A stretch of DNA of 64,000 bases. Origin: Eubacteriales bacterium. Lineage in GTDB: Bacteria; Bacillota; Clostridia; Oscillospirales; CAG-272. The notes beneath the pieces are model-generated. The model was given only the letters and a program-made list of their open reading frames with translations, did no database searches and was not told where the DNA came from. Made by a program: the position numbers and the translations under genes. Positions 1-64,000 of the stretch are shown here, one piece after another; within the stretch, counting starts at the first letter, position 1, and each line of letters opens with the position of its first letter. The stretch spans positions 33,931 to 97,930 of the forward strand of contig JAZNNR010000018.1 of assembly GCA_045580325.1 (NCBI GenBank), in the 5' to 3' direction.

Positions 1-1
1 T

Positions 2-79
2 GTATGGCTTGCCGAAAAGGAATTTGATGCGATCAGAGACACAGAAGAATTTAAAGCAATTTTGAAACAATTAAAATGA
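2..79 (+). CDS. C-terminal fragment of a CDS entering from upstream of the window; product not assignable
   Basis: The frame is open from the window edge and reads VWLAEKEFDAIRDTEEFKAILKQLK, then TGA at 77-79. Only about 25 codons are visible. Confidence 0.3.
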   Translation, partial: VWLAEKEFDAIRDTEEFKAILKQLK

Positions 80-149
80 TTTATCGTGCATTGCGGGGGT
101 TTTACATTTGTGTCCACAAATGCAGTGCTTGTCAGAAAAAACAAACGGA

Positions 150-292
150 TTTTCAGGAAGCACTAATCCAAGGCTCTCCTTTTGGGAGAGCTCCCGCGAT
201 AGCGGGTGAGAGGGTGTGAATATTACCCTCTCCGTCAGCCTTCGGCTGCCACCTCTCCCATAGGGCGAGGCTTTCCGTCGGTTTATATGCAA
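150..292. repeat. GC-rich multi-hairpin intergenic element (stack of short palindromes)
   Basis: Read directly: CTCTCC-tttt-GGGAGAG, CCCGC-gata-GCGGG, GAGAGGGT-gtgaatatt-ACCCTCTC, CAGCC-ttc-GGCTG. The ORFs called across it (71..292 and 153..338, minus) are Arg/Gly/Pro-rich junk. Confidence 0.5.
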
Positions 293-294
293 AA

Positions 295-320
295 ACCTCG
301 CCTTTTAGGCGAGGTTTTTT
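295..320. terminator. Bidirectional intrinsic terminator
   Basis: ACCTCGCC-tttta-GGCGAGGT is flanked by an A-run on the left and a T-run on the right. Confidence 0.6.
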
Positions 321-376
321 AATCATTTGCGTAAGCAAATGTTCTTATTAAGACTTCGACTTCATTCGTAGGGCGC

Positions 377-404
377 AAAAACAGCACCCGAGAGGGTGCT
401 GTTT
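377..404 (-). terminator. Second terminator hairpin downstream of PFOR
   Basis: ACAGCACCC-gaga-GGGTGCTGT; on the minus strand it is followed by TTTTT. Confidence 0.55.
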
Positions 405-410
405 CTTGCT

Positions 411-436
411 AAAAGACGCTATGCGTCTTTTTTTAT
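411..436 (-). terminator. Intrinsic terminator immediately after the PFOR stop codon
   Basis: AGACGC-tatg-GCGTCT with A/T runs on both sides; it abuts the stop codon at 433-435. Confidence 0.6.
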
Positions 437-3400
437 TCGTAAAGTTTGCCGATTCTGGTAAGTCTGTCGTACTTAGCCTTTGCATTAGCTTCAGCCTGTG
501 CGAAGAGCTTTTCTGCTCTTTCGGGGAATGCCTGTGCAAGACGTGTATAACGAGCTTCACCTGTGATGAATTCCTTATAATCAGCTGTGGGCTCCTTGCT
601 GTCGAGAACGAACTTGGTCTCTGCTGCAGGATTGTATCTGAACATGTGCCAGTAGCCTGCGTCAACAGCCTTCTTCATTTCAGCCTGGCAGTTAGCCATA
701 CCGCCCTTGATCGAGTGCATTTCACAAGGAGCGTAACCGATGATGAGCGAAGGTCCGGGATATGCTTCAGCTTCTGCAAGTGCCTTGAGTGTCTGGTTCA
801 TATCAGCACCCATAGCGATCTGTGCTACGTAAACGTATCCGTAAGACATTGCGATCTCTGCGAGGTTCTTCTTGCCGATCGCCTTACCTGCTGCTGCAAA
901 CTGAGCAACCTGTCCGATCTGAGAAGCCTTGGAAGCCTGTCCGCCTGTGTTGGAGTAAACCTCGGTATCGAATACCATTACGTTTACGTCTTCGCCAGAT
1001 GCGAGTACGTGGTCAAGACCGCCGAAGCCGATATCGTATGCCCATCCGTCTCCACCGAAGATCCAAACTGCCTTCTTGGAGAGGTACTGCTTTTCAGCGA
1101 GGATCTTGGGAGCAACGGGGCATCCTTCTGCTGCTGCCTTTTCGAGTTCTGCAACGAGTGCCTTAGCTGCTGCCTGATTTTCAGAGCCGTTATTCTTAGT
1201 AGCGAGGAACTTCTCTGCTGCTGCCTTGAACTCGTCAGAAGCCTTATCGGATGCTGCCATTTCTTCTACCATGCCGATGAGCTTTTCGCGGATGGTCTTC
1301 TGACCGATATACATACCGAGACCGTGCTCAGCGTTATCCTCGAAGAGCGAGTTAGCCCATGCTACACCGTAGCCCGATTCCTTGTTTACTGTGTAAGGAG
1401 TTGCGGGAGCAGATCCACCCCAGATGGAAGAACATCCTGTAGCGTTAGAAACGTACATTCTTTCACCGAAGAGCTGTGTGATAAGACGAGCGTAAGAGGT
1501 TTCTGCACAACCTGCGCAAGATCCCGAGTACTCGAGAAGGGGCTGCTTGAACTGCGATCCCTTAACGGTAACGTTGATGAGTTCTTTCTTTTCTGCGACC
1601 TTTGCAACTGCGTAGTCGTAAGCTTCCTGCTGATCGAGCTGAGTAGCGATAGGCTTCATTTCGATAGCTGTGCCGAGCTTTTCGTTCTTGTTTACAGGGC
1701 AAGCCTTAACGCAGAGAGTACATCCCATACAGTCAAGAGGGCTTACTGCCATTGTAAACTTATAGGTTGTCTTAATAACGGGCTTAGCTGCGAACTTTGT
1801 AACTGCGGGTGCTGCTGCTGCCTCTTCTTCTGTCATAGCGAAAGGACGGATACAAGCGTGAGGACATACAAATGCACAGTTGTTACACTGGATACAGTGT
1901 TCGGGGTTCCACTGAGGAACGGAAACTGCAACGCCGCGCTTTTCGTATGCTGCGGAGCCCTGAGGGAATGTACCGTCAGCGTACTTAGCGAATGTTGCAA
2001 CGCTGAGCGAGTCGCCCTGCATCTTACCAACGGGAACAACGATGTCGTTAACGAATTCAACGAGCTCGTCTCTTGTTCCTGTTGCCTTATTGGAAGGAGC
2101 TGTTTCGCCTGCGTTTGCCCAAGAAGCAGGAACGTCAACCTTGGTAAGAGCGTCCTTACCGGCGTCGATAGCTGCATAGTTGAGGTCAACGATAGCCTGT
2201 CCCTTCTTGATGTAGGACTTATATGCTGCCTTCTTCATATACTCGATAGCTTCGTCGATAGGAAGGATCTTTGCGAGTGCGAAGAATGCAGACTGAAGAA
2301 CTGTGTTCTTAACCTTTGCGTTACCGAGGTCGATGGCGATCTTGGTAGCATTGATTGTGTAGAATTCGATATTGTTTTTAGCGATGTATGTCTTAACCGA
2401 TGCAGGAAGGTTAGCGTCAAGCTCTTCTGCGTTCCAAGGGCAGTCGAGAAGGAATCTACCGCCGGGTTTAACGTCGCTGATCATATCGTACTTCTTGAGG
2501 TACGCATTGTTGTGGCAAGCTACGAAGTCTGCCTTATTGATGTAGTAGGAAGACTTGATGGGGCTATCACCGAAACGGAGGTGAGAAATTGTAATACCCG
2601 ATGTCTTCTTGGAATCATACTGGAAGTATGCCTGAATGTATTTATCGGTATGGTCGCCGATGATCTTGATAGAGTTCTTGTTTGCACCAACTGTACCGTC
2701 GCCGCCGAGACCCCAGAACTTGCACTGGATCATATCAACGGGGGCGGTGTTAGGAGCAGCTACCTCAGTAAGAGAGTGTCCTGTGAGGTCGTCTACGATA
2801 CCGATAGTGAAGTGGTTCTTCTGCTCGCCTGCCATATTAGCGTAAACTGCGAAAATGGAAGCGGGTGTTGTATCCTTAGAACCAAGGCCGTATCTACCGC
2901 CGAGAACCTTAACGCTTCTGCCGCATTCGTTAAGACCAGCAACTACGTCGAGATAGAGAGGTTCGCCGAGAGAGCCGGGTTCCTTTGTTCTGTCAAGAAC
3001 AGAAACGACCTTTGCGCTTGCGGGGATAGCTTCTGCGAGCTTTTCAGCTACGAAGGGTCTGTAAAGTCTTACCTTAACAAGACCAACCTTTTCGCCCTTA
3101 GCTGTGAGGTAGTCAACAACCTCTTCTGCAACGTCGCAAACAGAGCCCATAGCGATGATAACGCGCTCTGCATCGGGTGCACCGTAGTAGTTGAAGAGCT
3201 TGTAGTTTGTACCGAGCTTTTCGTTAACCTTGTCCATATATTCCTCTACGATTGCGGGAAGTGCATCGTAGTAGGGGTTGCAGGACTCTCTGTGCTGGAA
3301 GAAGATGTCGCCGTTTTCAGCAGATCCGCGAAGTACGGGAGCTGTTTCGGGGTTGAGAGATCTGTTACGGAATGCTGCAACTGCGTCCCAGTCAAGCATC

Positions 3401-4002
3401 TCTGCGAGGTCTTTATAATCCCAAGCGGCAACCTTTGTGATCTCGTGAGATGTACGGAAGCCGTCGAAGAAGTTGAGGAAAGGAACCCTTCCCTTGATTG
3501 TAGCAAGGTGTGCAACTGCACCAAGGTCCATAACTTCCTGACCGTTGGACTCAGCCATCATAGCAAAGCCTGTCTGACGGCAAGCATATACGTCGGAATG
3601 GTCTCCGAAAATGTTAAGAGCGTGGGAAGCAACGCATCTTGCGGAAACGTGAATTACGCAAGGAAGAAGCTCACCTGCGATCTTATACATATTGGGGATC
3701 ATAAGGAGAAGACCCTGAGATGCGGTGTATGTAGTGGTGAATGCGCCTGCTGCGAGTGAGCCGTGAACTGTACCTGCAGCACCTGCCTCGGACTGCATTT
3801 CTACAACCTTAACGTTTGTGCCGAACACGTTCTTTGCGGGTTCGCCAAAAATGTTCTTGTTGGATGCCGACCAAGTGTCAGTAACTTCAGCCATATTGGA
3901 TGAAGGGGTGATAGGATAGATACCTGCTACCTCGGTGAACGCGTAAGAAACGTGCGCCGCGGCGGTATTACCGTCCATCGATACTTTTCTTCTGTTTATC
4001 AC
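433..4002 (-). CDS. nifJ: Pyruvate:ferredoxin (flavodoxin) oxidoreductase, single-polypeptide PFOR
   Basis: 1189 aa. N-terminal GIYPITPSS, two 4Fe-4S ferredoxin motifs (CIQCNNCAFVCPHACIRP and CMGCTLCVKACP) and a TPP-binding GGDGWAYDIGFGGLDHV. GTG start lies 9 nt after GGAGG. Confidence 0.95.
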   Translation of the reverse strand: MINRRKVSMDGNTAAAHVSYAFTEVAGIYPITPSSNMAEVTDTWSASNKNIFGEPAKNVFGTNVKVVEMQSEAGAAGTVHGSLAAGAFTTTYTASQGLLLMIPNMYKIAGELLPCVIHVSARCVASHALNIFGDHSDVYACRQTGFAMMAESNGQEVMDLGAVAHLATIKGRVPFLNFFDGFRTSHEITKVAAWDYKDLAEMLDWDAVAAFRNRSLNPETAPVLRGSAENGDIFFQHRESCNPYYDALPAIVEEYMDKVNEKLGTNYKLFNYYGAPDAERVIIAMGSVCDVAEEVVDYLTAKGEKVGLVKVRLYRPFVAEKLAEAIPASAKVVSVLDRTKEPGSLGEPLYLDVVAGLNECGRSVKVLGGRYGLGSKDTTPASIFAVYANMAGEQKNHFTIGIVDDLTGHSLTEVAAPNTAPVDMIQCKFWGLGGDGTVGANKNSIKIIGDHTDKYIQAYFQYDSKKTSGITISHLRFGDSPIKSSYYINKADFVACHNNAYLKKYDMISDVKPGGRFLLDCPWNAEELDANLPASVKTYIAKNNIEFYTINATKIAIDLGNAKVKNTVLQSAFFALAKILPIDEAIEYMKKAAYKSYIKKGQAIVDLNYAAIDAGKDALTKVDVPASWANAGETAPSNKATGTRDELVEFVNDIVVPVGKMQGDSLSVATFAKYADGTFPQGSAAYEKRGVAVSVPQWNPEHCIQCNNCAFVCPHACIRPFAMTEEEAAAAPAVTKFAAKPVIKTTYKFTMAVSPLDCMGCTLCVKACPVNKNEKLGTAIEMKPIATQLDQQEAYDYAVAKVAEKKELINVTVKGSQFKQPLLEYSGSCAGCAETSYARLITQLFGERMYVSNATGCSSIWGGSAPATPYTVNKESGYGVAWANSLFEDNAEHGLGMYIGQKTIREKLIGMVEEMAASDKASDEFKAAAEKFLATKNNGSENQAAAKALVAELEKAAAEGCPVAPKILAEKQYLSKKAVWIFGGDGWAYDIGFGGLDHVLASGEDVNVMVFDTEVYSNTGGQASKASQIGQVAQFAAAGKAIGKKNLAEIAMSYGYVYVAQIAMGADMNQTLKALAEAEAYPGPSLIIGYAPCEMHSIKGGMANCQAEMKKAVDAGYWHMFRYNPAAETKFVLDSKEPTADYKEFITGEARYTRLAQAFPERAEKLFAQAEANAKAKYDRLTRIGKLYE

Positions 4003-4221
4003 TTTGTGATACCTCCGAATAAATTATTTTTTTCATACGCTATTATTTTACCACCTTATTATCGAAATGTAAAGACCTTTTGATAAAGTTTTGTCAATTT
4101 TCTTTGTGAATTATTGATAAATTTTTTGTAAATTATAATTTTTATGGTAAAAAACGATTGTCAAACTAAAAAAAAATGTTAAAATTAAGATAAAACACTT
4201 TTTATGAAGGGATCTATACGT

Positions 4222-4467
4222 ATGCTTACTCTTGAAGCTAACAAAGAATTCACCGACACCCTGACTTCGACAACCGATAAAACAGCACAGCCTGTCAGCA
4301 AGAGTCTTAAGGATATATACTCGTCCTTTGCCAGTGTCAGCGTTTCCGAGCTTGAAAACGCTATCGTCGCAGCAACGGACAGAGATGAAAAGGTTCTTTA
4401 CAGAACTCTTCTCAACCTTAAGCTTCAGCTTGATCAGGAAAAGATAATCAATCAGACACTTCTTTGA
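4222..4467 (+). CDS. Small hypothetical protein (81 aa), candidate antitoxin-like partner of the downstream P-loop kinase
   Basis: The ORF track gives 4204..4467. The internal ATG at 4222 has a GAAGGGA Shine-Dalgarno 9 nt upstream, and the gene sits 48 nt upstream of the zeta-like gene. I recognise no motif in it. Confidence 0.5.
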   Translation: MLTLEANKEFTDTLTSTTDKTAQPVSKSLKDIYSSFASVSVSELENAIVAATDRDEKVLYRTLLNLKLQLDQEKIINQTLL

Positions 4468-4515
4468 TTTCATCACTTCAAATCACAGAAACGACCGGAG
4501 AGGAGGCGACAACGT

Positions 4516-5118
4516 ATGACAGCAAATGAGAACAAACCGAATTATATTATATTTGCCGGAATAAACGGTGCGGGCAAAACCGCTCTTTACAACGTTCTTT
4601 CTCCGCATACCGATCTCGGCACGCGCGTAAGCGTTGACGATATCGCCGCATCGCTCGGGGATTGGCGGGACACGCTCGTCCAGCTCAAAGCCGCAAGAAG
4701 CGCTATGAACCTTCTTGCCGACCTTATTGAAAAAAGAGTTTCGATAAATCAGGAAACTACTCTTCCCGGCGAAGCTATCGTGCGCTTTGCAAAGCAGGCG
4801 CGTGAGGCGGGATATTTTATCACCCTTTATTTCGTCGGCATAGAGAACGTCGAAATGGCTATTGAGCGAGTCAAGGAGCGCGTTGCAAAGGGCGGACACG
4901 GCATTGAAGAAGCAGTCATACGCAAACGATTTGCCGCGCTGGCGGGAAATCTTGCACGCCTTGTTCCCTACTGCGACGTTGTTTACCTTTACGACAATTC
5001 AAGACGTTTCAGACAGGTTGCCGTTATGAAGGGCGGAGTGATGGTCGACATCGACCCCGATATGCCTCTCTGGCTCAGACTTGTTCCGGGTGCGCCCGAA
5101 TATACCGGTGCTGTATAG
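4516..5118 (+). CDS. Zeta-toxin-like / COG4185-type P-loop kinase (AAA family ATPase)
   Basis: 200 aa with an N-terminal Walker A (IIFAGINGAGKTALY) and a strong RBS (GAGAGGAGG). Size and layout are typical of the zeta toxin domain. Confidence 0.7.
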   Translation: MTANENKPNYIIFAGINGAGKTALYNVLSPHTDLGTRVSVDDIAASLGDWRDTLVQLKAARSAMNLLADLIEKRVSINQETTLPGEAIVRFAKQAREAGYFITLYFVGIENVEMAIERVKERVAKGGHGIEEAVIRKRFAALAGNLARLVPYCDVVYLYDNSRRFRQVAVMKGGVMVDIDPDMPLWLRLVPGAPEYTGAV

Positions 5119-5176
5119 TAAAAACATATCTGCTAAAATTTGCAAATCATTTTAAAACAACGGAGTACTTATATAA

Positions 5177-6601
5177 ATGTCAAATAGCAGCAAGTACAAA
5201 AGGCTGATAAGCAACACGGCGATGATCGCCGTCGGCAGCTTCGGCTCGAAAATTCTGAAATATCTTCTCGTAAGATTTTATACAGAGCTTCTTTCTGCCG
5301 AAGAGTACGGTCTTGCCGAAAACCTGACCGAAATGGCAATTCTTTTGATTCCCGTAATATCGCTCGGCATAGCCGACGCCGTTCACAGATTCCTGATGGA
5401 CAAGAGCTATTCCCCCAAGGACGTATTTTCCTCGGGTATTGCGGCTTGGCTTATGGGCTCGCTTATCCTTGCCATAGTAATACCTATACTTTCCTCGATA
5501 AATTACTTCCACGACCACGTGTGGCTTATTTTACTCTACATTTCGGCTTCCATATTCCATTCGCTCTGCTCGCAGTTCGCAATATCGCTTAACAAATTCG
5601 GGCTCGGAGCTGTCGCGGGTATAGCCAACACGCTGACTATGCTTCTGTGCAACATTCTCTTCCTGCTTCCGCTCGGTATGGGCGTTACGGGATACGTCCT
5701 TTCTGTCATCGTTGCAGACGTAGTTGCCGCGCTTATTCTCATTTTCGCGCTGAAGCTCTGGAGATACGTTGACTTTACCGCGGTGCAAAAGGAAACTCTT
5801 AAAAAGATGCTCCGCTTCAGTATTCCGCTTATTCCGACCGCGGTTTTCTGGTGGATAATAAATGTTTCCGACAAATTTATGGTAACTGCATTTATCAGCG
5901 AAGCGGCAAACGGTATCTATTCTGCGGCATATAAGATCCCCTCGCTAATTATGTTCGTAAGCGGAATCTTCCTCGCTGCTTGGAAGAACTCGGCTATAAA
6001 CGAATTCGGAAACGAGGAAACGGGAAAATTCTATTCAACAGTCTTTAAAACGTCGTCGGGAATGTACTTTATGGTATCCTCGGTGCTTATCGCAGGAACG
6101 CCTATTCTCGTAAGACTTCTCTTCTCCGACGAATATCAGTCGGCTTGGGTATATGTCCCGATTCTGACCGCAGCTATGGTATTTTATAACTGCTCGTCCT
6201 TCTTTGGAAGTATATACACGGTCGTTAAAAAATCGACCTATTCGCTCTACACCTCGCTTATCGGCGCTATACTGAACGTAGCGCTGAATTATTTCCTGCT
6301 CGTAAATTACAAAGACGCTTACGGCGCGGCAGTTGCAACTCTCGTTTGCTATATTGCCGTATTCGTTATTCGCGCCATAAGCGTCCGTAAATTCATTAAC
6401 TTTGACATTTCGCCCGTAAAGACCACTCTGAACTCTGTCCTTATTATCGCACAGGTCGCTCTGGTAACACTTCGACCGAGGTTCTGGTTTATAGGCGGCA
6501 TACTCTTTGCGCTTGTCATAATTGCGCTCAACGTAAAGCCCTTTATTATACTTGCGCTGAACATTCTTAAAAAGCTGAAAAATCGCCGCAAAGCTGTCTG
6601 A
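5177..6601 (+). CDS. MOP-superfamily polysaccharide/oligosaccharide flippase (Wzx/SpoVB/MurJ-like)
   Basis: 474 aa with about 12-14 hydrophobic segments. The N-terminus (SNTAMIAVGSFGSKILKYLLVRFYT) is typical of the polysaccharide biosynthesis protein family. Confidence 0.75.
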   Translation: MSNSSKYKRLISNTAMIAVGSFGSKILKYLLVRFYTELLSAEEYGLAENLTEMAILLIPVISLGIADAVHRFLMDKSYSPKDVFSSGIAAWLMGSLILAIVIPILSSINYFHDHVWLILLYISASIFHSLCSQFAISLNKFGLGAVAGIANTLTMLLCNILFLLPLGMGVTGYVLSVIVADVVAALILIFALKLWRYVDFTAVQKETLKKMLRFSIPLIPTAVFWWIINVSDKFMVTAFISEAANGIYSAAYKIPSLIMFVSGIFLAAWKNSAINEFGNEETGKFYSTVFKTSSGMYFMVSSVLIAGTPILVRLLFSDEYQSAWVYVPILTAAMVFYNCSSFFGSIYTVVKKSTYSLYTSLIGAILNVALNYFLLVNYKDAYGAAVATLVCYIAVFVIRAISVRKFINFDISPVKTTLNSVLIIAQVALVTLRPRFWFIGGILFALVIIALNVKPFIILALNILKKLKNRRKAV

Positions 6602-6620
6602 TATACTAAGACAGGGGTGT

Positions 6621-7148
6621 TTACGCCCCTATCATAAGTATCAGTCCGAGGATAAGCATAATATCGTCGTCGTATTCTCCCGAGCTTCCGAGCATAAGGA
6701 GCCCTGTGAGCACCATATCCTCGAAGGTCATTTTTCGTACCGACGCCACGACGTCGCCCGTTTTATCGGCGATTTTTGTGCCCTCTGAAACGTCGCTGAA
6801 AGCATCTGTGCTTTCCTCTTTTATCTCTATAGCCTCATCGCGCTCTGCATCTGCCCTTCCGTCATTTTCAAGATCCGGAACTTCGGGAGTGGGTGGAGCT
6901 TTATCGGGATATACCGATACCTGCGACAGCGCCTCGGGCAAAAAGTCCTTTGGGTCGGGATACACTATAATCTCGCCCTCTCTATCCTCTGTAACAGGAA
7001 TGTCAAGAGCCATTATTGCTCGGGTCTCCGCCACAGTAGGCTCTGCCCTTGTCTTTATCGGCTCTGTTTTTTCAAGGGCTGTGTGAGGCGTAGGTGCAGG
7101 TCTGCTTCTTTGCGTGCGGTCGCCGCCGTAAAATCTTCTGCTATACAC
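6621..7148 (-). CDS. Hypothetical protein, acidic/Pro-rich with a C-terminal hydrophobic segment
   Basis: 175 aa. GTG start 7 nt after GGGAGGG; it begins 15 nt after the stop of the upstream gene. No motif recognised. Confidence 0.55.
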   Translation of the reverse strand: MYSRRFYGGDRTQRSRPAPTPHTALEKTEPIKTRAEPTVAETRAIMALDIPVTEDREGEIIVYPDPKDFLPEALSQVSVYPDKAPPTPEVPDLENDGRADAERDEAIEIKEESTDAFSDVSEGTKIADKTGDVVASVRKMTFEDMVLTGLLMLGSSGEYDDDIMLILGLILMIGA

Positions 7149-7163
7149 TAATGCACCCTCCCA

Positions 7164-7616
7164 TCACCTTTTAGAGTAAAGTCCGCCCGCCGCATCGGCA
7201 AGACCGATGATCTTTATCACGACGTCGAGCTTATCTCTTTTTTCATCGCTTAGGAAGGGACGCATAGCTTCAAGAAGCCTTATTCTGTCGCATGATTTTA
7301 TTTTTCGGTAAGAATGTCCGTGATTTTCGTGGTTTTCGCGATTTTTAGGTATATTTGATTCAAGCGGATTTGAGGCTGTATTTTTGACCTCGTATTTATT
7401 ACTGCTCTCGTTTACAGTATTACTTGTTTCCTGAAAAGCCTGCTGCTTGGGTTCTGAACTGTTATCGCTGTTATCTCCTATCCCAAGACCGCCGAGCAGT
7501 CCCGATGAGGAAAGCGTTCCCGCAAGGCTCATAACCTTTCCGAGAGCCTCGGGATCCTCGAGCATTTTGGCTATCACAGAGCCCATATCTCCCATATTAC
7601 TGATATTACCGTTCAT
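7164..7616 (-). CDS. Hypothetical protein, Ser/Asn/Gly-rich low complexity with a conserved-looking C-terminal helix
   Basis: 150 aa. The C-terminus reads RLLEAMRPFLSDEKRDKLDVVIKIIGLADAAG. It is the middle gene of a three-gene minus-strand operon. Confidence 0.55.
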   Translation of the reverse strand: MNGNISNMGDMGSVIAKMLEDPEALGKVMSLAGTLSSSGLLGGLGIGDNSDNSSEPKQQAFQETSNTVNESSNKYEVKNTASNPLESNIPKNRENHENHGHSYRKIKSCDRIRLLEAMRPFLSDEKRDKLDVVIKIIGLADAAGGLYSKR

Positions 7617-7645
7617 TTGATATGACCATACCTTTCAAGTTTATG

Positions 7646-7930
7646 TTATGTCGGTGTGCTATTGTCTGTGCCGTCGGGTGAAAGACCAAGCAGTTCGTTT
7701 GTCTTTTCACTGCCGAGCCGCGCGGCAAGTTTTTTTATGTCAGAATCGCTCGCGCGGGCTATCATAGCTCTGAGTGCCTCGCTGTTTGCGCTTAGAGCCG
7801 CAACCTGTGCTCTATTCATACCCATAGCACTAAGCGCAGAGGATATGACCTCGGCAAAGCTCTCCTTATCAAGATTGGCGAGCGCTCTTATCTTATCCGC
7901 GTCCTCGGCTGACATTTCGTATTTTTTCAT
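7646..7930 (-). CDS. Hypothetical small helical protein
   Basis: 94 aa with a strong RBS (AAAGGAGGG) 5 nt upstream of the ATG. It is the first gene of the 7930..6621 operon. Confidence 0.6.
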   Translation of the reverse strand: MKKYEMSAEDADKIRALANLDKESFAEVISSALSAMGMNRAQVAALSANSEALRAMIARASDSDIKKLAARLGSEKTNELLGLSPDGTDNSTPT

Positions 7931-8036
7931 AAATTCCCTCCTTTAGCGATTTATCTCACGCTTCAAGGTCAGTATATGCGCTTTTTTCGCGTTTGCCATA
8001 AAACTCACCAAAGCGCCATTCTTTTGGAGAATAAAT

Positions 8037-8579
8037 ATGATAACTGCTTCAAACACAGAAAGAAAGCTGATAGCTCTTTCCGATTCGCACGGAAATACAA
8101 GAAATCTTACAAAGATCTTTGAGATGCACCGCGACGCAGATGCTTTTATCCATCTCGGCGACGGAGCATACGAATTTTCAAGGCTGTGCAAGCTGTTCGG
8201 AGTTATCGGATACTCTGTTCTCGGCAACTGCGACCGCAGATTTATTTGCAGCGACGCGCAAGATCCTTATGCGGTAGCCTATTTTGCAAATTACAGATTT
8301 TTTATGACTCACGGACACCTTTACGGCGTGAAATCGGGGAGAGAAAATCTCATCGCACACGCAAGAAAGGCTCTTCCCGACGTTGATTTTGTACTTTACG
8401 GACACACGCACCTTCCCGAAAACAGATACATTCCCGCCGAAAGTGAGGGCGAAAAGCCGATATATCTTATAAATCCGGGCAGTATCTCTCAGCCTCGGCA
8501 GTCGCGCACTCCAACCTATGCGCTGATTCTGATAAAAGATAAAAATATCATTACAAATATTGCAGAGTTAAACGTTTGA
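8037..8579 (+). CDS. YfcE/MJ0936-family metallophosphoesterase (phosphodiesterase)
   Basis: 180 aa with the motif series SDSHGN ... HLGD ... GNCD ... THGH ... GHTH. Confidence 0.85.
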   Translation: MITASNTERKLIALSDSHGNTRNLTKIFEMHRDADAFIHLGDGAYEFSRLCKLFGVIGYSVLGNCDRRFICSDAQDPYAVAYFANYRFFMTHGHLYGVKSGRENLIAHARKALPDVDFVLYGHTHLPENRYIPAESEGEKPIYLINPGSISQPRQSRTPTYALILIKDKNIITNIAELNV

Positions 8580-8592
8580 AAGGACTTAAGAA

Positions 8593-9123
8593 ATGTTAAG
8601 CTATAAACCGAAAAGATATATGAAAAACGCGATCATTGCCGAAGCTGTCCTCTTTTTCGTGCTTATCGCGCTTGCCGTTATCGCGGCGCTTGACCTTGAT
8701 TACAGGGTATTAAGCCAAGGTCTTGTTTTCGTCGTTGCCGCAGGCATTCTTTACATAGCTATGAGATATATGCTCGCTCAGTACACCTACACGATTTCGA
8801 AAGACAGCTTTGAGGTCAGCCGTCTTTTAGGAAAAGTTCCGAACGTTCTTATTCTCGCCGAGATAAGCGAAAACGACAGTCTTGTGAGGATTTCGGGCAG
8901 AAAAGATCTCAAAAAATACGGAGTAACGAAAACAGAAAACGTCTGTGCCAACCTCGCTCCGCACGGACTTTATGCCTATATTTCGGTGTCGGAGGGCAAA
9001 AAGACGGCAATTCTTATCGAATGCGACGAGCTTTTTGCGCTTGCGGTCAGCGAAAGGATAAATATGAAAAAGCTTGCAAAAAAGAGCGAGAAACAGGAAG
9101 AAAACAGAGAAACGGAGGACTAA
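8593..9123 (+). CDS. Hypothetical membrane protein (two N-terminal TM helices)
   Basis: 176 aa. RBS GAAAGGA; two hydrophobic segments are followed by a soluble domain and a Lys/Glu-rich tail. Confidence 0.6.
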   Translation: MLSYKPKRYMKNAIIAEAVLFFVLIALAVIAALDLDYRVLSQGLVFVVAAGILYIAMRYMLAQYTYTISKDSFEVSRLLGKVPNVLILAEISENDSLVRISGRKDLKKYGVTKTENVCANLAPHGLYAYISVSEGKKTAILIECDELFALAVSERINMKKLAKKSEKQEENRETED

Positions 9124-9126
9124 GTT

Positions 9127-10854
9127 ATGGCTTTTGACGCAGGTATGGTACTTGCGATTGCAAGCGAGCTTGATGCACGTATTGTGGGCGCAAGAGTTGA
9201 AAAGGTGCATCAGCCCGAGCGAGACGAAATAGTACTCCTTCTTCACGTCGGACGTGAAAATCTCCGCCTTGTTATCTCTGCTTCGCCAAACAATCCGAGA
9301 ATACATCTTTCGACGGTAAGTAAGGAAAATCCGTCCGCTCCGCCGATGTTCTGCACGATGCTGAGAAAATATCTCACGGGCGCAAAGGTTCTCTCTATCC
9401 GCACGCTCGGATTTGAGAGAATAATTTTCATAGATTTCGAGGCGCACGATGACCTCGGTTATCCCTTCAAGGTTACGCTTGTTGCCGAGATCATGGGAAA
9501 ATACAGCAACCTTATTTTCTGCCACGGCGACAATATGAAGATACTCGGTGCTGTGCGTCCCGTCGATTTCACAACGAGCCGAGTAAGACAGGTGCTTTCG
9601 GGAATGCTCTACGAAGCACCTCCCGCACAGGACAAGAAAAATCCGCTCGAGGAAACGCGCGAGGGCTTTCTTGACTCTGCCCGCGAAAGCGAAAAGCGCC
9701 CCGACAAATTCATAACCGACACTTATCTTGGAATATCCGCGCTTGTTGCAAGAGAAATATCTCATCGCGGCGAAAAGTCGTGCGAGGCACTCTGCGACGA
9801 GTTTTTCAGATTTGTCGATATACTGAAATCGAGGGATTTCAAGGCTGTAATGATAGTTGACGAAAACTCGCGCCCCGTAGAATACTGCTTTTTCGACATT
9901 ATGCAGTATTCGGGCATGAAAAAGGTGTATTTCGACAGTATTTCACAGCTTATCGAAACATTTTTCTCCTCGCGCGACAACAGCGAGAGAGTAAAACAGC
10001 GCGCCGCAGACATATTCAAGATTCTTACAAACACTAAGGCGCGTCTTGAAAAAAAGACCGTCATTCAGCTTTCCGAGCTTGAGGAGTGCGAAAAAAAGGA
10101 AGAAATGCGAAGGCTTGGTGAGCTTATCACGGCAAATATTTATATGCTGAAAAAGGGTATGGCTCACGCAAGGGTAATCGACTATTACGAGGAAAACACC
10201 CCCGAAATAACGATTCCCCTTGACACACGGCTCACCCCCGCGCAAAACGCACAGGCTTATTTCAAAAAGTATACGAAAATGAAGAACGCCGAGCTTGAGA
10301 TCTCAAAACAGATTGAAAACACTGAGCGCGAGGTCGCCTACATCGACTCTGTGCTTGACAGCCTTTCGCGCGCTTCAGGGCAAAGCGAGCTTGACGAAAT
10401 AAGACGCGAGCTTGCCGAGGCAGGATACAGCTCGGTGCAAAAGCAAAGTCATTCAAAAAAGGCTCAGGTATCGGGTAAACCGATCGAATATGTAACGTCG
10501 GGCGGTTACAGGCTGCTCTGCGGAAAGAATAATCTGCAAAACGATTATATTACGACAAAGCTCGCCGAAAAGAGCGACTGGTGGTTCCATATCAAAAATG
10601 CTCCCGGCAGCCACGTGATAATGTTTGCGCGCGGTGAGGAGCCGTCAGCACAGGATTTTACAGAGGCGGCAACCGTTGCGGCTTACAACTCATCCCTTTC
10701 GGAAGGCAAAAACGTATCGGTCGATTACACCCTCGTAAAGCACATAAAAAAGCCGTCAGCATCAAAGCCCGGTTTTGTAACCTACACGACCTATTGGAGC
10801 GCGGTGGTTACCCCCGACCAAGAGCTGTGCGAAAGGCTGAGAAAGTCAAAATAA
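9127..10854 (+). CDS. rqcH: RqcH / NFACT-family ribosome quality-control protein (fibronectin-binding protein A-like)
   Basis: 575 aa. It has an N-terminal NFACT-N region, a central coiled coil, and a C-terminal NFACT-R/DUF814 region with WWFHIKNAPGSHVIM. Confidence 0.9.
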   Translation: MAFDAGMVLAIASELDARIVGARVEKVHQPERDEIVLLLHVGRENLRLVISASPNNPRIHLSTVSKENPSAPPMFCTMLRKYLTGAKVLSIRTLGFERIIFIDFEAHDDLGYPFKVTLVAEIMGKYSNLIFCHGDNMKILGAVRPVDFTTSRVRQVLSGMLYEAPPAQDKKNPLEETREGFLDSARESEKRPDKFITDTYLGISALVAREISHRGEKSCEALCDEFFRFVDILKSRDFKAVMIVDENSRPVEYCFFDIMQYSGMKKVYFDSISQLIETFFSSRDNSERVKQRAADIFKILTNTKARLEKKTVIQLSELEECEKKEEMRRLGELITANIYMLKKGMAHARVIDYYEENTPEITIPLDTRLTPAQNAQAYFKKYTKMKNAELEISKQIENTEREVAYIDSVLDSLSRASGQSELDEIRRELAEAGYSSVQKQSHSKKAQVSGKPIEYVTSGGYRLLCGKNNLQNDYITTKLAEKSDWWFHIKNAPGSHVIMFARGEEPSAQDFTEAATVAAYNSSLSEGKNVSVDYTLVKHIKKPSASKPGFVTYTTYWSAVVTPDQELCERLRKSK

Positions 10855-10867
10855 ATAAAAATGTTCA

Positions 10868-10905
10868 AAGCAGACAGATTTTTATTATCGGTCTGCTTTT
10901 TCTTT
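10868..10905 (+). terminator. Intrinsic terminator after rqcH
   Basis: AAGCAGAC-15 nt loop-GTCTGCTT followed by a T-run. Confidence 0.65.
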
Positions 10906-10958
10906 TGCCTCCCTCATATAATTGTTATAACGTTATATGCCGAAAGAGGTGCTTTAAC

Positions 10959-11528
10959 TTGAAAATACTTAACAGTCCCGACACGAGAAAAACGGGCAAG
11001 ATCTCTTTTATGGGGCGGGAGGTAATACTCTTTTCTATTGACATACCGCACTGCGACGATGAGGATAATATTTTAAACGCTCTTTTCTCGCAGAGCGCCG
11101 AAAGCTACGAAAAATATCTCGAAGGCTTTGCCGAAAAAGAGATATTTCCCGAGCTTAAAATTATGCTTGAAAGCGGTAAAAGGTCAAGAGAGATACGCGA
11201 CACGCTCGGAATACCGATAAGGGCGACGCTCGTATGGAAATTTTACTTTTTCAAAGAAAAATACCTTTCTCTGAGATGCGAAACAAGGCTTACATATTTT
11301 GACGGCAGAAGTATTTTTACTCTGAAAACACTGAACCTTGACAGCGAAAATATGATACTCAAAAAGGCAAAATATTTCTCGAAAAAAGCTCGCGCGAAAA
11401 ACCAGAATTTTTATATTCAAGGCTCGAAGATTTATACCTTTGAGAAAAATTCCGCCATATGTGAAAACTCTTATACAGTTCCCGAAGAAATTATTAAAAT
11501 TCGTACCTTCAAAATAGACAATATATAG
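10959..11528 (+). CDS. Hypothetical protein
   Basis: The track ORF 10794..11528 overlaps rqcH and its terminator. An in-frame TTG at 10959 follows AAGAGG by 9 nt, which I take as the start. No motif recognised. Confidence 0.5.
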   Translation: MKILNSPDTRKTGKISFMGREVILFSIDIPHCDDEDNILNALFSQSAESYEKYLEGFAEKEIFPELKIMLESGKRSREIRDTLGIPIRATLVWKFYFFKEKYLSLRCETRLTYFDGRSIFTLKTLNLDSENMILKKAKYFSKKARAKNQNFYIQGSKIYTFEKNSAICENSYTVPEEIIKIRTFKIDNI

Positions 11529-11589
11529 GCGATAAAATTGTGCAAAGTCAAGAAATCACAAAAAACAGCTTACAATTATATAAAAACTA

Positions 11590-11619
11590 TTGAAATCTTG
11601 TGTTAACTTATGGTATAAT
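11590..11619 (+). promoter_or_regulatory. Sigma-A type promoter of the V-ATPase operon
   Basis: TTGAAA, an 18 nt spacer ending in TGg, then TATAAT; about 70 nt upstream of the first operon gene. Confidence 0.6.
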
Positions 11620-11688
11620 TGGTATTAGATTGTTTTGACACCTTGGTGTCTGTGATCTTCCCCATACTAAACGAAAGGAATGATATAA

Positions 11689-12009
11689 ATGACAGGCAAA
11701 ATACTCGATGAAATTCTCTGTGCCGAAAAGAAGGCGAGCGATATAAGAGTTTCTGCTTCCGCCAAGGCTTCCGAGATAGTTTCGGACGCTAAAATAAAGG
11801 GCGAAGCACTCTGCCGCGAGGTCAGAGAAAGCTCTCAGACAAAGAGAAAAAACGCTTCTGCCGAGCTTTACCGCGCATCTGATGAATTTCTCGAAAAAGC
11901 CAAGGCAAATGCCGAAAACGAGGCTATGATAGTTTCTGCCGCGGCATCTGCCAATATCCCCGATGCAGTAAACTTCATAATCGGGAAGGTAGGAAGCCTA
12001 TGGCAATAG
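11689..12009 (+). CDS. V-type ATPase small coiled-coil stator subunit (G/H-like; occupies the NtpF position)
   Basis: 106 aa, an Ala/Glu/Lys-rich helix. It is the first gene of the operon and overlaps the subunit I start by 10 nt. Confidence 0.6.
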   Translation: MTGKILDEILCAEKKASDIRVSASAKASEIVSDAKIKGEALCREVRESSQTKRKNASAELYRASDEFLEKAKANAENEAMIVSAAASANIPDAVNFIIGKVGSLWQ

Positions 12010-13961
12010 TCAAGATGAAAAAGCTCACGCTTGCCGCCGCTGCCTGCGATGCAGACACTCTGATGCAAAAGCTCATGTGGACGGGAAGCGTAGAGGTTAC
12101 GGACGCCGCAGCATCGCTCGGCGGCGACAAGGATCTTCCACCTGACGAGAGATTTTCACAAAGGCTTTCAGAGCTTTACTTAAAGCAGAGTGAATACGAA
12201 AAGGCGATTTCCTTTCTGAAGGAATACGAAAAAGCTCCCAAAGGACTTTTCGCTAGGAGAAAGGCTTATACAAGAGAGCGCTACGATATGCCCGAAGAAA
12301 CATTTTCGTCGGCTGACTCTATTTCGCTTGAAGCGCACAAGATCTCCTCGGGACTTGACGACGTCTTCGCAGAAGAAGCAAGAATACGCGCTTCACTTTC
12401 TTTCCTTGCTCCTTGGAAGGATCTTGATCTTTCCCTTTCGGTGAAGGGTACTCTTACCACCGAGATAGTCGCAGGATCGCTTCCGAAGGATGTTGATTAC
12501 GATATGCTTCGTGAGGAGCTCTTCCTCGAATGCGAAAACGCTCTTATCGAAAAGGTTTCGGAAAATGAAAATTCCTCGCACGTTTGCGTTATAGCGCTTA
12601 AAGAGGATCTTGACAGGGTTACTTCACTGCTATCAAAAAAAGGATTTATCCGCGCCGATTTCTCGGCATACAAGCTCTCTGCCGCAGAGGAGTTCACAAG
12701 ACTTTCTCAGCGAAGCGAGATGCTCGAGATAGAGCGCTCAAACCTTAAAACCAAGGCTATGAAGCTCGCGCAGGAAACGCACATTCTCCGTCTTGCGTGT
12801 GATATAGTCAGCACAGAGATCTCCAGAACCGAAGCGCAGAAAAAGCTGATATGCACGAAATCGGCGGTAATACTCTCGGGCTGGGTTCCCGAAAAGAAGA
12901 CAGATGAAATAGACAAAATTCTCGAAGGCTATGAATGCTTCAGAGAATATTCAGACCCCGAGGAAGACGATGACGTGCCCGTTCTTCTTTCAAACAACAG
13001 TATTGCAAAGCCGTTTGAAAGCATAATCGATATGTACGTGCTTCCTACCTACGGCTCATTTGACCCGACTGCAATTATGGCGGTATTTTACTTCATAATC
13101 TTCGGTCTTATGCTTGCCGACGTGGTTTACGGTCTTATCCTTGCTATCGGAGGCTTCATAGCGCTCAAAAAGCTCGACCTCGGCAAAGGAATAAAGCAGC
13201 TTGTGAAGCTGTTTGCAATATGCGGTATCTCCTGTACTATTGCAGGCGTATTCCTCGGAAGCTATATGGGCGACCTTCCCTCCGCGATCGCAGTAGCGTT
13301 CGGCGGTGAGGCTTTTGAAATGCCGCTCACCCTTATAAATCCGCTTGAAGAGCCTATACTCTTTATCGTCGTATCACTCGTAGTCGGATTTGTGCATATG
13401 CTTGTCGGTCTTGGGATAAAATTCTACGTCGTATGCCGCGACTGTTCTTTCCTTAACGCCTTCTTCGACGTTGGCGGTTGGTTCATAGTTTTCGCGGGCG
13501 CAGGACTTATTTTCCTTCACAAGATAGTCGGAATCTCGGTTCTCGCTGTCGGTATCGCCGTTATGATGATCGGCGGTGCGCTCAGTAAAAAGGGAATCTT
13601 CGGAAGAGTGATCGGGGGATTCGGTGCGGTCTACGGCTTCGTCGGATTTGCATCTGACCTTATCTCTTATTCGAGAATCATGGCGCTCGGACTTACGTCG
13701 GCAATAATTGCAAGCGTTTTCAATATCCTTGCAACGATAGCACTTCCGAGTCCTGTCGGATTTATACTCTTTATAGTTGTTATTCTCGTAGGACATCTTC
13801 TCAACCTCGGAATCAACATAATCGGTACATTCGTTCACGCAAGCCGACTTCAGTATATAGAATTCTTCGGAAAATTCTATGAAGACGGCGGACGCAAATT
13901 CGTTCCTCTCACATCGAGTGAGAAATATACAAGCATAACAGCTCCTGAAGATCAGGACTGA
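12000..13961 (+). CDS. ntpI: V-type ATPase subunit I (a-subunit homologue)
   Basis: 653 aa. A soluble coiled-coil N-terminal half is followed by a multi-TM C-terminal half ending HASRLQYIEFFGKFY. Operon position supports the call. Confidence 0.9.
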   Translation: MAIVKMKKLTLAAAACDADTLMQKLMWTGSVEVTDAAASLGGDKDLPPDERFSQRLSELYLKQSEYEKAISFLKEYEKAPKGLFARRKAYTRERYDMPEETFSSADSISLEAHKISSGLDDVFAEEARIRASLSFLAPWKDLDLSLSVKGTLTTEIVAGSLPKDVDYDMLREELFLECENALIEKVSENENSSHVCVIALKEDLDRVTSLLSKKGFIRADFSAYKLSAAEEFTRLSQRSEMLEIERSNLKTKAMKLAQETHILRLACDIVSTEISRTEAQKKLICTKSAVILSGWVPEKKTDEIDKILEGYECFREYSDPEEDDDVPVLLSNNSIAKPFESIIDMYVLPTYGSFDPTAIMAVFYFIIFGLMLADVVYGLILAIGGFIALKKLDLGKGIKQLVKLFAICGISCTIAGVFLGSYMGDLPSAIAVAFGGEAFEMPLTLINPLEEPILFIVVSLVVGFVHMLVGLGIKFYVVCRDCSFLNAFFDVGGWFIVFAGAGLIFLHKIVGISVLAVGIAVMMIGGALSKKGIFGRVIGGFGAVYGFVGFASDLISYSRIMALGLTSAIIASVFNILATIALPSPVGFILFIVVILVGHLLNLGINIIGTFVHASRLQYIEFFGKFYEDGGRKFVPLTSSEKYTSITAPEDQD

Positions 13962-14007
13962 TTATAAAAACAAAAATTTTCTATTATAAATTTTGGAGGA
14001 CAAAACA

Positions 14008-14535
14008 ATGTTTACACTTCTTACAGCAGAAGCTGCTTCTTTCACATTCGGTCAGTATCTTTCTACTATGACCTTCGGTTCTGCACTTGCACTTCTCGGT
14101 GCTTTTCTCGCAGTTGGACTTGCAGGCTGGGGCTCTGCAAAGGGCGTTGGTCTTGTTGGACAGGCTGCAGCAGGCGTTATCTCTGAGGATCCCTCGGTAG
14201 CAGGTAAGGCTATCATTCTTCAGGCTCTTCCCGCAACGCAGGGTCTTTACGGCTTCGTTGTCGCTTTCCTTGTAATGCTCAAGGGCGGCGCTCTTAACGG
14301 CTCTATCTTCACTCTTACTCTCGAGCAGGGTATGTTCTTCCTCGTTGCTTGCCTTCCCATCGCTTTCGTTGGATTTTTCTCGGCTATACATCAGGCAAAG
14401 GTTGCCGCTGCGGGCGTTCAGATGATCTCAAAGCAGAAGGACAAGTTCGGTACGGCTATCACAAGTTCGGCGCTCGTTGAAACGTACGCACTCTTCGCGC
14501 TTCTCGTTTCCGCGCTTCTTATCCTCCTTTACTGA
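14008..14535 (+). CDS. ntpK: V-type ATPase proteolipid subunit K (double-hairpin c subunit)
   Basis: ATG at 14008 follows GGAGGA; the TTG start in the ORF track lies inside that RBS. Motifs: GSAKGVG, LPATQGLYGF, KVAAAGVQ, LVETYALF. Confidence 0.9.
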   Translation: MFTLLTAEAASFTFGQYLSTMTFGSALALLGAFLAVGLAGWGSAKGVGLVGQAAAGVISEDPSVAGKAIILQALPATQGLYGFVVAFLVMLKGGALNGSIFTLTLEQGMFFLVACLPIAFVGFFSAIHQAKVAAAGVQMISKQKDKFGTAITSSALVETYALFALLVSALLILLY

Positions 14536-14613
14536 TAAAACTGATAAAACTGATAAAATAAAGCTAAAATACCTAAAATCAAAACAAAATTTGTCAGAAA
14601 GGACGGCTTTTGT

Positions 14614-15267
14614 GTGAATTCAAGTGAAAAAATCACAGGCAGAATAATCGCGGTCGCTCAAAGCGAAGCTGACGAGATTCTCCTCGCGGCGCAGAAAGAA
14701 GCTGACGCCATTAACAAGGAATATAAAAAGAAAGCCGCCGAAATTGCGGCAAATGCAGAGTCAGAGGTAAGTGCCGACACAGAAATCATACGCTCGCGCA
14801 CGGTAGCATCTGCTCAGAAAATAAAGCGTAATTTACTACTCGAAGCAAAGAATGCAAAAATTGACGAGGCTTTTGAAAAGGCCCGCCAGAAGCTCCTTGG
14901 TCTTCCCGACGGGGACTATGAAAAAATGCTTTCGATAATGCTCGTATCGACTGTGAAAAAGCAGATCGAGTCAGAAAAGCTCTCACTCGAGCAGGACACA
15001 GACGGCGAAATAACCGTTTGCGAAAGCTACTCTGTAATTCTCTCGGGTGCGGATAAAAAAAGAGTTTCCGCCGATATGATAAAGGACGCGTCAGTGCTCG
15101 CCTTGGCATCAGGAAAGACTCTTTCACTTTCCGATGAAAATGCTGACATCGACGGCGGATTTATCCTGCGCTGCGGAGATATTGAGATAAACTGCTCGAT
15201 AGGTCTTATTCTTTCACAGATGAGAGATACCCTTGAGGGCGACGTTTACCGCATACTCTTTAATTAA
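14614..15267 (+). CDS. ntpE: V-type ATPase subunit E
   Basis: 217 aa. GTG start after GAAAGGA. A long N-terminal Ala/Glu/Lys helix precedes a globular C-terminus; operon position supports the call. Confidence 0.8.
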   Translation: MNSSEKITGRIIAVAQSEADEILLAAQKEADAINKEYKKKAAEIAANAESEVSADTEIIRSRTVASAQKIKRNLLLEAKNAKIDEAFEKARQKLLGLPDGDYEKMLSIMLVSTVKKQIESEKLSLEQDTDGEITVCESYSVILSGADKKRVSADMIKDASVLALASGKTLSLSDENADIDGGFILRCGDIEINCSIGLILSQMRDTLEGDVYRILFN

Positions 15268-15283
15268 AGGAGAGTGTGTTTAA

Positions 15284-16300
15284 ATGGCAAACGTAACAAG
15301 TGTAAAAAAAGCCGAAAAGGTGCGCGAAGACGATTATATTTACCTTTCCTCTATGGTCAGAACAAGAGAAAACCGCCGTATAAGCTACGATGCTCTTCTC
15401 AGAATGGCTGACGCAAAGGACCTTTCCGAGATGCTGAAAATGCTTCCCGAATACTCTATAGAGCCCATTTACAGCGAAAACGGTGCTTTTGATGCAGAGG
15501 AAACGGTCAATCGCTATCTCGCAGAAGAGTTTCGCGTCATAACAAAATCAATGCCGCAGCCGAGAATACTTGATTTTCTCAGAGTATCCTACGACTGCCA
15601 CAATCTCAAGACTGTTATTAAATGTATGGCAAGAGGAAGAGAGGACCTTGATGATCTTCTTATTGACCTCGCAACAGTACCCGCAAAGCAGGTTTACGGT
15701 GCTGTGAAAAGACGTGAGCTTGATATTTTTCCGAAAAATATGGCAAATGATTTTCCCAAAGCCGAGGCTGCTTTCTCGGAAAGCGGAGATCCCAAGCTGA
15801 TCGACTCTATTTTAGACGAGGCCTGCTACGCGGATATGCTCGACACGGTTCATTCTTATAACAAGGAATATTTCAGACGCCTTGTTGAGATTAAGATAGA
15901 CACGACGAATATCCTGACCGCTGTGCGTACTATGCGCCTTCGCGACACCACGGGACTTTTTGCAAGTATGTTTATTTGCGGCGGAAGCCTTGACCGTAAA
16001 TTCTTTGAAAAAGCGATGCTTTCGGGCGAAGGAGCTCTTATCTCTGCGCTTTCCTCGAGGGGTTACGCTGTCGCTTCGTCAAACGATACAGAGCTCTCGC
16101 TTACCACTCTTGCAAAAAACTGCGAAGCAATATATATGAAATACGTCGACAGCGCAAAGAGCGTTACCTTCGGTGCTGAAATATGCGTAGCTTATCTTAT
16201 AAAAGCATCTTACGCTCTGAAAATGCTCCGAATGATAGCTGCATCTAAACAAACGGGAGTTCTTCCCTCAAAAATCAAGGAAAGTATCGGAAAATTCTGA
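15284..16300 (+). CDS. ntpC: V-type ATPase subunit C (d-subunit homologue)
   Basis: 338 aa all-helical protein between subunits E and F; size and position are typical. Confidence 0.8.
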   Translation: MANVTSVKKAEKVREDDYIYLSSMVRTRENRRISYDALLRMADAKDLSEMLKMLPEYSIEPIYSENGAFDAEETVNRYLAEEFRVITKSMPQPRILDFLRVSYDCHNLKTVIKCMARGREDLDDLLIDLATVPAKQVYGAVKRRELDIFPKNMANDFPKAEAAFSESGDPKLIDSILDEACYADMLDTVHSYNKEYFRRLVEIKIDTTNILTAVRTMRLRDTTGLFASMFICGGSLDRKFFEKAMLSGEGALISALSSRGYAVASSNDTELSLTTLAKNCEAIYMKYVDSAKSVTFGAEICVAYLIKASYALKMLRMIAASKQTGVLPSKIKESIGKF

Positions 16301-16332
16301 TTTTTCCCTTTTAAAAGGCTGGTGAGCTTAAA

Positions 16333-16650
16333 ATGAACAAAATCGGTATAATAGGCGACACCGAAAGTACGCTCGGTTTTCTTGCGGTCGGATTTTCCGT
16401 CTTCCCTGTCGCTTCGGCAGAGGAAGCCTCAAAAACGCTCGTAAAGCTCGCGGGTGAGGGTTATGCGATAATATATATCACCGAAGACCTCGCGTGTGAA
16501 ATAACAGATACAATAGCAAAATACAAGGATACTCCCCTTCCCGCCGTTATTATGATACCCGGAAAATCGGGAAGCCGAGGAATCGGTATGCACAATATCA
16601 AAAAATCAGCAGAACGCGCTATCGGCGCAGATATACTTTTTAAAGAATAA
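16333..16650 (+). CDS. V-type ATPase subunit F
   Basis: 105 aa with N-terminal KIGIIGDTESTLGFLAVG, immediately upstream of subunit A. Confidence 0.8.
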   Translation: MNKIGIIGDTESTLGFLAVGFSVFPVASAEEASKTLVKLAGEGYAIIYITEDLACEITDTIAKYKDTPLPAVIMIPGKSGSRGIGMHNIKKSAERAIGADILFKE

Positions 16651-16710
16651 CATTTGCAAACTCTTATTGTTAAGAAAGGAACCGTTTAACAAACGGGGTA
16701 CTATACAAAA

Positions 16711-18483
16711 ATGGTAGAAGGAAGAATACTTAAGGTCTCGGGTCCTCTCGTTATCGCAGAGGGTATGAGAGAGGCTAATATGTTCGACGTTGTACGAGTC
16801 GGAGAAGCTAAGCTCATAGGCGAGATAATTGAAATGCACGGCGACAGAGCCTCTATACAGGTATATGAGGAAACAGCAGGCATCGGACGAGGCGACAAGG
16901 TCGTTTCGACGGGCGCTCCTCTTTCTGTTGAGCTCGGTCCCGGACTTATTACCGCTATCTATGACGGTATTCAGCGTCCGCTCGACGTTATTTATGAAAA
17001 ATACGGAACAAATATCATAAAGGGTATCGACGTTCCCGCACTGTCCCGAGAAAAGGTATGGCACTTTGATGCTGCCCTCTCGGCAGGCGACACGGTTCGC
17101 GGCGGCGATATTTACGGTACTGTAAAGGAAACAGAGCTTGTTACCCACAAAATTCTCGTTCCGCCGAAGACATCGGGTAAGATCATCGAAATAAACAGCG
17201 GTGATTACACTATTTCCGAGCCTGTCGGAAAGCTTGAAACAGATGACGGAAAGATAATCGACATCACTCTTTCTCATAAATGGCCTGTCCGTGTGGCGCG
17301 TCCTTACTCTGAAAAGCTTCCGCCTGTAACTCCTCTTGTTACAGGTCAGCGCACGATCGACACGCTTTTCGCTCTTGCAAAGGGCGGTACGGCATGCGTT
17401 CCCGGTCCTTTCGGAAGCGGCAAGACGGTCGTACAGCATCAGCTTGCAAAATGGAGCGACGTTGACATAGTTGTTTACGTAGGCTGCGGAGAACGCGGAA
17501 ACGAAATGACAGACGTTCTTCTCGAATTTCCCGAGCTTAAGGACCCGAGAAGCGGTGAGTCGCTTATGAAGCGTACAGTTCTTATCGCGAACACTTCCGA
17601 TATGCCGGTTGCGGCACGCGAAGCATCTATATACACAGGTATCACTATTGCAGAGTATTTCAGGGATATGGGATATTCTGTTGCAGTTATCGCAGACTCG
17701 ACGTCGCGTTGGGCAGAGGCACTCCGCGAAATGTCGGGACGTCTTGAAGAAATGCCCGGTGAAGAGGGCTACCCCGCATATCTTACCTCCCGTCTTGCTC
17801 AGTTTTACGAAAGAGCGGGCGAGGTAGTTTGTATCGGAAGCGACAGAAGAGTCGGTGCAGTATCGGCTATCGGTGCGGTATCCCCTCCCGGCGGCGACCT
17901 TTCCGAGCCTGTTGCACAGGCGACTTTGCGTATCGTTAAGGTGTTCTGGGGACTTGACGCATCTCTTGCGTACAGACGCCACTTCCCTGCTATCAACTGG
18001 CTGAACTCTTATTCGCTCTACCGCGACAGATTTGCCGAGTGGTTCAGAGATAACATTTCACCCGAGTGGAATGACAACAGCGCAAAGTTTATGAAGATAC
18101 TTCAGGAAGAAAGCGAGCTTGACGAGATCGTAAAGCTTGTCGGTATGGACGCTCTTTCGGCAAACGACAGACTCACCCTTGAGGTAGCGCGCTCTATCCG
18201 TGAGGACTTCTTACAGCAGAACGCCTTTGAGGACGTTGACTCTTATACTCCCCTTAAAAAGCAGGACGAGATGATGAAACTTATCCTTTACTTCTACGAA
18301 AAGGCCTCCGAGGCTCTTTCAAGAGGTGCGGACATCGAGGACATTTCATCTCTTGCAGTAAGAGAACAGATCGGCCGTGCAAAGAGTGTTGACAATGAAA
18401 ACTACCTCACGCACTTCGCCGCTATCGAGAAAGAAATCGACAAAGAGCTTGAGGAAGCGGTAGCAAAAGCATCGCAGATATAA
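16711..18483 (+). CDS. ntpA: V-type ATPase catalytic subunit A
   Basis: 590 aa. Walker A GPFGSGKT, Walker B region [15 protein letters not shown], and the non-homologous insert typical of A subunits. Confidence 0.97.
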
Positions 18484-18529
18484 AAGCTTACCCATACAAA
18501 ATACAATATAAGTTTAATATGGAGAACGT

Positions 18530-19900
18530 ATGATACGAGAATACAGAACAATAGAAGAAGTCGCCGGACCTCTGATGCTGATAAAGCAGATCGAAGGCGT
18601 AAAATATGACGAGCTCGGCGAGATCGAGCTTGAAAACGGCGAGATACGCCGTTGCAGAGTTCTTGAAGTAAATGGCTCCAACGTACTCGTTCAGCTTTTT
18701 GACAATGCTGCAGGACTCAATCTTTCTACAAGCAAGGTGCGTTTTTCGGGACACGGAGTTCAACTCCCCGTTTCGCAGGATATGCTTGGAAGAGTATTTA
18801 ACGGTATGGGCGAGCCTATCGACGATGGCCCTCGCATTATCCCTGAAAAAACTCTTGATATAAACGGTACACCTATAAATCCCGCCGCACGTATGTATCC
18901 CGATGAATTTATTCAGACGGGTATATCCTCTATCGACGGACTTAACACACTCGTTCGCGGACAGAAGCTCCCTATATTCTCGGGCTCGGGTCTGCCTCAC
19001 GCAAACCTTGCCGCACAGATAGCACGTCAGGCTAAGGTTCGCGGAAAGGACGAGAAGTTTGCGGTCGTGTTTGCCGCTATCGGTATCACCTTTGAAGAAG
19101 CAGACTTCTTCATTTCAGACTTCAAAAAGACGGGCGCTATCGACAGAACGGTGCTTTTCATCAACCTTGCAAGCGACTCGGCAATAGAAAGAATCACAAC
19201 TCCCCGTATGGCACTCACAGCCGCAGAGCATCTCGCCTTCGACTGCGATATGCACGTGCTTGTAATACTTACCGACATCACAAACTACGCGGAAGCGCTC
19301 CGTGAGGTTTCTGCAGCACGTAAGGAGGTCCCCGGACGCCGTGGATATCCCGGTAACCTTTATACCGACCTTGCTACTATGTACGAGCGTGCGGGACGTA
19401 AGAAGGGCAGTAATGGAAGTATCACTATGATACCGATACTCACAATGCCCGAGGACGACAAGACTCACCCTATCCCCGACCTTACGGGATATATCACAGA
19501 AGGTCAGATAATCCTTTCGCGCGACCTTTATAGAAAAGGATTCCTTCCGCCTGTTGACGTTCTTCCCTCGCTCTCCCGTCTTAAAGACAAGGGTATCGGT
19601 GAAAACAAGACGCGTATCGACCACGCAAACGTTATGAACCAGCTTTTCTCTAACTATGCACGTGGCAAGGAAGCAAAAGAGCTTATGGTCGTTCTCGGCG
19701 AAGCTGCGCTTTCCCCTATTGACCGACTTTACGCTAAATTCTCCGATGAATTTGAGGCTCAGTATATAAATCAGGGCTTCTATGAAAACAGAAGCATCGA
19801 AGAAACTCTTGAGATCGGTTGGAAGCTTCTTTCTATCCTTCCGAAGAGCGAGCTCAAGAGGATCAAGCCCGAATTTATCGAAAAATATTATCAGGGTTAA
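18530..19900 (+). CDS. ntpB: V-type ATPase subunit B
   Basis: 456 aa. Contains [30 protein letters not shown] and lacks a canonical P-loop, as expected for B subunits. Confidence 0.97.
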
Positions 19901-19937
19901 TAAAGGGCAACTAAAAAAGGAAACGAGGAAAAAGCCT

Positions 19938-20609
19938 ATGGCTGAAATTCGTGTAAATCCTACGCGTATGGAAATGAAGCGCATAAATGCGAGGCTCTCT
20001 ACCGCAAGACGCGGACACAAGCTTCTCAAAGACAAGCAGGATGAGCTTATGAAGCTCTTTCTTGAGGTCGTGCGCCAGAACAAAGCTCTGCGTGAGGATA
20101 TTGAAAATAGAATAATGAGTGTCCATAACAGCTTCACTCTCGCTTCTGCGGTATCGTCGCCTAAAATGCTTGAGGAGGCTCTTATGGTCCCGAAAAGTGA
20201 GTGCTCACTTGACGTTCAGTACAAAAATATGATGAGTGTAAACGTTCCCGTTTACAAGTTCGACATTACGGACAGTGCGGGCGGCGGATACAACTACGGA
20301 TTTGCGTTTACTCCCGGAGAGCTTGACGAAGCTGTCGGAGAGCTTACCGAGCTTCTTCCCGATATGATAAAGCTCGCTCAGACCGAAAAAACGGCTCAGA
20401 TGCTCGCTGAGGAGATCGAAAAAACACGCAGACGTGTCAACGCTCTTGAATACATTATGATACCGCAGTACGAAAAGACCATCAAAACGATAAAGATGAA
20501 GCTTGACGAGGTCGAAAGAGGTAATACTACCAGGCTTATGAAAGTCAAGGACCTTATGCTTGAAGCACAGATCAAGCAAAAACGCAAAAACGACGAGCTT
20601 GACAACTAA
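19938..20609 (+). CDS. ntpD: V-type ATPase subunit D
   Basis: The track ORF starts at 19782 inside subunit B. ATG at 19938 follows AACGAGGAAAAAG and gives MAEIRVNPTRMEMKR, the canonical D-subunit N-terminus. Confidence 0.9.
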   Translation: MAEIRVNPTRMEMKRINARLSTARRGHKLLKDKQDELMKLFLEVVRQNKALREDIENRIMSVHNSFTLASAVSSPKMLEEALMVPKSECSLDVQYKNMMSVNVPVYKFDITDSAGGGYNYGFAFTPGELDEAVGELTELLPDMIKLAQTEKTAQMLAEEIEKTRRRVNALEYIMIPQYEKTIKTIKMKLDEVERGNTTRLMKVKDLMLEAQIKQKRKNDELDN

Positions 20610-20621
20610 AATTAAAACCTC

Positions 20622-20651
20622 GCCCTCTGCACTTTCCTTCGTGCAGAGGGC
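20622..20651 (+). terminator. Hairpin after the V-ATPase operon (possible terminator)
   Basis: GCCCTCTGCAC-tttccttc-GTGCAGAGGGC. The T-run lies only about 20 nt further on, so this is not a textbook terminator. Confidence 0.4.
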
Positions 20652-20765
20652 AGACGGCGTGTTAGCTTATTTTTTCACTTATATAAGAATATAGACAAAC
20701 CCTGCAAAATATACTTTATTAAAGTAATTTTATTAGGTCAATTTATTTTGCGGAGGTTTACCAAA

Positions 20766-21236
20766 ATGTTTGTCTATTCTTTCAGAGCATCAAGCCTGAA
20801 GGCTTTTGCTACTATCAGTCTTGCACTACTTGTTCTCGTTACACTTATTCTGACCGTCCCCTCATACGGTGCTATCGAAACGGGCGCGGACGGAATATCC
20901 TATAGCGACGTCAAAAGCGCAAAGGACGCGGCGGATTTTTTAAAGCAGTTCGGGTGGAACGTTTCGGATACTCCCGTCCAAACGGTAGAAATAAAAGTCC
21001 CTTCCGAGTTTGACGGCGTATTTACCGAGTACAACGAGATACAGAAGCACCAAGGGCTCGACCTTGGCAAATACCGCCGCAAAAACGTAACACGCTACAC
21101 ATTTGAAGTAACAAATTATCCCGATGCTACGGGTACGGTTCTCGCAAGCGTTATCGTCTACAAGGGTAACGTTATCGCGGGCGATCTCTGTCAAAGCGGA
21201 GCAAACGGCTTTGTAGTCGGCTTTGACGGGAAATAA
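20766..21236 (+). CDS. Membrane-anchored protein, DUF4830-like
   Basis: ATG at 20766 follows GGAGG. It has an N-terminal TM helix and then DFLKQFGWNV...IPSEFDGVFTEYNEIQKHQGLDLGKYRRKNVTRYTFEVTNY, which resembles the DUF4830 pattern as I recall it. Confidence 0.6.
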   Translation: MFVYSFRASSLKAFATISLALLVLVTLILTVPSYGAIETGADGISYSDVKSAKDAADFLKQFGWNVSDTPVQTVEIKVPSEFDGVFTEYNEIQKHQGLDLGKYRRKNVTRYTFEVTNYPDATGTVLASVIVYKGNVIAGDLCQSGANGFVVGFDGK

Positions 21237-21273
21237 AAGATAAATTCGTTTAAAAGAAAGGAAAGAAAAGAAA

Positions 21274-22434
21274 ATGGAGCTTACCTACGTTGCGACCTGT
21301 CTTTTCGGACTTGAAAAATTTTTAGGAGAAGAAATCGACGCCCTCGGATATAAGCGTATATCGACTATCGACGGCCGCGTAACATTTACGGGAGATATTT
21401 CTGCCGTCGCGCGCTGTAATATCGGTATGCGCTTTGCCGAGAGGCTTTATATAAAGCTCGGAGAGTTCACCGCTGACAGCTTTGACTCTCTTTTTGAGGG
21501 CACAAAAGCGCTTCCTTGGGAAGATTATATCGGTATAAACGATGCCTTCCCCGTTTCGGGACATTCGGTAAAGAGCAAGCTTTTCAGTATTCCCGACTGT
21601 CAGTCTATCGTTAAAAAGGCTATCGTTGAGCGCCTTAAATCGAAATATCATATATCCTTTTTCGAAGAAAACAAAACGCTTTACAAAATAGAGTTTTTTA
21701 TTCTGAACGACAGCGCAAGTCTTATGATAGACACCTCGGGTGTTGCTCTTCACAAGAGAGGATACCGTCCCGCATCAAACATCGCACCGCTTCGCGAAAC
21801 TCTTGCGGCGGCACTTGTGAAGATCGCCCGTCCGCGCGAAGAGGTACTCTTCTGGGATCCTATGTGCGGCTCAGGCACTATCGCTATTGAGGCGGCTCTT
21901 ATGCAGACAAACTGCGCGCCCGGTGTGAACCGCCGCTTTGACTCTGAAAAATTCCCGCAGATCGACTCTTCCATTTGGGAAATGGCGCGCGAGGAAGCAA
22001 GAGATAATATAATACGCGACTCGCAGTTTGAGGTCTATGCCTCTGACATTGATATGAACTGCGTTGAGCTCACCCGCGACAACATACGCCGCGCAGGTGT
22101 GGGCGGTACGGTCAAGGCATTTCAGCGCAACGCACTCGAGATAAAAACTGGCGGCAGGCGAGGCACGGTCGTATGCAATCCGCCTTACGGAGAGCGTCTT
22201 TTCTCTATGGAACAGGCGCAGGAGCTTTATCGAAATATGGGACGAGCCTTCTCATCGCTTGACAACTGGCAGATATACGTGCTGACCTCTCACGAGGGCT
22301 TTGAAAGACTTTACGGCAGACGCGCGGACAAGGTCCGCAAGCTCTACAACGGTATGATAAAGTGTAACTTCTATCAATTTTTCAAAAAACAGGACTCTTT
22401 TTCCCAAAAACACAAAGGAAATTACAAGAAATGA
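21274..22434 (+). CDS. THUMP-domain class I SAM-dependent RNA methyltransferase (YpsC/RlmL-like)
   Basis: 386 aa. SAM-binding DPMCGSGTIAIEAAL and the catalytic NPPYGERL motif. Confidence 0.85.
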   Translation: MELTYVATCLFGLEKFLGEEIDALGYKRISTIDGRVTFTGDISAVARCNIGMRFAERLYIKLGEFTADSFDSLFEGTKALPWEDYIGINDAFPVSGHSVKSKLFSIPDCQSIVKKAIVERLKSKYHISFFEENKTLYKIEFFILNDSASLMIDTSGVALHKRGYRPASNIAPLRETLAAALVKIARPREEVLFWDPMCGSGTIAIEAALMQTNCAPGVNRRFDSEKFPQIDSSIWEMAREEARDNIIRDSQFEVYASDIDMNCVELTRDNIRRAGVGGTVKAFQRNALEIKTGGRRGTVVCNPPYGERLFSMEQAQELYRNMGRAFSSLDNWQIYVLTSHEGFERLYGRRADKVRKLYNGMIKCNFYQFFKKQDSFSQKHKGNYKK

Positions 22435-23762
22435 AGAAAAACGAGCTTTATACAGTAGAAATAAGCGATATGAACAATCTCGGCGCTGGAATATGCAAGA
22501 TCGACGGCAAGGTCGTTTTTGTGCGCGGCGGAGTTACGGGGGACAAGCTTGAAATTGGTATAATCAAAGACCTTTCAGACTACGCTGTCGCCCGTGTGAA
22601 CAAAATAATTGAGCCCTCACCTATCCGAGTCGAAAACACCTGTCCTTCATTCAAGCGCTGCGGCGGATGCTCTTTTCGCCACGTGAATTACGAAAACGAA
22701 AAGCTTTTCAAGAAAAATTACATAGAAAATGCCTTCAAAAAGGTCGGACTTTCGGTAAATATCGAGGACGTGCTTTCGACAGGCTGTCCCGACGGGTATC
22801 GCAACAAGGTACAGTACCCTGTCGGCAAGGATTGGGAGATCGGATTTTTCGCAGAGCACAGCCACGACATAGTTGAGGTTTCCGACTGTCCCTCTCAGGA
22901 CGAGAGCTTTGGCGCGATACTTGACGAGATAGTACGCTTCGGCAAGGAAAAAAAGATTCCGCCTTACGATTTTGAAAGCGGAAAAGGACTTGTTCGCCAT
23001 ATTTATCTGCGTAAAGGTCGCGGAAGCGGCGATATTATGGTCTGCCTTGTCATTAACGGCAAAACGATGCGCGAGGCTCCCGAGCTTGCAAAAATACTCG
23101 TTTCGCGCTTCCCTGCTGTCAAGTCGGTCATACTTAACATAAACGAAAAGCGCACGAACGTCATTCTCGGCGACAAAAACATAACCGTTTACGGAAGCGA
23201 CACCATAGAGGATATTTTCTGCAGACTTAAGGTGAAAATTTCGCCAAAATCATTCTATCAGGTGAACCGCGAATGTGCCGAGCTTATCTGCAAGAAAGCC
23301 GCAGAGCTTGCCGATCTGAAGCCGAGTGAAAAGCTTGTTGACCTTTTCTGCGGAATAGGCACTATCGGACTTTCGATGATAAAAGACTATCCGGAGTCGA
23401 GCCTTATCGGTGTTGAAATAATCCCCGACGCCGTTGAAAACGCCACGGAAAACGCTGCTCTGAATCATATGAAAAATACGAAATTCATCTGCGGTGATGC
23501 AAACTCGCCCGAAATATTCGAGGCCGACGTTATCGTGGTCGACCCGCCCCGCAAGGGCTGTGCAAGCGAGCTTATAAAACGCATTTCCGAGATCTCGCCG
23601 TCGAGAGTTATTTACGTTTCGTGCAATCCCGACACCCTCGCGCGCGACTGCAAGCTCTTTGATGCCGAGGGATACAAGGTTACAAGAGCATTTGCGGCTG
23701 ATATGTTTTCTCGCACGGGGCATGTGGAAAGTTTAGTTTGTCTGACTCGTCAGACAAACTAA
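22431..23762 (+). CDS. rlmD: 23S rRNA (uracil-C5)-methyltransferase, RlmD/RumA family
   Basis: 443 aa. N-terminal TRAM domain, Fe-S cysteines CPSFKRCGGCSF, SAM motif DLFCGIGTIG, DPPRKG and a C-terminal GHVES. The last 9 codons are a perfect 10-bp-stem hairpin (23736-23759). Confidence 0.85.
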   Translation: MKKNELYTVEISDMNNLGAGICKIDGKVVFVRGGVTGDKLEIGIIKDLSDYAVARVNKIIEPSPIRVENTCPSFKRCGGCSFRHVNYENEKLFKKNYIENAFKKVGLSVNIEDVLSTGCPDGYRNKVQYPVGKDWEIGFFAEHSHDIVEVSDCPSQDESFGAILDEIVRFGKEKKIPPYDFESGKGLVRHIYLRKGRGSGDIMVCLVINGKTMREAPELAKILVSRFPAVKSVILNINEKRTNVILGDKNITVYGSDTIEDIFCRLKVKISPKSFYQVNRECAELICKKAAELADLKPSEKLVDLFCGIGTIGLSMIKDYPESSLIGVEIIPDAVENATENAALNHMKNTKFICGDANSPEIFEADVIVVDPPRKGCASELIKRISEISPSRVIYVSCNPDTLARDCKLFDAEGYKVTRAFAADMFSRTGHVESLVCLTRQTN

Positions 23763-23763
23763 A

Positions 23764-24005
23764 GCGATATAAATCCCTCACAGGATTTGCGATATACGCC
23801 TCACTTCATTCGCGTGCGATATGCCTGCGGCTCGATATGTGCCTTCGACACGTGAGCGCACTGCGTGCGCTTTGGGGCGCGGGATTTATATTTGCGTACT
23901 TTCCAGCACGTTCGCCTTCGGCAAACATATCGCTGACAAGCGACGCTTGTCAATATCGCATTTGCAAGGCAAATATATCGCGCTCGGCAACGCTGAGCAT
24001 ATCGC
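23764..24005. repeat. Mirror-image array of (G/T)CGATAT heptamers alternating with variable short hairpins (array A1)
   Basis: GCGATAT at 23764, 23789 and 23816, and TCGATAT at 23832. ATATCGC at 23927, 23953, 23975 and 23999. Each interval holds a different palindrome. Confidence 0.85.
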
Positions 24006-24030
24006 TTACCGAATAAATGAGGTGAATATT

Positions 24031-24384
24031 ATGAATAAAACTATTAAAGAACTTGCAGTTGAACTTACCATAGAAATCACTGCCGTTTGTGATACTATCA
24101 AAGGCAGAGCTGTATTTGTTAGTCAGCTTTTGCGCTCCTGCTCTTCAATAGGTGCAAATAGCTATGAAGCAAAATATGCGCAAAGTACCGCAGACTTTGT
24201 AAATAAACTTGAAATAGCTCTCAAAGAATGTTATGAAACCGACTATTGGCTTGAAATACTGTTCAAGGTAGGCTCAATGGATGAAAACACCTATAAAACA
24301 CTTGCAAATAAATGCGGTATTATTCGCAGAAAACTCATCGCATCCATCACCACAGCAAAGGGGAGCAGTCGAGGACAAAAGTGA
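24031..24384 (+). CDS. Four-helix-bundle protein (23S rRNA intervening-sequence protein family)
   Basis: ATG at 24031 follows AATGAGGTGA. Motifs: SSIGANSYEAKYAQSTADFVNKLEIALKECYETDYWLEIL. The upstream part of track ORF 23821..24384 is read-through of the repeat array. Confidence 0.85.
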   Translation: MNKTIKELAVELTIEITAVCDTIKGRAVFVSQLLRSCSSIGANSYEAKYAQSTADFVNKLEIALKECYETDYWLEILFKVGSMDENTYKTLANKCGIIRRKLIASITTAKGSSRGQK

Positions 24385-24450
24385 TTTTTGAGCAAAACTC
24401 AAAAGTTCGTTTTACTGCTATTTAGTATAACATATGAAAGGAGTAAGGCA

Positions 24451-24957
24451 ATGATACCTTATTATTTGAAAAAATATATAACTGATGCAAAAGAGAAAAA
24501 GGATTCTACTGTTGGAATACTTGCTTCTTCTACAGGAAATACAAATTTAGAAATATATTTTTACGGTGATACTGTGAAAATAGAAAAAACACCGTACATA
24601 GTCGATGCCGAATTTCCATGCTTGATTGTTGCAAAAGACCCTGTAACAAACGAAAAGTTCACCATTTTTGACGGAATGAAGCACGGATATGATGCAATGT
24701 TTTGCAACGAGCCATGCAATGACGCCACAAGAGAATTAAGACATTATGAGTATTATAACGGGAAAGTGCAAATTACGCTTGGCTACTCAATTGATTACGA
24801 AGATGAACGAGATGAATATGAATTCAACGAAAACGGCGATGTCATATTGACGTATGGAACTTTAGATTGGGAGCAAGCAAAATCTATTGGATTCGATTGG
24901 CTTTCGTTGAAATTTGTAGATGTGAAAAAGGAATTTGTTGATCTTGAGTTGGCTTGA
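24451..24957 (+). CDS. Hypothetical cytosolic acidic protein (168 aa)
   Basis: ATG at 24451 follows GAAAGGAG. The sequence is AT-rich (about 35 percent G+C in one 60-nt line counted by hand). No motif recognised. Confidence 0.65.
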   Translation: MIPYYLKKYITDAKEKKDSTVGILASSTGNTNLEIYFYGDTVKIEKTPYIVDAEFPCLIVAKDPVTNEKFTIFDGMKHGYDAMFCNEPCNDATRELRHYEYYNGKVQITLGYSIDYEDERDEYEFNENGDVILTYGTLDWEQAKSIGFDWLSLKFVDVKKEFVDLELA

Positions 24958-24967
24958 CCACAAATTA

Positions 24968-25116
24968 TAAAATATACCTTTTGCTCTCTTGACCCATATA
25001 GAGAGTGTGTGTTTATTGACACGAAAATAAGTGCAAACCCGTAGGGGCTGGCGCCCACGACAGCCCGTGCGTATATTTAGGCTTTTCGGGACGTCGAGGA
25101 CGCCGGTCCCTACAAC
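24968..25116 (-). repeat. Repeat R copy A (contains a REP-like GTAG-hairpin...hairpin-CTAC element, family E1)
   Basis: 24968-25097 is identical base for base to 25731-25860 (130 nt). Contains GTAG-GGGCTG-gcgcccacga-CAGCCC and GGGAC-gtcgaggacgcc-GGTCC-CTAC. Confidence 0.9.
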
Positions 25117-25175
25117 AGAATGCTCGAAAGTTCATTTTACAGCAGTTTAGTATAACAGATTGAAAGGAAGCAAAA

Positions 25176-25733
25176 ATGCAGAAAAAATCACGCCAAAGAA
25201 AAGAACGACGAAACATGGACCGATCAACCTCTGATGTTCTATCAAGGCAAACGCAAACAATGAAAACAGCTTTCCTCGATTATTTAGGTGCTACAATTAT
25301 GTTTTTTGTGATGGCGCTCGTTGTATTTGTGGTTGGACTTTTGACCGAAGACGCATCGCATTCCAAACGTATTATTTTTGGTGCCACACCTATTATTCTT
25401 GGTTTCACTATATTTTTCGCTTTTCTTTTTCTTCGTCGATTTGTAATTTTTATAAAGATAAATAAGATCAAATCTTCAAGTGAACAAACTATCAAAATTA
25501 CTTGTAAGAAAGTGGCATTTTTAACTCAACCTATATCCAGAAATTCTTTCGTAATTATATGTATTGTTTTAACAGACGAAAACGGCAAAAAGTATTATGA
25601 CATAGTAAATGGAATTTCTGATATTGCTAAAAAAAGAACACGAGCGGAGCTATTAAACGCAAAGATTACACTTAATTGCTATGCGAATACAAAATTTGTG
25701 AAAACCTATCAGGTCGATACAGTCAAGGAGTAA
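25176..25733 (+). CDS. Hypothetical membrane protein (two TM helices plus a C-terminal domain)
   Basis: 185 aa with RBS GAAAGGAAG. It is flanked on both sides by repeat R. Confidence 0.65.
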   Translation: MQKKSRQRKERRNMDRSTSDVLSRQTQTMKTAFLDYLGATIMFFVMALVVFVVGLLTEDASHSKRIIFGATPIILGFTIFFAFLFLRRFVIFIKINKIKSSSEQTIKITCKKVAFLTQPISRNSFVIICIVLTDENGKKYYDIVNGISDIAKKRTRAELLNAKITLNCYANTKFVKTYQVDTVKE

Positions 25734-25882
25734 AATATACCTTTTGCTCTCTTGACCCATATAGAGAGTGTGTGTTTATTGACACGAAAATAAGTGCAAA
25801 CCCGTAGGGGCTGGCGCCCACGACAGCCCGTGCGTATATTTAGGCTTTTCGGGACGTCGAAGGCGCCGTCCCCTACCAAAAG
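25731..25882 (-). repeat. Repeat R copy B (E1 family)
   Basis: The first 130 nt are identical to copy A. It then diverges as GGGACGTCGAAGGCGCCGTCCCCTACCAAAAG. It starts on the stop codon of the preceding gene. Confidence 0.9.
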
Positions 25883-25992
25883 CCAAATTCTATATGCCCT
25901 TACGGATAATAAACCTCGCTATCGCTGCGGCGTATCGAAAAAATAAATTTTACGGAAGTACAAGTTAATATTCCGCTTAAAAGGAGCAAATA

Positions 25993-27096
25993 ATGAAAAG
26001 AAAAACAGGTAAGGATAAGAAGAAAATGACAACAGCGATAGTTTTGATAAGTATAGCGTCGGTGTTAGCTTTGACAGTGATAGGCTGGTGGATATTCTGC
26101 GTTTCAATGTACAATTCCAACTTTAACGTCCGTTGTGATGATTATGAGCCTTTTATGCTGCGAGTAGAAGATTTTGACCGACTTAAGTGCAAGGAATACA
26201 AATTCAAATCAGACAAGGGGCAGGAGCTTGCAGGATATCTATACAGTGCGGGGGAAGATCAGCGCGCAGTCGTGATCATTGCCCACGGATTTGGCGGCGG
26301 TCACAATTCATATATGGATGCAGCCAACTATTTCGCGCAAAACGGTTATTATGTTTTTGCCTACGACGCAACAGGTTGCCTGAGTAGTCAAGGCGACGGC
26401 GTGGGCGGAGTTCCGCAGGGTGTGATAGACCTTGATCACGCCATTTCATTTGTAGAAGAAAATGAGGATATTCCGAAGCTTCCCATCGTTCTTTTCGGAC
26501 ATAGCTGGGGTGCATATTCTGTAAGCGCTGTTTTGACATATCACCCCGAAGTCAAGGCAGTAATCGCATGCTCGGGCTTCAACAGAGCGTCCGATATGTT
26601 TGAATCGGGCGGAAAATCACAGGCAGGCAGCATAATTCATGCCATGATTCCGTTTATCAGAGTCCACGAGCAAGTCAAGTATGGCAAATATGCCTCAAAC
26701 ACCGCGATGGACGGCTTTGAAGCGGCGGAAAACACATCTGTAATGATAGTACATAGCGCAGATGACAACGTTATCGGCATAGAATACGGCTACGACAAAT
26801 ATTATGAAAAATACGAGAATGACGAGCGTTTTGTTTTTGTAAGATATGAGGACAAGGGGCACAACGACATTTTAAAGAACCCCGAGGACACTTATATGGA
26901 CGAAGTACAAGCCGAGTACACAAAGTGGCTTGAAACACTCGATTACGATTATAATTCAAAGGACAACAAAGACCGTTTCAGAGAAGAAAAGATTCAGTAT
27001 CTTAACGAAACTCTTGACCACGCAAGACTGAGTAACAGACTTGATACAGATATGTTCGCGCACTTTTTGGACTTCTATAATCAAGCCGTGCAGTGA
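25993..27096 (+). CDS. Membrane-anchored alpha/beta hydrolase
   Basis: 367 aa. N-terminal TM helix, nucleophile elbow GHSWGAY, HGFGGG oxyanion region, and a late Asp/His (HSADDNV and KGHND). Confidence 0.8.
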   Translation: MKRKTGKDKKKMTTAIVLISIASVLALTVIGWWIFCVSMYNSNFNVRCDDYEPFMLRVEDFDRLKCKEYKFKSDKGQELAGYLYSAGEDQRAVVIIAHGFGGGHNSYMDAANYFAQNGYYVFAYDATGCLSSQGDGVGGVPQGVIDLDHAISFVEENEDIPKLPIVLFGHSWGAYSVSAVLTYHPEVKAVIACSGFNRASDMFESGGKSQAGSIIHAMIPFIRVHEQVKYGKYASNTAMDGFEAAENTSVMIVHSADDNVIGIEYGYDKYYEKYENDERFVFVRYEDKGHNDILKNPEDTYMDEVQAEYTKWLETLDYDYNSKDNKDRFREEKIQYLNETLDHARLSNRLDTDMFAHFLDFYNQAVQ

Positions 27097-27097
27097 T

Positions 27098-27129
27098 ACG
27101 GACCGTCGAGGACGCCGATTCCTACCAAA
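27098..27129 (-). repeat. Partial E1 element (hairpin-CTAC half only)
   Basis: GGACCGTCGAGGACGCCGATTCCTACCAAA begins 2 nt after the hydrolase stop. It shares the GTCGAGGACGCC core with the other copies. Confidence 0.75.
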
Positions 27130-27137
27130 TGATAACG

Positions 27138-27203
27138 TCGATATGCGCTTCACGCTCGATATGCCGCTTGCGGCTCGATATGTTTTGCCTGACGGCAAAA
27201 CGA
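27138..27203 (+). repeat. Three TCGATAT + hairpin units (array A2)
   Basis: CGATAT at 27139, 27157 and 27176, followed respectively by GCG-cttca-CGC, GCCG-ctt-GCGGC and GTTTTGCC-tgac-GGCAAAAC. Confidence 0.85.
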
Positions 27204-27228
27204 GATTTTACATCACACAGGTGAAACC

Positions 27229-28032
27229 ATGAACAACGTAAACAAAACACTATACATTCCGCTCTACGGCAAGGCTTTTGTGAGCAAAAAAGGAATTATC
27301 CTTCACGACGAAAAAGCCGAGGAAATATGGTCGGCGGAAGGCTTTAAATTAAAAGGTAAGTCAAAATCGAAATGGCTCGCCTACTATATGGGAATGCGCT
27401 CTGCCGTTTTTGACAGCTGGGTTAAAGAAAAAATGAGCGCTACACGTGATGCCGTGATACTCCACGTCGGCTGCGGAATGGACTCAAGAGCTTTGCGTAT
27501 CGGCGAAACAGGGCATTTATGGTACGACATTGACTTTCACAAGGTCATAGAGGAGCGCAAAAAATATTACGCCGAATCGGGCAATTATCATATGCTCGGA
27601 ATCGACGTAAGAAGTGCTGATTTTACTGAAAATATAGAAGGATGCGAAAACGCGATAATTATTATGGAAGGCGTGAGTATGTATCTTGAAACTGAAGAAC
27701 TAAGGCTTTTATTTAAAAAGCTGACAAAGCACTTTGGGAGCGTCCGCGTTCTTATGGACACTTATACCCTTTTTGCCGCCAAAATGTCAAAATTCAAAAA
27801 TCCTATAAACGACGTCGGAGTTACCACTGTTTACGGACTCGATGATCCGAAAATCTTAGAGGAAAACACAGGCGTGAAATTTATAAAAGAGCATGAAATG
27901 ACTCCCGATATTTTGATAAACGAGCTTAAGGGAATAGAAAAATCGGTATTCAAGAGGGTTTTTGCGGGTAAATTTTCCAAAAAGCTTTACAGGCTTTACG
28001 AGTTCGCAGGTAGCTCTGCTTACGGCAGATAG
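27229..28032 (+). CDS. Class I SAM-dependent O-methyltransferase (LCMT/TcmP-like)
   Basis: 267 aa with VILHVGCGMDSRALR, which matches the GxGxDxR SAM motif of the leucine carboxyl methyltransferase family. Confidence 0.7.
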   Translation: MNNVNKTLYIPLYGKAFVSKKGIILHDEKAEEIWSAEGFKLKGKSKSKWLAYYMGMRSAVFDSWVKEKMSATRDAVILHVGCGMDSRALRIGETGHLWYDIDFHKVIEERKKYYAESGNYHMLGIDVRSADFTENIEGCENAIIIMEGVSMYLETEELRLLFKKLTKHFGSVRVLMDTYTLFAAKMSKFKNPINDVGVTTVYGLDDPKILEENTGVKFIKEHEMTPDILINELKGIEKSVFKRVFAGKFSKKLYRLYEFAGSSAYGR

Positions 28033-28298
28033 ATCGGAAGCATATCGTAAACGATGTCTTTCAGATGGCAAGGCTCCACCTCCTCGGTAGCGATAAGATA
28101 AAGAAATCGCTCGGCGACTCTGCTCTCACGGCAGACGTCCCTCGCAAATTCGCACTCGTCTTGTGTATCTCCGACAAACTCGGCAGACACCGAAAAGATC
28201 CCTTCGCCAAGCTCACCGTGCTCTTCAAAAAGCATGTATTTTATGCTTCTGCCTGACGGCAGATGCTTAATTAGTTCTATAATTTTATTATTTTTCAT
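28020..28298 (-). CDS. Hypothetical small protein (92 aa)
   Basis: ATG at 28298 gives MKNNKIIELIK. It converges on the methyltransferase gene and overlaps its 3' end by 13 nt. Confidence 0.55.
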   Translation of the reverse strand: MKNNKIIELIKHLPSGRSIKYMLFEEHGELGEGIFSVSAEFVGDTQDECEFARDVCRESRVAERFLYLIATEEVEPCHLKDIVYDMLPIYLP

Positions 28299-28568
28299 AT
28301 TTTCTTTCCGCAAACACAATATATTGTATTTTTTCTCTTTCGGTCTGAATTTATGATACCATATTTTGATAATCTATTATACTATCCGAGTTGCAATTTT
28401 TTCGACATATTTGTGCGCTAAATGCTCAAAATCGGGTGCTTTTGACACTTTAGAACATTTTTATTGTGCATTTTATCAAATAGCATTCGCTTCGTATTGC
28501 AAAAATCAAAAAAATATGTAAAATATACTATATGTTCCATACACAGTTTTAGTTAAAGGAGTACTTAA

Positions 28569-29189
28569 ATGAAAGAAAACAAGACACAAAGCTCTGGCAA
28601 ATTCAAAAAGATTTTCTCTCTTGCCTGGGTGTTTTTCAAGATCGGTCTTCTTACCTTTGGCGGCGGTTACGCTATGATACCGATAATTCAGTCAGAGGTG
28701 TCCGAAAAACGCAAATGGATAAGCGAAGAAGAGCTTATGCAGGTTATTACGATCGCCGAATCGACTCCCGGCCCCATCGCAATAAACGCGGCGACCTACG
28801 TCGGATATAAGATCTGCGGATTTTTTGGATCTCTTGCGGCAACCGTTTCGGTCGTTCTTGCTCCCTTTACGATCATATATCTGATCTCGCTCTTCCTCGA
28901 GCAGTTTATGGAGTTTAAAGTGGTTGAAAACGCATTCAAGGGAATTCAGATCGCAGTTGCTTTCCTCATTCTCTCTGCGGGAATAAAGTTCATAAAGAAG
29001 CTGAAAAAACAGCCCTTCCCTATCATCACGGTCGCTCTGACGGTTACAGTTATGCTGCTGCTTGACATTTTTGCTCTTTCCTTCTCATCGGTATATCTCA
29101 TTCTTATGGGCGCTTTTGCCGGACTTATGCTTACTGTTGTCCAGCGCATACAAAGCAAAAATAAAGCGGACAAGGAGGAAAACAAATGA
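28569..29189 (+). CDS. chrA: Chromate transporter family protein (short-chain CHR, first half of pair)
   Basis: 206 aa with LLTFGGGYAMIPIIQ and TIAESTPGPIAINAATYVGY. Confidence 0.85.
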   Translation: MKENKTQSSGKFKKIFSLAWVFFKIGLLTFGGGYAMIPIIQSEVSEKRKWISEEELMQVITIAESTPGPIAINAATYVGYKICGFFGSLAATVSVVLAPFTIIYLISLFLEQFMEFKVVENAFKGIQIAVAFLILSAGIKFIKKLKKQPFPIITVALTVTVMLLLDIFALSFSSVYLILMGAFAGLMLTVVQRIQSKNKADKEENK

Positions 29190-29791
29190 TTTATCTTGAG
29201 CTCTTTCTCACATTTTTCAAGATAGGAATAGTTTCCTTCGGCGGCGGATACGCTATGCTCGCTCTTATGCGCGACGAAATAATGGCTCACGGCTGGCTCG
29301 GCGATGAAATGATAAAGAATTTTATCGGTATAGCCGAATCGACTCCCGGTCCTATCTCGGTCAATATGGCAACATTCGTCGGAAGCTCGCAGGCAGGATT
29401 TTTAGGTGCGCTCTGCGCGACTCTCGGTCTTATTCTCCCCTCGTTTATAATAATACTCATAATAGCAGCTCTTTTGAAATCTCTTATGAAAAACGTTTAC
29501 GTAAACGGAGCGCTTGAAGGAGCACAGCCCGTAGCTGTCGGTCTTATCGCCGCAACGGGTATCAGCTTTATGATCTCTATCGTTTTCCCGAGCTTTGGTA
29601 ACGTAAACATTCTCGAAGCGGTAAAAAACATCAAAACCGACGTCGAAACCTATATTATGGCGGCTCTTGTCTTTGGTTTTATGCTTGTTTTCAAGAAAAT
29701 AAAGAAAAAACAGCCCTCGCCCGTTCTACTCATTCTTGTAGCGGCGCTTCTCGGCGTTGTAATCTGCCCACTCGCAGAGCTTATAAAGTAA
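29186..29791 (+). CDS. chrA: Chromate transporter family protein (short-chain CHR, second half of pair)
   Basis: 201 aa with IVSFGGGYAMLALM and GIAESTPGPISVNMATFVG; a 4-nt overlap with the first half. Confidence 0.85.
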   Translation: MIYLELFLTFFKIGIVSFGGGYAMLALMRDEIMAHGWLGDEMIKNFIGIAESTPGPISVNMATFVGSSQAGFLGALCATLGLILPSFIIILIIAALLKSLMKNVYVNGALEGAQPVAVGLIAATGISFMISIVFPSFGNVNILEAVKNIKTDVETYIMAALVFGFMLVFKKIKKKQPSPVLLILVAALLGVVICPLAELIK

Positions 29792-29797
29792 CCAGCC

Positions 29798-30571
29798 ATG
29801 AAAGATATTCCTTACGAGCTTGCAATTCCGGGCGACCCTGAAAGATTTAAAAATGCCTGCGATCTTGCACGAAACAGCGCGCACAGCGACGAGCAGTCAA
29901 GCGAGATAGGCACTCTTTCGGAGCGAAGACTTCACTCGGTACTGAAATTTTACTACGAAAGCGATCAAAGCCTTCACGAAATAAAGGTCGGACGCTTTTT
30001 TGCCGACATTCTTACAGGTAAGCAGATAATAGAAATTCAGACGGGCGACCTCGGACGGCTCGGCAAAAAATTAGACGTTTTTCTAAAAGAACACAACGTT
30101 ACGGTCGTGCATCCTATGGCTAAAAACTGCGTTATTACGCGAATTGATCCCGAAACAGGAGAAGCACTCAGCCGAAGAAAAAGTTCTGTTCACGCCGATA
30201 TTTACAGCGCTGTGCCGCAGCTTTACCGCATAAGACCTTATCTGTCGAGTCCGAGTCTCGCGATCCGACTTGTATTTCTCTCGCTCGAGGAATACAGGAC
30301 TCCTAACTGCAGTAAGCGCGGAAGCCGCAAGGGCTCTGTTCGACTTGAACGCTTCCCCGAGGAGCTTCACTACGAAATAGACCTCTCCGTACCCGAGGAT
30401 TACAAGATATTTCTGCCAAAGGAGCTTCCCGAGCTCTTCACCTCGGGCGATATAAAAAGGCTTACCCGATGCAGAGAAGCCGCCACCCTTATGCTGATCC
30501 TCACCACCGTCGGCGTGGTAGAACGTATAGGCAAACGCGGGAATGCTTATGTTTATAAAATTAAACATTAG
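29798..30571 (+). CDS. Hypothetical protein, possible PD-(D/E)xK nuclease fold
   Basis: 257 aa. The segment GTLSERRLHSVLKFYYE...HEIKVGRFFADIL...IIEIQTG resembles the D...E-x-K/Q core of restriction-endonuclease-like proteins. The fold assignment is tentative. Confidence 0.6.
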   Translation: MKDIPYELAIPGDPERFKNACDLARNSAHSDEQSSEIGTLSERRLHSVLKFYYESDQSLHEIKVGRFFADILTGKQIIEIQTGDLGRLGKKLDVFLKEHNVTVVHPMAKNCVITRIDPETGEALSRRKSSVHADIYSAVPQLYRIRPYLSSPSLAIRLVFLSLEEYRTPNCSKRGSRKGSVRLERFPEELHYEIDLSVPEDYKIFLPKELPELFTSGDIKRLTRCREAATLMLILTTVGVVERIGKRGNAYVYKIKH

Positions 30572-30646
30572 GGTTCCACGCCAAAGAACTTTTATAAAAA
30601 ACAAAGAAACACTTATGACCGTACAAATCATAAGTGTTTTTTATAT

Positions 30647-31861
30647 TTATAGTGTTTTAGCCGCGTCAACAAGCGAGTCCTTTTTATTTTTGACCTCGCC
30701 CTCGATGACGAGCCATAGCAGCTTTTTGAGTATGCGTCCCATTTCGGCTGACTGCGGTATTCCTGCATCTGCAAGGTCTTTTCCACTCACGTCGAGCGAT
30801 TTTATCGACAGACACGCGTTTTCTTTTATCAGCTTTTCAGCGCATTCGCGTATTTTTATAAGGTTTCCCGTGTCCGCCCTGTGATAGCTGTCAAACGCTT
30901 CTCTGAGAGAAATTATCTTGTCAAGATCGTCGAAAGTATTTTCCGTGAGAAGATGTGAGACATCTTTTTCGAAGCGTTCCGACGCAAAATTCGGCATCTC
31001 AAAGGAAAGTGATGACACGAGCTTTTTGACAAGCCTATGGGTTTCGTTATCCGTTTTAAGTGTGCGGATCATTCCCCCCGCGTCTTCTGCGCTCATATGC
31101 GAGAAGAGTGCCGCATATCTTACCGTATGGTCCTTTGGGCAGTGTGAGAGAACCTCTATATTTTCAGCAGGAATTTCACCGAAAAGCTCTGAAAGGACAG
31201 GATAAAACTGCTTTAATATTTTAGTCGCGCCATTTCCTAAAATAAGCTTTGTAAGCTCTGCGTAAATTCGCTCTACCGATATATTTTTCAGAAGACCTCT
31301 GTTTCTTATAACCGACTTTGCCGTTTTTTCTTCCACCTCAAATTCAAGGACCGAGGCAAAACGCATAGCCCGCAGTATACGAAGTCCGTCTTCGTTAAAT
31401 CTTGTATCGGCATCTCCTACGCACCTTATTATCTTACGCTCTATATCCTTTTCACCGTCAAAAAGGTCGATAAGTCCCTCGTCTGGATTATACGCCATAG
31501 CGTTTACGGTAAAATCACGTCTTGAAAGGTCTTCCGATATATTTCTGACAAAGGTAACCTTCTCGGGATGTCTGTTATCGAGATATTTCCCATCGGTACG
31601 GAAGGTCGTTATCTCTATATTTTCGCCCTCATATACAACGGTAACAGTGCCGTGCTTAAGACCTGTCAGAATTATATCGCAGTCGGGAAAGCTTTCAGAG
31701 GTTTCCGAAGGGAAAGCATCTGTTGTTATATCAAAATCGTGCGGTACTTTACCCATAAGCATATCACGCACGCATCCGCCTACCGCGTAGCCGTGATGAC
31801 CGTGATCCTTCAGCCTGTCAATTACCGCGCATATTTTCTCGGGCAGATTTATCTCACGCAT
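30647..31861 (-). CDS. cca: CCA-adding tRNA nucleotidyltransferase
   Basis: 404 aa. Contains GYAVGGCVRDMLMGKVPHDFDITT and RDFTVNAM (class II nucleotidyltransferase head). Confidence 0.9.
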   Translation of the reverse strand: MREINLPEKICAVIDRLKDHGHHGYAVGGCVRDMLMGKVPHDFDITTDAFPSETSESFPDCDIILTGLKHGTVTVVYEGENIEITTFRTDGKYLDNRHPEKVTFVRNISEDLSRRDFTVNAMAYNPDEGLIDLFDGEKDIERKIIRCVGDADTRFNEDGLRILRAMRFASVLEFEVEEKTAKSVIRNRGLLKNISVERIYAELTKLILGNGATKILKQFYPVLSELFGEIPAENIEVLSHCPKDHTVRYAALFSHMSAEDAGGMIRTLKTDNETHRLVKKLVSSLSFEMPNFASERFEKDVSHLLTENTFDDLDKIISLREAFDSYHRADTGNLIKIRECAEKLIKENACLSIKSLDVSGKDLADAGIPQSAEMGRILKKLLWLVIEGEVKNKKDSLVDAAKTL

Positions 31862-31929
31862 ACTATTCCCTTCCTTTCCAAATAGCTGTCTTTACATAAT
31901 TATACTTTAACTTATCCTCATTGTCAAGT

Positions 31930-31972
31930 AAAAAGAGAAAAATCGGAATGTGCCGCAAAGCACATTCCGATT
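31930..31972 (-). terminator. Intrinsic terminator after the ABC/unknown locus
   Basis: AATCGGAATGTGC-cgcaaa-GCACATTCCGATT, with a T-rich run on the minus strand. Confidence 0.7.
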
Positions 31973-31999
31973 TGAGTTTATACTCTCTGTGTTTGGCTA

Positions 32000-33046
32000 T
32001 TAACCTGTAATACCCGAACGTTCAATACCCTGAATGAGGTATCTCTGACAGAACAGATATATGATGACAAGCGGGAATCCAACAAGAATTGCACAAGTAT
32101 TCTTGATGGTCGGCTGATAAAGCGCTCCGGCTGCTCCGCTCTCCTTGATAAGCTCTGTAAGAGAAGCGGGAACGTCCTGCGCAAAATATGCCAGCGTCTG
32201 TACGCTTTGGTTGTTTGTGTAGAAGGTCATCGAATAGAAGTTATCTGCCCAAGTCCACGAGAACGCGAATACGAAGATCGTGATCATCATCGGGATAGAG
32301 ATAGGAAGAATGATCTTAAAGAAGGTTCTTGTTACACTTGAACCGTCAATATAAGCCGATTCTTCAAGCTCGTCGGGAACGCCGCGATAGAACTGTCTCA
32401 TCATAAATATGTAAAGACCGTTCTTAAGACCGATACCCGTCAGCGAAAGAATTACGAAGGGATACATTGTATTAAGCAGCGAGATCTTTCCAATTCCTAA
32501 GAGTTCAAAAAGTCCGAGAATATCAAAGTTCTTAAACTGAAGGAAGAGCGCGTACTTAATAGTCTGTGTAGGTACCATCATTGTTATAAGCACAAAGGTG
32601 AAGAGAATACCGCTTCCCTTGAACTTATACTTTGCAAATCCGTATCCAACAAGGCTACATACGAAGGTCTGAAGAAGTGCACAAACTATTGACAAAAGTC
32701 CTGTGGTCAAAACAGCTTCCAAATAGTTGTTTTCTATGATCAGTGCCTTATACGTATCGATTGTGAAATGCTTCGGTACAAAGTTTACGGTAACGTCCGC
32801 AAAATCTTCAACGCTCATAAACGATTCGGTTATTACCGAAAACCAAGGGTTGAGGATTATATAGCACATACCAATGAGAATTACGTAGCGGAAAATCTTC
32901 CAAAGTAACGTAGTAGCAAAGTGCATTGACAGATACTTTGTTTTGAATCTTTTCCATCTGGAGGTTCTCTCAAATTCAACGCGAATCTTATTCTTTGATT
33001 CTTTGAGAACTTTGGAATTTGTATTAGCTGAATTCATATCTTGCAC
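32000..33046 (-). CDS. Carbohydrate ABC transporter permease (MalG-like)
   Basis: 348 aa, six TM helices, EAA loop EESAYIDGSSVTRTFFKIILP. Confidence 0.85.
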   Translation of the reverse strand: MQDMNSANTNSKVLKESKNKIRVEFERTSRWKRFKTKYLSMHFATTLLWKIFRYVILIGMCYIILNPWFSVITESFMSVEDFADVTVNFVPKHFTIDTYKALIIENNYLEAVLTTGLLSIVCALLQTFVCSLVGYGFAKYKFKGSGILFTFVLITMMVPTQTIKYALFLQFKNFDILGLFELLGIGKISLLNTMYPFVILSLTGIGLKNGLYIFMMRQFYRGVPDELEESAYIDGSSVTRTFFKIILPISIPMMITIFVFAFSWTWADNFYSMTFYTNNQSVQTLAYFAQDVPASLTELIKESGAAGALYQPTIKNTCAILVGFPLVIIYLFCQRYLIQGIERSGITG

Positions 33047-33052
33047 CTCCTG

Positions 33053-34066
33053 TTAATCTCTTCTCTGATAGAAGACGAATGTCTTTATCAGTGCCGCTAC
33101 CACTGCAACTATCGCAACTACGATAAGGAAATATACCCACGCCATTGCGGTTGCTATGGTTTGAGATTTTGAACTGTAATAGCTCTGAATGTACGACATA
33201 ACAGAGTTATCTGCTTTTGTAAACGAGTCTATAACCGTGTATATAGAGTTTACAAGGATCATGGGGCTTATCATCGGGAAGGTTACCTTCCAGAAGGTTT
33301 CCCAGGTCGTTGCACCGTCTATGCTACAAGATTCATATATCGCAGGAGATATTGACTGAAGTCCTGCAAGGAATATAAGAATCTGTACACCCGCATCGTT
33401 AACGATATTATAAATATCGTTAACGAGGTCGGTAATATACTTAACAAGTCCGGTTCCTATTTTCATATTAGAAAATAGTACTGTAATATCGGCAGCAGAT
33501 ATGATCTGATCTGTTGCAGATTCGCCCTGCAAGCCCTGATCGATCGATCCTGATGCGCCTGCAGCTGCTCCTGTGGAGCTGAGCATACCGTCTATAAGAC
33601 CGGTAGAAAGAATAACCGGTACGAAGAGGATCGCTCTGAACGCTGCTCTACCTACCATCTTCTGATTAAGAAGAATAGCAAGGAAGAGTGAAAGGAAGAC
33701 TATCGCAGGAATGTTAAGTGCGATTTCTAAAAGTCCGCCTACAAGGATCTGTGTAAAGTCTGTATCGTCAAGAAGAGCTGCCTTATAGTTTTCAAATCCT
33801 ACAAAGCTTACATTTGTTCCAATGTATTCCTGGAAGCTGAGGAGGACCGAGTTGAACAGTATCGGGAGATAGAGAACTACCAGACCGATAACAAAGGGCA
33901 TTACGAATATCCAACCTGCGCGGGATTTCTTTCTGTCGAGAGAAACTACCTTCTTTCGCTTAGGAGAAGATGCTTTTACTTCTTTGGGGGCTTTTTCCTT
34001 TACGGCTTTTTCGGGCTTCTGCTTTTCAGGCTTCTGCTTTGCCGTCTTTTTTACTGCTTTATCCAT
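33053..34066 (-). CDS. Sugar ABC transporter permease (MalF-like) with a Lys-rich N-terminal tail
   Basis: 337 aa, EAA loop YESCSIDGATTWETFWKVTFP. Confidence 0.85.
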   Translation of the reverse strand: MDKAVKKTAKQKPEKQKPEKAVKEKAPKEVKASSPKRKKVVSLDRKKSRAGWIFVMPFVIGLVVLYLPILFNSVLLSFQEYIGTNVSFVGFENYKAALLDDTDFTQILVGGLLEIALNIPAIVFLSLFLAILLNQKMVGRAAFRAILFVPVILSTGLIDGMLSSTGAAAGASGSIDQGLQGESATDQIISAADITVLFSNMKIGTGLVKYITDLVNDIYNIVNDAGVQILIFLAGLQSISPAIYESCSIDGATTWETFWKVTFPMISPMILVNSIYTVIDSFTKADNSVMSYIQSYYSSKSQTIATAMAWVYFLIVVAIVAVVAALIKTFVFYQRRD

Positions 34067-34084
34067 TATTCATCTCTCCTTTCT

Positions 34085-37000
34085 TTAATCTGCGATTGTT
34101 TCGGGGTAATACTTACCGAACGAGAACGCGCCTATTTCGTATGTAACTCCGTCTATATCAACTGTTACGTCGAACGCATTGTAGTTCAGTATGAAGCTTA
34201 CTCCGTTTGAATATGTCATATAAACGATCGTTGTATCGTCTATTACAAGATCCATAGGATTGTTGTAAACAAATTCTTCGTATGCGAAGGGTGCGATTTC
34301 TTCTGCTGTATACTCAATTCCTGCAGCTTCTGCTTCAAGTCTCTTGCTTTCAGCAAATGCAAGTTGCTTGAGATATACTGACAAAGCTTCTTCGCGTTTT
34401 GCACAGTACTCTGAATACTGTCTGTCGTATTCAGCTTCTTGGAACTTGATTTCGTTTTCTTCAAGAACTCTTGTTCCTGTTACAAAGTCGTGAGATACGA
34501 TAGTTTCCGTCTGAAGATCGTGGAGAGCTCCATTGACAATACCGTAGGTCTTAACTATGTCTGAATACCAGTTCTTAAAGTCGACAGAATAATAATCCGA
34601 ATATAACGAATATTCCTTAAGCTCTGCTGAGTTCTGCATTATGAGGATATAGAAGGGCGATGCGCCGTTTTCTATTATCTTAAGGATCTCGTAATTTACA
34701 TCACCCTGCATATTGGTAGGAGTACCTGCGATGTTGATATATCCGTGAAGAACGATACCGAGGAAAGGTACAGATGCACTTGTTCTGATATAGTTACTTC
34801 CGTCAAGCTCTACGTTGAGTATATGATCAACATACTTCCAGGTGTATGAGTTACCTTGGCTTACCATTACGCTATTGAAAGCTCCGTCTATCTTGGAAAG
34901 CAGCTCGGTCGTATAGTCCTTACTGTCTTCTCTGTTGAGCGGATTGTCCTCATTAAAGTCTGTACTGAGGTCGCTTCCGAGAGTACTTACGGAAACGTTG
35001 CCCTTGCTGAACTTCGACATTGCCTTGCTGAAGTAATCATACATCTTGTTGTACGAAGCAGGAGATACACATGTAGATCCTACGTACTGGAAGGACTGAT
35101 ATACCGAAGAGTATGCTCTCTTACCGGTGTAACGGTCGTCAACAGTCTTAAGAGAATCTTTGGTATGTGAATACTTGTCAAAGAACTTTGTGGCGTCAAC
35201 GTTTGCAAAGTCAAAATCAGGGAATACTTCGAGGAGACCGTTTGTCTTCTCTGCGTATGCGATGAGATCATTGTATCCGTCATTACCGCCGAGAACCTTC
35301 TCGAACTTAACGGTGGTGGGAGCAAGAGTATACATCCAACCGCCCTCGGTAAATCCGGTAAGCTTAACCTTGATGTTAGTGATTTCCGATTCTCCGAAAA
35401 GCTCATACATCTTCTTAACGTCATTAAAAGTTGAAAGAGGTGTATCTACCCATGTGGGAACAGTCATTATAATTTCCTGAACCTCGACCATACCAAATGT
35501 TTCAAGATAAAGCGGAATACTGTCAGCAACATCTGTGATTGCGCTTATAATACCTGCGTTTACAAGGTGTGTACGGTACGCATCAGCCATTCCGACGTAA
35601 GATGCTTTATACTGCGAATTTTCATTATCGCTCAGAAGCATATACTTAACTGTAAAGCAGCCTGTATATTTTCTGTCCGAAGTAATTGTCCATTCGTTAT
35701 CACCTGCGCCCGAGATAGAGTCTCCGAGGTTATAAGAGTCTGTACTTCTGGGATAGAATGTCGCATATGCGGAGTTGTAAGGATGTCTTACGCCTGCGCC
35801 GTGATCGGATGTGATATATGCAAGTGCTTCGCCCTCTGTTATGATTGCAAACATACCTTCGGGAGAAATCGTTGTAATCTCTTCATAAACGATTACCGTT
35901 TCTGTTTCAACAACAGGATTTCCGTCAGGATAGTACATCTGCTTTCCATCGCTTGTCAAGATGTAGAAAGGAATCGGCTGACCTGTAATATCATAGATCA
36001 AATTACCTGCGTTATCACGCTGATAGATAATTTCTTCGGTCTTGGAGATTATTTCTCCCTTCTCGACCTTCTTATTTTCACTTACAACACCGAATACAGG
36101 AGCTGTAAATACTGCGCTCTTGCCGTCATACTTACCCTTTTCAAAGGAAAGCTGGTGGTAACCGTAGTCCGCGCCGTACACCTGTCCTGAAAGCGTATAC
36201 TGTAATCCGGTAGCCATTATATCCTCGTTACGAATTATCGTACCGCTTCCGTCGGGAACGAAGTTATAACCCTTATCGCTACCCGTAGATGCTCCCATAT
36301 ATGGGAGAAGTGTAATGTTCTGAAGCTGATATGCTTCTTCATCAAAGCTGATACTGTTTGCGGGAATTGTTGCAACAAGACCTTCATCAGTTATCTCATA
36401 TTCTACTGCAACATAGAAGACCGCATTTGCGTTTGCCGCTCCGACATATCCTGTGATTTCGTGGTCGCGGGCAACTTCTTCGTAGTTATAGTGAGGACAG
36501 AATCTCTTAATATAGCCTTCAAGCTCGTTAAGCTGCTTTTCAGATGTTTCAGCCTTCGGGTCGATTACATATATAGCCATCTTATCCTTAGCTTCTTTTG
36601 TAATAGCAGACACAAGATTCGGGCTCAGAGTATTCTTTGTAAGTTTGTCAAGACCGATAGTTATTTCTTCCTTGTAATATCTTGTTTTGGTACAAGGATA
36701 TGTTTCGTAATAAGACTCGATAACCGAGAGTGCTTCGTTTGCGTTGGGGTCAACGAGCTTATAGTAAGTTAAGATCTTTTTGTAGATATAAAGATCTTCA
36801 ACAGGATCAATGAACGCCATGATCTGCTGTTCGAATCTTGTTGCTTCGATCCATCTCGGAACGAGCGAACGTGAGGATTCTTTACCGAGTGTGTATTCTA
36901 CGCGAATACCACTCTTGATGTTTTTAACGGTGATCTGACCGTAAACAGCACTTTCTGAATAGCTGTAGAAGGTTCTTCCGATACCTTCATTCTCGAGGTC

Positions 37001-37387
37001 CTTGAATCTTACAACAACCTGAGAGAGAAGCTCTTCTTTTACACTGCTTACGTTTACCTTGGAAACATCGTGAGGGTTTGAGAGAAGTATCTGCCCTGTC
37101 GAAACACACTGAACAGCAATTTCTCCCGAGTACGGATCTATATAGAGTTTGTAGTCGCCATTGGGACTAGACTTCTTATAGGTCATCGTAGCAAGTTTTT
37201 CTTCTTTACTTTCGTATTCTGTGGTAAGGTAAGTCGCGAGTATTTCACTCGTTGACATTACCACCGTTTCCTCTTCGGGAATGGAGGTTGCCTCATCAGC
37301 TGAAACAGGAAGTAAAAATGTAAATGTTGTAATGAGCATGCACACAAGTGCTATCATCGCAAAATATCTTGTATTTTTCGTTATCAT
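34085..37387 (-). CDS. Large secreted protein of unknown function (about 1100 aa; DUF5696-like by context)
   Basis: ATG at 37387 follows AAAGGAGG. Signal-peptide-like N-terminus (FAMIALVCMLITTFTFLLPVSA). I recognise no catalytic motif, and the DUF assignment rests only on remembered gene context. Confidence 0.6.
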   Translation of the reverse strand: MITKNTRYFAMIALVCMLITTFTFLLPVSADEATSIPEEETVVMSTSEILATYLTTEYESKEEKLATMTYKKSSPNGDYKLYIDPYSGEIAVQCVSTGQILLSNPHDVSKVNVSSVKEELLSQVVVRFKDLENEGIGRTFYSYSESAVYGQITVKNIKSGIRVEYTLGKESSRSLVPRWIEATRFEQQIMAFIDPVEDLYIYKKILTYYKLVDPNANEALSVIESYYETYPCTKTRYYKEEITIGLDKLTKNTLSPNLVSAITKEAKDKMAIYVIDPKAETSEKQLNELEGYIKRFCPHYNYEEVARDHEITGYVGAANANAVFYVAVEYEITDEGLVATIPANSISFDEEAYQLQNITLLPYMGASTGSDKGYNFVPDGSGTIIRNEDIMATGLQYTLSGQVYGADYGYHQLSFEKGKYDGKSAVFTAPVFGVVSENKKVEKGEIISKTEEIIYQRDNAGNLIYDITGQPIPFYILTSDGKQMYYPDGNPVVETETVIVYEEITTISPEGMFAIITEGEALAYITSDHGAGVRHPYNSAYATFYPRSTDSYNLGDSISGAGDNEWTITSDRKYTGCFTVKYMLLSDNENSQYKASYVGMADAYRTHLVNAGIISAITDVADSIPLYLETFGMVEVQEIIMTVPTWVDTPLSTFNDVKKMYELFGESEITNIKVKLTGFTEGGWMYTLAPTTVKFEKVLGGNDGYNDLIAYAEKTNGLLEVFPDFDFANVDATKFFDKYSHTKDSLKTVDDRYTGKRAYSSVYQSFQYVGSTCVSPASYNKMYDYFSKAMSKFSKGNVSVSTLGSDLSTDFNEDNPLNREDSKDYTTELLSKIDGAFNSVMVSQGNSYTWKYVDHILNVELDGSNYIRTSASVPFLGIVLHGYINIAGTPTNMQGDVNYEILKIIENGASPFYILIMQNSAELKEYSLYSDYYSVDFKNWYSDIVKTYGIVNGALHDLQTETIVSHDFVTGTRVLEENEIKFQEAEYDRQYSEYCAKREEALSVYLKQLAFAESKRLEAEAAGIEYTAEEIAPFAYEEFVYNNPMDLVIDDTTIVYMTYSNGVSFILNYNAFDVTVDIDGVTYEIGAFSFGKYYPETIAD

Positions 37388-37404
37388 CTTTTTTCCTCCT
37401 TTCA

Positions 37405-39600
37405 TCAGCTACGGTATTGAATTTCGGTTATTATGTTACTTATGAAGCTTATCATCTTCGTGAAGAGTCCTGTGAAGAGTGCGCATATGAACATAATTAT
37501 TGCCATACCACCGATCGTACCAAGAATTGTTGCGATATTCTTTCCGAGCGAGTAGTCGTGCGTTACCATTGTAGAACAGAAGAGGAGAAGTCCGATCCAT
37601 ACGTAACATACCGATATGATAAGAGTAATGAAGGTTGCTTCTGTATCTGTTACACAGTAGGTAAGAAGTGTTGTTATAAATATGATAAGCGGGATAGGTG
37701 CAAGTGAATAGCAGCTTGCAATAAACACGTCCTTGAGGCTTCCTTCTCCATTGAACAGCGTGGTAAGACACCAGTTCGCTATCGTCCAGAGAAGAAGGGG
37801 AACGAGAAGTGCGCTGAGCTGCATAATTACGCTCGACATTGAACCTCTCGGGTTGAATATGAACGCTTCGCCGACTGCCTGATAGGTAAATGCGAGAACC
37901 GCAAGTCCGAGCCAAGCAAGTGCTCCGCGAACAGATCCGCGCTTTTCGTGTTTAAGATCCCAGAATCCGTCAAACGGATGGAATATAAGGTGGAATGCGT
38001 AGAAGAATTCTTCTTTGAAGGTCTTTCTTCTTCCCGAAATTGCCGCCTTAGCATTGACCTTAGCGGCAAACCTAAAGAGCCAACCTATAAGGAAGATCGC
38101 AACCACGGGAACTACGATAATCCAAATAATGTTCTTTTCAACAAAAGCTTTTCTCCAAAGCTTGAATGCTGCGGAATATCCTACTGTATCATATGCTACC
38201 TTATAATATTCCATTGCGGTTTCATAGTCGCCGTTACGGTAATACGCATCACCGAGTCCGATATACGCCGCGTCAAAGTTGTTGTTTCTCTGAAGAACCG
38301 CCTTCCAGTCGTCTATCGACAGCTCGAATTCACGGTTATTGTTGTGCTTAATAGCTGTAAGAAGGAGATCGCCGTACTCTGTGCGTTTGAAGATCGTGAA
38401 CGAGTTTGTATGCGCATCGAGTATGAGCATATCACTTCCGTGGTAAGCTATCGAAGAAACCTTATTAAACTCACCTGTCTGAGCACCGTTGGTTGTTCCG
38501 GGCTTATCTCCGAATGCGAAGAGAAGCTCACCCTGCTTATTGTAGGTGTAGACCTTACTTCTCTTTTCGTCGATGATAGAATATGTACCTTCTTCACCCA
38601 TCGCGATAGAAACGATGTCCGAGATACCTGTCGTCTGTCCGAAAGAGGAAGCCGAGGAAGATCTTACAAAAATTGCAACCTCTCCCATAGGTGCGAAGAA
38701 TCCGTTTCTCTTCATTATATCATCACCCGAGGTGTTTATCTTCTTAACAGTAGCATAGTCGCCCACTTTACTGTAAAGAGCACCCTCTGCGTTTATCGCT
38801 TCATCGGGCGGAGGAACCTTGGTTACCCAAAGGAAGCCCTCGTCGTCAATAGTAATATTGTTAAACGGCGATGAAATGTTCTTTTCAGAAGCTTCGAGCT
38901 GTTCTTGTGTCTGGAAGTTTCTCCAGATAATATCGAAAAGACTGTAAACTGCCTTTGTTGCACCGATATATCCGCAGAATTCTCCGTCGTCGTTAAGGGT
39001 CATAACGCCCTGATAGAGCTGAGGAGAAACAACGTAAATTCTCTTTGAGCTGCTTACCGCAACCGCCTTGGGCTTGTAGATCTCGCCTTCTTCAAGAACG
39101 TCCGAAGAGGGTTTGTCGAGATGTCTGAGATATTTTCCGTTTGCATCGAAAATAACTATTCTCATATTTTCGGTATCTGCAACGTAGATATACTTTTCAT
39201 TTATATATCCGTCATTTCCGTCTGATTCGACACCTTCCCATACGAACACGCCCTGACAGCCGCTGAGAGAGTCATAAGCGATACCGTTCATATTGGTAAA
39301 CTGCGAGATCTCAAATTTGAGATTATAGTATTTATCAAGTACTACTACTCTGTTATTGAACGGGTCTGCAATATAAATATTGCCGTCGCTGTCCGTCTTA
39401 ATATCCGAAGGAGAGCTAAGCGGGACAGCAAGACCTATCGTACTTGAATCGATAGTTCTGTACGGAGAATACGCATCGGGAGATATAAGAGATTCACCGT
39501 CTATCGAGTAGGTATATGTTGCCGCGTTTGCAATAAAGGGGCAAAGCACCATAACAAGGCAGCATATAAGTGCAATTCTGGATATAATTACTTTTTTCAC
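37405..39600 (-). CDS. NHL-repeat beta-propeller / TPR / Yip1-type membrane-domain fusion protein
   Basis: 731 aa with a signal peptide. NHL-like repeats (DSDGNIYIADPFNNRVVVLD and IYVADTENMRIVIFDANGKY), a TPR (GLGDAYYRNGDYETAMEYYKVAY), and a C-terminal five-TM domain beginning FHPFDGFWDLKHEKRGS. Confidence 0.7.
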   Translation of the reverse strand: MKKVIISRIALICCLVMVLCPFIANAATYTYSIDGESLISPDAYSPYRTIDSSTIGLAVPLSSPSDIKTDSDGNIYIADPFNNRVVVLDKYYNLKFEISQFTNMNGIAYDSLSGCQGVFVWEGVESDGNDGYINEKYIYVADTENMRIVIFDANGKYLRHLDKPSSDVLEEGEIYKPKAVAVSSSKRIYVVSPQLYQGVMTLNDDGEFCGYIGATKAVYSLFDIIWRNFQTQEQLEASEKNISSPFNNITIDDEGFLWVTKVPPPDEAINAEGALYSKVGDYATVKKINTSGDDIMKRNGFFAPMGEVAIFVRSSSASSFGQTTGISDIVSIAMGEEGTYSIIDEKRSKVYTYNKQGELLFAFGDKPGTTNGAQTGEFNKVSSIAYHGSDMLILDAHTNSFTIFKRTEYGDLLLTAIKHNNNREFELSIDDWKAVLQRNNNFDAAYIGLGDAYYRNGDYETAMEYYKVAYDTVGYSAAFKLWRKAFVEKNIIWIIVVPVVAIFLIGWLFRFAAKVNAKAAISGRRKTFKEEFFYAFHLIFHPFDGFWDLKHEKRGSVRGALAWLGLAVLAFTYQAVGEAFIFNPRGSMSSVIMQLSALLVPLLLWTIANWCLTTLFNGEGSLKDVFIASCYSLAPIPLIIFITTLLTYCVTDTEATFITLIISVCYVWIGLLLFCSTMVTHDYSLGKNIATILGTIGGMAIIMFICALFTGLFTKMISFISNIITEIQYRS

Positions 39601-39612
39601 TTTGCTACCTCC

Positions 39613-40494
39613 TTAATCCTTCATACCCGATGTACCCATCGTTTCAATAATGTTACTCTGGCTGATTACGAATACCATAATCGGTACCATCATCATTACA
39701 ACTGTTGCAGCAGCGCCTGCACCCGAACGGGTGATACCGCCGCTTACGATCTGGTTGATCGCATAGTTAAGTGTTTTGAGCTGTTCACTGTAAATGTAGA
39801 TCGTACTACCTGTGTTCCAAAGGTCCTTGAACGAGTACATGATAAGAGTCAGCCATGCGGGTTTAACCATCGGCATCGCGATGACCCAGAATGTCTTAAA
39901 CTCTCTTGCTCCGTCGATACGGGCACTTTCAAGCACCGCGTCCGAAACCGAGCTTTCCATAAACTGTTTCATAAGGTAAAGTCCGAGAGATGAACCCCAC
40001 GCAGGAACGATGATCGCCCAAACTGTATCGATCATACCGATATACGACATGATAATGAAGCTTGCGAGCGCTCCAACTGTTGCGTGGAACATCAGCGAAA
40101 GAACAACTGTCTGGAAGAGTACGTTCTTACCGGGGAATTTCATCTTTGCAAGTACGTATGCAGCCATCGAAGCAATAATAAGATGTCCGAACGTACCGCC
40201 TACCGAAATAAGCACGGTATTAAATATGTATCTTGAGAAAGGAACCCAGCTCTGACCCATAAGTCTGAACAGGTCTCCGAAGTTCTTTCCTGTCGGGTGT
40301 ATAACGTAGAACTTAGGCGGGAAGTACCAAAGCTCATCAAGAGGTTTCAGTGCTTGCATTATAGTGTAAAGCATAGGAAGGAACATTACAACTCCCATAA
40401 TTGCAAGGAAGACGAATATTCCCGTGTCGCCGCCTCTTGAACGGTTGAGCACGACCTTATGCTTTCTTACTCTCATTTTCTGTACTTTTGCCAT
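39613..40494 (-). CDS. Carbohydrate ABC transporter permease (MalG-like)
   Basis: ATG at 40494 follows AAGGTGGGA by 7 nt and begins 1 nt after the upstream stop. EAA loop LESARIDGAREFKTFWVIAMP. Confidence 0.85.
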   Translation of the reverse strand: MAKVQKMRVRKHKVVLNRSRGGDTGIFVFLAIMGVVMFLPMLYTIMQALKPLDELWYFPPKFYVIHPTGKNFGDLFRLMGQSWVPFSRYIFNTVLISVGGTFGHLIIASMAAYVLAKMKFPGKNVLFQTVVLSLMFHATVGALASFIIMSYIGMIDTVWAIIVPAWGSSLGLYLMKQFMESSVSDAVLESARIDGAREFKTFWVIAMPMVKPAWLTLIMYSFKDLWNTGSTIYIYSEQLKTLNYAINQIVSGGITRSGAGAAATVVMMMVPIMVFVISQSNIIETMGTSGMKD

Positions 40495-40495
40495 A

Positions 40496-41464
40496 TCACG
40501 TTCCCACCTTCGATAAGAGTTTTTTAACAAGACCGTTTGCTCCGATCATCAGAAGGAAGAGCAGCGTTGCAATAGCAGATGCGTAACCGATCTCGAAACG
40601 TGCGCCGCCGTAGTCGTCAAGGTGGTGCATTATTGTCCATGCGGCATAGTCGGTTGACGGGAATCCGCAAAGGTCGGTAACGACCGCACCGAATCCGAAG
40701 GACTGTGTTATAGCAAGCACCGCACCGAAGAGAAGCTGAGGCTTCATATACGGAAGGGTGATGTACCAAAGTTCTTGCCATCTGTTTGAAATACCGTCAA
40801 CTGCGCCTGCCTCATAAAGCGAACGGTCAACAACCTGAAGTCCTGCGATAAAGTTCAGGAAGGCTGTACCGAGCGAGAGCCAAAGGGCAACTACGATACA
40901 AAGGGTCATGATATATTTTGCGTCCGCGAACCAAAGTATCGGTTTGTCGATAATACCCAGGTCGAGAAGAACGCCGTTTACGTATCCGTAAGCATCACTT
41001 GAAAATGCTGTCTTCCAAATGAGATATACGGAACCACCGATGTTCGGTGCATAGAAGATCAAAGTAACAAGTGCTCTGAGCTTCGGACCGAGCTCGTTTA
41101 TAAACCATGCTACACAGAATGAAAGTAGGTATGAAACGGGACCGATTATTGCAGCGAAAATAAGTGTATTCTTACATGCAGTGATGAACAGGTCATCTGC
41201 AAGGAAGAGTCTTGTATAGTTTTCAATTCCTGCCCACTGTGCAGGTTCAAGCATATTAAATCTTGTAAAGCTGAGTACCAACGATACTAGAACCGGAAGA
41301 ATGGTAAAGAGGAGGAAGACAAGATAATACGGTGCAAGCATAACGTATGCTACCCAATTATTCTTCATTTCCTTCCAGGTCCATGCCAGTTTGGACATAT
41401 CCTTTCTGGCTACCGGTTTTTTAACATCATTGGAGGGTGTTTTTGCTTTTGCTTTTGCTGACAC
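40496..41464 (-). CDS. Sugar ABC transporter permease (MalF-like)
   Basis: 322 aa, EAA loop YEAGAVDGISNRWQELWYITLP. Confidence 0.85.
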   Translation of the reverse strand: MSAKAKAKTPSNDVKKPVARKDMSKLAWTWKEMKNNWVAYVMLAPYYLVFLLFTILPVLVSLVLSFTRFNMLEPAQWAGIENYTRLFLADDLFITACKNTLIFAAIIGPVSYLLSFCVAWFINELGPKLRALVTLIFYAPNIGGSVYLIWKTAFSSDAYGYVNGVLLDLGIIDKPILWFADAKYIMTLCIVVALWLSLGTAFLNFIAGLQVVDRSLYEAGAVDGISNRWQELWYITLPYMKPQLLFGAVLAITQSFGFGAVVTDLCGFPSTDYAAWTIMHHLDDYGGARFEIGYASAIATLLFLLMIGANGLVKKLLSKVGT

Positions 41465-41549
41465 TTTTTAACCACTCCTTAATATTATTTTTGCGCCCGG
41501 CGGAAGCCGCGTAGCTTCCGCCTGCCAAATCTAAAAAACTTATGTCAGT

Positions 41550-44500
41550 TTAGTTCTTCTTTTCAGTATAGTTAGTACCGAAAGAAACCTCAAAGTATGC
41601 CATTCCGAATTCCTGACGTTTTCTTGTAAGCTCCATATTGATATCGTAGATATATTTAAGGAGTTCTTCTTCTGCGTCTGCACCGGCATTATAAAGTTCG
41701 GCATTATAAACTTCGTTGAACGCGAAGGTTACGTAACGGCCGATAATATATCCTCCGGGATATTCTTCAACGCCCACGAGGTTGTTCACCTGTCCCATAA
41801 GGTTGTTATACTCACTTGTTGTCCAAGAGAGGGACGCGAGCGCTTCTTTATTTGCCGTAGTATGCTTATATTCAGAGCCAAAGAGTGCGGTAAGTTCATT
41901 TGCGTAGTCTGCCTGAGTTGCTTCAGAAACATACCACTTCATAAACTTCCATGCAAAGTTTGTAAGGTGTTCAGATCTGTCATCGTCAGCAAGCATAATG
42001 ATTGCCGAAACGTTTACAACTGCATCGTTGTTTTCGGAAACTGTTCCGTCTTCGTTGTACGTTGTCCACGCAGGAAGCGGAACGAACTCCCAAAGTCCCT
42101 GAATTTCAGTTGCAAATATGCTGAGGTGTGTATATGTTGAGTAAGCCATAATGCCTATCGGAATTTCACCTGTACGGAAACGGTTAGGGAAATCGTAGAT
42201 AAGCGGCTGACCAAAGTCTGTAAAGAGTGATGTAAGATACGAGAAGGATGCAAGCGCCTTATTACTGTCGAAGTTGATTCTTCTACCGTCATCTGCATAA
42301 CGTGTACCTCCCATCTGATAGAGGAAGAGATCAAGTCCTGCGAGATACGACGGGAATGCGATCTGCATGTTATTCTCACTGAGAGTATCCATTACAGTTT
42401 TCATTTCGTCCCAGGTCTTAGGAACTGTAAGTCCGAGCTCGTTAAGAACGTCCGCGCGGTAGAACATCATATAGAAGTCAAGCGTTTCGGGAAGTCCGTA
42501 TATTGTCTCGGAGCGAACCTCTTTACCTTTTTCATCAATTCTGAGGTCATAAAGAGTAACGGGAACCCACGTTGCAGGTGAGAACCAGCTCTGGAGCTCG
42601 TCAAATCCTTCAAATTCGTCAAGCGGCTGAACCGCGCCACGTATAGCCCAGTTGATTACGTCGCCCGCAATATGTCCGTGCGATACGTCAGGTCCTACGC
42701 CTGCAAGAACCGAAGGAAGAAGCGCACCGGGTGCAACGAGCTTAAGGTCAACGTTTGCTTCTGTATAGTTCTTTGCAAAATCAGAGTTTATGAGGCTTCT
42801 GAGAACCTGTGCCTGGTCGCGTCCGAGCGTTGTCCAAACCTCAATTTTGTTGTTGGGGTCGGAAACAACGGTAGCACCGAGCTGGCTGTAATCAGACGTA
42901 AAGCTCTTGAAGAACTGGCAAATTTCAAACCAGATAGCCTGGAAGAAGTTTGCGTTTGCCTTGGGAAGCTCTTCACTTCCGGGTGTTCTTACTATAATGT
43001 AGTCAAGCTCAAGAGGCTGCTTTGCGCAGTTCTGGATCCAAGAACCGACAGTTCCGAGGTTTTCCTTAAGGTTATCAACGTTTGCTGCAACCTTGGAATC
43101 ACTTTCACCCATACGCTCGAGAAGCTGTGCAACAGTTCTGAGTGTCGCGGTGTACGAACCGCCGCTTCCAACCTCTTTCTGAAGCTTATCCGCGATGTCG
43201 TAAAGCTTCTTTGACTGTGCGAGAAGCTCGTTCATTTCGTTAGGAATAACGTTATAGAAGCCGTAGTCGCGGTATTTATCGGGGTCAGTACCCGTTATCA
43301 TAAGGATCTTTACGTATATATCTGTTATCGTATTAAGCGATTCGGTAACATCGAGAAGGATGTCAGCCATATCTCCGAGTCCTGCTTCGAGCTCGATATA
43401 GTTTGTTCCCTTTTCGAGATATACCTTATATGTAACGAGTTCTCCGTTCTTATCCTTCTTAGCGCTGTTGATGACCGAGGTCTGCCAAGAATCGTCAAAG
43501 TTAAATCTAAGGTAGTTTGCTTCTTTAAAAGGAACGATTGCATCTTCGCCGTTATTTATCATGCTCTGTGTAGCAACACGAATAATACGCGAAGAGAATC
43601 CACCTTCGTTTACCGACTGACGGAAACGAAGAACTATTTCATAGAAGCCGCTTTCGTCAACGTTTACAGTGTAGCGTGCCCACTGTCCGACACCCTGCCA
43701 CTTTTCACCGCCGTCGCCGCCGATAGCGTTAAGATACTGAATATAGGGCGACTGAGGTTCGTTGATCGAGCTTGTTCTGTCTGCGAAAGGATATACGGTA
43801 GTTTCAGATGTTGCGGTAGGATATTCTGCCTGAAGCTTCAGATAGAAATCTGCAACGTCCTTAGCACCGCTACTCTCCCAATGCTTAACGTACTCGTCAT
43901 ACGAGAACTCATCTGTTTCGTAGTCGTACGGGAATATCTCAACCTCAAGCAGTACCATAGCTTCGCGCTGTGCCTGAAGCTGAATGGTATTTCTTCCTGC
44001 GGGGAAATAGAACTGAAGAGCTTCGATATGGTATCCCGAAGAGTCGGTAGCAACGTATGTAGAAACCTCGTCTACCATGATCTTTCCGGGCTTGGATTCA
44101 TTTCCGTCTATATCGTTTGCAAATACAGGGTAAGCATAAAGTCCTTTTGTATCGGTAAGCTTTTCGCCTGTTTTCTTGAATGTGAGCGCATTATTTTCAA
44201 TAGTACGCTCGAGTATGTTGCCTTTAACGTCAACGTATTCGTAAACGATCTTACCGTTATCACTTACATAGCGGTATATTACGTTTCCGTCCGCGTCAAG
44301 CTGATATGTGTCCATATCGTCCTTCCAGACCTTTGTCAAGGTAAGGTAACGCGCTTCGTAGTAAGGAACTTCCTCGTTGATGTAGAAGGTTCTCTCTATT
44401 GAGGTTGCCTTGGATGCTTCCTCAGCGATCGGTACGTACTTGAATTTAACTGCGTACATACCCTCCTTCATATCAAACGGAATATCCCAACCGACTATAC

Positions 44501-44828
44501 CGTCGGAAGGAAGATAGAGTCCCTTATAATCTTTCCCTGCGGAGTCCTTGAACTCGAGGGTTTTAAGTAAATCGACGTCAACACTAGTAATATCTTTATT
44601 ATAGCTTATGATGTCATCACCGGTGAGAATATAGTTTTCTGTACCCTTCTCTACTCCTTCATGCTCAATGAGGTAATCCTTATATTTGGAAACCTTCAAT
44701 AACTCAGAAAGAGAAGCAGACTGATAGCCATCGTCTGTTTCGGCTGCCGCAGTAGCAGTACTCGGCACAACGAGAACAAGAACAGCGAGCAAAAAAGCTA
44801 TAATCCTACATTTTTTTGAATAGGCCAT
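41550..44828 (-). CDS. Giant extracellular solute-binding protein (N-terminal beta-rich/CBM-like region plus C-terminal family-1 SBP domain)
   Basis: 1092 aa with a signal peptide. The C-terminal ~450 aa has SBP_bac_1-like blocks (IEVWTTLGRDQAQVL, GLPETLDFYMMFYRADVLNELGL, PKTWDEM). First gene of the operon. Confidence 0.75.
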   Translation of the reverse strand: MAYSKKCRIIAFLLAVLVLVVPSTATAAAETDDGYQSASLSELLKVSKYKDYLIEHEGVEKGTENYILTGDDIISYNKDITSVDVDLLKTLEFKDSAGKDYKGLYLPSDGIVGWDIPFDMKEGMYAVKFKYVPIAEEASKATSIERTFYINEEVPYYEARYLTLTKVWKDDMDTYQLDADGNVIYRYVSDNGKIVYEYVDVKGNILERTIENNALTFKKTGEKLTDTKGLYAYPVFANDIDGNESKPGKIMVDEVSTYVATDSSGYHIEALQFYFPAGRNTIQLQAQREAMVLLEVEIFPYDYETDEFSYDEYVKHWESSGAKDVADFYLKLQAEYPTATSETTVYPFADRTSSINEPQSPYIQYLNAIGGDGGEKWQGVGQWARYTVNVDESGFYEIVLRFRQSVNEGGFSSRIIRVATQSMINNGEDAIVPFKEANYLRFNFDDSWQTSVINSAKKDKNGELVTYKVYLEKGTNYIELEAGLGDMADILLDVTESLNTITDIYVKILMITGTDPDKYRDYGFYNVIPNEMNELLAQSKKLYDIADKLQKEVGSGGSYTATLRTVAQLLERMGESDSKVAANVDNLKENLGTVGSWIQNCAKQPLELDYIIVRTPGSEELPKANANFFQAIWFEICQFFKSFTSDYSQLGATVVSDPNNKIEVWTTLGRDQAQVLRSLINSDFAKNYTEANVDLKLVAPGALLPSVLAGVGPDVSHGHIAGDVINWAIRGAVQPLDEFEGFDELQSWFSPATWVPVTLYDLRIDEKGKEVRSETIYGLPETLDFYMMFYRADVLNELGLTVPKTWDEMKTVMDTLSENNMQIAFPSYLAGLDLFLYQMGGTRYADDGRRINFDSNKALASFSYLTSLFTDFGQPLIYDFPNRFRTGEIPIGIMAYSTYTHLSIFATEIQGLWEFVPLPAWTTYNEDGTVSENNDAVVNVSAIIMLADDDRSEHLTNFAWKFMKWYVSEATQADYANELTALFGSEYKHTTANKEALASLSWTTSEYNNLMGQVNNLVGVEEYPGGYIIGRYVTFAFNEVYNAELYNAGADAEEELLKYIYDINMELTRKRQEFGMAYFEVSFGTNYTEKKN

Positions 44829-44941
44829 TAGTTTTTCCTCCTGATAGAAATGGTTTTGCGATTAGTGCAGACTTTTTTCCTACTTTTTAACGGATGGTTC
44901 TGACTTTTAAGCAGCTTCTCTCATACAAGCCGTAGAAAAAC

Positions 44942-44987
44942 AAAAAAATCGCCGACAACGCACAGTTCGCGCAGGCGTCGCCGCGAT
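44942..44987 (-). terminator. Leader terminator (attenuator) inside the 5' UTR of the ABC/unknown operon
   Basis: Minus-strand RNA AUCGCGGCGACGC-13 nt loop-GCGUUGUCGGCGAU forms 13 bp with one bulge, followed by U7. It lies between the promoter (45024-45052) and the ATG (44828). Confidence 0.55.
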
Positions 44988-45023
44988 TTTTCGAAGTTAT
45001 ATTGTCTGCGAACTGTTGTAGAA

Positions 45024-45052
45024 ATAATAACACATTTCTTTAAAATTGTCAA
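45024..45052 (-). promoter_or_regulatory. Sigma-A type promoter of the 44828..32000 operon
   Basis: On the minus strand: TTGACA, 17 nt, TATTAT. Confidence 0.6.
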
Positions 45053-45501
45053 GAGACCATTATTTACATAATAGGTATAAAAAGTCCGTACACAAGGTAA
45101 ATATCTCCCTTTTGTACTACTTTTTTCAAGACCGTTTTTTTAAATCATTTTTTCCGAGTGTTCACACTGTGCCTTGCGTTTCAAATTTCGGATTCAGGTC
45201 TTTATCTACTCTTGGGGTTATTTCTCTGAAAATTCGGGAAATTTGGTTTGGTTTTGTCCGTTTTTAGTGTTTTACAGCATATTATACTCTTTTGGGCATA
45301 CTGACGAATATTTTAAAAACCTATTTTTTTCATATTTTTTACACTTTAATCATTTGTAAAATTTGCACAATTTTCGAGCCTTTTTTTCTACATTTAGACG
45401 AAAATCATTTTTTGCAAAATTTCATTGATTTTTTCTATATTTTTTGCTCTTTTTTCTTTATTTTTATCAATTTCCTTTGTTATACTTTTTTAATTTTGCT
45501 A

Positions 45502-45530
45502 TTGACAAATCATACTCGGGGTGTTATAAT
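45502..45530 (+). promoter_or_regulatory. Consensus sigma-A promoter of the small sigma-like gene
   Basis: TTGACA, 17 nt, TATAAT; both hexamers are perfect. Confidence 0.7.
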
Positions 45531-45578
45531 AAAAATACGAACATTTGTTCTTTTATCAGAAAGGAGATTTTACCCGTA

Positions 45579-45935
45579 ATGTCAAATTGGCTGTTCAAAT
45601 TTGAAAAATACCGTTCAGACAAAATGCTGCTTGAAACACACAGATCGCATCTGAAAACACTTCTCGATGATTATGGATACGCGCGGGAAGACAGCAGGGT
45701 CGTGCCTGTAATAAATGCGATTTCCGAACTTGAAATCTCCCTTGAAGATACCGAAAGTCAGCTCGACTCTTATGTTGCAAGTGCGTCCACTCCGCGCGAA
45801 GCCGCAAAACGTGCCGACGAAAAGCTTTTTTTAACCTATCGGTACATTCACAATATGACTATGGAAGAAACGGCGGAAGAAATGTGTGTAAGCAGAGATA
45901 CGGTATACCGCATACGAAGACGTATTGCAAACTAA
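45579..45935 (+). CDS. Small sigma-70 region-4-like HTH protein (118 aa)
   Basis: ATG at 45579 follows AAAGGAG. The C-terminus LFLTYRYIHNMTMEETAEEMCVSRDTVYRIRRRI matches the region 4.2 HTH pattern. The upstream part of the track ORF is AT-rich junk. Confidence 0.65.
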   Translation: MSNWLFKFEKYRSDKMLLETHRSHLKTLLDDYGYAREDSRVVPVINAISELEISLEDTESQLDSYVASASTPREAAKRADEKLFLTYRYIHNMTMEETAEEMCVSRDTVYRIRRRIAN

Positions 45936-45996
45936 CCTTTTTAACCCATTTTAGCTTTAAACAGCTCAAATATTTTCATTTTTCTTTTAAATCTAC

Positions 45997-46025
45997 TTGA
46001 CAAAATGCTCACTTGGTGCTACAAT
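45997..46025 (+). promoter_or_regulatory. Promoter of the T-box leader
   Basis: TTGACA (45997-46002), 17 nt, TACAAT (46020-46025). Confidence 0.65.
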
Positions 46026-46031
46026 TAACTA

Positions 46032-46318
46032 AACCGCTGACGAAGAGATAACGTCGGTAGCGCACTCACAGAGAGTCGGGGATGCTGGGATCCCGACAGA
46101 AAGCGGACCTGCAAATGGACTTCCGAGGGCTTTGACGATAGCGTATTCATACGATTTATACGAAGGTAGTCAAGGACGGGCGCTCCCGTTACAGAGTACA
46201 GATGTATCACGCATCTACAAAGGCGGACGCTTCGTGCGTCAATCAAGGTGGCACCGCGAATCAAATGCAAGCATTTATTCGTCCTTGACAGAACACCCCT
46301 TCTGTCAAGGATTTTTTA
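46032..46318 (+). promoter_or_regulatory. T-box riboswitch leader, probable Trp (UGG) specifier
   Basis: Stem I elements (GAAGAGA, AGAGAG, GCUGGGA). Candidate specifier UGG at 46116-46118, followed by A. T-box core GGTGGCACCGCG at 46247-46258. Terminator TCCTTGACAGAA-cacccct-TCTGTCAAGGA plus T6 at 46282-46317. Confidence 0.85.
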
Positions 46319-46426
46319 TTTACGGAGCTGAAATTTATGATCTTACTTACAAAACGATGGCGAAAGCCAAATTTTAAGAAGCATTTTTGAACTTTAACTT
46401 GTTAATAATGAAAGGAATTTTATATT

Positions 46427-47644
46427 ATGGAATTTGGCGGAATCAATTTTGACACATATTTTAAAAACTATCCCGATCAGAACGGGTATTTCGGAAAATA
46501 CGGCGGCTGTTACGTATCCGACGAGCTCACAAAGGCGATGCAGGAGATCACAGAGGCTTACTTCACTATCTGCAAGTCGCGCAAGTTCATCGACGAGCTT
46601 CGCCGCATACGCAGAGAATTTCAGGGTCGTCCTACTCCTATTTCCCATCTTGAGCGTCTTTCAAACAAGCTCGGCAACGTTCAGCTCTACGTTAAGCGCG
46701 AGGATCTGAACCATTCGGGCGCACACAAGCTCAATCACTGTATGGGCGAGGCTCTTCTTGCGAAATATATGGGCAAGAAGAAGGTAATTGCCGAAACAGG
46801 TGCAGGACAGCACGGCGTTGCTCTTGCGACAGCTGCGGCATATTTCGGTCTTGAATGCGATATTTATATGGGCTCTGTTGATATTAAGAAGCAGGCTCCC
46901 AACGTTGCAAGAATGAAGATTCTCGGCGCAAACGTTGTTGAGGTAACTCATGGACTTGCAACCCTCAAGGAAGCTGTTGACGACGCTTTCGCGGCATACG
47001 CAAAGGAGTACAAGGACGCTATCTACTGCATCGGTTCGGTTCTCGGACCTCATCCCTTCCCTATGATGGTGCGCGACTTCCAGAGCGTTGTCGGTATCGA
47101 AGCAAGAGAGCAGTTCACCGAAATGACAGGAGAGCTTCCCGACGCGATCGTAGCCTGTGTTGGCGGCGGCTCTAACGCGGCAGGATTTTTCTCGGGATTC
47201 CTCAACGATCCCGTAGAGATATACGGCATCGAGCCTCTCGGACGCGGTCCAAAGCTCGGCGATCACGCAGCAAGTCTTAAATACGGCACGGAAGGCATTA
47301 TGCACGGCTTCAACTCGATCATGCTCAAGGACGAAAACGGCGAGCCTGCGCCCGTTTATTCGGTAGCAAGCGGTCTTGACTATCCTTCCTCGGGTCCCGA
47401 GCACGCATTCCTGCGCGACCTCGGCAGAGTTAAGTACGACGTTATCAACGACGATGAAACTATCGACGCATTCTTCGAGCTTTCGAGAATGGAAGGCATT
47501 ATCCCCGCTATCGAAAGCGCACACGCGGTAGCTTACGGAATCAAGCTCGCACAGCGTATGAGCCACGGCTCTGTTCTTATCAACCTCTCGGGCAGAGGCG
47601 ACAAGGATATGGACTACGTAATTGAGAATTATGGAATAAGATAA
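46427..47644 (+). CDS. trpB: Tryptophan synthase beta chain (stand-alone)
   Basis: 405 aa. Contains [22 protein letters not shown] (PLP lysine region) and GGGSNAAG. No trpA or other trp genes are adjacent. Confidence 0.9.
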
Positions 47645-47649
47645 TCGGA

Positions 47650-47727
47650 GGGGCGTTGCCCCTGAACCCCACTCAGGAAACTTTTGAAAAAGTTTCCTGA
47701 TAACCTTCAAAACTTTATAGAAAAGTT
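47650..47727 (+). repeat. Three-hairpin intergenic repeat, family E3 copy a
   Basis: GGGGC-gtt-GCCCC; CAGGAAACTTTT-ga-AAAAGTTTCCTG; AACTTT-atag-AAAGTT. The order and core (CTTTTGAAAAAG...CAAAACTTT) match 55085-55151. Confidence 0.75.
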
Positions 47728-47730
47728 AAG

Positions 47731-47763
47731 GGCTTCTGCTGAAAAGCAGAAGCCTTTGGTTTT
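47731..47763 (+). terminator. trpB intrinsic terminator
   Basis: GGCTTCTGCT-gaaa-AGCAGAAGCC followed by TTTGGTTTT. Confidence 0.8.
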
Positions 47764-47770
47764 ATAAATT

Positions 47771-47823
47771 TGAGATAAAATCACACCAATATTTAATGCT
47801 GAACTCACCGACAAATTGAAATT
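47771..47823 (-). repeat. Cassette 3'-boundary module B (long form)
   Basis: The minus strand directly after the HAD stop reads AATTTCAATTTGTCGGTGAGTTCAGCATTAAATATTGGTGTGATTTT, homologous to the sequence after the 51761 gene stop. Confidence 0.7.
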
Positions 47824-48606
47824 TTACAAACTCTTTAATATCCTATGTTCTATAAATTTTGCAACACCATCGGCATCGTTGCTTTCTATAACATAATCAG
47901 CAACAGATTTAACTTCATCAATTCCATTGGAAACAGCAATACCCAACCCGCACATTTTTATCGGTTCAATATCGTCTTGGTCATCTCCAAAATAGGCCGT
48001 TTCATTAGGAGAACAGTTACAAATATCCAGCATTGCCTTAATGCCATTCCACTTTGTTGCTGTTGTGTTCATTATTTGCAATAAATAACCATGAGCAATT
48101 GTATAATGCAAATCTTCTGTCAATTCTTTTTTGACAAAGTAAAGTGTTTCCTCGCTGTCAAGGTGAACCAGTATTTTTAATACGCCTTCCTTGTTGGCAA
48201 TGCCAATCAAATTGTTTGAAACAATTGTTTTGTAATCTTCAATAGGATGATTTGAGTATGCACGGTCTCCTGTTTCGAGGGTAATTCGAAGATTAGGATA
48301 GCATTTTAACGCATTCAATAAATGCTCGGCACTTCTTTGACAGATAGCATAATCCACTTGTTGATTTCTGTGGATTATTCTTGCACCATTGGAAACAACC
48401 ATTGCATCAAAGCCAATCAAATCACCAAATTGTTTTGTTGTACGTAATGGTCTGGCTGTGGCAACCATGATGTTAATTCCACGTTTCTTACATTCTTTAA
48501 GGACTTTGATAGTACGCGCGGATAGGGTTTTATCTGTATGTAGCAAAGTTCTATCTAAATCCACGACAATAGTCTTAACACTTGCAGTGTTTATCATTGC
48601 TATCAC
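47824..48606 (-). CDS. Cof-type HAD-IIB family hydrolase
   Basis: 260 aa. Motif I VVDLDRTLL and motif IV FGDDQDDIEPIKMCGLGIAVSNG. Confidence 0.85.
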   Translation of the reverse strand: MIAMINTASVKTIVVDLDRTLLHTDKTLSARTIKVLKECKKRGINIMVATARPLRTTKQFGDLIGFDAMVVSNGARIIHRNQQVDYAICQRSAEHLLNALKCYPNLRITLETGDRAYSNHPIEDYKTIVSNNLIGIANKEGVLKILVHLDSEETLYFVKKELTEDLHYTIAHGYLLQIMNTTATKWNGIKAMLDICNCSPNETAYFGDDQDDIEPIKMCGLGIAVSNGIDEVKSVADYVIESNDADGVAKFIEHRILKSL

Positions 48607-48628
48607 ATCCTTTCGTCAAATTGGAATT

Positions 48629-48952
48629 TTACATTCTAATTTCCGTATGAAAATATTGTTCTTGAAATGCAACTTGCCGCATAATTTCATCTTTTGTAAA
48701 GGATACACCTTCTGGTGCTACAACCCACTTTTCTTCTATGTCATCATATCTATGAATGATGGCAATTACTTTGCCACTAAACTCTTTAATGGGTTCATTT
48801 ACGCCAACTATGTATGCATCTTGTTCTTCTCCGTCAGCAGCTACAATACCCTCTATATAGCCGTAGTTGACAGAATAGTAGATGTCTTTATGCTCTGGAT
48901 GATATGTTCCTAATGGGCGATCAACAATAACCTTAACAAATTTTCCTAACAT
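48629..48952 (-). CDS. Small inorganic-pyrophosphatase-like protein
   Basis: ATG at 48952 follows GAGGT by about 6 nt and gives MLGKFVKVIVDRPLGTYHP...NYGYIEG...DGEEQDAYIVG...RYDDIEEKWVV, which resembles short PPase-family proteins. The alternative start at 48982 overlaps the upstream stop. Confidence 0.6.
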   Translation of the reverse strand: MLGKFVKVIVDRPLGTYHPEHKDIYYSVNYGYIEGIVAADGEEQDAYIVGVNEPIKEFSGKVIAIIHRYDDIEEKWVVAPEGVSFTKDEIMRQVAFQEQYFHTEIRM

Positions 48953-48978
48953 TTTAACCTCGACAAAACAGAATTTGT

Positions 48979-49203
48979 TCATTTCTTTTTCTTGTTAAGA
49001 TAGATAATAACGGCAATCAAAATGGCCACAATTATTGCCGAAATCAATCCACCAACGATCAGCCAATGTGTTTGGTAAGTAAGAAATCTAGCAGTAGGGC
49101 CATCTGCACCACCGATAATGCCAACGGATGAGGCTTCATTGTTACAACCACCAAGGCACAATACAAGAATTAATAATGAAACAAAAATCATTAACTTTTT
49201 CAT
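48979..49203 (-). CDS. Small lipoprotein with a C-terminal TM anchor (74 aa)
   Basis: ATG at 49203 follows AAAGGAG. Lipobox LILVLCLGGC. C-terminal hydrophobic helix plus a KKKK tail. Confidence 0.6.
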   Translation of the reverse strand: MKKLMIFVSLLILVLCLGGCNNEASSVGIIGGADGPTARFLTYQTHWLIVGGLISAIIVAILIAVIIYLNKKKK

Positions 49204-49246
49204 ACACGGACACTCCTTTGTCAAGTTTTTCAACCTATTAGACCTA

Positions 49247-49413
49247 TTCAAGTTTATCGATTAGATACCTAAGTGAAATAATTATATCATAAAAATTCCA
49301 AAAAGTAAATAGGACGGCTCAATTTTTTACAAATTGAACCGCCCTACGTCTTGTAGGGACAGGCGTCCTCGACTGTCCGCTTATTACGGCGGCAGCAAGC
49401 CACCGCCCTACAA
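49247..49413 (+). repeat. E1+P module copy 1 (REP-like element fused to a leftward promoter and shared 5' UTR)
   Basis: About 97 percent identical to 52373-52531 (roughly 5 substitutions and one 8-nt indel by hand alignment). Core: CCGCCCTAC-gtctt-GTAGGGACAG-gcgtcctcga-CTGTCC...GGCGG-cagcaagcca-CCGCCCTAC. Confidence 0.9.
49281..49309 (-). promoter_or_regulatory. Promoter carried by E1+P copy 1, driving the lipoprotein/PPase-like/HAD operon
   Basis: On the minus strand: TTTACT, 17 nt ending TGa, TATAAT. Confidence 0.65.
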
Positions 49414-49519
49414 AAAGAGTCATAATGATTCTATTAAAAACCGTTATGACTCAAAAAGATTGCAAAACATTGCAATTCTAAATAATTTATGGTACAATGT
49501 AAAAGAGGAGCGTGAGTAT

Positions 49520-50392
49520 ATGGAACTGTATGCAAGTGATATGTTCTTTCGTGGCGGTAACGAAAAAGAACAAGCATATGATTGTTGTATTCATGGAAAT
49601 ATTATTTTTAAAATTGGGGATAATTTACTCTCTGATAACACAGAGTGGTGTGTAAGCGCCTCGGCATATAGGTTCTTGCATACTCTCTTTGAAAATCATT
49701 TTATGGGTGCAGAAGAGTTTATGATTTCTTGTTGTGGACATTTTATGGTTCCGTCGGAAGATAAAATGTCTGTAAGTATCGTCGGTTGCAGTAATGGTAT
49801 TGATTTCAACATTATTCACGAAGACGAAAGCATTACCATTGTAACAGCAGATGATGCTGAATATCATATTCCCTTTGAGGACTATAAAAAGGCGGTTATA
49901 TCTTTTGCTGAACAAGTAATGGACTTCTACAAAGCAAACCCACCCCGTGAGTTTGAAGACGATTTTAACAAAGACGGATATAGTGCTTTTATCACCGAGT
50001 GGTATTCGCTATATGACAAAGCAATTTCAATGCTGAATGAGATTCCGAAAATCAATCCCATTACTTTTGAAGATTATGAAGCTTGCACTGAAAATGAAAT
50101 TACGGGTATAAGTAAGGCAGGAATATCGCTTAAATCATTTGGTTTTATCAATTTCAAAGAGTGTGCATATAATTTTAAGCAAACAGAGGGCGGTTCGGGA
50201 AAGTGTGTCGGAGAAAGAGAAATCACAAACCTTTCATTTACTTTCTACACATCGCCCAAACCGATTATGATTAAGTTCATTGAGAAAAACAAGTTTATTG
50301 AGTTTATCACAAAAGAAAACACGATATATCGTTTTAATAAACTCCAAAAAGAGATTTTGAAATATGGATATAGCACAAGAGATATGACATAA
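49520..50392 (+). CDS. Hypothetical protein (290 aa)
   Basis: ATG at 49520 follows AAGAGGAG. Its own promoter is TTGCAA, 17 nt, TACAAT at about 49470-49497. The first 62 codons of track ORF 49334..50392 are read-through of the E1 repeat. Confidence 0.7.
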   Translation: MELYASDMFFRGGNEKEQAYDCCIHGNIIFKIGDNLLSDNTEWCVSASAYRFLHTLFENHFMGAEEFMISCCGHFMVPSEDKMSVSIVGCSNGIDFNIIHEDESITIVTADDAEYHIPFEDYKKAVISFAEQVMDFYKANPPREFEDDFNKDGYSAFITEWYSLYDKAISMLNEIPKINPITFEDYEACTENEITGISKAGISLKSFGFINFKECAYNFKQTEGGSGKCVGEREITNLSFTFYTSPKPIMIKFIEKNKFIEFITKENTIYRFNKLQKEILKYGYSTRDMT

Positions 50393-50404
50393 TAAGGAGG
50401 CTTT

Positions 50405-50683
50405 ATGTCACATAGTAAATATAATAAAAGAGGTCACTCACTATATTTAGATAATTGGAATCCGAATGCAAAAAAATATATCAACGAATGCAAAATATGC
50501 GGATATAAAGGTTATAGTCCTGCAATAGAAGAATCCGACTTTTTAAGCAACAGCGACAAAGATCTCTTTACATTTTCAATTAACAAGGCAATATATGAGG
50601 AATTGACCAAAACATTTTCCGCGTTAGAATTGGATGAGTACGGTCGTTGTAAGGATTGTGCAAGAATTCAAGATAAAAAGTAA
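50405..50683 (+). CDS. Hypothetical zinc-ribbon-like small protein (92 aa)
   Basis: Two Cys pairs (CKICGYKG and CKDCARIQ) and RBS AAGGAGG, 12 nt after the upstream gene. Confidence 0.6.
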   Translation: MSHSKYNKRGHSLYLDNWNPNAKKYINECKICGYKGYSPAIEESDFLSNSDKDLFTFSINKAIYEELTKTFSALELDEYGRCKDCARIQDKK

Positions 50684-50690
50684 TTAGATA

Positions 50691-50727
50691 AAAATGGCTA
50701 TGACATTCCGTGTGTCATAGCCATTTT
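50691..50727. terminator. Bidirectional terminator after the 49520-50683 gene pair
   Basis: AAAATGGCTATGAC-9 nt-GTCATAGCCATTTT. Confidence 0.75.
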
Positions 50728-50733
50728 AAAATA

Positions 50734-50770
50734 ATTTGCACCAAGTTTGCACCAAAGCACAAAACCAAGC
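50734..50770. repeat. Fragment of boundary module B (TTTGCACCAA direct repeats)
   Basis: ATTTGCACCAAGTTTGCACCAAAGCACAAAACCAAGC, compared with GTTGCACCAAATTTGCACCAAAATCACACCAAC at 51695-51727. Confidence 0.6.
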
Positions 50771-50779
50771 ATAAGAAAA

Positions 50780-50812
50780 CCCCGAAAACCGTGATGGTTT
50801 CGGGGTCTTTGA
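50780..50812 (-). terminator. Probable terminator downstream of the GNAT gene
   Basis: CCCCGAAA-10 nt-TTTCGGGG, with TTTTCTT following on the minus strand. Confidence 0.55.
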
Positions 50813-50906
50813 ATACTCTTTGAAATAATACAGGTCATCTCTTTTTTCGGGGGATTAAGCACGCCGTTTGACACCGTAAATAACATTCTGCAAAGAATTT
50901 GCCAAA

Positions 50907-51359
50907 TCACTTTTTCATCTCCATATAAGGAATAACCTCGTAGCCGCATTTTTTATAAACGTTCACGGCTCTTTCGTTTTCTTCTTCGACTTCCAAGCGA
51001 AATATTGCCCCGGGGTACTTATCTTCAATGAATTTAAGAAAACGGCTTCCGATTCCCAAGCCTCTATACTCGGTTTTAATATATATATCCTCGCTCCACA
51101 TACACGGCTTTCCGAATTCTGTGGAAAAGCTTTTGGCAACCATAGCGTATCCTTGTATTTCTTCTGCGTTTTCAAAAATATATCCTTCAAGATACGGATT
51201 ATCACTAAGGCAGGCATTTATGTCTGCTTCGAATATTTCCTGCGAGCCGTTAGTTAATACCGCAGGAGAAGCATAGAAGACTCTCATCATTTCGAGAACC
51301 TGTCCTCTGTCCTTCTCTTCCATACCTCTGATTACACTTTGCACTTTATTTGCCTCCAT
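50907..51359 (-). CDS. GNAT-family N-acetyltransferase
   Basis: Acetyl-CoA motif EYRGLGIGSRFLKFIE. The track start at 51389 lies inside the -10 box of the upstream promoter, so ATG 51359 (MEANKVQ) is preferred. It has no clear Shine-Dalgarno. Confidence 0.8.
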   Translation of the reverse strand: MEANKVQSVIRGMEEKDRGQVLEMMRVFYASPAVLTNGSQEIFEADINACLSDNPYLEGYIFENAEEIQGYAMVAKSFSTEFGKPCMWSEDIYIKTEYRGLGIGSRFLKFIEDKYPGAIFRLEVEEENERAVNVYKKCGYEVIPYMEMKK

Positions 51360-51387
51360 ATTGAAATTCGGGTTATTTATCGTGTGC

Positions 51388-51416
51388 ATTATACCATAAT
51401 TTCGGCAAAAAGTAAA
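51388..51416 (-). promoter_or_regulatory. Promoter carried by E1+P copy 2, driving the GNAT gene
   Basis: On the minus strand: TTTACT, 17 nt ending TGg, TATAAT. Confidence 0.65.
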
Positions 51417-51512
51417 TAGGACTTTTTACAAATTGAACCGCCATACGTCTTGTAGGGACAGGCGTCCTCGACTGTCCACCTGTTACGGCAGCAGTAAGCT
51501 GCCGCCCTACAA
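51388..51512 (+). repeat. E1+P module copy 2
   Basis: AAAAAGTAAATAGGACTTTTTACAAATTGAACCGCCATACGTCTTGTAGGGACAGGCGTCCTCGACTGTCC...GGCAGCAGTAAGCTGCCGCCCTACAA. The second hairpin has compensatory changes (GGCAGC/GCTGCC versus GGCGG/CCGCC). Confidence 0.85.
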
Positions 51513-51516
51513 CCAA

Positions 51517-51578
51517 AACAGACCCCACAAAACCGTGAGGTCTGTAAAAATATTGTTCGAAGAACTTATCTCTTTGAG
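51517..51578 (-). repeat. Copy 3 of the rpsI tail plus terminator (module T)
   Basis: The minus strand reads TCA AAG AGA TAA (S K R stop), then GTTCTTCGAACAATATTTTT, then hairpin ACAGACC..GGTCTGT. It is near-identical to the sequence after the real rpsI stop. Confidence 0.85.
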
Positions 51579-51596
51579 TTTTAGCAATACCGTTTG

Positions 51597-51683
51597 ATAT
51601 CGTGAATATCGTGGAAATATCGTGTGATATCGTGCATTTATCGTGTGTTTTCGTGCGATATCGTGAATATCGTGAGTATCGCC
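51597..51683 (-). repeat. Nine phased (A)TATCGTG / CACGATAT repeats with a period of about 10 bp (array A3)
   Basis: TCGTG begins at 51600, 51609, 51620, 51630, 51641, 51651, 51661, 51670 and 51679. Spacings are 9, 11, 10, 11, 10, 10, 9 and 9. Confidence 0.9.
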
Positions 51684-51689
51684 CTATAA

Positions 51690-51760
51690 AGTGTTGCACC
51701 AAATTTGCACCAAAATCACACCAACATTCAACGCTGTTCTGCTCGACAAATTGGAATTTG
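51690..51760 (-). repeat. Cassette 3'-boundary module B (long form)
   Basis: The minus strand after the TGA of the 51761 gene reads CAAATTCCAATTTGTCGAGCAGAACAGCGTTGAATGTTGGTGTGATTTTGGTGCAAATTTGGTGCAAC. Confidence 0.7.
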
Positions 51761-52363
51761 TCATTTTGTAACACACCAAATAGCTAATGGCACATAGCAG
51801 CTCACTAATACGAGTCTTTGCCAAAGACCACCGTGTCTCAAAACAGTATTTGCGAATTTTTCTTTCTCCCCCATAATGAAGAAGCAGAAGAACAAGAACG
51901 TTGCAATAAAGCTAACAAGCGAGATCGCTCCCATAATTATATCTCCCGCTTGAAACTGCATTATTGCCAAGAGCAACGGTACAGCAATTAATGTCATAAA
52001 TCCGATCGCAGAAGCACCGCCGTGAATTTTAGTCAGTGCATCCTCGTCTTGTCTGTTCTCGTTCAATGGACAAAAGCCCGAAATAATCTCACAGCCGATA
52101 CCGTATATTGCAAGTAATATCCATATTGCGATTGCCAAGCCACCGATGTTTTCTTGATACAACGCATACGGAGCAATACAGAAAACGACACCCGAGAGAA
52201 TGCACCACACATTGTAAATCCACTTCACAGGACTTTGCCGTGAGCCCAGTACCGAGAGTGCCATTTCTTTATGCTTATAGTTTGGATAAAAATGCGCAAG
52301 CAACAATGGTAGTAGATTATCTGCTACCAAAATAATAATCCATAATATTTTCATGTATTTCAT
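51761..52363 (-). CDS. Integral membrane protein (DUF998-like, six TM helices)
   Basis: 200 aa, hydrophobic throughout. The N-terminus ILWIIILVADNLLPLLLAHFYPNYKHKEMALSVLG resembles DUF998 as I recall it. Confidence 0.65.
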   Translation of the reverse strand: MKYMKILWIIILVADNLLPLLLAHFYPNYKHKEMALSVLGSRQSPVKWIYNVWCILSGVVFCIAPYALYQENIGGLAIAIWILLAIYGIGCEIISGFCPLNENRQDEDALTKIHGGASAIGFMTLIAVPLLLAIMQFQAGDIIMGAISLVSFIATFLFFCFFIMGEKEKFANTVLRHGGLWQRLVLVSCYVPLAIWCVTK

Positions 52364-52372
52364 CTCGTCAAA

Positions 52373-52531
52373 TTCAAGTTTATCGATTAGATACCTAAGT
52401 GAAATAATTATATCATAAAAATCCCAAAAAGTAAATAGGATTTTTTACAAATTAAACCGCCCTACGTCTTGTAGGGACAGGCGTCCTCGACTGTGCGACT
52501 ATTACGGCGGCAGCAAGCCACCGCCCTACAA
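52373..52531 (+). repeat. E1+P module copy 3
   Basis: About 97 percent identical to copy 1. It is directly followed by module T copy 2. Confidence 0.9.
52407..52435 (-). promoter_or_regulatory. Promoter carried by E1+P copy 3, driving the DUF998-like gene
   Basis: On the minus strand: TTTACT, 17 nt ending TGa, TATAAT. Confidence 0.65.
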
Positions 52532-52535
52532 CAAA

Positions 52536-52603
52536 AACAGACCCCACAAAAATGTGAGGTCTGTAAAAATATTGTTCGAAGAACTTATCTCTTCGAGAAC
52601 TGT
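52536..52603 (-). repeat. Copy 2 of the rpsI tail plus terminator (module T)
   Basis: The minus strand reads CAG TTC TCG AAG AGA TAA (Q F S K R stop), against the real gene CAG TTC AGC AAG AGA TAA. The same spacer and terminator hairpin follow. Confidence 0.9.
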
Positions 52604-52616
52604 TACGACGTTAAGA

Positions 52617-52639
52617 AAACACTCCGGTGGAGTGTTTTA
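52617..52639. terminator. Perfect bidirectional hairpin
   Basis: AAAACACTCC-ggt-GGAGTGTTTT. Confidence 0.5.
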
Positions 52640-52685
52640 GTCGGAACCGCAGCGGCTATGCCGCGAGGATACCTCAGTTCAGCCG

Positions 52686-52722
52686 CAAAAATAAACAGAC
52701 CCCACAAAAACGTGAGGTCTGT
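52686..52722 (-). terminator. rpsI intrinsic terminator (module T, native copy)
   Basis: On the minus strand: ACAGACCTCAC-guuuuu-GUGGGGUCUGU followed by UUAUUUUU, 20 nt after the rpsI stop. Confidence 0.8.
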
Positions 52723-52742
52723 AAAAATATTGTTCGAAGTGA

Positions 52743-53144
52743 TTATCTCTTGCTGAACTGAGGTGCACGACGTGCTGCCTTGAGACCGTACTTCTTTCTT
52801 TCCTTCATACGAGGGTCGCGAGTGAGGAATCCTGCCTTCTTAAGAGGTGCGCGGAATTCATCGCCTGCGAGAAGAAGTGCTCTTGCAATACCGTGGCGAA
52901 TTGCTCCTGCCTGTCCGGAGAAGCCGCCGCCCTTAACGGTGCAAACTACATCGAACTTACCAACTGTGTCGGTAACTCCGAAGGGCTGGTTTATAACCAA
53001 CTTGAGTGTGTCAAGTCCAAAATAATCATCAATGTCGCGTCCGTTGATGGTAACCTTACCGGTGCCGGCGAACAAACGAACTCTTGCAACAGATTTCTTT
53101 CTTCTTCCTGTGCCGTAAAAATACGGCTTTGCGCTTGTATACAT
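52743..53144 (-). CDS. rpsI: 30S ribosomal protein S9
   Basis: 133 aa with [19 protein letters not shown] and a C-terminal [20 protein letters not shown]. Confidence 0.97.
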
Positions 53145-53166
53145 CGTTTTATTCTCCTTTCACCGA

Positions 53167-53595
53167 TTAAAATTCGTAGTTAACGGGCTGCTGTGCCTCG
53201 TTGTTGTGGTTTGCGCCACGATAGATCTTAAGACGTGTGAGGCTCTTTTCGCCGATCGAGTTCTTAGGAAGCATACCCTTAACTGCAAGCTTCATTGCAA
53301 GGTCGGGCTTTTCGTTCATAAGAGTGCGATAGTTTGTAGCCTTGAGTCCGCCGATGTATCCGGAGTGGCGATAGTAGAACTTCTGATCAAGCTTCTTACC
53401 TGTAAGAATAGCCTTTTCAGCGTTTACGATGATTACGTATTCGCCGCAATCAACGTGGGGTGTGTATTCGGGACGGTGCTTACCGTTAAGAATGTTTGCC
53501 GCTGCTGCTGCAGTCTTACCGAGGGGCTTATTTGCCGCATCGATAATGTACCACTTACGCTCAACGGTTTCTTTTTTTGCCATGTAAGTTGACAT
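53167..53595 (-). CDS. rplM: 50S ribosomal protein L13
   Basis: 142 aa with KWYIIDAANKPLGKTA and YYRHSGYIGGLK. Confidence 0.97.
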   Translation of the reverse strand: MSTYMAKKETVERKWYIIDAANKPLGKTAAAAANILNGKHRPEYTPHVDCGEYVIIVNAEKAILTGKKLDQKFYYRHSGYIGGLKATNYRTLMNEKPDLAMKLAVKGMLPKNSIGEKSLTRLKIYRGANHNNEAQQPVNYEF

Positions 53596-53656
53596 TTTGA
53601 GTTACTCCTTAAAATTTATATATATTTTTTACTAACCTAATTTAGACAGCTTTGTG

Positions 53657-53685
53657 ATTATACCATCATTTTCTTTCAATGTCAA
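53657..53685 (-). promoter_or_regulatory. Consensus promoter of rplM-rpsI
   Basis: On the minus strand: TTGACA, 17 nt ending TGg, TATAAT, with AT-rich UP-like sequence upstream. Confidence 0.7.
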
Positions 53686-54045
53686 TAGTTTTTTTAATAT
53701 TTATTTCATCCAAATCAAAAAAACACGCTATAATCTCTTGTTTTCTCGTTTTTTCTCGTTTTTTCTCGCTTTCGCTCTTTATGTCATCACAAAAAGTTAA
53801 CAAATTATTTTTCGCAGTCTACCCAAAATGACAAAATATACGCGCACCTTAGTGCATAATCTATATTTGCAGGGGATATATGGCGGATATACTTAAAGGC
53901 TCGGGCGGGGACGGGAGCTATGGCTTCTGTCATTTTTTTACGAGGCAGCAAAGGCTCGCATAGCATATTCGCCGCCCTGCACGAATAAAGATGTAATGAA
54001 CACGGAGAAACAACAAACGGGAAAATATGAAAGGAAGAAAACAAA

Positions 54046-54996
54046 ATGACCGAGATCTCACAAAAAAAATATCTGCCTGAAGGAAGTCTGCTTGGCAGTA
54101 TAACAAATTTCGAATATCTTTCATCGCAGCGCGGACTTGAACGAGCCATAGCCGACGGGGTAATACTCGAAGCTATCGCAACAAGCTGCGACGCGGCGCG
54201 CGACTTGACAGTTGACCTTGGCTGTATGCGGGGAGTGATCCGCCGAAGCGACGCGGCGCTCGTTCAGGAGGGCGAAAGTGTAAAGGACATCGCCATAATA
54301 TCGCGCGTAGGAAAACCTGTATGCTTCAAGGTGCTTGCTATATGCGAGGACGAAAACGGCAAGCCGTATGCCCTACTCTCACGTAAAAGCGCACAGGAAG
54401 AGTGTATGCGCTCATTTATCAGCGAGCTGATGCCGGGCGACATAATTGACGCTCGGGTAACCCATCTTGAGCATTTCGGAGCTTTTGTGGACATCGGGTG
54501 CGGGATTCCTTCCCTGCTATCGATAGACTGCATATCGGTATCGAGAATATCGCATCCGCGCGACCGTTTTTATGTAGGGATGCCTATACGCGCGGTCATA
54601 AAAAGCATCGACGAGGAAAGCGGCAGAATATTCGTGAGCCACAAGGAGCTTCTCGGCACTTGGGAGGAAAATATAGAAAGGTTCAGCATCGGTCAGACTG
54701 TAATGGGATACGTGCGAAGCGTTGAGGATTACGGAATATTTATCGAGCTGACACCAAATCTTGCAGGACTTGCCGAGTATCACGAGGGCATAAAGGTCGG
54801 AGAATCGGCGGCAGTCTACATAAAAAACATCATTCCCGAGCGAATGAAGATAAAGCTTGTAATAATTGACACCGCAAAATCGCGCGAGGTGCCCGACAAG
54901 CTTGAATATTTTATTCCCGACGAGCTTTGCCATATCGACCTGTGGAGATATTCGCCGAAGGCAAATCAGAGGGTTATTGAAAGCAGATTTTGCTGA
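54046..54996 (+). CDS. S1 RNA-binding domain protein (multiple S1 repeats)
   Basis: 316 aa. S1 signatures GDIIDARVTHLEHFGAFVDIG and GQTVMGYVRSVEDYGIFIELTPNLAGL. Confidence 0.8.
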   Translation: MTEISQKKYLPEGSLLGSITNFEYLSSQRGLERAIADGVILEAIATSCDAARDLTVDLGCMRGVIRRSDAALVQEGESVKDIAIISRVGKPVCFKVLAICEDENGKPYALLSRKSAQEECMRSFISELMPGDIIDARVTHLEHFGAFVDIGCGIPSLLSIDCISVSRISHPRDRFYVGMPIRAVIKSIDEESGRIFVSHKELLGTWEENIERFSIGQTVMGYVRSVEDYGIFIELTPNLAGLAEYHEGIKVGESAAVYIKNIIPERMKIKLVIIDTAKSREVPDKLEYFIPDELCHIDLWRYSPKANQRVIESRFC

Positions 54997-55005
54997 TAAA
55001 AACAG

Positions 55006-55041
55006 AAACGGGAGGCAGATAGCCTCCCGTTTGTTTATTTT
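55006..55041 (+). terminator. Intrinsic terminator after the S1-domain gene
   Basis: AAACGGGAGGC-agata-GCCTCCCGTTT followed by GTTTATTTT. Confidence 0.8.
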
Positions 55042-55084
55042 CGTTTTAAATAAAATTATGATAACGCATCAAGGCGGTGACTCA

Positions 55085-55151
55085 AGGGACTCCGTCCCTT
55101 AAGAAACCCTGCGAGCTTTTGAAAAAGCTCGACCAAAACTTTTCTAAAGTT
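55085..55151 (+). repeat. Three-hairpin intergenic repeat, family E3 copy b
   Basis: AGGGA-ctcc-GTCCCT; GAGCTTTT-ga-AAAAGCTC; AAACTT-ttct-AAAGTTT. Same order as 47650-47727, with different stems. Confidence 0.75.
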
Positions 55152-56032
55152 TAGGTATTATTTATATCATAGATAGCGTCAGCTACCTTTGCAAACTGAA
55201 AGACGTCGAGCGTTTCTCCGCGCACCGTGGGCGAAAATCCGAGCGAAACGACGATTTCAGTGAGCTTTTCCTTATTAAGACCCGAAATCTTTCCGCCGAG
55301 CGCAGAGCCGACTGCATTGACGAGTGTCTTACGTCTTTGCATAAATGCGGCACGGACAACCTCGAAAAAGAGCTTCTCGTCCTTCGGTTTTACTTCCTTT
55401 TCCTTGAAAATATCTATTCTGACAACGCTTGAATCGACCTTCGGTGCGGGAATAAAGCTTCCTGCCGAAACAGATGCGATCTTATAGGGTCTACCGTAAT
55501 ACGCCACAAACGCGCTTATTGCACCGTACTCGTCGCTTCCCGCTTTGGCGACAAGTCTGTCGGCAACCTCTTTTTGCACCATTACGGTAACAGAATCAAG
55601 AGGAAGTCCCGACTCGAGCAGCATAGTTATTATCGGAGTCGTTATGTAATAAGGGAGATTAGCGCAGACACGCACCTCGGCGCAGTCCGAGAAATTCTCT
55701 TCGATTATAGCAGGCAGATCTGCCTTGAGAACGTCCTGACAGATAACGCGCACGTTGTCCTTGCCCTCGAGGGTCTTGCCGAGTATTGCGACCATATCGG
55801 GATCTATTTCGAGCGAAACGACTTTTTTGGCGGCGTCAGCAAGCTCGACTGTCATAACGCCGATTCCCGGTCCGATCTCAAGAATACCGCAGTCCCCCGA
55901 CGCTCCGCTTCCTGCGACTATTTTTTTAACAACGCCCTCGTTAACGAGAAAATTCTGACCGAATTTTTTCTTGAAATCGGTCTGCTCTTCTCCGAGGAGC
56001 GCACGTATCGTAGATATATCGGTAAGCTTCAT
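55151..56032 (-). CDS. rsmA: 16S rRNA (adenine1518/1519-N6)-dimethyltransferase
   Basis: Contains KKFGQNFL, EIGPGIGVMT and NLPYYITTPII. I prefer the start at 56032 (MKLTDIST); the track start at 56062 remains possible. Confidence 0.92.
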   Translation of the reverse strand: MKLTDISTIRALLGEEQTDFKKKFGQNFLVNEGVVKKIVAGSGASGDCGILEIGPGIGVMTVELADAAKKVVSLEIDPDMVAILGKTLEGKDNVRVICQDVLKADLPAIIEENFSDCAEVRVCANLPYYITTPIITMLLESGLPLDSVTVMVQKEVADRLVAKAGSDEYGAISAFVAYYGRPYKIASVSAGSFIPAPKVDSSVVRIDIFKEKEVKPKDEKLFFEVVRAAFMQRRKTLVNAVGSALGGKISGLNKEKLTEIVVSLGFSPTVRGETLDVFQFAKVADAIYDINNT

Positions 56033-56212
56033 TACACCTAAATTTTCCTTTCGGGAAATCATAATTTTACGTTTATCGCTTTATTATATTATAAAAAAAG
56101 TAAAATTGCAAGTTATATTTACAAAAAGGAGATATTTTGCTCTTTATTTTTCAAAAAAATAGAAAAAAGGTCTTGCAAAACTCTCAAAACTATGTTATAA
56201 TTCATTTTGTTC

Positions 56213-56285
56213 GCTGGTATGGCTCAGTTGGTAGAGCAGCTGATTCGTAATCAGCAGGTCGCCGGTTCAAGTCCGGCTACCAGCT
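56213..56285 (+). tRNA. tRNA-Thr (anticodon CGU)
   Basis: Acceptor stem GCTGGTA/TACCAGC, D-loop AGCTCAGTTGGTAGAGC-like, anticodon arm GCTGA-TTCGTAA-TCAGC, T-arm GCCGGTTCAAGTCCGGC. No encoded CCA. Confidence 0.9.
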
Positions 56286-56295
56286 TAACGTAAAA

Positions 56296-56325
56296 AATCC
56301 TGTCGCACAGCGACAGGATTTTTTG
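56296..56325 (+). terminator. Terminator after tRNA-Thr
   Basis: AATCCTGTCG-caca-GCGACAGGATT followed by TTTTT. Confidence 0.8.
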
Positions 56326-56343
56326 TTTTATTAAATAAGCCCC

Positions 56344-56751
56344 TCACTTCATCAGCTCATCGGTAAGTCTGATAATTTCGGGGGCTATTCTTTTCCGCTC
56401 CCTCTTAACGATACGGTTGTAGGTGGGGTAAGCGAAGCTGACAAGGACAATACCCACAGTCCCGACAGGAATCCCGATAAGCATACACACCGAGCTGGCA
56501 AGTCCGATAATTTCTCCGATGTCGGTCATTGCAAGGCTCATTCCTATTCCCATAATAAGTGTACCGACAATACCAAGTACAAGCGAAATAACCGTTGCCT
56601 TTTGCGTAACGGAGGCATCGAGTCTGCGAAGCTCTTCCATCTTATCCTCGGTTTTTTCGGGCTCTGAATATTTCTTTCTGATTGCCTTTATTTCTTCCTG
56701 CTCCTTTGCAGAGTAGGTGAATTCAAACGTTTCTTTGTTTTCCATTTTCAC
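56344..56751 (-). CDS. Small two-TM membrane protein, paralogue of 59533..59898
   Basis: 135 aa. It shares GxGMSLxMTDIG and a C-terminal basic helix with the 121-aa protein. It is the last gene of the two-component operon. Confidence 0.7.
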   Translation of the reverse strand: MKMENKETFEFTYSAKEQEEIKAIRKKYSEPEKTEDKMEELRRLDASVTQKATVISLVLGIVGTLIMGIGMSLAMTDIGEIIGLASSVCMLIGIPVGTVGIVLVSFAYPTYNRIVKRERKRIAPEIIRLTDELMK

Positions 56752-57632
56752 TCCTTGGCTGTCTTTAACAGCTTTATCTTTTTTGTTCCTTGTACTATCA
56801 TATAGATCGCCATAGCGATGATAAACGCCGATATCAGTCCGCCCGACACACCAAGAAAAATGCGGCGGTCTGTTAAAGACATTGTTTCGCTGCCGAAGGT
56901 GGTCAGCATTGTAGATTCAAGTGTTAACATAGACACACACGCCGAGGCAAGACTGACCATTTTAGATGCCGAATACACGGGACTGTTATATTTTCGGTAT
57001 TTTATCGTATTGATTATCGCAACTGTAAGCGAAGTAAACGTATACGCCGCAAGTGCAATCGTCGTGATAACGTGATGATTAAAGGTCCTGTTCCAATATA
57101 CCATAAAGAATATGATCAGCGCAAGTGCCATATTCATCATAAGAAAGACGATACCGCAGGCGCGGTATCTTTTCAGCTCACTGAGCATAAGCTCCCCGGG
57201 TCTGTGCCTACTTGTATGGTGCACCAAAAAGAAGCGCATCACAGCAAGAGAAATATAGTATCCCGCCAGGGAATAGAACCAAAAGGTGTGATGCCAGAAA
57301 CCCATTCCGAGCTGCAACAGTGCGTAGGCTATATTCCAGATCAGCGTTCCGTAGAGAGATACGTTCACCCGAAGTCTTGTATCGTCCTGCCATATCCTCG
57401 CATACTTGTTCTCATTTTTAAAGGCTCTGAAAAAACGGATCAGATAGGGAACCTTAAAGCACCAAACCGTTAGCGTATAAGCTGCAAGAACGTAAGAAAT
57501 GATCGAAACAAGCGAATCTGTTCCTAAAAAGACCATCGAATACACAAGAAATACCGTAGCTATCGGAACAAGGATGATCATAATGGCAATATGGGGAAAC
57601 AGAAGTGATTTTCCGATTTTTTTCCAGTCCAT
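56748..57632 (-). CDS. Polytopic membrane protein of unknown function
   Basis: 294 aa with about 8 hydrophobic segments. A 4-nt overlap with the downstream gene and a 1-nt gap from the kinase gene. Confidence 0.7.
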   Translation of the reverse strand: MDWKKIGKSLLFPHIAIMIILVPIATVFLVYSMVFLGTDSLVSIISYVLAAYTLTVWCFKVPYLIRFFRAFKNENKYARIWQDDTRLRVNVSLYGTLIWNIAYALLQLGMGFWHHTFWFYSLAGYYISLAVMRFFLVHHTSRHRPGELMLSELKRYRACGIVFLMMNMALALIIFFMVYWNRTFNHHVITTIALAAYTFTSLTVAIINTIKYRKYNSPVYSASKMVSLASACVSMLTLESTMLTTFGSETMSLTDRRIFLGVSGGLISAFIIAMAIYMIVQGTKKIKLLKTAKE

Positions 57633-57633
57633 A

Positions 57634-58701
57634 TCAGATCCTCCGTATTCTTACCGTGAAGGCAGAGCCCTTCCCTACCGAGCTTTCCACGTGGATCTCA
57701 CCCTGCATAATATCGATCACTCTTTTTACAAGCGCAAGTCCGAGTCCGTTACCCTGAACAGAATGGGAAGTATCACCCTGATAAAATTTTTCAAATATAT
57801 GCGCTCCGACCTCGGGAGTCATACCGCAGCCCGTGTCGCTCACCTTAACGGTAGCGTGATGCTCGGTTGCGCTGAGAGAGACTGTTACTTTGCCGCCCGA
57901 CGGGGTAAACTTAAACGCGTTCGAGAAGAGGTTATTCCACACGTGGCTTAGCAGTTCTGCGTCTGCTTTTACCCTTACGTTTTCGTCAATTTCGGTTTCA
58001 AGCTCTATATTTGCCTTTTCCCACACGTTTTCATACCGTAAAAGACACTCGCAAAGCTGTTCACCAAGGTCAAATTCGCTCACCTGCGGATAGATCTGCT
58101 GATTTTCAAGACGGTTAAGCTTTAAAATATTTGTCATCATATCTGCCATACGGCGAGAGCTGTCTGTAACACCCTTAGCGTATTCTATTCGCTTTTCATC
58201 ACTCAAATCGGGGCTCTGAAGGAGTGTTCCGTAATTCTGCATTACGGCAAGAGGCGTTTTCATTTCGTGGGATACGTTGGCAATAAAATCTGTGCGCAGG
58301 GTCTCAACACCCCCAAGCTCCTCTACCATTTTGTTGATCGCCATAGCGATCTGATTAAAGCCCTCCATGCCCGAGCTGTGCATAGGCTTTACACGAACGG
58401 AAAAATCGCCTGCCATAATCTTTTCGGTTGCTTCGGTAATTATTTTCGTCGGTCGCTCTACCATTATTTTGCGGCGAATATAGTCTGCAAGCTTGAAAAG
58501 AAAGGTAATCAAGATCACATTCCAAAAGGTAATCTTCGCGGCGGTAGCGATATTGTCGGAAGTCAGCTCAAGTCCCGTTGTTTCGGAGAGTACGCTTACA
58601 AACAGCATCATACAGCAGGATACGATAAATCCAACTGTCAAAAAGAAGAGTAAAAAGCTGCTGACCGAACCCAGTATGCTTCGCAGTGTCATTTTTTTCA
58701 C
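57634..58701 (-). CDS. Sensor histidine kinase (two TM, HAMP, HisKA, HATPase_c)
   Basis: H-box SHEMKTPL, N-box NLFSNAFKF, G-boxes DTGCGM and GLGLALVKRV. Confidence 0.92.
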   Translation of the reverse strand: MKKMTLRSILGSVSSFLLFFLTVGFIVSCCMMLFVSVLSETTGLELTSDNIATAAKITFWNVILITFLFKLADYIRRKIMVERPTKIITEATEKIMAGDFSVRVKPMHSSGMEGFNQIAMAINKMVEELGGVETLRTDFIANVSHEMKTPLAVMQNYGTLLQSPDLSDEKRIEYAKGVTDSSRRMADMMTNILKLNRLENQQIYPQVSEFDLGEQLCECLLRYENVWEKANIELETEIDENVRVKADAELLSHVWNNLFSNAFKFTPSGGKVTVSLSATEHHATVKVSDTGCGMTPEVGAHIFEKFYQGDTSHSVQGNGLGLALVKRVIDIMQGEIHVESSVGKGSAFTVRIRRI

Positions 58702-59369
58702 TTTATCACCGCCTTGTATCCAAGTCCGTGAACAGTCTTTATCTCAAAAGCTTCACAGTCTGCAAGCTTGGCGCGGAGCTTTGTCATATATACGTCGACC
58801 GCTCTCGGTGCGGTCTCGCTGTCGGCATCCCAAAACTCGTCCATAAGCTGTGTTCTTGTAAAGGTTTTCTTCGGGTAGCTGAGCAGCTTATAGAGAATAC
58901 TGAACTCGCGGCTCGTAAGGGCTATTTCCTGATCTCCCAAATAGGCGGTATGCTCATCGGCATCCATATGGAAGTTACCGATTTCAAGCCTTTTAGATGA
59001 TGCAATTTTCGCGCGTCTAAGGAGCGCTCCGATCCTTAAAAAGAGCTCGTCGAGATCAATAGGCTTTACCATATAATCATCTACCCCGATACGAAAGCCT
59101 CTTTGCTTGGAAGCAATATCGTCGCGGGCAGTCATAAAAAGTATCGGAATGTCCTCATTTAGTTCTCTTACGTTGCGGGCAAACTCGAAGCCGTCAATTC
59201 CGGGCATCATAATATCAGAAACGATAAGATCAAACACGTTTTCATAAAGTGCATCGTATGCCTCGCTTGCATTAAGACAGCCTGTCGCCTCATATCCGCT
59301 ATGATTTAAAAAGGAGCAAACCGTTCTGTTTAGTTCTTTATCATCTTCTACAACCAATATCTTAAACAC
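58698..59369 (-). CDS. OmpR-family response regulator
   Basis: Receiver domain (ILVVEDD and DLIVSDIMMPGIDG) plus a winged-helix C-terminus (LTSREFSILYKLLSYPKKTFTRTQL). Confidence 0.95.
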   Translation of the reverse strand: MFKILVVEDDKELNRTVCSFLNHSGYEATGCLNASEAYDALYENVFDLIVSDIMMPGIDGFEFARNVRELNEDIPILFMTARDDIASKQRGFRIGVDDYMVKPIDLDELFLRIGALLRRAKIASSKRLEIGNFHMDADEHTAYLGDQEIALTSREFSILYKLLSYPKKTFTRTQLMDEFWDADSETAPRAVDVYMTKLRAKLADCEAFEIKTVHGLGYKAVIK

Positions 59370-59486
59370 AGCGTTACCTCCGCAAATAACCGTGATTTTT
59401 TATAGTATAGCACTTAAATGTTAAAGTTTTGTTTACGTTTAGGATTTTTTATGAAAAAGATCACTTTCAGTAACAGAAATAGCGTT

Positions 59487-59522
59487 AAAAAGCGAAACGG
59501 CAAAAAGCCGTTTCGCTTTTTT
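59487..59522 (-). terminator. Terminator after the 121-aa membrane protein gene (bidirectional hairpin)
   Basis: AGCGAAACGGC-aaaaa-GCCGTTTCGCT with A/T runs on both sides. Confidence 0.75.
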
Positions 59523-59532
59523 GTATCTTAGC

Positions 59533-59898
59533 TTAACCTTTTATAATCTTGTCGCTGAGAGCGATGATCTTGTCTGCGTACTTTTTGCGGCGCGATGCAA
59601 GGATTCCCTTGTAGATAGGATAGTTGATAATTGTCATAATCAGACCTACAACGCCAACGGCAATACCCGGGATCATGGGATCGCTGATGCCAACCACCGA
59701 GCCTATATCTGTCATAACAAGGCTCATGCCTGCTCCCATAATAATTGCGGAGATACTGCCGAAAAGATATGCGAACACGTTTGCGGGACGCTTCACCTTT
59801 GTATCAAGCTCACGCAGTGCATCAAGCTCGGTAGCTTCCTTTTCCATATACTGTGTGCGGATCTTCTGTGCCATAAACTGCTGATCATTCTTGTTCAT
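59533..59898 (-). CDS. Small two-TM membrane protein, paralogue of 56344..56751
   Basis: 121 aa with the shared core GAGMSLVMTDIGSVVGI. It is transcribed separately, with its own terminator. Confidence 0.7.
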   Translation of the reverse strand: MNKNDQQFMAQKIRTQYMEKEATELDALRELDTKVKRPANVFAYLFGSISAIIMGAGMSLVMTDIGSVVGISDPMIPGIAVGVVGLIMTIINYPIYKGILASRRKKYADKIIALSDKIIKG

Positions 59899-60002
59899 AA
59901 TAAATTACCTCTCTTTGTTTGTTGTTTTTTCTTTTGTGCCCTTATTATATCTGCCGTTTGTTTTTGATTTTTTTGAGAAATGTTTAAGTTTTATTAAAAA
60001 TA

Positions 60003-60041
60003 AAAGATCCTGTCTTTTATTCGACAGGATCTTTGGTTTTT
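60003..60041. terminator. Bidirectional terminator
   Basis: AAAGATCCTGTC-ttttattc-GACAGGATCTTT with T-runs on both strands. Confidence 0.75.
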
Positions 60042-60050
60042 AAAATTCAT

Positions 60051-60239
60051 TTAATAATCGATCGTTACAACAACCTTGTGGCATTTTTCACATCTGTACG
60101 CAGGCGAGCCCGAAGCAAAGAGCTTAATATCGTCTTTTCCTTTAATAATAGTAAATTTATCCTCGTTTTTACTCCACAGAGCTCTTTGACCGTAAAAATA
60201 ACCGAGCTCCATTTCTCTACCGCATTTTGGACATTTCAT
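60051..60239 (-). CDS. Small zinc-ribbon protein (62 aa)
   Basis: CPKCG ... CEKCH cysteine pairs at the two ends of the protein. Confidence 0.6.
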   Translation of the reverse strand: MKCPKCGREMELGYFYGQRALWSKNEDKFTIIKGKDDIKLFASGSPAYRCEKCHKVVVTIDY

Positions 60240-60272
60240 TTTTAAAGCCTCCGTTTCAAAATTTATTTTACA

Positions 60273-60581
60273 TTATTTCTTATCTTTATTTTCCCTTCTA
60301 CGCTTAACAAGCCGCCAGATCGCCCAAGCCACGCCGCAGACCAAGAGGAAAAAAGCGGCACACACGGCAAGTGCGACAAATCCGACACGGTCCCAGCCGT
60401 CAAAAAACAATGACAAGACGGCAAACACAGCAGTCAGCAGTGAAAAGAGATAAACAGGGATAAGGCGCACGTGTCTGCTTTTCACCTTGAAGCAAAGCAG
60501 AAGTTGAATAAGCAGCACGATGACCGCTACAATATAAACAAAAATATCGGTTCTTATTTCAAACGATCCGAAATGAAGCAT
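60273..60581 (-). CDS. Small membrane protein (three TM helices, basic C-terminal tail)
   Basis: 102 aa, hydrophobic, ending with the tail KRRRENKDKK. Confidence 0.6.
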   Translation of the reverse strand: MLHFGSFEIRTDIFVYIVAVIVLLIQLLLCFKVKSRHVRLIPVYLFSLLTAVFAVLSLFFDGWDRVGFVALAVCAAFFLLVCGVAWAIWRLVKRRRENKDKK

Positions 60582-60594
60582 AGCTTTGCCCCTT

Positions 60595-61377
60595 TCAAAA
60601 TTCTTCTTTTATTCTCTGAACACCTATAAGCTTAAAATTATTATCAAAAGAAAACAGCACTCCGTTAAGTGTTATCTTGCCCGAGGCGAGCTTAAAGCGC
60701 GTGGGCATCTTGGTCTTAAACTTTGAGATCACGTTTTCTACCTCGACGCCGAGCGCAGACTCTTCACAGCCGCACATACCGACGTCTGTGATATAGCCGC
60801 TTCCCTTTGGCAGTATCTGCTCGTCGGCGGTAGTTACGTGGGTATGCGTTCCGAAGATCGCGTTTACACGCCCGTCAAGGTAATATCCGAGTGCTTTTTT
60901 CTCTGCTGTTGCTTCGGCGTGAATATCGAGAACAGAAATATCGTATCTTCCCTTTTCTCTTTCGATTATCTTATCGACCGTTTCAAAAGGGCAAGCGAGC
61001 GAGTCCATAAACATAGTTCCGAGAATATTTATCACAAGTACTCTCGCAACACCCGTTTCAAAGATCGTATATCCCTTTCCGGGAACTGACGGGGGATAAT
61101 TTGCAGGTCTTATAATTTCCTCTTTATCGTCGAGATAGCTGTAAATACGGTTCTTTTTCCACACGTGGTTACCGCTTGTTATCACGTCCACTCCCGCAGT
61201 GAAAAGGTCTTCGGCATCGTCGGGATTTATTCCGTTTCCCTCGGCAGCGTTTTCTCCGTTTGCTACTATCATAGAAACGTCGTATTTTCTACGTATTGCG
61301 CCGAGATTTTTCTGCATACAGGACAGTGTGTCGGGTCCGACTATATCGCCCAGACAAAGCAAATTAAAATTTCCCAT
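60595..61377 (-). CDS. ymdB: YmdB-family metallophosphoesterase (TIGR00282; 2',3'-cyclic-nucleotide phosphodiesterase)
   Basis: ATG at 61377 gives MGNFNLLCLGDIVG, with NGENAAEGNGI and SGNHVW. The 32 extra codons in the track ORF run through a long hairpin. Confidence 0.9.
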   Translation of the reverse strand: MGNFNLLCLGDIVGPDTLSCMQKNLGAIRRKYDVSMIVANGENAAEGNGINPDDAEDLFTAGVDVITSGNHVWKKNRIYSYLDDKEEIIRPANYPPSVPGKGYTIFETGVARVLVINILGTMFMDSLACPFETVDKIIEREKGRYDISVLDIHAEATAEKKALGYYLDGRVNAIFGTHTHVTTADEQILPKGSGYITDVGMCGCEESALGVEVENVISKFKTKMPTRFKLASGKITLNGVLFSFDNNFKLIGVQRIKEEF

Positions 61378-61390
61378 CGAAATTTCCCTT

Positions 61391-61476
61391 CTAAAAATAA
61401 AACTAAAAAACGATGCGGTGCCAACGGACTTTAGATAACTCTGTAAGGTTATCTGACCGCAAGTCCGCGGCACCGC
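61391..61476 (-). terminator. Long three-segment hairpin plus T-run between rny and ymdB (terminator/attenuator)
   Basis: GCGGTGCC/GGCACCGC, GGACTT/AAGTCC and AGATAAC/GTTATCT give 21 bp in total across 61415-61476. On the minus strand the stem is followed by AUCGUUUUUU. Confidence 0.55.
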
Positions 61477-61622
61477 TTTTGTAACATATTCAATATATAC
61501 TTATACGGAGATCTCCGTCTTTTTTTCAAAGGAGTTTTATATTATCATATGTTATCCGCAAGGCCTCCTATTCTCTCGGAAGCACATCTGCGTGGTTGAA
61601 ATGTTAATGTTTTTCTTGCAAA

Positions 61623-63164
61623 TTATTTTGCATAGTCAACGGCACGGCTTTCACGAACCACATTTACCTTGATCTGTCCCGGATATTTAAGTTCCGCTTC
61701 TATCTTCTTTGCAATTTCTCTTGCAAGAAGCACCATATCGGTATCGGATACCATTTCGGGCTTGACCATAATGCGAATTTCTCTACCTGCCTGAATTGCG
61801 AACGATTTTTCTACGCCGGGAAGGCTTTCAGCCAGCTCTTCCATCTTCTGAAGTCGCTTGATATAATTCTCAACGTTTTCTCTGCGTGCGCCCGGACGTG
61901 CTGCCGAAATAGCATCTGCCGCCTGAACGATAAACGCAATTACCGAGTGAGATTCTATATCTCCGTGGTGCGCTTCGATTGCGTGTATGATTTCTTCGCT
62001 TTCCTTATACTTCTTGGCGAGTTCTACGCCGATCTGAACGTGTGAGCCCTCTGTTTCGTGTGTCATCGCCTTTCCTATGTCGTGGAGAAGTCCGGCGCGC
62101 TTTGCTACCATACTGTCAACTCCAAGCTCATCGGCAATCATGCCTGAAAGGAGCGATACCTCAACCGAGTGCATCAAAACATTTTGTCCATAACTTGTGC
62201 GGTACTTAAGTCTTCCGAGGATCTTTACGAGATCTGCGTGTATTCCGTGAATACCTGTATCAAACGTTGCACGTTCTCCTGCCTGCTTGACACTCGCTTC
62301 GACCTCTTTTTTAGATTTTTCGACGATCTCCTCTATCCTTGCGGGATGGATTCTTCCGTCAACAATAAGCTTTTCGAGAGTAAGTCTTGCAACCTCACGG
62401 CGTACAGGATCAAATCCTGAAAGTGTGATCGCCTCGGGAGTATCGTCTATTATGAGATCTACACCCGTCAGAGTTTCTATCGCTCTGATATTTCTTCCCT
62501 CACGGCCGATTATTCGACCCTTCATTTCGTCATTGGGGAGCGGAACTACCGAAATAGTAGCCTCTGCCACCTGATCGGACGCACATCTTGCAATCGCAAG
62601 AGATATGATATTCTTTGCCTTATCATCGGCAACTTCCTTGAGCTTTTCCTCGATTTCAACGAGTCTGAGCGCTGCCGAATGCTTGGCTTCGTCCTCTATC
62701 TGAGAAATGATTTCCTGCTTTGCTTCTTCTACCGTATATCCGGAAATTTTTTCAAGTCTATCAAGCTGTATTGCTCTGATCTTCTGAATCTCGCCTGTAA
62801 GCTCGTTATTTTCCTTGATCTTTTTATCAAGTATTTCTTCCTTGCGTTCAGCGGCTTCTATCTTTTTATCAAGAGCTTCTTCTCTCGAAACGCATCTGCG
62901 TTCAAGTCTTGAAAGTTCACTTCTTCTTTCCTTGATCTCGCGTTCAAATTCCTTATTGGAACGCATGATCTCTTCTTTGGCTTCTATCAAAGCTTCTTTC
63001 TTCTTGGTTTCTGCTGCTTTTACACCTTCTTCAAGGATTCTTTTTGCTTCTTTACTTGCCGAGCCTATTTTAGATTCAGCGATCTTCTTACGTATAAGAA
63101 CACCTGCAAGAATACCGACAACAAGCGCCGCTGCAGCAACCAAGATCCAAATCCAATCTTCCAT
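61623..63164 (-). CDS. rny: Ribonuclease Y
   Basis: 513 aa. N-terminal TM helix, coiled coil, KH domain ([13 protein letters not shown]) and HD domain (LLHDIGKA). Confidence 0.97.
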
Positions 63165-63344
63165 CTTTGCACCTCCTTATTAAGTTTTTTATTTTTCAAA
63201 TTTAACAATACTGCACTAAGTATCTAGAACATATCTATTTTACTACAAAACAAGCCGTTTGTCAATACGGCAAACGGCTTGCTTTATCAAAATAATGTTA
63301 ATATTTATAGAGTTTTGTCTTTTTTATAACAATTTATAGAAAAA

Positions 63345-64000
63345 TTATATTTTCTTATCAAGGCTCGATACCATAGCGTACGCTATATACTGACAGACGA
63401 AATATCCTACAACTGCAAATCCGATCTTATACACGAAAGGCAGTACAAGGAAAAGATATTCGGACACAAGCACGGGCGCGCCGTAGCTATTTATCGAATC
63501 AACGGTATCGGTAATACAGAATATAAGCTGTGTCGCAAGATAGACAAAAACAGGAAGAGCTACCGAAGCGTTCAGAAGTGAATTTTTCGGAAGTCCTGCC
63601 ACGAGCGTTTCGTGAGAGAGCTTTCTGCCGCTCGCTTTTATCGAAGAAACTCTGAGCTTTGCCGCAAAGAAGGCCGCGCACATTACCACCATCAGCATAA
63701 GCACGTTCATAAAGTAAGATATCATAGCCCACCAAACGAGCATCTCGTCGTGCATCTGCGTGAGAGTATAATTTGAGAGCACAAACGTACCGAGCCCCGA
63801 AAGAACATATTCGTCTATCACAGCGTAAAGCCAAAGAACAAAGGGCTTCAGCAGAACGACCAAAAACAAAAAGGAGAGCGCTTCTATCCAGAACAGCCTT
63901 GACGCAAGCTTATTTTCGTGAGCGAAAACACAGCAGACTATCAGAGCGCACTGCGCAAGAAATGCCGTAGTTACCGCAAGCTCGGAAAGCTTACTGAAAA
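63345..64000 (-). CDS. Polytopic membrane protein of unknown function, 5' end outside the window
   Basis: The track ORF starts at a TTG at 63869, but I translated the same frame by hand and it stays open to position 64000 (...AFLAQCALIVCCVFAHENKLASRLFWIEALSF...). The gene therefore probably starts beyond the window. Confidence 0.6.
   Translation of the reverse strand, partial: FSKLSELAVTTAFLAQCALIVCCVFAHENKLASRLFWIEALSFLFLVVLLKPFVLWLYAVIDEYVLSGLGTFVLSNYTLTQMHDEMLVWWAMISYFMNVLMLMVVMCAAFFAAKLRVSSIKASGRKLSHETLVAGLPKNSLLNASVALPVFVYLATQLIFCITDTVDSINSYGAPVLVSEYLFLVLPFVYKIGFAVVGYFVCQYIAYAMVSSLDKKI

What the first reader, a model, noticed from the sequence alone, without database searches (positions are those of the whole stretch)
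23736..24030. Mirror-image array of GCGATAT heptamers, each paired with a different short hairpin, between rlmD and a four-helix-bundle gene
Four (G/T)CGATAT motifs lie on the plus strand at 23764, 23789, 23816 and 23832. They face four on the minus strand, seen as ATATCGC at 23927, 23953, 23975 and 23999. Spacing is 16-27 bp.
Every interval is filled by a different palindrome: AAATCC/GGATTT, ACGC/GCGT, GCC/GGC, GTG/CAC, AGCGCA/TGCGCT, GTTCGCC/GGCAAAC, TGACAAGCG/CGCTTGTCA, ATTTGC/GCAAAT and GCTCGGC/GCTGAGC. So there is a fixed short motif and a fixed ability to fold, but unrelated stem sequences.
The array starts 2 nt after the rlmD stop, and the last 9 codons of rlmD are themselves a perfect 10-bp hairpin. 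It ends 26 nt before a gene of the family first found inside 23S rRNA intervening sequences. The same unit type recurs at 27138-27203, and in compressed form at 51597-51683.
The array is not coding; the ORFs across it are junk such as ...AICLRLDMCLRHVSALRALW.... It is not a CRISPR and not a simple tandem repeat. Possible roles are a phased protein-binding array, ssDNA hairpin substrates for an HUH-type enzyme, or a large processing stem. I cannot distinguish between these from sequence.
Basis: seen in the sequence. Interest (0 to 1): 0.65.

Follow-up and report, generated by a model that had tools for sequence, protein, structure and literature searches.

The report
Hairpin-spaced heptamer array before four-helix-bundle gene
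The mirror-image GCGATAT/hairpin array is real: it is a GCGAUAU variant of the uncharacterised gut 'Gut-1' RNA motif and the conserved leader of a 23S-IVS-type four-helix-bundle gene, a gene family that sits next to mirror-image heptamer repeats in several phyla.

Summary
The array at 23764-24005, plus a 15-bp hairpin at 23732-23763, is one copy of a bipartite element.

- **Spread:** I found more than 100 distinct copies in gut and rumen Clostridia (Oscillospirales) MAGs and metagenomes.
- **Anatomy:** HP0, then four [GCGATAT + hairpin] units, then box X, then ATATCGC linkers separated by three hairpins.
- **Covariation:** All seven local hairpins covary strongly. So does a long-range helix (S0) between GATAT + the 5' arm of HP1 and box X.
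- **Relation to Gut-1:** The left half is a variant of Rfam Gut-1 (RF01706). It scores below threshold here, but bona fide Gut-1 copies with GTGATAT linkers lie in the same genomes.
- **Link to the gene:** All six protein-selected contexts of this PF05635 subfamily carry the element, with the last heptamer next to the ribosome-binding site.
- **Other phyla:** PF05635 genes in Bacteroides and Xanthomonadaceae are bracketed by mirror-image heptamer arrays without hairpins. The Coxiella 23S IVS has heptamers and a 28-bp RNase III stem.

My best reading (about 0.45) is a transcribed RNA operator or processing leader whose heptamers are the working sites and whose hairpins are neutral spacers. An unexplained mirrored strand asymmetry, with GNA triloops, keeps a single-stranded-DNA, REP-like reading alive. 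It is a new variant of known kinds.

The parts
23732..23763 (+). HP0: perfect 15-bp hairpin abutting the first heptamer. Its 5' arm is the last conserved RlmD codons (S-L-V-C-L). Its 3' arm is their reverse complement, which encodes the tail and the stop codon.
   Evidence: I1. An equivalent perfect hairpin of at least 7 bp abuts G1 in 76 of 100 composites. It is present in all 4HB-linked loci.
23764..23851 (+). Left half: G1 23764-70, HP1 23771-88, G2 23789-95, HP2 23796-815, G3 23816-22, HP3 23823-31, G4 (TCGATAT) 23832-38, HP4 23839-51. This part is the Gut-1-like region.
   Evidence: Rfam Gut-1 scores 22.7 bits on 23762-23843. Covariation of HP1-HP4 is shown.
23855..23871 (+). Extra hairpin (AGCGCAC / GTGCGCT) specific to the window's clade.
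   Evidence: I23. It is conserved in L361 and L370.
23881..23891 (+). Box X (GGGATTTATAT). It is complementary to 23767-23777 (ATAT + the 5' arm of HP1) and forms the long-range helix S0.
   Evidence: I4. A:X is fully complementary in 84 of 106 elements with about 10 arm variants. S0 is 96.1% paired, and 8 of 13 pairs show compensatory change.
23892..23926 (+). Clade-specific spacer plus a hairpin (GTTCGCC ttc GGCAAAC, 23910-23926). Most relatives have X directly followed by ATATC-ATATCGC here.
23927..24005 (+). Right half: C1 23927-33, HP5 23934-52, C2 23953-59, HP6 23960-74, C3 23975-81, HP7 23982-98, C4 23999-24005 (ATATCGC linkers).
   Evidence: Gut-1 scores 17.3 bits on the minus strand. 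Covariation of HP5-HP7 is shown.
24018..24384 (+). Shine-Dalgarno sequence (GAGGTG, 24018-23) and the four-helix-bundle gene (24031-24384, 117 aa, PF05635).
   Evidence: Pfam E = 7e-21. PDB 2RLD E = 6e-19. AF2 gives four helices. Foldseek matches 2RLD and 2GSC.
24386..24440 (+). Terminator-like hairpin (TTTTGAG caaaa CTCAAAA + T-rich tail) and the conserved right-end motif of the module. In relatives this reads ...tataacATATCGaagg; in the window it is degenerate.
   Evidence: DNA similarity to L361, L370 and L086 ends here.
27138..27203 (+). Second, single-sided array: three TCGATAT + hairpin units between an alpha/beta-hydrolase gene and an LCM-type methyltransferase gene. A REP-like E1 copy precedes it.

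Best explanation
The array is a transcribed, structured non-coding element. It is a GCGAUAU-linker member of the Gut-1 class of 'heptamer + variable hairpin' arrays, and it forms the roughly 270-nt leader of an IVS-type four-helix-bundle (PF05635) gene.

**Working parts.** The working sites are the repeated heptamers. Each hairpin is a sequence-free spacer whose closed base keeps neighbouring heptamers side by side. The array is therefore equivalent to the uninterrupted tandem heptamers that flank PF05635 genes in other phyla.

**Two competing folds on the sense RNA.**
- A 'ladder', in which the four GCGAUAU linkers pair with the four AUAUCGC linkers (4 x 7 = 28 bp, the size of the RNase III stem of 23S IVSs).
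- The S0 helix (GAUAU + the 5' arm of HP1 with box X), which leaves the AUAUCGC linkers single-stranded.

**Proposed action (inferred).** The pentameric four-helix-bundle protein binds the free heptamers. The last heptamer lies 2-5 nt from its own Shine-Dalgarno sequence in most relatives (12 nt in the window), so binding would autoregulate the gene and/or direct processing of the rlmD-4HB transcript.

**Dispersed copies.** Copies without the gene are non-autonomous derivatives that lie just after stop codons.

**Status of each step.**
- Shown: the anatomy, covariation, gene linkage, orientation, and promoter placement in some loci.
- Inferred: transcript folding, protein binding, and the regulatory outcome.
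For: **Family and structure.**
- More than 100 distinct composites share the same order of parts.
- Local hairpins are 90.3% paired against 68.2% in shuffles. They show 359 double-change cells against 104, and slid controls give 22-44%.
- S0 is 96% paired with compensatory changes.

**Gut-1 relationship.**
- The Gut-1 model aligns end to end on both halves.
- Gut-1 seed sequences with flanks show the same bipartite layout with GUGAUAU / AUAUCAC linkers.
- True Gut-1 hits (57 and 65 bits) lie in genomes that also carry the GCGATAT form.

**Evidence for transcription in the sense direction.**
- The upstream gene is co-directional in 73 cases against 17. Tandem-gene contexts split 26:8, and convergent against divergent contexts split 30:6.
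- G1 starts 7-30 nt after a stop codon.
- Near-consensus sigma-A promoters sit immediately before HP0 in L045, L164 and L057.
- The Shine-Dalgarno sequence follows C4 within a few nucleotides, so the 4HB mRNA must contain the right half.

**Gene linkage.**
- The 4HB gene is downstream in at least 17 pattern-selected loci and in 6 of 6 protein-selected contexts.
- The 4HB gene and rlmD are the only recurrent neighbours.
- The 4HB protein is 70-93% identical where RlmD is 39-45% identical.

**Cross-phylum pattern.** Bacteroides has AATTGAC x4 with its complement, and Xanthomonadaceae have GGGAATC x4 with its complement, bracketing PF05635 ORFs. Coxiella has heptamers GACAGAT and a 28-bp RNase III stem, and S23p is a pentamer (PMC4990558).

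**Folding and linker complementarity.**
- RNAfold minimum-free-energy structures give the ladder.
- In every linker family the right linker is the complement of the left (GTGAATT / AATTCAC, GTGATAT / ATATCAC).
Against: - **No direct data.** There is no expression, binding or processing evidence.
- **Ladder untestable here.** The heptamers never vary within this subfamily, so the ladder cannot be tested by covariation.
- **Pairing cannot be the basic function.** Single-sided arrays (at least 31) and short forms (1 G-linker against 13 C-linkers in L137) exist.
- **Strand asymmetry.** G-type arrays, which are sense to the upstream gene, carry A.C rather than G.U mismatches (29:8) and UNC loops. 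The right half carries G.U (17:4), tandem G.A pairs and GNA loops. Half of the element therefore looks selected on the antisense strand, which a simple sense-RNA model does not predict.
- **Several linker families per genome.** One protein cannot read them all.
- **Copy number.** The usual number of heptamers is 4, not the 5 expected for a pentamer.
- **ORF position.** In the window the ORF lies outside the mirror repeat, not inside it as in IVSs.
- **Coxiella.** S23p is probably not even expressed in Coxiella (PMC4990558).
Confidence: 0.45

Rival explanations
1. **Single-stranded-DNA, REP-like mobile element.** The units are ssDNA mini-hairpins next to a conserved heptamer. An unidentified enzyme (HUH/RAYT-like or other) recognises them and copies, shuffles or moves the arrays. 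RNA-level effects would be secondary.
For: - On the favoured strand the loops are GAA, GCA, GTA, GGA or AAA closed by C-G, often as GCGAAGC or GCGCAGC. Tandem sheared G.A pairs occur in a CGAG/CGAG context. From my own knowledge (Hirao 1994; Yoshizawa 1997), d(GCGNAGC) mini-hairpins are unusually stable in DNA, and I recall the matching RNA triloops being less stable.
- The favoured strand flips between the two halves (left A.C 29 against G.U 8; right G.U 17 against A.C 4). One transcript does not explain this.
- The element is multi-copy, with near-identical copies in one contig (L121, L361).
- Array length varies from 3 to 13 units.
- Hairpins are replaced wholesale between relatives whose 4HB is 93-96% identical.
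- HP0 is an inverted copy of the flanking gene end.
- The module was copied with a pseudo-rlmD end into other contexts.
- Its location at gene 3' ends matches that of REP/BIME elements.
Against: - No transposase or HUH gene lies next to any array examined.
- Stems differ between units, unlike REPs, which keep one palindrome that their enzyme reads.
- These genomes already hold a classical GTAG-type REP family.
- Orientation relative to transcription is strong.
- The element sits between a promoter and the Shine-Dalgarno sequence of 4HB.
- Neither strand pattern fits exposure of one lagging-strand template across both halves (my reasoning).
Confidence: 0.2
2. **Protein-independent RNA structure.** The element would act as a processing, insulating or stabilising module. 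The 4 + 4 complementary heptamers and the hairpins would make an RNase III-type or exonuclease-blocking structure. This would separate or stabilise the upstream mRNA and the 4HB mRNA, as 23S IVS stems are cut by RNase III. The 4HB protein would be only cargo.
For: - IVSs that carry PF05635 ORFs have a 28-bp terminal stem cut by RNase III. That RNA is thought to matter more than the protein (PMC4990558).
- 4 x 7 = 28 nt on each side is the commonest form (60 of 106 are 4+4).
- Minimum-free-energy folds pair the linkers.
- The element sits right after stop codons, is enriched between convergent genes and depleted between divergent ones.
- In Bacteroides and Xanthomonas the cassette sits inside operons (araD-araA, accB-accC), where harmless RNA-level removal would be needed.
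Against: - The hairpins break the 28 bp into four 7-bp helices joined by four-way junctions. In such junctions the linker helices are opposite arms and should not stack into one long helix (my reasoning), so recognition by RNase III is doubtful.
- Single-sided arrays cannot pair.
- The 4HB protein is under strong purifying selection (70-96% identity), which does not fit idle cargo.
- Strict invariance of all eight heptamers is more than pairing requires.
Confidence: 0.25
3. **Double-stranded-DNA protein-binding array.** The heptamers would be oriented sites for a DNA-binding protein (an operator, iteron or nucleoid site), and the palindromes would be incidental.
For: - The heptamers are invariant and oriented, in two facing groups.
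- The same CGATAT core occurs in the 10-bp tandem repeat at 51587-51674.
Against: - Spacing between sites is irregular (16-27 bp here, 13-42 bp in the family), so there is no helical phasing.
- Hairpin potential is maintained by hundreds of compensatory changes. Duplex DNA binding gives no reason for that.
- Loops show strand-specific composition.
Confidence: 0.05

Closest known systems
Gut-1 RNA motif (Rfam RF01706; Weinberg et al. 2010, PMC2864571)
   Same: - It has the same architecture: three to four 7-nt linkers (GUGAAAU or GUGAUAU), each followed at once by a hairpin of free sequence.
- It comes from the same habitat and, as shown here, from the same genomes (L113, L120).
- Seed sequences with flanks already contain the X box and the mirrored AUAUCAC half.
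- The Rfam model aligns over its full length to both halves of the window element.
   Different: - The linker here is GCGAUAU, and scores (22.7 and 17.3 bits) are well below the gathering score of 50.
- Gut-1 was defined as the left half only, with no organism, no gene context and no function given.
- HP0, the right half, helix S0 and the link to the PF05635 gene are not part of the published motif, as far as the paper and its supplement show.
23S rRNA intervening sequences carrying a PF05635 (S23p) ORF, e.g. Coxiella burnetii IVS (PMC4990558)
   Same: - It belongs to the same protein family.
- Heptamer repeats lie just upstream of the ORF.
- Complementary repeat blocks total 28 nt.
- It behaves as a small cassette that travels between contexts.
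   Different: - The window element is not in rRNA. The window has no rRNA.
- The heptamers are separated by hairpins.
- Both repeat blocks lie upstream of the ORF instead of bracketing it.
- RNase III cutting is untested here.
Operon-inserted PF05635 cassettes in Bacteroides (araD-araA; aminotransferase-DAHP synthase) and Xanthomonadaceae (accB-accC), seen here
   Same: - A four-helix-bundle gene sits between co-directional host genes.
- It is flanked by about four tandem heptamers and about four copies of their complement.
   Different: - The heptamers are contiguous, with no hairpins.
- The heptamer sequences are unrelated (AATTGAC, GGGAATC).
- The complement block lies downstream of the ORF.
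- I do not know of a published description of these cassettes. Searches of the held literature found none.
REP/BIME elements and their RAYT transposases
   Same: - A short conserved motif lies next to a hairpin.
- Units occur in inverted groups.
- The elements are extragenic, lie at gene 3' ends and are multi-copy.
   Different: - REPs keep one palindrome sequence per family and a GTAG motif, and they cluster around a RAYT gene.
- Here the stems are all different, the motif is a heptamer, and no HUH gene was seen.
Repeat-RNA / ring-protein operators such as TRAP with its (G/U)AG repeats (own knowledge)
   Same: Several copies of a short single-stranded motif would be presented to a symmetric oligomer. 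The last site lies next to the ribosome-binding site.
   Different: This is purely an analogy. No binding has been shown, the protein fold is different, and the usual number of repeats (4) does not match a pentamer.

Membership tests
Gut-1 RNA motif (RF01706) | Covariance-model score at or above Rfam's gathering score (50 bits) | tested here: not met
   22.7 bits (+, 23762-23843) and 17.3 bits (-, 23948-24034).
Gut-1 RNA motif (RF01706) | Three to four conserved 7-nt linkers, each directly followed by a hairpin whose stem covaries | tested here: met
   The model aligns end to end. Hairpin covariation is shown. The linker is GCGAUAU rather than GUGAAAU or GUGAUAU.
Gut-1 RNA motif (RF01706) | Occurs in gut bacteria alongside recognised members | tested here: met
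   Gut-1 hits of 64.7 bits (L113) and 57.2 bits (L120) lie in MAGs that also hold GCGATAT arrays. Some seed sequences contain GCGAUAU linkers.
23S rRNA intervening sequence (IVS) element | Inserted in helix 25 or 45 of the 23S rRNA gene | tested here: not met
   The Rfam scan of the window finds only one tRNA. The element lies between rlmD and the 4HB gene.
23S rRNA intervening sequence (IVS) element | Carries a PF05635 ORF | tested here: met
   Pfam E = 7e-21.
23S rRNA intervening sequence (IVS) element | Terminal inverted repeats form a continuous stem of about 28 bp that encloses the ORF | tested here: not met
   The 4 x 7 nt complementary linkers exist. They are interrupted by hairpins, and both sets lie upstream of the ORF.
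23S rRNA intervening sequence (IVS) element | Excised by RNase III | not testable with these tools
REP/BIME with RAYT | GTAG-type tetranucleotide plus one conserved imperfect palindrome per family | tested here: not met
   All stems differ within and between copies. The motif is a heptamer.
REP/BIME with RAYT | Cognate Y1/HUH transposase gene flanked by the repeats | tested here: inconclusive
   None appears among the neighbours examined. Whole genomes were not available.
CRISPR array | Direct repeats of about 23-50 nt, unique non-palindromic spacers, cas genes | tested here: not met
   The repeat is 7 nt, the 'spacers' are palindromes of 9-20 nt, and the repeats occur in both orientations.
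Diversity-generating retroelement (Avd + RT + TR/VR) | Avd-type four-helix-bundle gene next to a reverse transcriptase and a template/variable repeat pair | tested here: not met
   The neighbours are RlmD, two ORFs without Pfam hits, a hydrolase and a methyltransferase. Avd structures match only weakly (E = 0.2-0.5).
Type III toxin-antitoxin (ToxIN-like) | Identical tandem repeats of about 34-36 nt before an endoribonuclease gene | tested here: not met
   The units are not identical. The protein is a PF05635 bundle with no histidine and no Rx4-6H motif (sequence read).

The most novel reading that the evidence does not exclude
PF05635 four-helix-bundle pentamers would be sequence-specific readers of heptamer repeats. 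'Heptamer array + 4HB gene' units would then form one widespread class of small selfish or self-regulating cassettes. The class would include 23S rRNA IVSs, operon-inserted cassettes in Bacteroides and Xanthomonadaceae, and the Gut-1-type hairpin-spaced arrays of gut Clostridia.

In the Clostridial branch the hairpins between heptamers would be actively replaced. They differ completely between relatives whose protein is 93-96% identical. The arrays would spread as gene-less derivatives, possibly through a single-stranded-DNA intermediate. That would explain the mirrored GNA-loop asymmetry.
Probability: 0.3. Interest if true: 0.85.

Novelty: new variant of a known kind. Interest (0 to 1): 0.68.

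Why it matters
Three long-standing loose ends may be one phenomenon.

- **Gut-1.** It has sat in Rfam since 2010 as an RNA motif with no host, no context and no function.
- **PF05635.** This family ('23S rRNA IVS protein', 'S23 ribosomal protein', Avd-like) numbers many thousands of genes with solved pentameric structures and no known role outside DGRs.
- **Heptamer repeats in IVSs.** They were noted once in Coxiella and never explained.

**What this window adds.**
- It gives Gut-1-type arrays a host clade: Oscillospirales of animal guts.
- It gives them a full anatomy: HP0, nested G-units, helix S0 and C-units.
- It gives them a fixed protein partner.
- It suggests that heptamer arrays are the common denominator of PF05635 genes across phyla.

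That makes the function of both the RNA motif and the protein family directly testable, with binding assays, leader-reporter fusions and transcript-end mapping.

The hairpin-spaced design is also unusual in its own right. A conserved linker, a conserved ability to fold, freely replaceable stems and a strand preference that flips at the centre have no established mechanism.

Tried and rejected
- **Chance or composition.** Rejected by shuffles and a blind k-mer/hairpin scan.
- **Phage or viral origin.** Only 1 of 120 viral pattern hits is a true array.
- **Invertible (phase-variable) left half** between the inverted repeats GATAT+A and A'+ATATC. I found 0 inverted forms among about 110 centres with enough flank.
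- **Kissing loops** between left (UNC) and right (GNA) hairpins. There is no within-element complementarity beyond chance; the best pair gives p = 0.004 uncorrected over 12 tests.
- **Divergent promoters at the centre.** The consensus scan finds none on the + strand. The TATGATATAAAT-like box is lost in the GAATTCC, GCATTCC and GGATCC subfamilies.
- **Chi-like site.** GCGATAT outside the arrays shows no strand skew or excess.
- **HEPN-type RNase or type III toxin-antitoxin.** The protein has no histidine.
- **DGR.** No reverse transcriptase is nearby.
- **The third locus (51587-51674) as a compressed copy.** It is a 10-bp tandem repeat without hairpins.
- **Strand assignment from helix S0.** G.U 11 against A.C 6 is not decisive.
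- **Literature.** Searches for a described function of Gut-1, or of non-DGR PF05635 proteins, found none.
- **The window's exact 4HB protein** is not on record in the assemblies index.
Full report

Yes. GCGATAT occurs on the + strand at 23764, 23789 and 23816, with TCGATAT at 23832. It occurs on the - strand at 23927, 23953, 23975 and 23999.

The window holds 26 copies against 12.2 +/- 3.0 in dinucleotide-preserving shuffles, and none of 100 shuffles reaches 26. Seven copies lie within 242 bp, where about 0.05 is expected (my Poisson estimate gives P around 1e-13).

Every interval holds a hairpin that begins right after one heptamer and ends right before the next. A blind scan of all 64 kb, for any 6-mer repeated at least three times with hairpins of 4 bp or more in between, returns only this locus.

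- The hairpin at the end of rlmD has perfect 15-nt arms (23732-23746 / 23749-23763).
- The four-helix-bundle ORF starts at 24031.
- 27138-27203 is a genuine second, one-sided array.
- 51587-51674 is a plain 10-bp tandem repeat without hairpins.

**2. A family, not a one-off.**

I estimate about 145 chance hits in 596 Gb. About 50 of the 120 loci carry true heptamer-hairpin arrays. All of those come from gut or rumen Clostridia MAGs: Oscillospiraceae, Ruminococcaceae, Acutalibacteraceae, Faecousia and 'Eubacteriales'.

A metagenome scan for the central junction plus the right half added more, giving 106 distinct composite elements. Only 1 of 120 viral pattern hits is a true array.

The common order of parts is:
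- HP0;
- [GCGATAT + HP1-4];
- a short spacer;
- box X;
- ATATC;
- ATATCGC-HP5-ATATCGC-HP6-ATATCGC-HP7-ATATCGC.

Sixty of the 106 are exactly 4 + 4 heptamers. The window copy differs by two extra hairpins and a spacer around X, which its closest relatives share.

**3. Structure is under selection.**

I aligned 46 diverse composites (A2).
- The seven local hairpins are paired in 90.3% of cells against 68.2% in shuffles (0 of 500 shuffles reach the observed value).
- They show 359 double-change cells against 104.
- Sliding the 3' partners by 1-3 columns drops pairing to 22-44%.

Box X is the complement of GATAT plus the 5' arm of HP1 (window 23767-23777 with 23881-23891).
- X tracks that arm perfectly in 84 of 106 elements, across about ten arm variants.
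- As a helix (S0) it is 96.1% paired, with compensatory change at 8 of 13 pairs.

S0 and HP1 exclude each other. In short forms (L137, L192, L207, L124) S0 is a plain 12-bp hairpin. In composites the G-type units therefore sit inside the loop of S0, and their number ranges from 0 to 5.

**4. Relation to Gut-1.**

Rfam gives no hit at gathering level in the region. The Gut-1 model (RF01706) nevertheless aligns end to end to the left half on + (22.7 bits) and to the right half on - (17.3 bits), against a gathering score of 50.

Its consensus is GUGAAAU-hairpin repeated. The published Stockholm file, which includes flanks, shows seed members with GUGAUAU and GCGAUAU linkers, an X box and a mirrored AUAUCAC half. 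The paper says only that Gut-1 occurs in human-gut metagenomes and no sequenced organism.

Bona fide Gut-1 hits (64.7 and 57.2 bits) lie in L113 and L120, MAGs that also carry GCGATAT arrays. Other linker families occur in the same genomes: GTGAATT / AATTCAC, GTGATAT / ATATCAC, GTGAAGT, AATGATGT and TCTCCC. In the mirrored (composite) ones the right linker is the complement of the left.

**5. Position and orientation.**

With the element oriented G-half to C-half:
- The nearest upstream gene is co-directional in 73 cases against 17.
- Tandem-gene contexts are 26 forward against 8 reverse.
- Convergent contexts number 30 against 6 divergent.
- G1 usually starts 7-30 nt after a stop codon.

A perfect hairpin of at least 7 bp (HP0) abuts G1 in 76 of 100 elements.

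In rlmD loci the 5' arm of HP0 is the conserved C-terminal coding sequence (HVE[ST]V.CL). The 3' arm is its reverse complement, which encodes a species-specific tail. The stems stay perfect although RlmD is only about 40% identical between these genomes.

One-sided arrays show the same bias: 18 against 8.

**6. Link to the four-helix-bundle gene.**

The ORF at 24031-24384 is PF05635 (E = 7e-21). Its nearest solved relatives are the pentameric 2RLD and 2GSC. Avd matches only weakly.

- **Recurrent neighbours.** Among flanking genes of composites, only this gene (downstream) and rlmD (upstream) recur. The gene follows the element in at least 17 pattern-selected loci.
- **Conservation.** The protein is 70-93% identical where RlmD is 39-45% identical.
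- **Unbiased test.** Six protein clusters chosen by protein similarity alone (76-96% identity) all have the composite directly upstream.
- **Leader status.** The last heptamer lies 2-5 nt from the Shine-Dalgarno sequence in most relatives (12 nt in the window), so the mRNA must include the right half.
- **Promoters.** In L045, L164 and L057 a near-consensus sigma-A promoter sits immediately before HP0. There the whole element is the leader.

Close relatives of the window's module lie in unrelated neighbourhoods (L361, L370). They match window 23721-24440 at 78-80% nucleotide identity and keep a pseudo-rlmD end (THVESLVCL codons). L361 holds three modules in 5 kb: one without the gene, and one with a different linker. 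The module is therefore copied between sites.

**7. The same theme in other phyla.**

- **Bacteroides.** PF05635 genes related to 2RLD sit inside operons (araD-araA; aminotransferase-DAHP synthase). Upstream they have (AATTGAC)x4 followed by mirrored copies. Downstream they have (AATTGTC)x4, the complement.
- **Xanthomonadaceae.** The gene sits between accB and accC. (GGGAATC)x4 lies upstream, and its complement runs up to the accC start codon.
- **Coxiella.** The 23S IVS has a 28-bp terminal stem cut by RNase III, with the S23p ORF in the loop. It also has three or four tandem GACAGAT heptamers before the ORF, whose number varies between strains (PMC4990558).

Four heptamers make 28 nt. I found no paper that states this as a general rule.

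**8. An unexplained asymmetry.**

Counting each distinct hairpin once:
- The left half carries A.C 29 against G.T 8 on the top strand.
- The right half carries G.T 17 against A.C 4, plus 78 G.A cells, largely tandem G.A in a CGAG/CGAG context.

Loops are TTC, TGC or TGAC on the left and GAA, GCA, AAA, GTA or GGA on the right. They are closed by C-G, often as GCGAAGC or GCGCAGC. One-sided G-type arrays behave like the left half.

Each half therefore looks optimised on the strand that runs outward from the centre. From my own knowledge, d(GCGNAGC) mini-hairpins are exceptionally stable in DNA. This keeps a single-stranded-DNA reading alive.

Neither replication-strand exposure nor a single sense RNA explains both halves. 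An inversion switch, kissing loops and central promoters were tested and not supported.

**9. Turnover.**

The window, L370, L361 and L086 have 4HB proteins 93-96% identical to one another. Between them the centre and the left hairpins are conserved, but HP5-HP7 are largely different sequences and extra units appear. Array length ranges from 3 to 13 units. A limited set of stems recurs across loci. Units seem to be replaced or shuffled rather than slowly mutated; this is an inference.

**10. What it most likely is.**

*Identity (high confidence).* It is a GCGAUAU-linker, bipartite member of the Gut-1 class, and the conserved leader of a PF05635 gene. Gene-less copies are scattered after stop codons.

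*Mechanism (about 0.45).* It is a transcribed RNA in which the heptamers are the working sites and the hairpins are neutral spacers that keep them adjacent. This makes it equivalent to the uninterrupted heptamer arrays of other phyla. Two exclusive folds, the linker-linker ladder (minimum-free-energy folds) and S0, would hide or expose the AUAUCGC linkers. The pentameric protein is the obvious candidate reader, and it would autoregulate through the heptamer next to its Shine-Dalgarno sequence.

*Rivals.*
- A protein-independent processing or stabilising structure of the IVS / RNase III kind (0.25).
- A REP-like ssDNA element (0.2).
- A duplex-DNA binding array (0.05).

None of the functional steps is shown.

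**11. Novelty.**

It is a new variant of known kinds (Gut-1; IVS-type PF05635 cassettes). Three things appear to be new: the physical link between the two, the complete anatomy, and the cross-phylum pairing of PF05635 genes with mirror-image heptamer arrays. All three are testable.

Noticed in passing
It looks like a classical REP (GTAG + hairpin). It is sometimes adjacent to heptamer arrays here and in L022, L060 and L107. No RAYT gene was looked for.
   Followed up: partly
window 51587-51674: A 10-bp tandem repeat (ATATCGTGNN x 8.8; CACGATAT on the minus strand) lies between a GNAT acetyltransferase gene and a DUF998 gene. It shares the CGATAT core but has no hairpins. It is helically phased, so it is possibly a protein-binding array of another kind.
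   Followed up: partly
L371-L376 (Bacteroides-type metagenome contigs), about 1435-1500 and 1852-1932: PF05635 genes are inserted inside the araD-araA and aminotransferase-DAHP synthase operons. They are bracketed by (AATTGAC)x4 and its complement (AATTGTC)x4, which could form a 28-bp stem enclosing the ORF.
   Followed up: partly
L377-L380 (Xanthomonas, Dyella), about 1125-1200 and 1531-1575: A PF05635 gene sits between accB and accC. GGGAATC-type heptamers x4 lie upstream, and their complement lies downstream, running straight into the accC start codon.
   Followed up: partly
L361 123-476, 1464-2216, 4090-4400: Three paralogous modules lie in 5 kb and share left and right ends. One has the GCGATAT composite without the 4HB gene, one has it with the gene, and one has GTGAAGT / ACTTCAC linkers. 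Each begins with a pseudo-RlmD C-terminal coding fragment that forms HP0. A 93-aa GIY-YIG gene lies beside the third module.
   Followed up: partly
L137 1399-1664: A 13-unit array of GCGATAT + hairpin ends in a plain 12-bp S0 hairpin. It is the longest array seen, and its units look like recent duplicates.
   Followed up: no
window 44001-46000 and 48001-52000: G+C drops to 0.36-0.38 against 0.43-0.49 elsewhere. E1 copies and the 10-bp repeat lie in this stretch, and a tRNA lies at 56213-56285. It is possibly an acquired segment.
   Followed up: no
window 23732-23763: The last ten codons and the stop codon of rlmD are themselves the two arms of HP0. The protein's C-terminal tail is therefore dictated by the hairpin. 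In some relatives the ORF instead ends at the TAA inside GCGATATAA.
   Followed up: yes
L008 2376-2458: A ZMP/ZTP riboswitch (61 bits), unrelated to the finding.
   Followed up: no

Follow-up and report, generated by a model that had tools for sequence, protein, structure and literature searches.

The 3' end of rpsI is a known target of tyrosine integrases with described CIME accretion (PMC5704250, PMC4701971), and the whole course from integration at this site, through decay to integrase-less, att-flanked remnants (CIMEs), to tandem accretion was reported previously (PMC5704250, PMC4701971, PMC5090054). The rpsI-trpB interval studied here lies in a window of 64,000 nucleotides from a Eubacteriales bacterium (contig JAZNNR010000018.1) and is best read as a strain-variable hotspot for accessory genes, i.e. 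as a system of this known kind. It was probably formed by integrative elements that accreted in tandem at the rpsI attB and decayed, with reshuffling through dispersed repeats. The first-pass annotation had described a stack of promoter-equipped gene cassettes without recombinase. Its observation was confirmed and its interpretation was partly supported: a fixed attachment point with serial accretion at the rpsI 3' end is borne out and the interval is indeed not an integron, but the proposal of a new, recombinase-free system did not hold, since the same integrase/att layout is widespread in gut Clostridia and such accretion has already been described. The annotation knew of no named system with such a module grammar; rpsI integration and CIME accretion are known, and the P...B grammar recurs elsewhere and is not fully explained.

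The gene calls were upheld for rpsI, the trpB-like gene, the plus-strand pair and the DUF998, GNAT, lipoprotein, PPase-like and Cof-type HAD genes (Table 1). The interval is AT-rich, with a G+C content of 0.32-0.41 compared to 0.46-0.55 in the flanks. The 290-aa/92-aa pair had no match in Pfam, NCBIfam or PADLOC and was kept in every conspecific configuration seen (L003, L011-L014); the small lipoprotein gene is the sole gene in its slot in L011-L014.

Table 1. Features between rpsI and the trpB terminator, in window coordinates.
Feature	Position	Strand	Remarks
rpsI (ribosomal protein S9)	52743..53144	-	Pfam Ribosomal_S9, E = 7e-49
T1	52688..52760	-	genuine rpsI tail (CAGTTCAGCAAGAGATAA, Ser codon AGC) and intrinsic terminator, hairpin 52695-52722
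85-nt segment, three hairpins	52603..52687	-	fold z = -3.5
T2	52530..52602	-	displaced partial rpsI tail (ACGTCGTAA-CAGTTCTCGAAGAGATAA, Ser codon TCG) and terminator copy, hairpin 52537-52564
E1 copy A	52440..52534	-	inverted doublet of GTAG-tagged REP hairpins (GTAG-GGCGGTGGCTTGCTGCCGCC ... GCACAGTCGAGGACGCCTGTCC-CTAC)
P copy A	52372..52440	-	TTTACT-17-TATAAT at 52407-52435, extended -10 TG, and shared 5'UTR
Palindromic core at 5'UTR end (TCGATAAACTTGAATTTGACGAG)	52364..52386	-	immediately ahead of DUF998 ATG
DUF998 membrane-protein cargo gene	51761..52363	-	Pfam, E = 5e-20
B copy 1	51701..51763	-	palindromic core TGACAAATTCCAATTTGTCGAG (stop codon in left arm), then CAGAACAGCGTTGAATG..TTGGTG repeats
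CACGATAT array	51597..51680	-	6 exact copies (51597-51674) and degenerate ones
T3	51511..51583	-	13-nt tail remnant (CTCAAAGAGATAA, 51566-51578) and terminator copy, hairpin 51518-51545
E1 copy B	51421..51515	-	REP doublet
P' promoter (TTTACT-17-TATAAT) of GNAT gene	51388..51416	-	
GNAT acetyltransferase cargo gene	50907..51389	-	Pfam Acetyltransf_1, E = 3e-13
Fourth tail copy, degenerate (CGAAAAAAGAGATGA), and T' terminator (CCCCGAAACCATCACGGTTTTCGGGG, 50780-50805)	50780..50849	-	after GNAT
290-aa and 92-aa gene pair	49520..50683	+	opposite strand
E1 copy C	49322..49416	-	REP doublet
P copy C (49281-49309) and shared 5'UTR	49246..49314	-	drives lipoprotein operon
Small lipoprotein/membrane protein	48979..49203	-	gene call
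Core-like junction motif (AAATTCTGTTTTGTCGAG)	48959..48976	-	between lipoprotein and PPase-like genes; breakpoint vs L011
PPase-like small protein	48629..48982	-	weak match, E = 0.002, below Pfam cut-off
Core junction motif (AAATTCCAATTTGACGAA)	48612..48629	-	between PPase-like and HAD genes; overlaps PPase stop codon
Cof-type HAD-IIB hydrolase cargo gene	47824..48597	-	Pfam Hydrolase_3, E = 9e-50; TIGR00099
B copy 2	47766..47824	-	core AAATTTCAATTTGTCGGT at 47807-47824; conserved flank adjoining trpB terminator
trpB terminator	47731-47754		adjoins B copy 2

All four repeat families reported before, T, E1, P and B, are real, lie where they had been placed and occur far above chance. T is the rpsI tail plus terminator and is present in three 73-nt copies of 88-89% identity, whose terminators were also recovered by scanning. 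E1 forms three 95-nt copies (88-95% identity), P with its 5'UTR two copies (99%) and B two copies (78% between 51701-51759 and 47766-47824). The consensus promoters ascribed to the minus-strand units were found by scanning as well, three TTTACT-17-TATAAT with an extended -10 TG, and a composite T-E1-P block is duplicated (52407-52597 and 51388-51578; 191 nt, 88%). The fourth tail copy with T', which differs from the T terminator, had been missed; its region is homologous to the sequence after the attR tail in L011 and L007. Nine phased CACGATAT repeats had been counted; the array exists, with six exact copies besides degenerate ones. It is kept upstream of tail3 in L011, L012 and L167, and folding gave no structure (z = -0.2).

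In alignments of conspecific strains, the modules downstream of rpsI showed presence/absence polymorphism with breakpoints inside T, E1 and B, a pattern that the first-pass annotation had named as support for its reading. L003 lacks everything between T1 and T3; the crossover that sets it apart from the window maps within the terminator and not to the tail core. The 55-nt body of E1 copy C is missing from L011 and L012, where a single GTAGGGCGGT remains. In L011 the lipoprotein gene is followed by B; in the window the order is lipoprotein-core-PPase-core-HAD-core/B, with the breakpoint inside the core.

In five conspecific contigs (L001, L002, L004, L005, L006), which are 98-99.8% identical to the window over rpsI-rplM, homology ends at 52743, the rpsI stop codon, and a large element with ParA, ParB and a 1563-aa SpaA follows directly. 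The absence of a recombinase holds only for the strain studied: no member of the rpsI-targeting tyrosine recombinase family was found anywhere in the 64-kb window (best E = 0.14), but conspecifics carry an integrase-bearing element at the exact site. In L011, another conspecific contig (94-97% identical to the window), an integrase C-terminus (...MDIYAKIKYNKPEEL...*) is followed by ~100 nt, then by the 3' end of rpsI as a displaced 52-nt copy, and then by the cassette array. Copies of 52741-52795 displaced from rpsI, 50-55 nt long, are found in L011 and at 13 of 53 metagenome loci, those at the latter starting at GTACGGTCTCAAGG. At the six of these 13 with enough upstream sequence (L141, L147, L149, L180, L186, L187), 400-aa ORFs end ~110 nt upstream of the copy, and all three ORFs scanned are PF00589 integrases, full-length tyrosine integrases of other gut species. 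The layout is the same in IMG/VR relatives. Left ends (L001, L006, L171, L181) have two occurrences of the arm-type motif TGTGTTAA..GGrCAA, and the right ends next to the integrase (L011, L139, L140) have one. L139 and L140, with an integrase remnant and a tail copy, represent decayed elements. Judged by these sequences, the last ~52 nt of rpsI serve rpsI-targeting tyrosine-integrase elements as attB identity segment. Counting against the accretion reading, no contig was found joining an L001-type left end to an L011-type right end, and no conjugation genes were seen within the 10 kb available, so that the elements are at most candidate ICEs.

Under the accretion reading, such elements would enter rpsI within its last ~52 nt, each bringing its own tail copy (QFSKR*) and terminator and pushing the resident pair downstream. 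Rounds of integration, alternating with CIME-like decay in which the integrase and most of the element are lost, would yield the stacked copies T1-T3 and the degenerate fourth, with a small cargo piece after each. T2, T3 and the fourth tail would then descend from integration events, and the small units are presumably decayed remnants rather than elements that were always small. The Ser codon of the rpsI tail is AGC in the window and L001-L006 (L003 included) and TCG in L007-L010 and L163; the T2 tail with TCG equals the real rpsI tail of the latter five and the attR of L011. Because this three-base difference is synonymous, T2 seems to stem from a functional allele and not from a drifted duplicate, as expected of a displaced functional att copy. 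The 85-nt segment is taken to be what is left of a decayed element; the L007 mini-insert has the same right end (..CACTCCACCGGAGTGTTTTCTTAACGTCGTAA), with a 94% match to L007 761-814. Tail length counts against the accretion reading, as T2 retains ~26 nt of tail, interrupted by a 5-nt gap, and the T3 and fourth copies ~13 nt, compared to 52 nt in intact elements. Described CIMEs are also far larger than the units here (158 nt, 1019 nt, about 730 nt).

Under the same reading E1, the B core and P are not att sites; the B core, spread clade-wide like E1, also belongs to the dispersed intergenic repeat repertoire, and P is a duplicated promoter block. With T-E1-P (about 190-230 nt) and B each present more than once, homologous or short-repeat recombination could delete, duplicate and swap units, possibly via circular, direct-repeat-bounded intermediates re-entering by single crossover, and this swapping would explain why T/E1 variant identities are mosaic between strains. 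Such recombination may also have acted alone, T-E1-P and B being copied within the chromosome by segmental duplication and unequal crossing-over and cargo exchanged solely by homologous recombination with other strains, with the rpsI integrase elements coincidental to the small units. The mosaicism and the L003 crossover inside the terminator repeat agree with this, as do insertions of the same direct-repeat-bounded style away from rpsI and the circularizable structures without recombinase, bounded by direct repeats, known in Firmicutes (PMC7843796). Moreover, the repeated block (191-230 nt, 88% identity) is much longer than an att core; between-unit homology runs ~200 nt right of the tail (terminator-E1-P), which duplication or homologous recombination fits at least as well. 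Nevertheless, an origin without any site-specific integration is quite improbable: the AGC/TCG difference of T1 and T2 corresponds to alleles of real rpsI genes and of the L011 attR instead of drift in a non-coding duplicate, L007 has the same truncated tail remnant as the window but beside a different insert, and conspecific strains have an element inserted exactly at the stop codon.

The accretion model gives no account of a ~20-nt palindrome (GACAAATTCCAATTTGTC; also written GACAAATT-CC-AATTTGTC / CGAyAAAyTysAATTTGwCGAG) which bounds single genes, also in unrelated contexts. It is the core of B and recurs between the operon genes, which had been overlooked. It could be the recombination site of a dedicated system moving single genes as cassettes, with crossover near its centre (..CAAT|TTG..), promoter and half-site in the Pc/attI role, lipoprotein-PPase-HAD as stacked cassettes, and a recombinase supplied in trans by another genomic locus or a mobile element. 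Core matches numbered 4 against 0.14 expected, all within the interval. The stop codon lies within the left arm for DUF998, HAD, PPase-like, the L219 158-aa and the L178 120-aa genes, and 1-3 nt ahead of it for the lipoprotein and DMP19 genes. Besides the L011 breakpoint inside the core, unrelated DNA begins in L015 after the core that follows DUF998. In L214 and L215, two other contexts, HAD homologues retain the left half-site at the stop codon and the right half-site with RBS upstream, the outer halves differing. DUF998 homologues of 77-92% identity occur across Clostridia, and the promoter/palindrome ... palindrome layout is the same in L216-L225 and the C. difficile Tn916-like element L226; in L219, a copy of the same pair of 5' and 3' frames also encloses a different ORF. 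The motif stands at three successive junctions in L178, and L033:64 resembles an empty frame. Of the PWM matches, 26/97 fell at ORF ends, compared to 21/485 control positions, although many counted matches are seeds or near-identical loci and the independent cases thus come to ~7 gene families. A cassette system is nonetheless unlikely. No recombinase candidate was linked to any palindrome array, and a site this short and AT-rich, with a centre of 2-4 nt, is not typical of tyrosine recombinases. About ten matches are purely intergenic, beside REPs or terminators and without ORF, the motif was not found in Island 1, and the direct repeats flanking the L216 and L219 insertions (186 and 317 nt) are the pattern of single-crossover homologous recombination.

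A purely regulatory role of palindrome and shared promoter, in which the former serves one regulator as operator or RNA element, travels with the transcription unit as needed for expression and marks gene ends as operon punctuation, would suit the 5' palindrome beginning 6-10 nt past the -10 box in L216, L219 and L015, a typical operator position, and the SD sequence (GAGG, AAGGA, GGAGG) often held in the right half. The weak fold (-4.7 kcal/mol, z = -1.5) indicates that it is no terminator. This role is highly improbable, however, as copies directly follow the last gene of a unit (DUF998, HAD) with no gene next, the breakpoints inside the motif and the intergenic copies beside REPs are left unaccounted for, no regulator gene was linked and Rfam returned nothing.

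E1 had been taken as a cassette signal. A search with its core (3 matches against 0 expected here) identified it instead as a GTAG-tagged REP doublet dispersed clade-wide: E1 was found in >100 Oscillospiraceae/Clostridia MAGs and the core at >120 loci of other MAGs, for the most part between genes and at gene 3' ends. The element itself is present or absent depending on the strain. The E1 family reported for Island 1 was recovered there as two hairpins (25093-25113, 27105-27125) that have the same orientation to their cargo.

The T, E1, P and B modules that the first-pass annotation had described downstream of rpsI were recovered by repeat finding and consensus scans, where T denotes the rpsI tail plus terminator, E1 a REP-like hairpin doublet, P the promoter with the shared 5' UTR and B the 3' boundary with its palindromic core (see table). 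In addition, repeat finding gave a composite T-E1-P repeat of 191 nt with 88% identity. The E1 core was matched three times in the window, with no match expected, and the consensus scans retrieved three TTTACT-17-TATAAT promoters and three T terminators. The gene assignments hold as well: the cargo comprises a Cof-type HAD protein, a weak PPase-like protein, a small lipoprotein, a GNAT and a DUF998 protein, and a pair of genes of 290 and 92 aa, to which no function was assigned, lies on the strand opposite to the other cargo. For the cargo genes, NCBIfam gave generic HAD and GNAT names only and PADLOC gave zero matches. Exact-protein look-ups with the 290-aa and the lipoprotein gene returned nothing, the DUF998 unit had no BLAST match among annotated plasmids and phages, neither the DMP19 nor the DUF998 protein gave anything useful when scanned against IMG/VR, and Rfam reported only sub-threshold noise for 47000-53600. 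The G+C content is 0.32-0.41 within the rpsI-trpB interval compared to 0.46-0.55 in trpB and rpsI.

Repeated modules and palindrome copies of the rpsI-trpB interval, in window coordinates
Feature	Length (nt)	Position	Identity among copies	Method
T copies	73	52688-52760, 52530-52602, 51511-51583	88-89%	repeat finding
E1 copies	95	52440-52534, 51421-51515, 49322-49416	88-95%	repeat finding
P plus 5' UTR copies		52372-52440, 49246-49314	99%	repeat finding
B copies		51701-51759, 47766-47824	78%	repeat finding
Palindrome copies (all minus strand)		after DUF998; after HAD; PPase-like/HAD junction; lipoprotein/PPase-like junction; 5' UTR end before DUF998		

Contigs of the same species were found via exact-protein look-ups for RpsI and TrpB; their identity to the window is 98-99.8% over rpsI-rplM and 94-97% on the trpB side. 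Contig L003 has the order rpsI-T-E1-P'-GNAT-pair-E1-P-DMP19-B-trpB, P' being the GNAT promoter. It is without the 85-nt segment, the T copy T2 and the DUF998 unit, and its last slot holds a different gene (DMP19); its state corresponds to the window minus one T-E1-P repeat and the intervening DNA. The lipoprotein gene is the sole gene of the last slot in L011-L014, five other small genes occupy the DUF998 position of the window in L011, and L212 and L213 have the same PPase-HAD-B-trpB arrangement as the window. Given these differing contents, the interval is polymorphic. Breakpoints between the conspecific contigs fall in T, E1 and B, and the presence/absence polymorphism at these modules, which the first-pass annotation had named as an outcome in favour of cassette mobility, was found in L003 and L011-L014.

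In the contigs L001, L002, L004, L005 and L006, similarity to the window stops exactly at the rpsI stop codon (52743), with QFSKR* intact, and rpsI is followed by a large element with genes for ParA, ParB and a SpaA-domain protein of 1563 aa. Within the initial 10 kb of the L001 element, these were the only proteins recognised, with no conjugation or mobilisation gene (T4SS, coupling protein, relaxase) among them. Insertion at the rpsI 3' end with the gene end restored was seen in these relatives and not in the window. The opposite junction is present in L011, where an ORF ending with ...MDIYAKIKYNKPEELCGVVNAAFNQPVAV is followed by a spacer of ~100 nt, 52 nt copied from the rpsI 3' end (GTACGGTCTCAAGGCAGCACGTCGTGCACCTCAGTTCTCGAAGAGATAA), a terminator and then the cassette array. 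Of the integrase gene, L011 contains no more than the final 29 codons. For the species of the window, the two junction types (L001-type and L011) come from separate contigs. When metagenome contigs were scanned for the rpsI 3' sequence, 53 loci were obtained, 13 of which are displaced copies with an abrupt start at GTACGG and unrelated DNA upstream. In all six of these 13 loci which have enough upstream sequence, a 400-aa ORF with the same C-terminal motif (...YLAGHENSKTTMDIYAKVKYNKPEEL...) ends ~110 nt upstream of the displaced tail, and the three ORFs scanned (L187, L147, L186) are all tyrosine recombinases (PF00589) whose N-terminal domain is SAM-like. Often, paired paralogous tyrosine integrase genes of ~400 aa are found in tandem immediately before this displaced copy, termed attR (L141, L149, L180, L186, L197, L202). 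The integrase-tail layout recurs in IMG/VR relatives. In some cases another integrase, of phage type, comes next and indicates that the site is occupied in tandem; tandem occupancy of the rpsI site is also found in L202 and L197. A 20-nt motif, TGTGTTAA...GGrCAA, occurs in two copies at left ends (L001, L006, L171, L181) and in one copy beside the integrase at right ends (L011, L139, L140). It resembles the arm-type sites of integrases and would join both junction types to one element family.

Using the 29-aa integrase fragment of L011 as an X-padded query, only short remnants were retrieved, which belong to decayed elements of other species and do not represent the full gene. Short ORFs consisting of the integrase C-terminus only (...GHESSKPTMDIYAK...) are located at 10001-10183 in L136-L138, at 5113-5386 in L139 and at 3835-4108 in L140. 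A 51-nt copy of the rpsI tail follows the remnant in L139 and L140, which have the appearance of decayed elements. The L136-L138 remnant has an ABC transporter gene on one side and a BcrAD gene on the other, without a tail copy. An HMM of the rpsI-associated integrase, run against all ORFs of the window, found no match anywhere in the 64 kb. The first-pass claim that no recombinase is present is correct for the relevant family within these 64 kb, but has to be qualified by the integrase C-terminus in the conspecific L011 and by the PF00589 genes in rpsI elements of other species.

The T copies carry traces of both rpsI alleles. The window, L003 and the strains carrying the element have AGC as the Ser codon of the genuine rpsI tail (CAGTTCAGCAAGAGATAA), and L007-L010 and L163 have TCG; T2 of the window and attR of L011 both have TCG. 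A three-base synonymous change which keeps QFSKR* is unlike the drift of a non-coding duplicate and would be expected if an incoming element had brought in one allele and displaced the other. T2 retains ~26 nt of the tail and shares a 5-nt gap with the second copy of L007, T3 retains 13 nt (CTCAAAGAGATAA), and a degenerate fourth tail copy (~13 nt) 3' of the GNAT gene is joined to a different terminator, T', which is likewise present behind the attR tail of L011 and L007. T2, T3 and the fourth copy probably represent fossils of successive integrations. The window units lie between these tail copies, without a recombinase of the rpsI-integrase family, and the competence of the tails as att sites is doubtful because they are truncated.

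In a first layer of the proposed mechanism, tyrosine-integrase elements would enter the rpsI 3' end, bringing along a copy of tail and terminator, and would decay, whereupon further insertions would follow at the same rpsI site. This layer is documented in relatives, and we infer it for the window; together with the second layer below, it makes up the best-supported account. The rpsI 3' end is listed as a tyrosine-integrase target of streptococcal ICEs and IMEs, and decay to integrase-less, att-flanked CIMEs as well as tandem accretion have been described (PMC5704250, PMC4701971, PMC5090054). The elements found here agree with IMESag-rpsI, the streptococcal rpsI ICEs and ICESt1/ICESt3-CIME in that the target is the rpsI 3' end, which is restored by element DNA, the integrase adjoins attR, the direct repeats are the gene tail and tandem occupancy occurs; integrase-less remnants with att copies (L139/L140, T2 of the window) may correspond to CIMEs. 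They differ in the host, which is not Streptococcus but an uncultured, Oscillospiraceae-like gut bacterium of the Clostridia, and in that many have two tandem integrase genes. The window units are only 0.16-1 kb long with one gene each, and their repeated block continues ~200 nt past the tail. Elements of this type targeting rpsI, often with two tandem integrase genes, are widespread in uncultured gut Clostridia.

In a second layer, units would be deleted, duplicated and swapped via homologous or short-repeat recombination, since T-E1-P, B and the palindrome are repeated. As a possible route, circles bounded by direct repeats might form as in unconventional circularizable structures (UCS; PMC7843796). 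The DUF998 unit is bounded by the 191-nt T-E1-P direct repeats with no recombinase gene inside. Two further observations limit the reading of the tail copies as fossils: homology among the units extends ~200 nt beyond the tail, and the difference between L003 and the window is best placed as a crossover within the terminator, which points to homologous recombination between repeats. Like the UCS of Firmicutes, cargo lies between direct repeats of ~190-320 nt without a recombinase gene, and presence/absence amounts to gain or loss of one repeat plus the DNA between (window vs. L003; L217 vs. L216 and L219). Described UCS usually have longer repeats and usually carry resistance genes.

The conserved unit of E1 forms a GTAG-tagged hairpin, GTAG-GGACnGGCGTCCTCGACnGTCC (also written GTAG-GGACAGGCGTCCTCGACTGTCC), which in the window is paired with a second, inverted hairpin, GTAG-GGCGGTGGCTTGCTGCCGCC, in the layout of a REP doublet or REPIN. 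A scan with one genome per species, the counts of which refer to other MAGs, matched E1 in at least 120 stretches of Oscillospiraceae, Acutalibacteraceae and other Clostridia MAGs, with several per genome. Among the matches listed, 123 of 141 copies are outside long ORFs, only 2 of 45 classifiable copies are between divergent genes, and the orientation relative to genes in other genomes has no bias tying E1 to accessory genes. Inverted doublets were found in L024, L033, L064 and the window. Upstream of the lipoprotein promoter, the E1 body is flanked on both sides by the 10-mer GTAGGGCGGT in the window; in L011 and L012 this 55-nt body is missing and a single GTAGGGCGGT is left. On account of its wide spread and its presence/absence, E1 is a clade-wide interspersed repeat, and a role as a cassette-specific signal was rejected. 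E1 shares with GTAG-REPs, BIMEs and REPINs the G+C-rich GTAG-tagged hairpin, the inverted doublets and an intergenic location, mostly at the 3' ends of genes. Many genomes carry it in high copy number, strains differ in its presence, and, as in BIMEs, it is joined with another short motif, the palindromic core, in mosaic units (PMC3733652, PMC2817692). Such hairpins (GGACnGTCGAGGACGCCnGTCC-CTAC) are abundant in animal-gut Oscillospiraceae, Acutalibacteraceae and other Clostridia MAGs (L016-L135). The GTAG-repeat survey of 2013 does not mention Firmicutes, which are absent from its list, so these abundant GTAG-REPs of Oscillospiraceae-like genomes belong to a phylum outside the published survey.

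Translated E1 copies give rise to spurious ORF starts (MNRPTSCRDRRPRLS...) on the plus strand at 49334-49520 and 51433-51597 of the window, which lengthen what appears as a 290-aa gene to 352 aa. E1-derived peptides of this kind may be taken for genes by annotation pipelines. Only copy C of P and the 165-aa copy of L011 have an extra 8 nt, which complete a strong hairpin (GTAGGGCGGTTCAATTTG...TTGAGCCGTCCTAT, z = -6; window 49305-49350) immediately 5' of the -35 box.

B contains the imperfect palindrome TGACAAATTCCAATTTGTCGAG, which occurs four times in the window with ≤ 3 mismatches, compared to 0.14 expected; a fifth copy, at the 5' UTR end, is weaker. Stop codons are within or directly 5' of the left arm. 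In unrelated MAGs, the palindrome is found beside GTAG-REPs and terminators and, hence, belongs to the dispersed repeat repertoire. It accompanies genes, too. In two other contexts, HAD homologues with 82-86% identity retain ..AAATTCCAAT at the stop codon and, on the upstream side, TTGg.AAGGGATGT..ATG; the outer halves are different. The layout promoter (ATGATATAAT)-palindrome-ORF-palindrome is shared by the DUF998 homologues of L015, of the loci L216-L225 and of a Tn916-like element of C. difficile (L226). In L219, a 158-aa ORF is placed within a copy of the 5' frame (83%) and the 3' frame (96%) of the DUF998 gene, and in L178, an rpsI-integrated element of another species, the motif is present at three gene junctions in succession. 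In a PWM scan of 1.6 Mb, 26 of 97 matches were at the end of an ORF of ≥ 70 codons compared to 21 of 485 control positions, the matches including many seeds or near-identical loci and about ten purely intergenic sites. The short palindrome is a boundary mark of single accessory genes in several unrelated contexts.

These boundaries could be explained by an undescribed, integron-like but intI-independent cassette system of gut Clostridia. Single ORFs would be swapped between conserved 'expression frames' (promoter plus half-site ... half-site plus terminator) at the centre of the ~20-nt palindrome GACAAATT-CC-AATTTGTC by an unlinked enzyme acting in trans, and cassettes would gather at the rpsI hotspot, the L216-L225 locus, the L178 element and the cargo region of the C. 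difficile Tn916-like element. In favour of such a system, neighbouring genes consistently divide the palindrome between them. Against it, there is no candidate enzyme, palindrome copies also lie between genes without an ORF, and long direct repeats flank insertions, namely repeats of 186 and 317 nt around those distinguishing L216 and L219 from L217; we consider this explanation improbable. Integrons and CALINs likewise have a promoter followed by co-directional single-gene units with a repeated imperfect palindrome between them, stop codons at or in the repeat and strain-variable unit content. Here, however, several units have their own promoter, no intI is present, and the junction repeat is ~18-22 nt long instead of a 57-141-nt attC with R''/L''/L'/R' boxes. 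Sequence inspection, without an attC-specific model, found no GTTRRRY box in the junction repeats. In the window, no intI was detected with the HMM of the rpsI-integrase family, which might miss a distant intI, and no unassigned ORF adjoins the arrays. Membership in the integrons was rejected since neither intI nor attC is present, as the first-pass annotation had stated. To our knowledge, integrons are essentially unknown in Firmicutes. The pdif modules of Acinetobacter plasmids are small gene modules between short palindromic, Xer-site-type sequences, which carry no recombinase of their own and occur in many contexts; in our judgement, the core does not resemble the known half-sites of dif/XerCD, and unlike the plasmid-borne pdif modules it is located on the chromosome, in Clostridia. 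Identity of the palindrome with CodY, Spo0A or dif-like sites was considered as well, and the resemblance is, in our judgement, too weak for a claim.

Most of the island can be assigned to a known phenomenon, of which it is a new case with unusual, miniature units. What had been described as a recombinase-free cassette island is mostly explained by an att hotspot at a gene for a ribosomal protein, by the decay of elements and by repeats of the REP type, which removes most of the claimed novelty. The repeats and the strain variation are real, but the proposal of a new recombinase-free cassette system is supported in part only. A genuine loose end is left in the gene modules bounded by the palindrome, which this account does not cover. 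Should the palindrome prove to be a recombination site, it would provide a new gene-sized exchange route in gut Firmicutes, including conjugative transposons of C. difficile.

In L226 (6001-9918; C. difficile GCA_051441905.1), the cargo region of the Tn916-like element (sigma/HTH_16/Xis/Int) contains a DUF998 gene that shares 81% identity with that of the window. This points to recent gene exchange across Clostridia families. The 158-aa gene upstream of DUF998 has opposite orientations in L216 (2346-2822) and L219 (1980-2456), the contigs being otherwise collinear.

The second accessory interval, Island 1 (23763-28319), is located 3' of rlmD (= rumA), a gene that serine-integrase ICEs are documented to target in both streptococci and C. 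difficile (PMC4701971). A duplicated rlmD tail was searched for in Island 1 with nothing convincing (best match 19 nt, E = 0.14), and the palindromic core was not found there. Its REP doublets include a 146-nt repeat at 24968-25113 and 25731-25876 (97%). Arrays of a CGATAT(G) motif with interleaved short G+C hairpins occur at 23760-23990, directly after the rlmD stop codon, and at 27125-27190, before the gene at 27229; these arrays recall the one of CACGATAT at 51597-51680. Outside the intervals discussed, sharp troughs of low G+C content were observed at 4001-4500 (0.34) and 45001-45500 (0.28).

Follow-up and report, generated by a model that had tools for sequence, protein, structure and literature searches.

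To our knowledge, nearly all work on REP/RAYT systems has been done in Proteobacteria. In the E. coli system, comprising REP/BIME sequences and TnpA-REP (RayT, b0228; a group 2 REPtron; structure 4ER8), a 5' GTAG stands right before an imperfect GC-rich palindrome, the stem of which carries a conserved bulge that is needed for activity (PMC8266576); the enzyme, a Y1 HUH protein, cuts at a CT dinucleotide (PMC8266576), and RAYT genes are said to be "always flanked by two REPs" (PMC2817692). RAYTs are defined as binding the folded single-stranded REP and cutting it at CT or CA. The REPINs of Pseudomonas fluorescens, which belong with group 3 RAYTs, are inverted doublets with a fixed short spacer that can fold into one long hairpin (Bertels and Rainey 2011; PMC3116915). 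A later comparative study, which analysed flanking extragenic 16-mers only, reported a Group 1 of RAYTs from Clostridia and found a link to REPINs for Groups 2 and 3 alone (Bertels et al. 2017; PMC5581495). A survey of GTAG REPs spans eight phyla, and its main text makes no mention of Firmicutes (Di Nocera et al.; PMC3733652); the REPIN papers that we searched are likewise silent on them. Within the set of papers searched, there is no prior description of the motif reported below, nor of REP/RAYT in Firmicutes or Ruminococcaceae. Among mobile elements, the IS200/IS605 group (IS608, ISDra2) likewise combines the Y1 HUH fold with single-strand subterminal hairpins and a guide tetranucleotide 5' of the hairpin.

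Here we have analysed a 64,000-nucleotide stretch of a Clostridia genome (the window) containing a repeated element, E1, that qualifies, as far as sequence goes, as a GTAG REP/REPIN. We regard it as quite probable that E1 is a REPIN-type doublet of a Clostridia-wide REP family whose cognate RAYT gene carries REPs in frame; the action of a RAYT on the element, and the presence of such a RAYT in the source genome, are inferred. The host, of a Clostridia lineage and not a proteobacterium, sets this system apart from that of E. coli, and a REP family spread across many abundant gut and rumen Clostridia constitutes a new host range. The original prediction had already proposed a REP/REPIN-like element, to be abandoned if only a few copies existed, if covariation lacked statistical support or if the lineage had no Y1-HUH or other mobilising enzyme; as far as the analysis could reach, none of these holds, and the proposal is supported by what follows.

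The window is chromosomal, with a GC content of 44%, and contains rpsI/rplM, a CCA-adding enzyme, RlmL-type methyltransferases and small accessory genes. All six sites reported at the outset are present in its sequence, and together they hold 11 GTAG-tagged hairpins, arranged as five inverted doublets and one degenerate singleton; the doublets, 59-73 nt long from GTAG to CTAC, occupy non-coding gaps of two accessory-gene regions (islands 1 and 2). A covariance model trained on 120 copies and run over the window with filters off gave eight strong matches (E 1e-11 to 1e-16), at 49347+, 51446+, 52465+, 25078-, 25841-, 27090-, 25035+ and 25798+, the last two being inverted partners, as well as three weak partner matches with a different loop (49378-, 51477- and 52496-); the model found no convincing further copy in the rest of the 64 kb. 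Furthermore, the 12-mer GGCGTCCTCGAC, allowing at most two mismatches, occurs 10 times in the window compared with 3.2 +/- 2.0 times in shuffled sequence, and none of 100 shuffles reached 10.

In island 2, each doublet combines type A with a type B hairpin in inverted orientation, the loop of type B being TGGCTTGCTG. The first type A copy (49353..49379, plus strand; GTAG-GGACAG-G-CG-TCCT-CG-A-CTGTCC-G; 49.3 bits, E 8e-16) forms a REPIN-like doublet with its inverted type B partner (49387..49411, minus strand; GTAGGGCGG-TGGCTTGCTG-CCGCCG; 12.6 bits). The second copy (51452..51478, plus strand) faces a type B variant (51486..51510, minus strand; GGCGGCAGC-ttact-GCTGCCG; 9.2 bits), and the third (52471..52497, plus strand), with one stem mismatch, faces another type B hairpin (52505..52529, minus strand); apart from the scores given, these assignments rest on the covariance model together with the sequence. 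At the first site there is a third GTAG hairpin, type C, with a long AT-rich loop (49312..49347, minus strand; called from its sequence and from a terminator-like scan match at 49347-49309). Its foot is the extra CCGCCCTAC noted upstream of the element (hairpin read as 49347-49312), apparently a target or a duplicated 9-mer. The extra CCGCCCTAC had been taken to create two mutually exclusive folds; the alternative CCCTAC/GTAGGG pairing does occur in the DNA minimum-energy structure, but a functional two-state switch is unsupported.

In island 1, the first doublet consists of a left REP (25041..25067, plus strand; GTAGGGGCTG-GCGCCCACGA-CAGCCCG; 37.1 bits) and a right REP with a type A loop and a slipped stem (25087..25113, minus strand), and the second of a left REP (25804..25830, plus strand) and a right REP with a GAC/GTC stem and the loop GCGCCTTCGA (25850..25876, minus strand), again by covariance model and sequence. 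The singleton, GTAGGAATCGGCGTCCTCGACGGTCCG (27099..27125, minus strand), scores 42.3 bits and folds weakly. Repeat finding shows that these elements are embedded in larger repeated modules (D1-D5): a 95-nt repeat in three copies with 69-nt and 73-nt repeats at its sides in island 2, and in island 1 a 146-nt repeat in two copies at 97% identity. The latter module, made up of 73 nt plus the doublet (24968..25113 and again 25731-25876), lies downstream of two unrelated genes, which thus carry a common 3' module. The copy number in the window is owed partly to duplication of these larger modules and not to independent insertion, and the proposed rule that the element always sits in the same orientation to its cargo genes rests on six sites only.

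The repeating unit is 27 nt long and consists of GTAG, a 6-bp stem (GGNNNG / CN'N'N'CC), a G.A mismatch, a 2-bp inner stem (CG/CG), a TCCT tetraloop and a trailing G; the type A hairpin reads GTAGGGACAGGCGTCCTCGACTGTCC and, folded alone as DNA, reaches -8.7 kcal/mol (z -3.65). The GCGTCCTCGA originally described as a conserved loop is no plain loop, being composed of the G.A mismatch, the inner stem and the tetraloop. Both sequence requirements of a GTAG-type REP are met, namely a short (20-40 nt), GC-rich, imperfect palindrome and an unpaired GTAG at the 5' foot of the stem, the same layout as in E. coli; as there, the irregularity of the stem is itself conserved, with a G.A mismatch here and a bulge in E. 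coli. Between families and genera it is the stem that varies and the loop sequence that stays constant, a point on which the Clostridia REP differs from its E. coli counterpart.

Covariation in the stem is pronounced. Across 120 copies, 98.5% of cells are paired, compared with 82.8% after shuffling (0 of 500 shuffles reach the observed value), and 142 double-sided changes are seen against 38 in the shuffles; each of the three variable stem pairs shows all four Watson-Crick types, and controls in which the arms were slid give only 29-53% pairing. The inner 2-bp stem also covaries across genomes (CG/CG, CC/GG, CA/TG) with the G.A mismatch kept. Compensatory change had additionally been claimed for the second hairpins of the doublets within the window. 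Most of these are different REP types, with loop GCGCCCACGA in island 1 and loop TGGCTTGCTG in island 2; what stands of that claim is the comparison of copy 2 with copy 1, in which two G.T wobbles are replaced by C-G and A-T. G.T and A.C mismatches are equally rare (4 versus 5), so nothing favours RNA over DNA, and these counts do not reveal which strand or molecule is under selection.

Copies are plentiful in other genomes. A pattern scan for GTAGGNNNNGGCGYCYTCGAC in one genome per species, with the 3' arm left free, places the core hairpin in at least 120 loci, and about 94 of those listed are real Oscillospirales/Clostridia copies. Pairing at five or more of the six outer positions is found in 114 of the 140 pattern matches listed, and the non-pairing matches are chance coding matches in high-GC genomes (Actinobacteria and similar). 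Among the matches listed, about 90 Oscillospirales/Clostridia genomes carry the hairpin, mainly Acutalibacteraceae, Oscillospiraceae, Ruminococcus, Gemmiger, Faecousia and unclassified Clostridia MAGs, and the copies are mostly singletons or 71-81-nt doublets in ordinary intergenic DNA; cultured carriers include Ruminococcus flavefaciens ATCC 19208 and Gemmiger formicilis ATCC 27749 (L004, L045). The covariance model gives 198 matches in 650 kb of the listed loci. The GTAG is invariant in the 120-copy alignment, but it was fixed there by the search pattern. In 648 kb of loci picked by protein homology alone, however, 10.7% of GTAG occurrences run straight into a perfect hairpin of at least 6 bp; these 282 cases, against a mean of 48 per tetranucleotide, put GTAG first among all 256. 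As with E. coli REPs, the copies form inverted pairs and clusters, and 16 of 28 inverted pairs with outward GTAG are 71-81 nt long, meeting the REPIN requirement of two inverted REPs with a short characteristic spacer. The likeness to Pseudomonas REPINs extends to the long-hairpin fold, which the first doublet of island 1 (from 25041) can adopt at -20.2 kcal/mol (z -4.0).

A candidate enzyme is present in the lineage. A motif screen over all ORFs of the fetched loci yielded the first RAYT-like proteins, in three loci (L003, L019 and L022), and in each of these the hairpin used for the search lies inside the gene, in frame, encoding V-G-x-G-V-L-D-x'-P. The proteins match Pfam Y1_Tnp and, within NCBIfam, match REP_Tyr_transpos at E 3e-18 versus 2e-3 for the IS200 model; the REP_Tyr_transpos score of 65.9 bits is below the curated cut-off of 80 bits. 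By sequence, the PDB entry that they match best is 4ER8, the structure of E. coli TnpA-REP, which is also the top fold match of an AlphaFold model (pLDDT 79), followed by the ISDra2, IS200 and IS608 transposases, and hhalign places them with E. coli RayT at 96% probability. They share with TnpA-REP the motifs of a Y1 HUH protein, WQ..(F/Y).(D/E)H.IR and Y-I-x-x-N. The family comprises 6,493 relatives (90% clustering), with 928 clusters at 50% identity and E <= 1e-30, and its named relatives are annotated as transposases from Oscillospiraceae, Ruminococcaceae or Clostridia. Judged by sequence and by the structural model, this large Clostridia Y1-HUH family resembles RAYT; enzymatic activity and REP binding are inferred in the absence of biochemical data. 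RAYT-like genes share contigs with matching REPs in the lineage, and where a single genome has several RAYT paralogues, each goes with a REP type of its own (L019, L022), as in Pseudomonas. The first type A hairpin of island 2 (49353..49379) is identical in sequence to the in-frame hairpin hp1 of the L022 RAYT gene, and the loop of its type B partner (49387..49411) is also that of hp1 in the L196 RAYT gene. No RAYT gene lies within the 64-kb window, a result that does not extend to the rest of the source genome; none of the fetched loci is close to the window, and six of eight look-ups by exact protein sequence, those for the genes at both window ends among them, gave no match. Truncated RAYT genes also exist (L089; L019, 5394-5714).

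Comparison with same-species contigs that are 97-98% identical reveals that the first island 2 copy is a clean 64-nt presence/absence polymorphism with both edges at CCCTAC. The unit (49348..49411, plus strand; defined by BLAST junctions and alignment) is present in the window and in L207, where it comprises GTCTT, hairpin A, a spacer and inverted hairpin B and ends again in CCGCCCTAC, so that CCGCCCTAC stands at both ends as a 9-nt direct repeat; it is missing from L121-L124, whose empty site reads ...TTGAACCGCCCTAC|AAAAAGAGTC. Both edges (CCCT|AC) contain CT beside a GTAG-guided hairpin, which is compatible with cutting at CT, although there are no cleavage data. IS200/IS605 elements insert 3' of a short target without conventional duplication and excise precisely, and the CTAC-bounded 64-nt unit fits this behaviour. 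The 9-nt direct repeat allows slippage equally, so that neither the mechanism nor the direction, insertion or deletion, is resolved; slippage or short-homology deletion would yield the same product as enzymatic excision, and the making of this polymorphism by an enzyme is inferred. By analogy with E. coli and Pseudomonas, the folded single strand would probably be recognised by its cognate RAYT (Y1 HUH) through the GTAG guide and the loop as well as the stem with its conserved G.A mismatch. After cutting at a nearby CT, the RAYT would rejoin the DNA, and units could in this way be gained, lost or clustered beside existing REPs. In island 2, each doublet occupies a gap between a putative terminator and a putative promoter in a strain-variable region.

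A promoter-like site, TTTACT-17-TG-TATAAT (49281..49309, again 51388-51416 and 52407-52435, minus strand; part of repeats D5/D1), directly follows each island 2 doublet and faces the minus-strand genes, so the promoter adjacency proposed in the original prediction is borne out by the promoter scan. A terminator-like hairpin, ACAGACCTCAC..GTGGGGTCTGT plus a T run (51518..51545, again 52537-52564 and 52695-52722, minus strand; repeat D4), directly precedes doublets 2 and 3, giving a repeated minus-strand order of terminator, doublet, strong extended -10 promoter and gene. An alternative to be considered is that the hairpins are host regulatory structures (terminators, 3'-UTR stabilisers or sites for nucleoid or regulatory proteins) that were never mobilised, an explanation we hold to be unlikely while keeping it in view. 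The elements are intergenic, most of them following a stop codon, the literature documents a role of E. coli REPs in 3' UTRs, and the type C hairpin is terminator-like, all of which this explanation would accommodate. Types A and B, however, lack a T run and do not qualify as intrinsic terminators; the terminator scan called neither of them and called only type C and the separate, canonical D4 hairpins that adjoin. One site lies between divergent genes, hairpins of this kind also stand in frame within a transposase gene, presence and absence between strains are precise, and G.T mismatches show no strand asymmetry, all of which speaks against this explanation. A regulatory role would in any case not exclude a REP, since REPs can be both.

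The hairpins within the RAYT gene mark a departure from the described systems. In addition to the sense-strand hairpin, a second one lies on the antisense strand of each gene, encoding G-x-S-G-T-P-x-P-T, so that the HUH motif is bracketed by an inverted REP pair of 185-221 nt. In an independent sample of 80 metagenomic genes, retrieved with two peptide motifs independent of the hairpins, both hairpins are present in 55, one in 18 and none in 7. Sense-strand hairpins are in frame 0 in 63 of 63 cases, at +72 to +147 nt (mostly +99 to +117), and 58 of 62 antisense hairpins share a common frame at +243 to +414 nt (mostly +267 to +312); GTAG hairpin density is 3.1 per kb within RAYT genes versus 0.26 outside. 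In the best 120 of the 6,493 proteins, the x and x' residues follow reverse-complement codons (T-ACA/C-TGT, D-GAC/V-GTC, T-ACC/G-GGT, A-GCG/R-CGC, G-GGC/A-GCC), which argues that the hairpin is selected as nucleic acid. Both hairpin-encoded peptides fall in gaps of E. coli RayT, of 15 and 12 residues, in the hhalign alignment, and map to a beta-hairpin loop and a low-confidence loop in the AlphaFold model; on this alignment and model, both are loop insertions.

In E. coli, by contrast, REPs flank rayT (in K-12, our control, they stand on both flanks and none lies within the gene), and Pseudomonas REPINs likewise flank their RAYT, whereas the Clostridia family has one REP per strand in frame within the gene. 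The REPtron requirement of REPs flanking the RAYT is therefore not met, an inverted pair within the ORF standing in its place. This REP pair in frame within the RAYT gene is new, and on the enzyme side it departs from the flanking layout. IS200/IS605 elements differ in a further respect, in that the transposase ORF contains none of their hairpins and the gene is moved whole; the Clostridia hairpins bracket only ~190 nt of the ORF, and the full gene hence cannot be the mobile unit. Internal hairpins were not described for Group 1 by Bertels et al. (PMC5581495). If cognate REPs sit within the gene, a Group 1 without abundant flanking repeats is what would be expected, although it is not established that this family is Group 1; approaches limited to flanking extragenic DNA could miss the in-gene arrangement.

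Hairpin types differ by subfamily (GGGCGAAC-tgt, GGGCGGAT-atc, GGACACCCC-tccc and GGCGCG-acgacctcgg, with the type B of the window in L196), and the internal REP sequence tracks the REP type around the gene: an external hairpin at least 85% like the internal one is found in 18 of 46 loci, compared with 6.3 +/- 1.8 after shuffling (maximum 12 in 500 shuffles). Extra flanking REP copies occur in some loci (L133, L136, L137, L184, L189), and some homologues have in-frame arrays of REP-encoded peptides at both positions (P0179, P0194). With a REP pair in frame, each RAYT gene labels its own substrate, and cognate pairs can be read from sequence; such a label bears on RAYT function and on how RAYTs stay matched to their REPs. 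We put forward only tentatively, as a possibility that may well not hold, the wider proposal that the transposase gene carries its own substrate, with every clade member bearing functional, co-evolving internal REPs. Under that proposal, the internal copies could be master copies that seed or re-seed the genomic REPs, autoregulatory sites on single-stranded DNA or mRNA, or both; internal and dispersed REPs would co-evolve, a new REP type rewriting two surface loops of the enzyme, and REP arrays may even expand within the ORF, as P0179 and P0194 would illustrate. As a corollary, REP doublets would delimit gene units that vary between strains, for example the ones located downstream of rpsI, and may have a part in setting these limits.

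Hairpins that are integral to the RAYT ORF, together with the truncated RAYT genes mentioned above, also raise the question of whether the intergenic copies are merely decayed pieces of duplicated RAYT genes and no independent repeat family, which we consider very unlikely. Doublet length is bimodal, at 71-81 nt for intergenic copies and 185-221 nt within genes; intermediate spacers contain no MPNHIH-coding remnant; the island 2 doublets mix hairpin types of different RAYT subfamilies, and the site 1 indel is a discrete 64-nt unit. A derivation of the doublets by deletion from the RAYT interior was likewise dropped, their spacers not resembling the gene convincingly.

Strains of one species differ strongly in the genes that they carry downstream of rpsI, and the genes between the elements, which the original prediction described as cargo, do vary. 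Five other small genes occupy this region in L121, ParA/ParB/SpaA genes without any REP are found in other strains, and L207 lacks the DUF998 unit, the junction falling within a repeat; that loss is equally explicable by homologous recombination between 191-nt repeats. Variation of this kind, with unrelated genes flanked by the same modules, recalls an integron-like cassette system in which the elements would be attC-like sites acted on by a site-specific recombinase, and attC sites are likewise folded single-strand sites between promoterless or variable genes with strain-variable local gene content. We give this explanation a slimmer chance still. Pfam scans of 20 neighbouring proteins from both islands turned up only housekeeping genes and small accessory ones, with neither an integrase nor another recombinase among them; no RYYYAAC/GTTRRRY core sites are present, the element ending instead in GTAGGG / CCCTAC. 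The element does not qualify as an attC array, and the enzyme class differs. Most copies across genomes are not arrayed, being singletons or 71-81-nt doublets scattered through intergenic DNA, and the borders of a neighbouring cassette-sized indel (HAD plus a 117-aa gene) were inspected and hold no REP. Least plausible of all is a structured non-coding RNA (an sRNA or cis-regulatory leader), for which a conserved, covarying hairpin beside a promoter would speak, against the lack of any Rfam match (in Rfam 15 the sole gathering-score match is a tRNA-Thr, and 49.2-52.8 kb gives chance-level matches only, at a permissive threshold too), both orientations relative to neighbouring genes and an occurrence within an ORF, inverted doublets that make the strands equivalent, and G.U pairs favoured on neither strand.

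Returning to the REP family itself, its repeats probably break metagenome assemblies inside the RAYT gene. A series of 63-nt periodic copies in L026 that resembled a CRISPR-like array was rejected as such, the "spacers" being identical, and is a tandem repeat. Finally, E1 produces a spurious ORF call: the junk ORF that had been suspected is in the ORF list at 49334-50392 with a TTG start, and sister contigs call the gene from 49520.

Homologues of the REP-associated tyrosine transposase (RAYT), a family whose genes in this Clostridia lineage mostly carry the GTAG-tagged REP hairpins in frame, include four proteins of 230-330 aa (P0179, P0194, P0173 and P0222) that owe this size to the in-frame expansion, at both hairpin positions, of REP-encoded peptide arrays (e.g., VGTGVPDCP). 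Two or three RAYT paralogues may also lie within 8 kb, as observed at two loci outside the window, L019 (762-1334, 3264-3743 and 5394-5714) and L022 (5012-5533 and 6104-6640); here each paralogue harbors an internal hairpin type of its own, and one of the copies is truncated. Many RAYT genes come from contigs of ~1 kb or bear a 'partial' annotation, pointing to breaks in the assemblies at the REPs within the gene.

Tandem REPs are present in L026, a further locus from outside the window, where positions 4409-4576 are occupied by 63-nt units that each carry one REP of type A, a GTAG-tagged hairpin type also present in the window. A CRISPR array was ruled out at this location, as the sequence between the REPs is nearly identical from unit to unit.

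Within the window, GC skew changes sign at 28000-32000, and genes in this interval lie on the plus strand up to 30571 and on the minus strand from 30647; in both skew sign and gene orientation, the region resembles a replication-terminus-type switch. To the left of this switch, hairpins of type A occur on the minus strand; to the right, they occupy the plus strand. A tRNA-Thr (CGU) at 56213-56285 is the only match to Rfam or ARAGORN in the window.

Short direct repeats adjoin several of the elements. Three CATATCGA(G/C) units, spaced ~20 nt apart, lie next to the single degenerate REP on the minus strand (27135-27190), and a run of (G/T)ATATCGTG units follows the inverted REP pair of doublet 2 (51594-51632); the latter run is longer in a sister strain (L121 6405-6490). 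Similar 'gcatatcgc' repeats adjoin a REP in another genome. Additionally, GTCGAGGAC at the 3' end of a 23S-rRNA-IVP-family gene (24368-24376) may be the remnant of a decayed REP; one copy of D6, the 38-nt leader repeat, comes after it.

Gene content also varies between strains. A HAD hydrolase gene and a gene encoding 117 aa, which the window carries at 47652-48959, are missing from same-species contigs (compared with L121 3690-3835), with no REP at the borders of this indel. The DNA downstream of rpsI (51575-52685) is a strain-variable hotspot that, in comparison with L207, L121 and L205-L210, contains DUF998, five small ORFs, a nearby DMP19 gene or a ParA/ParB/SpaA block, depending on the strain.
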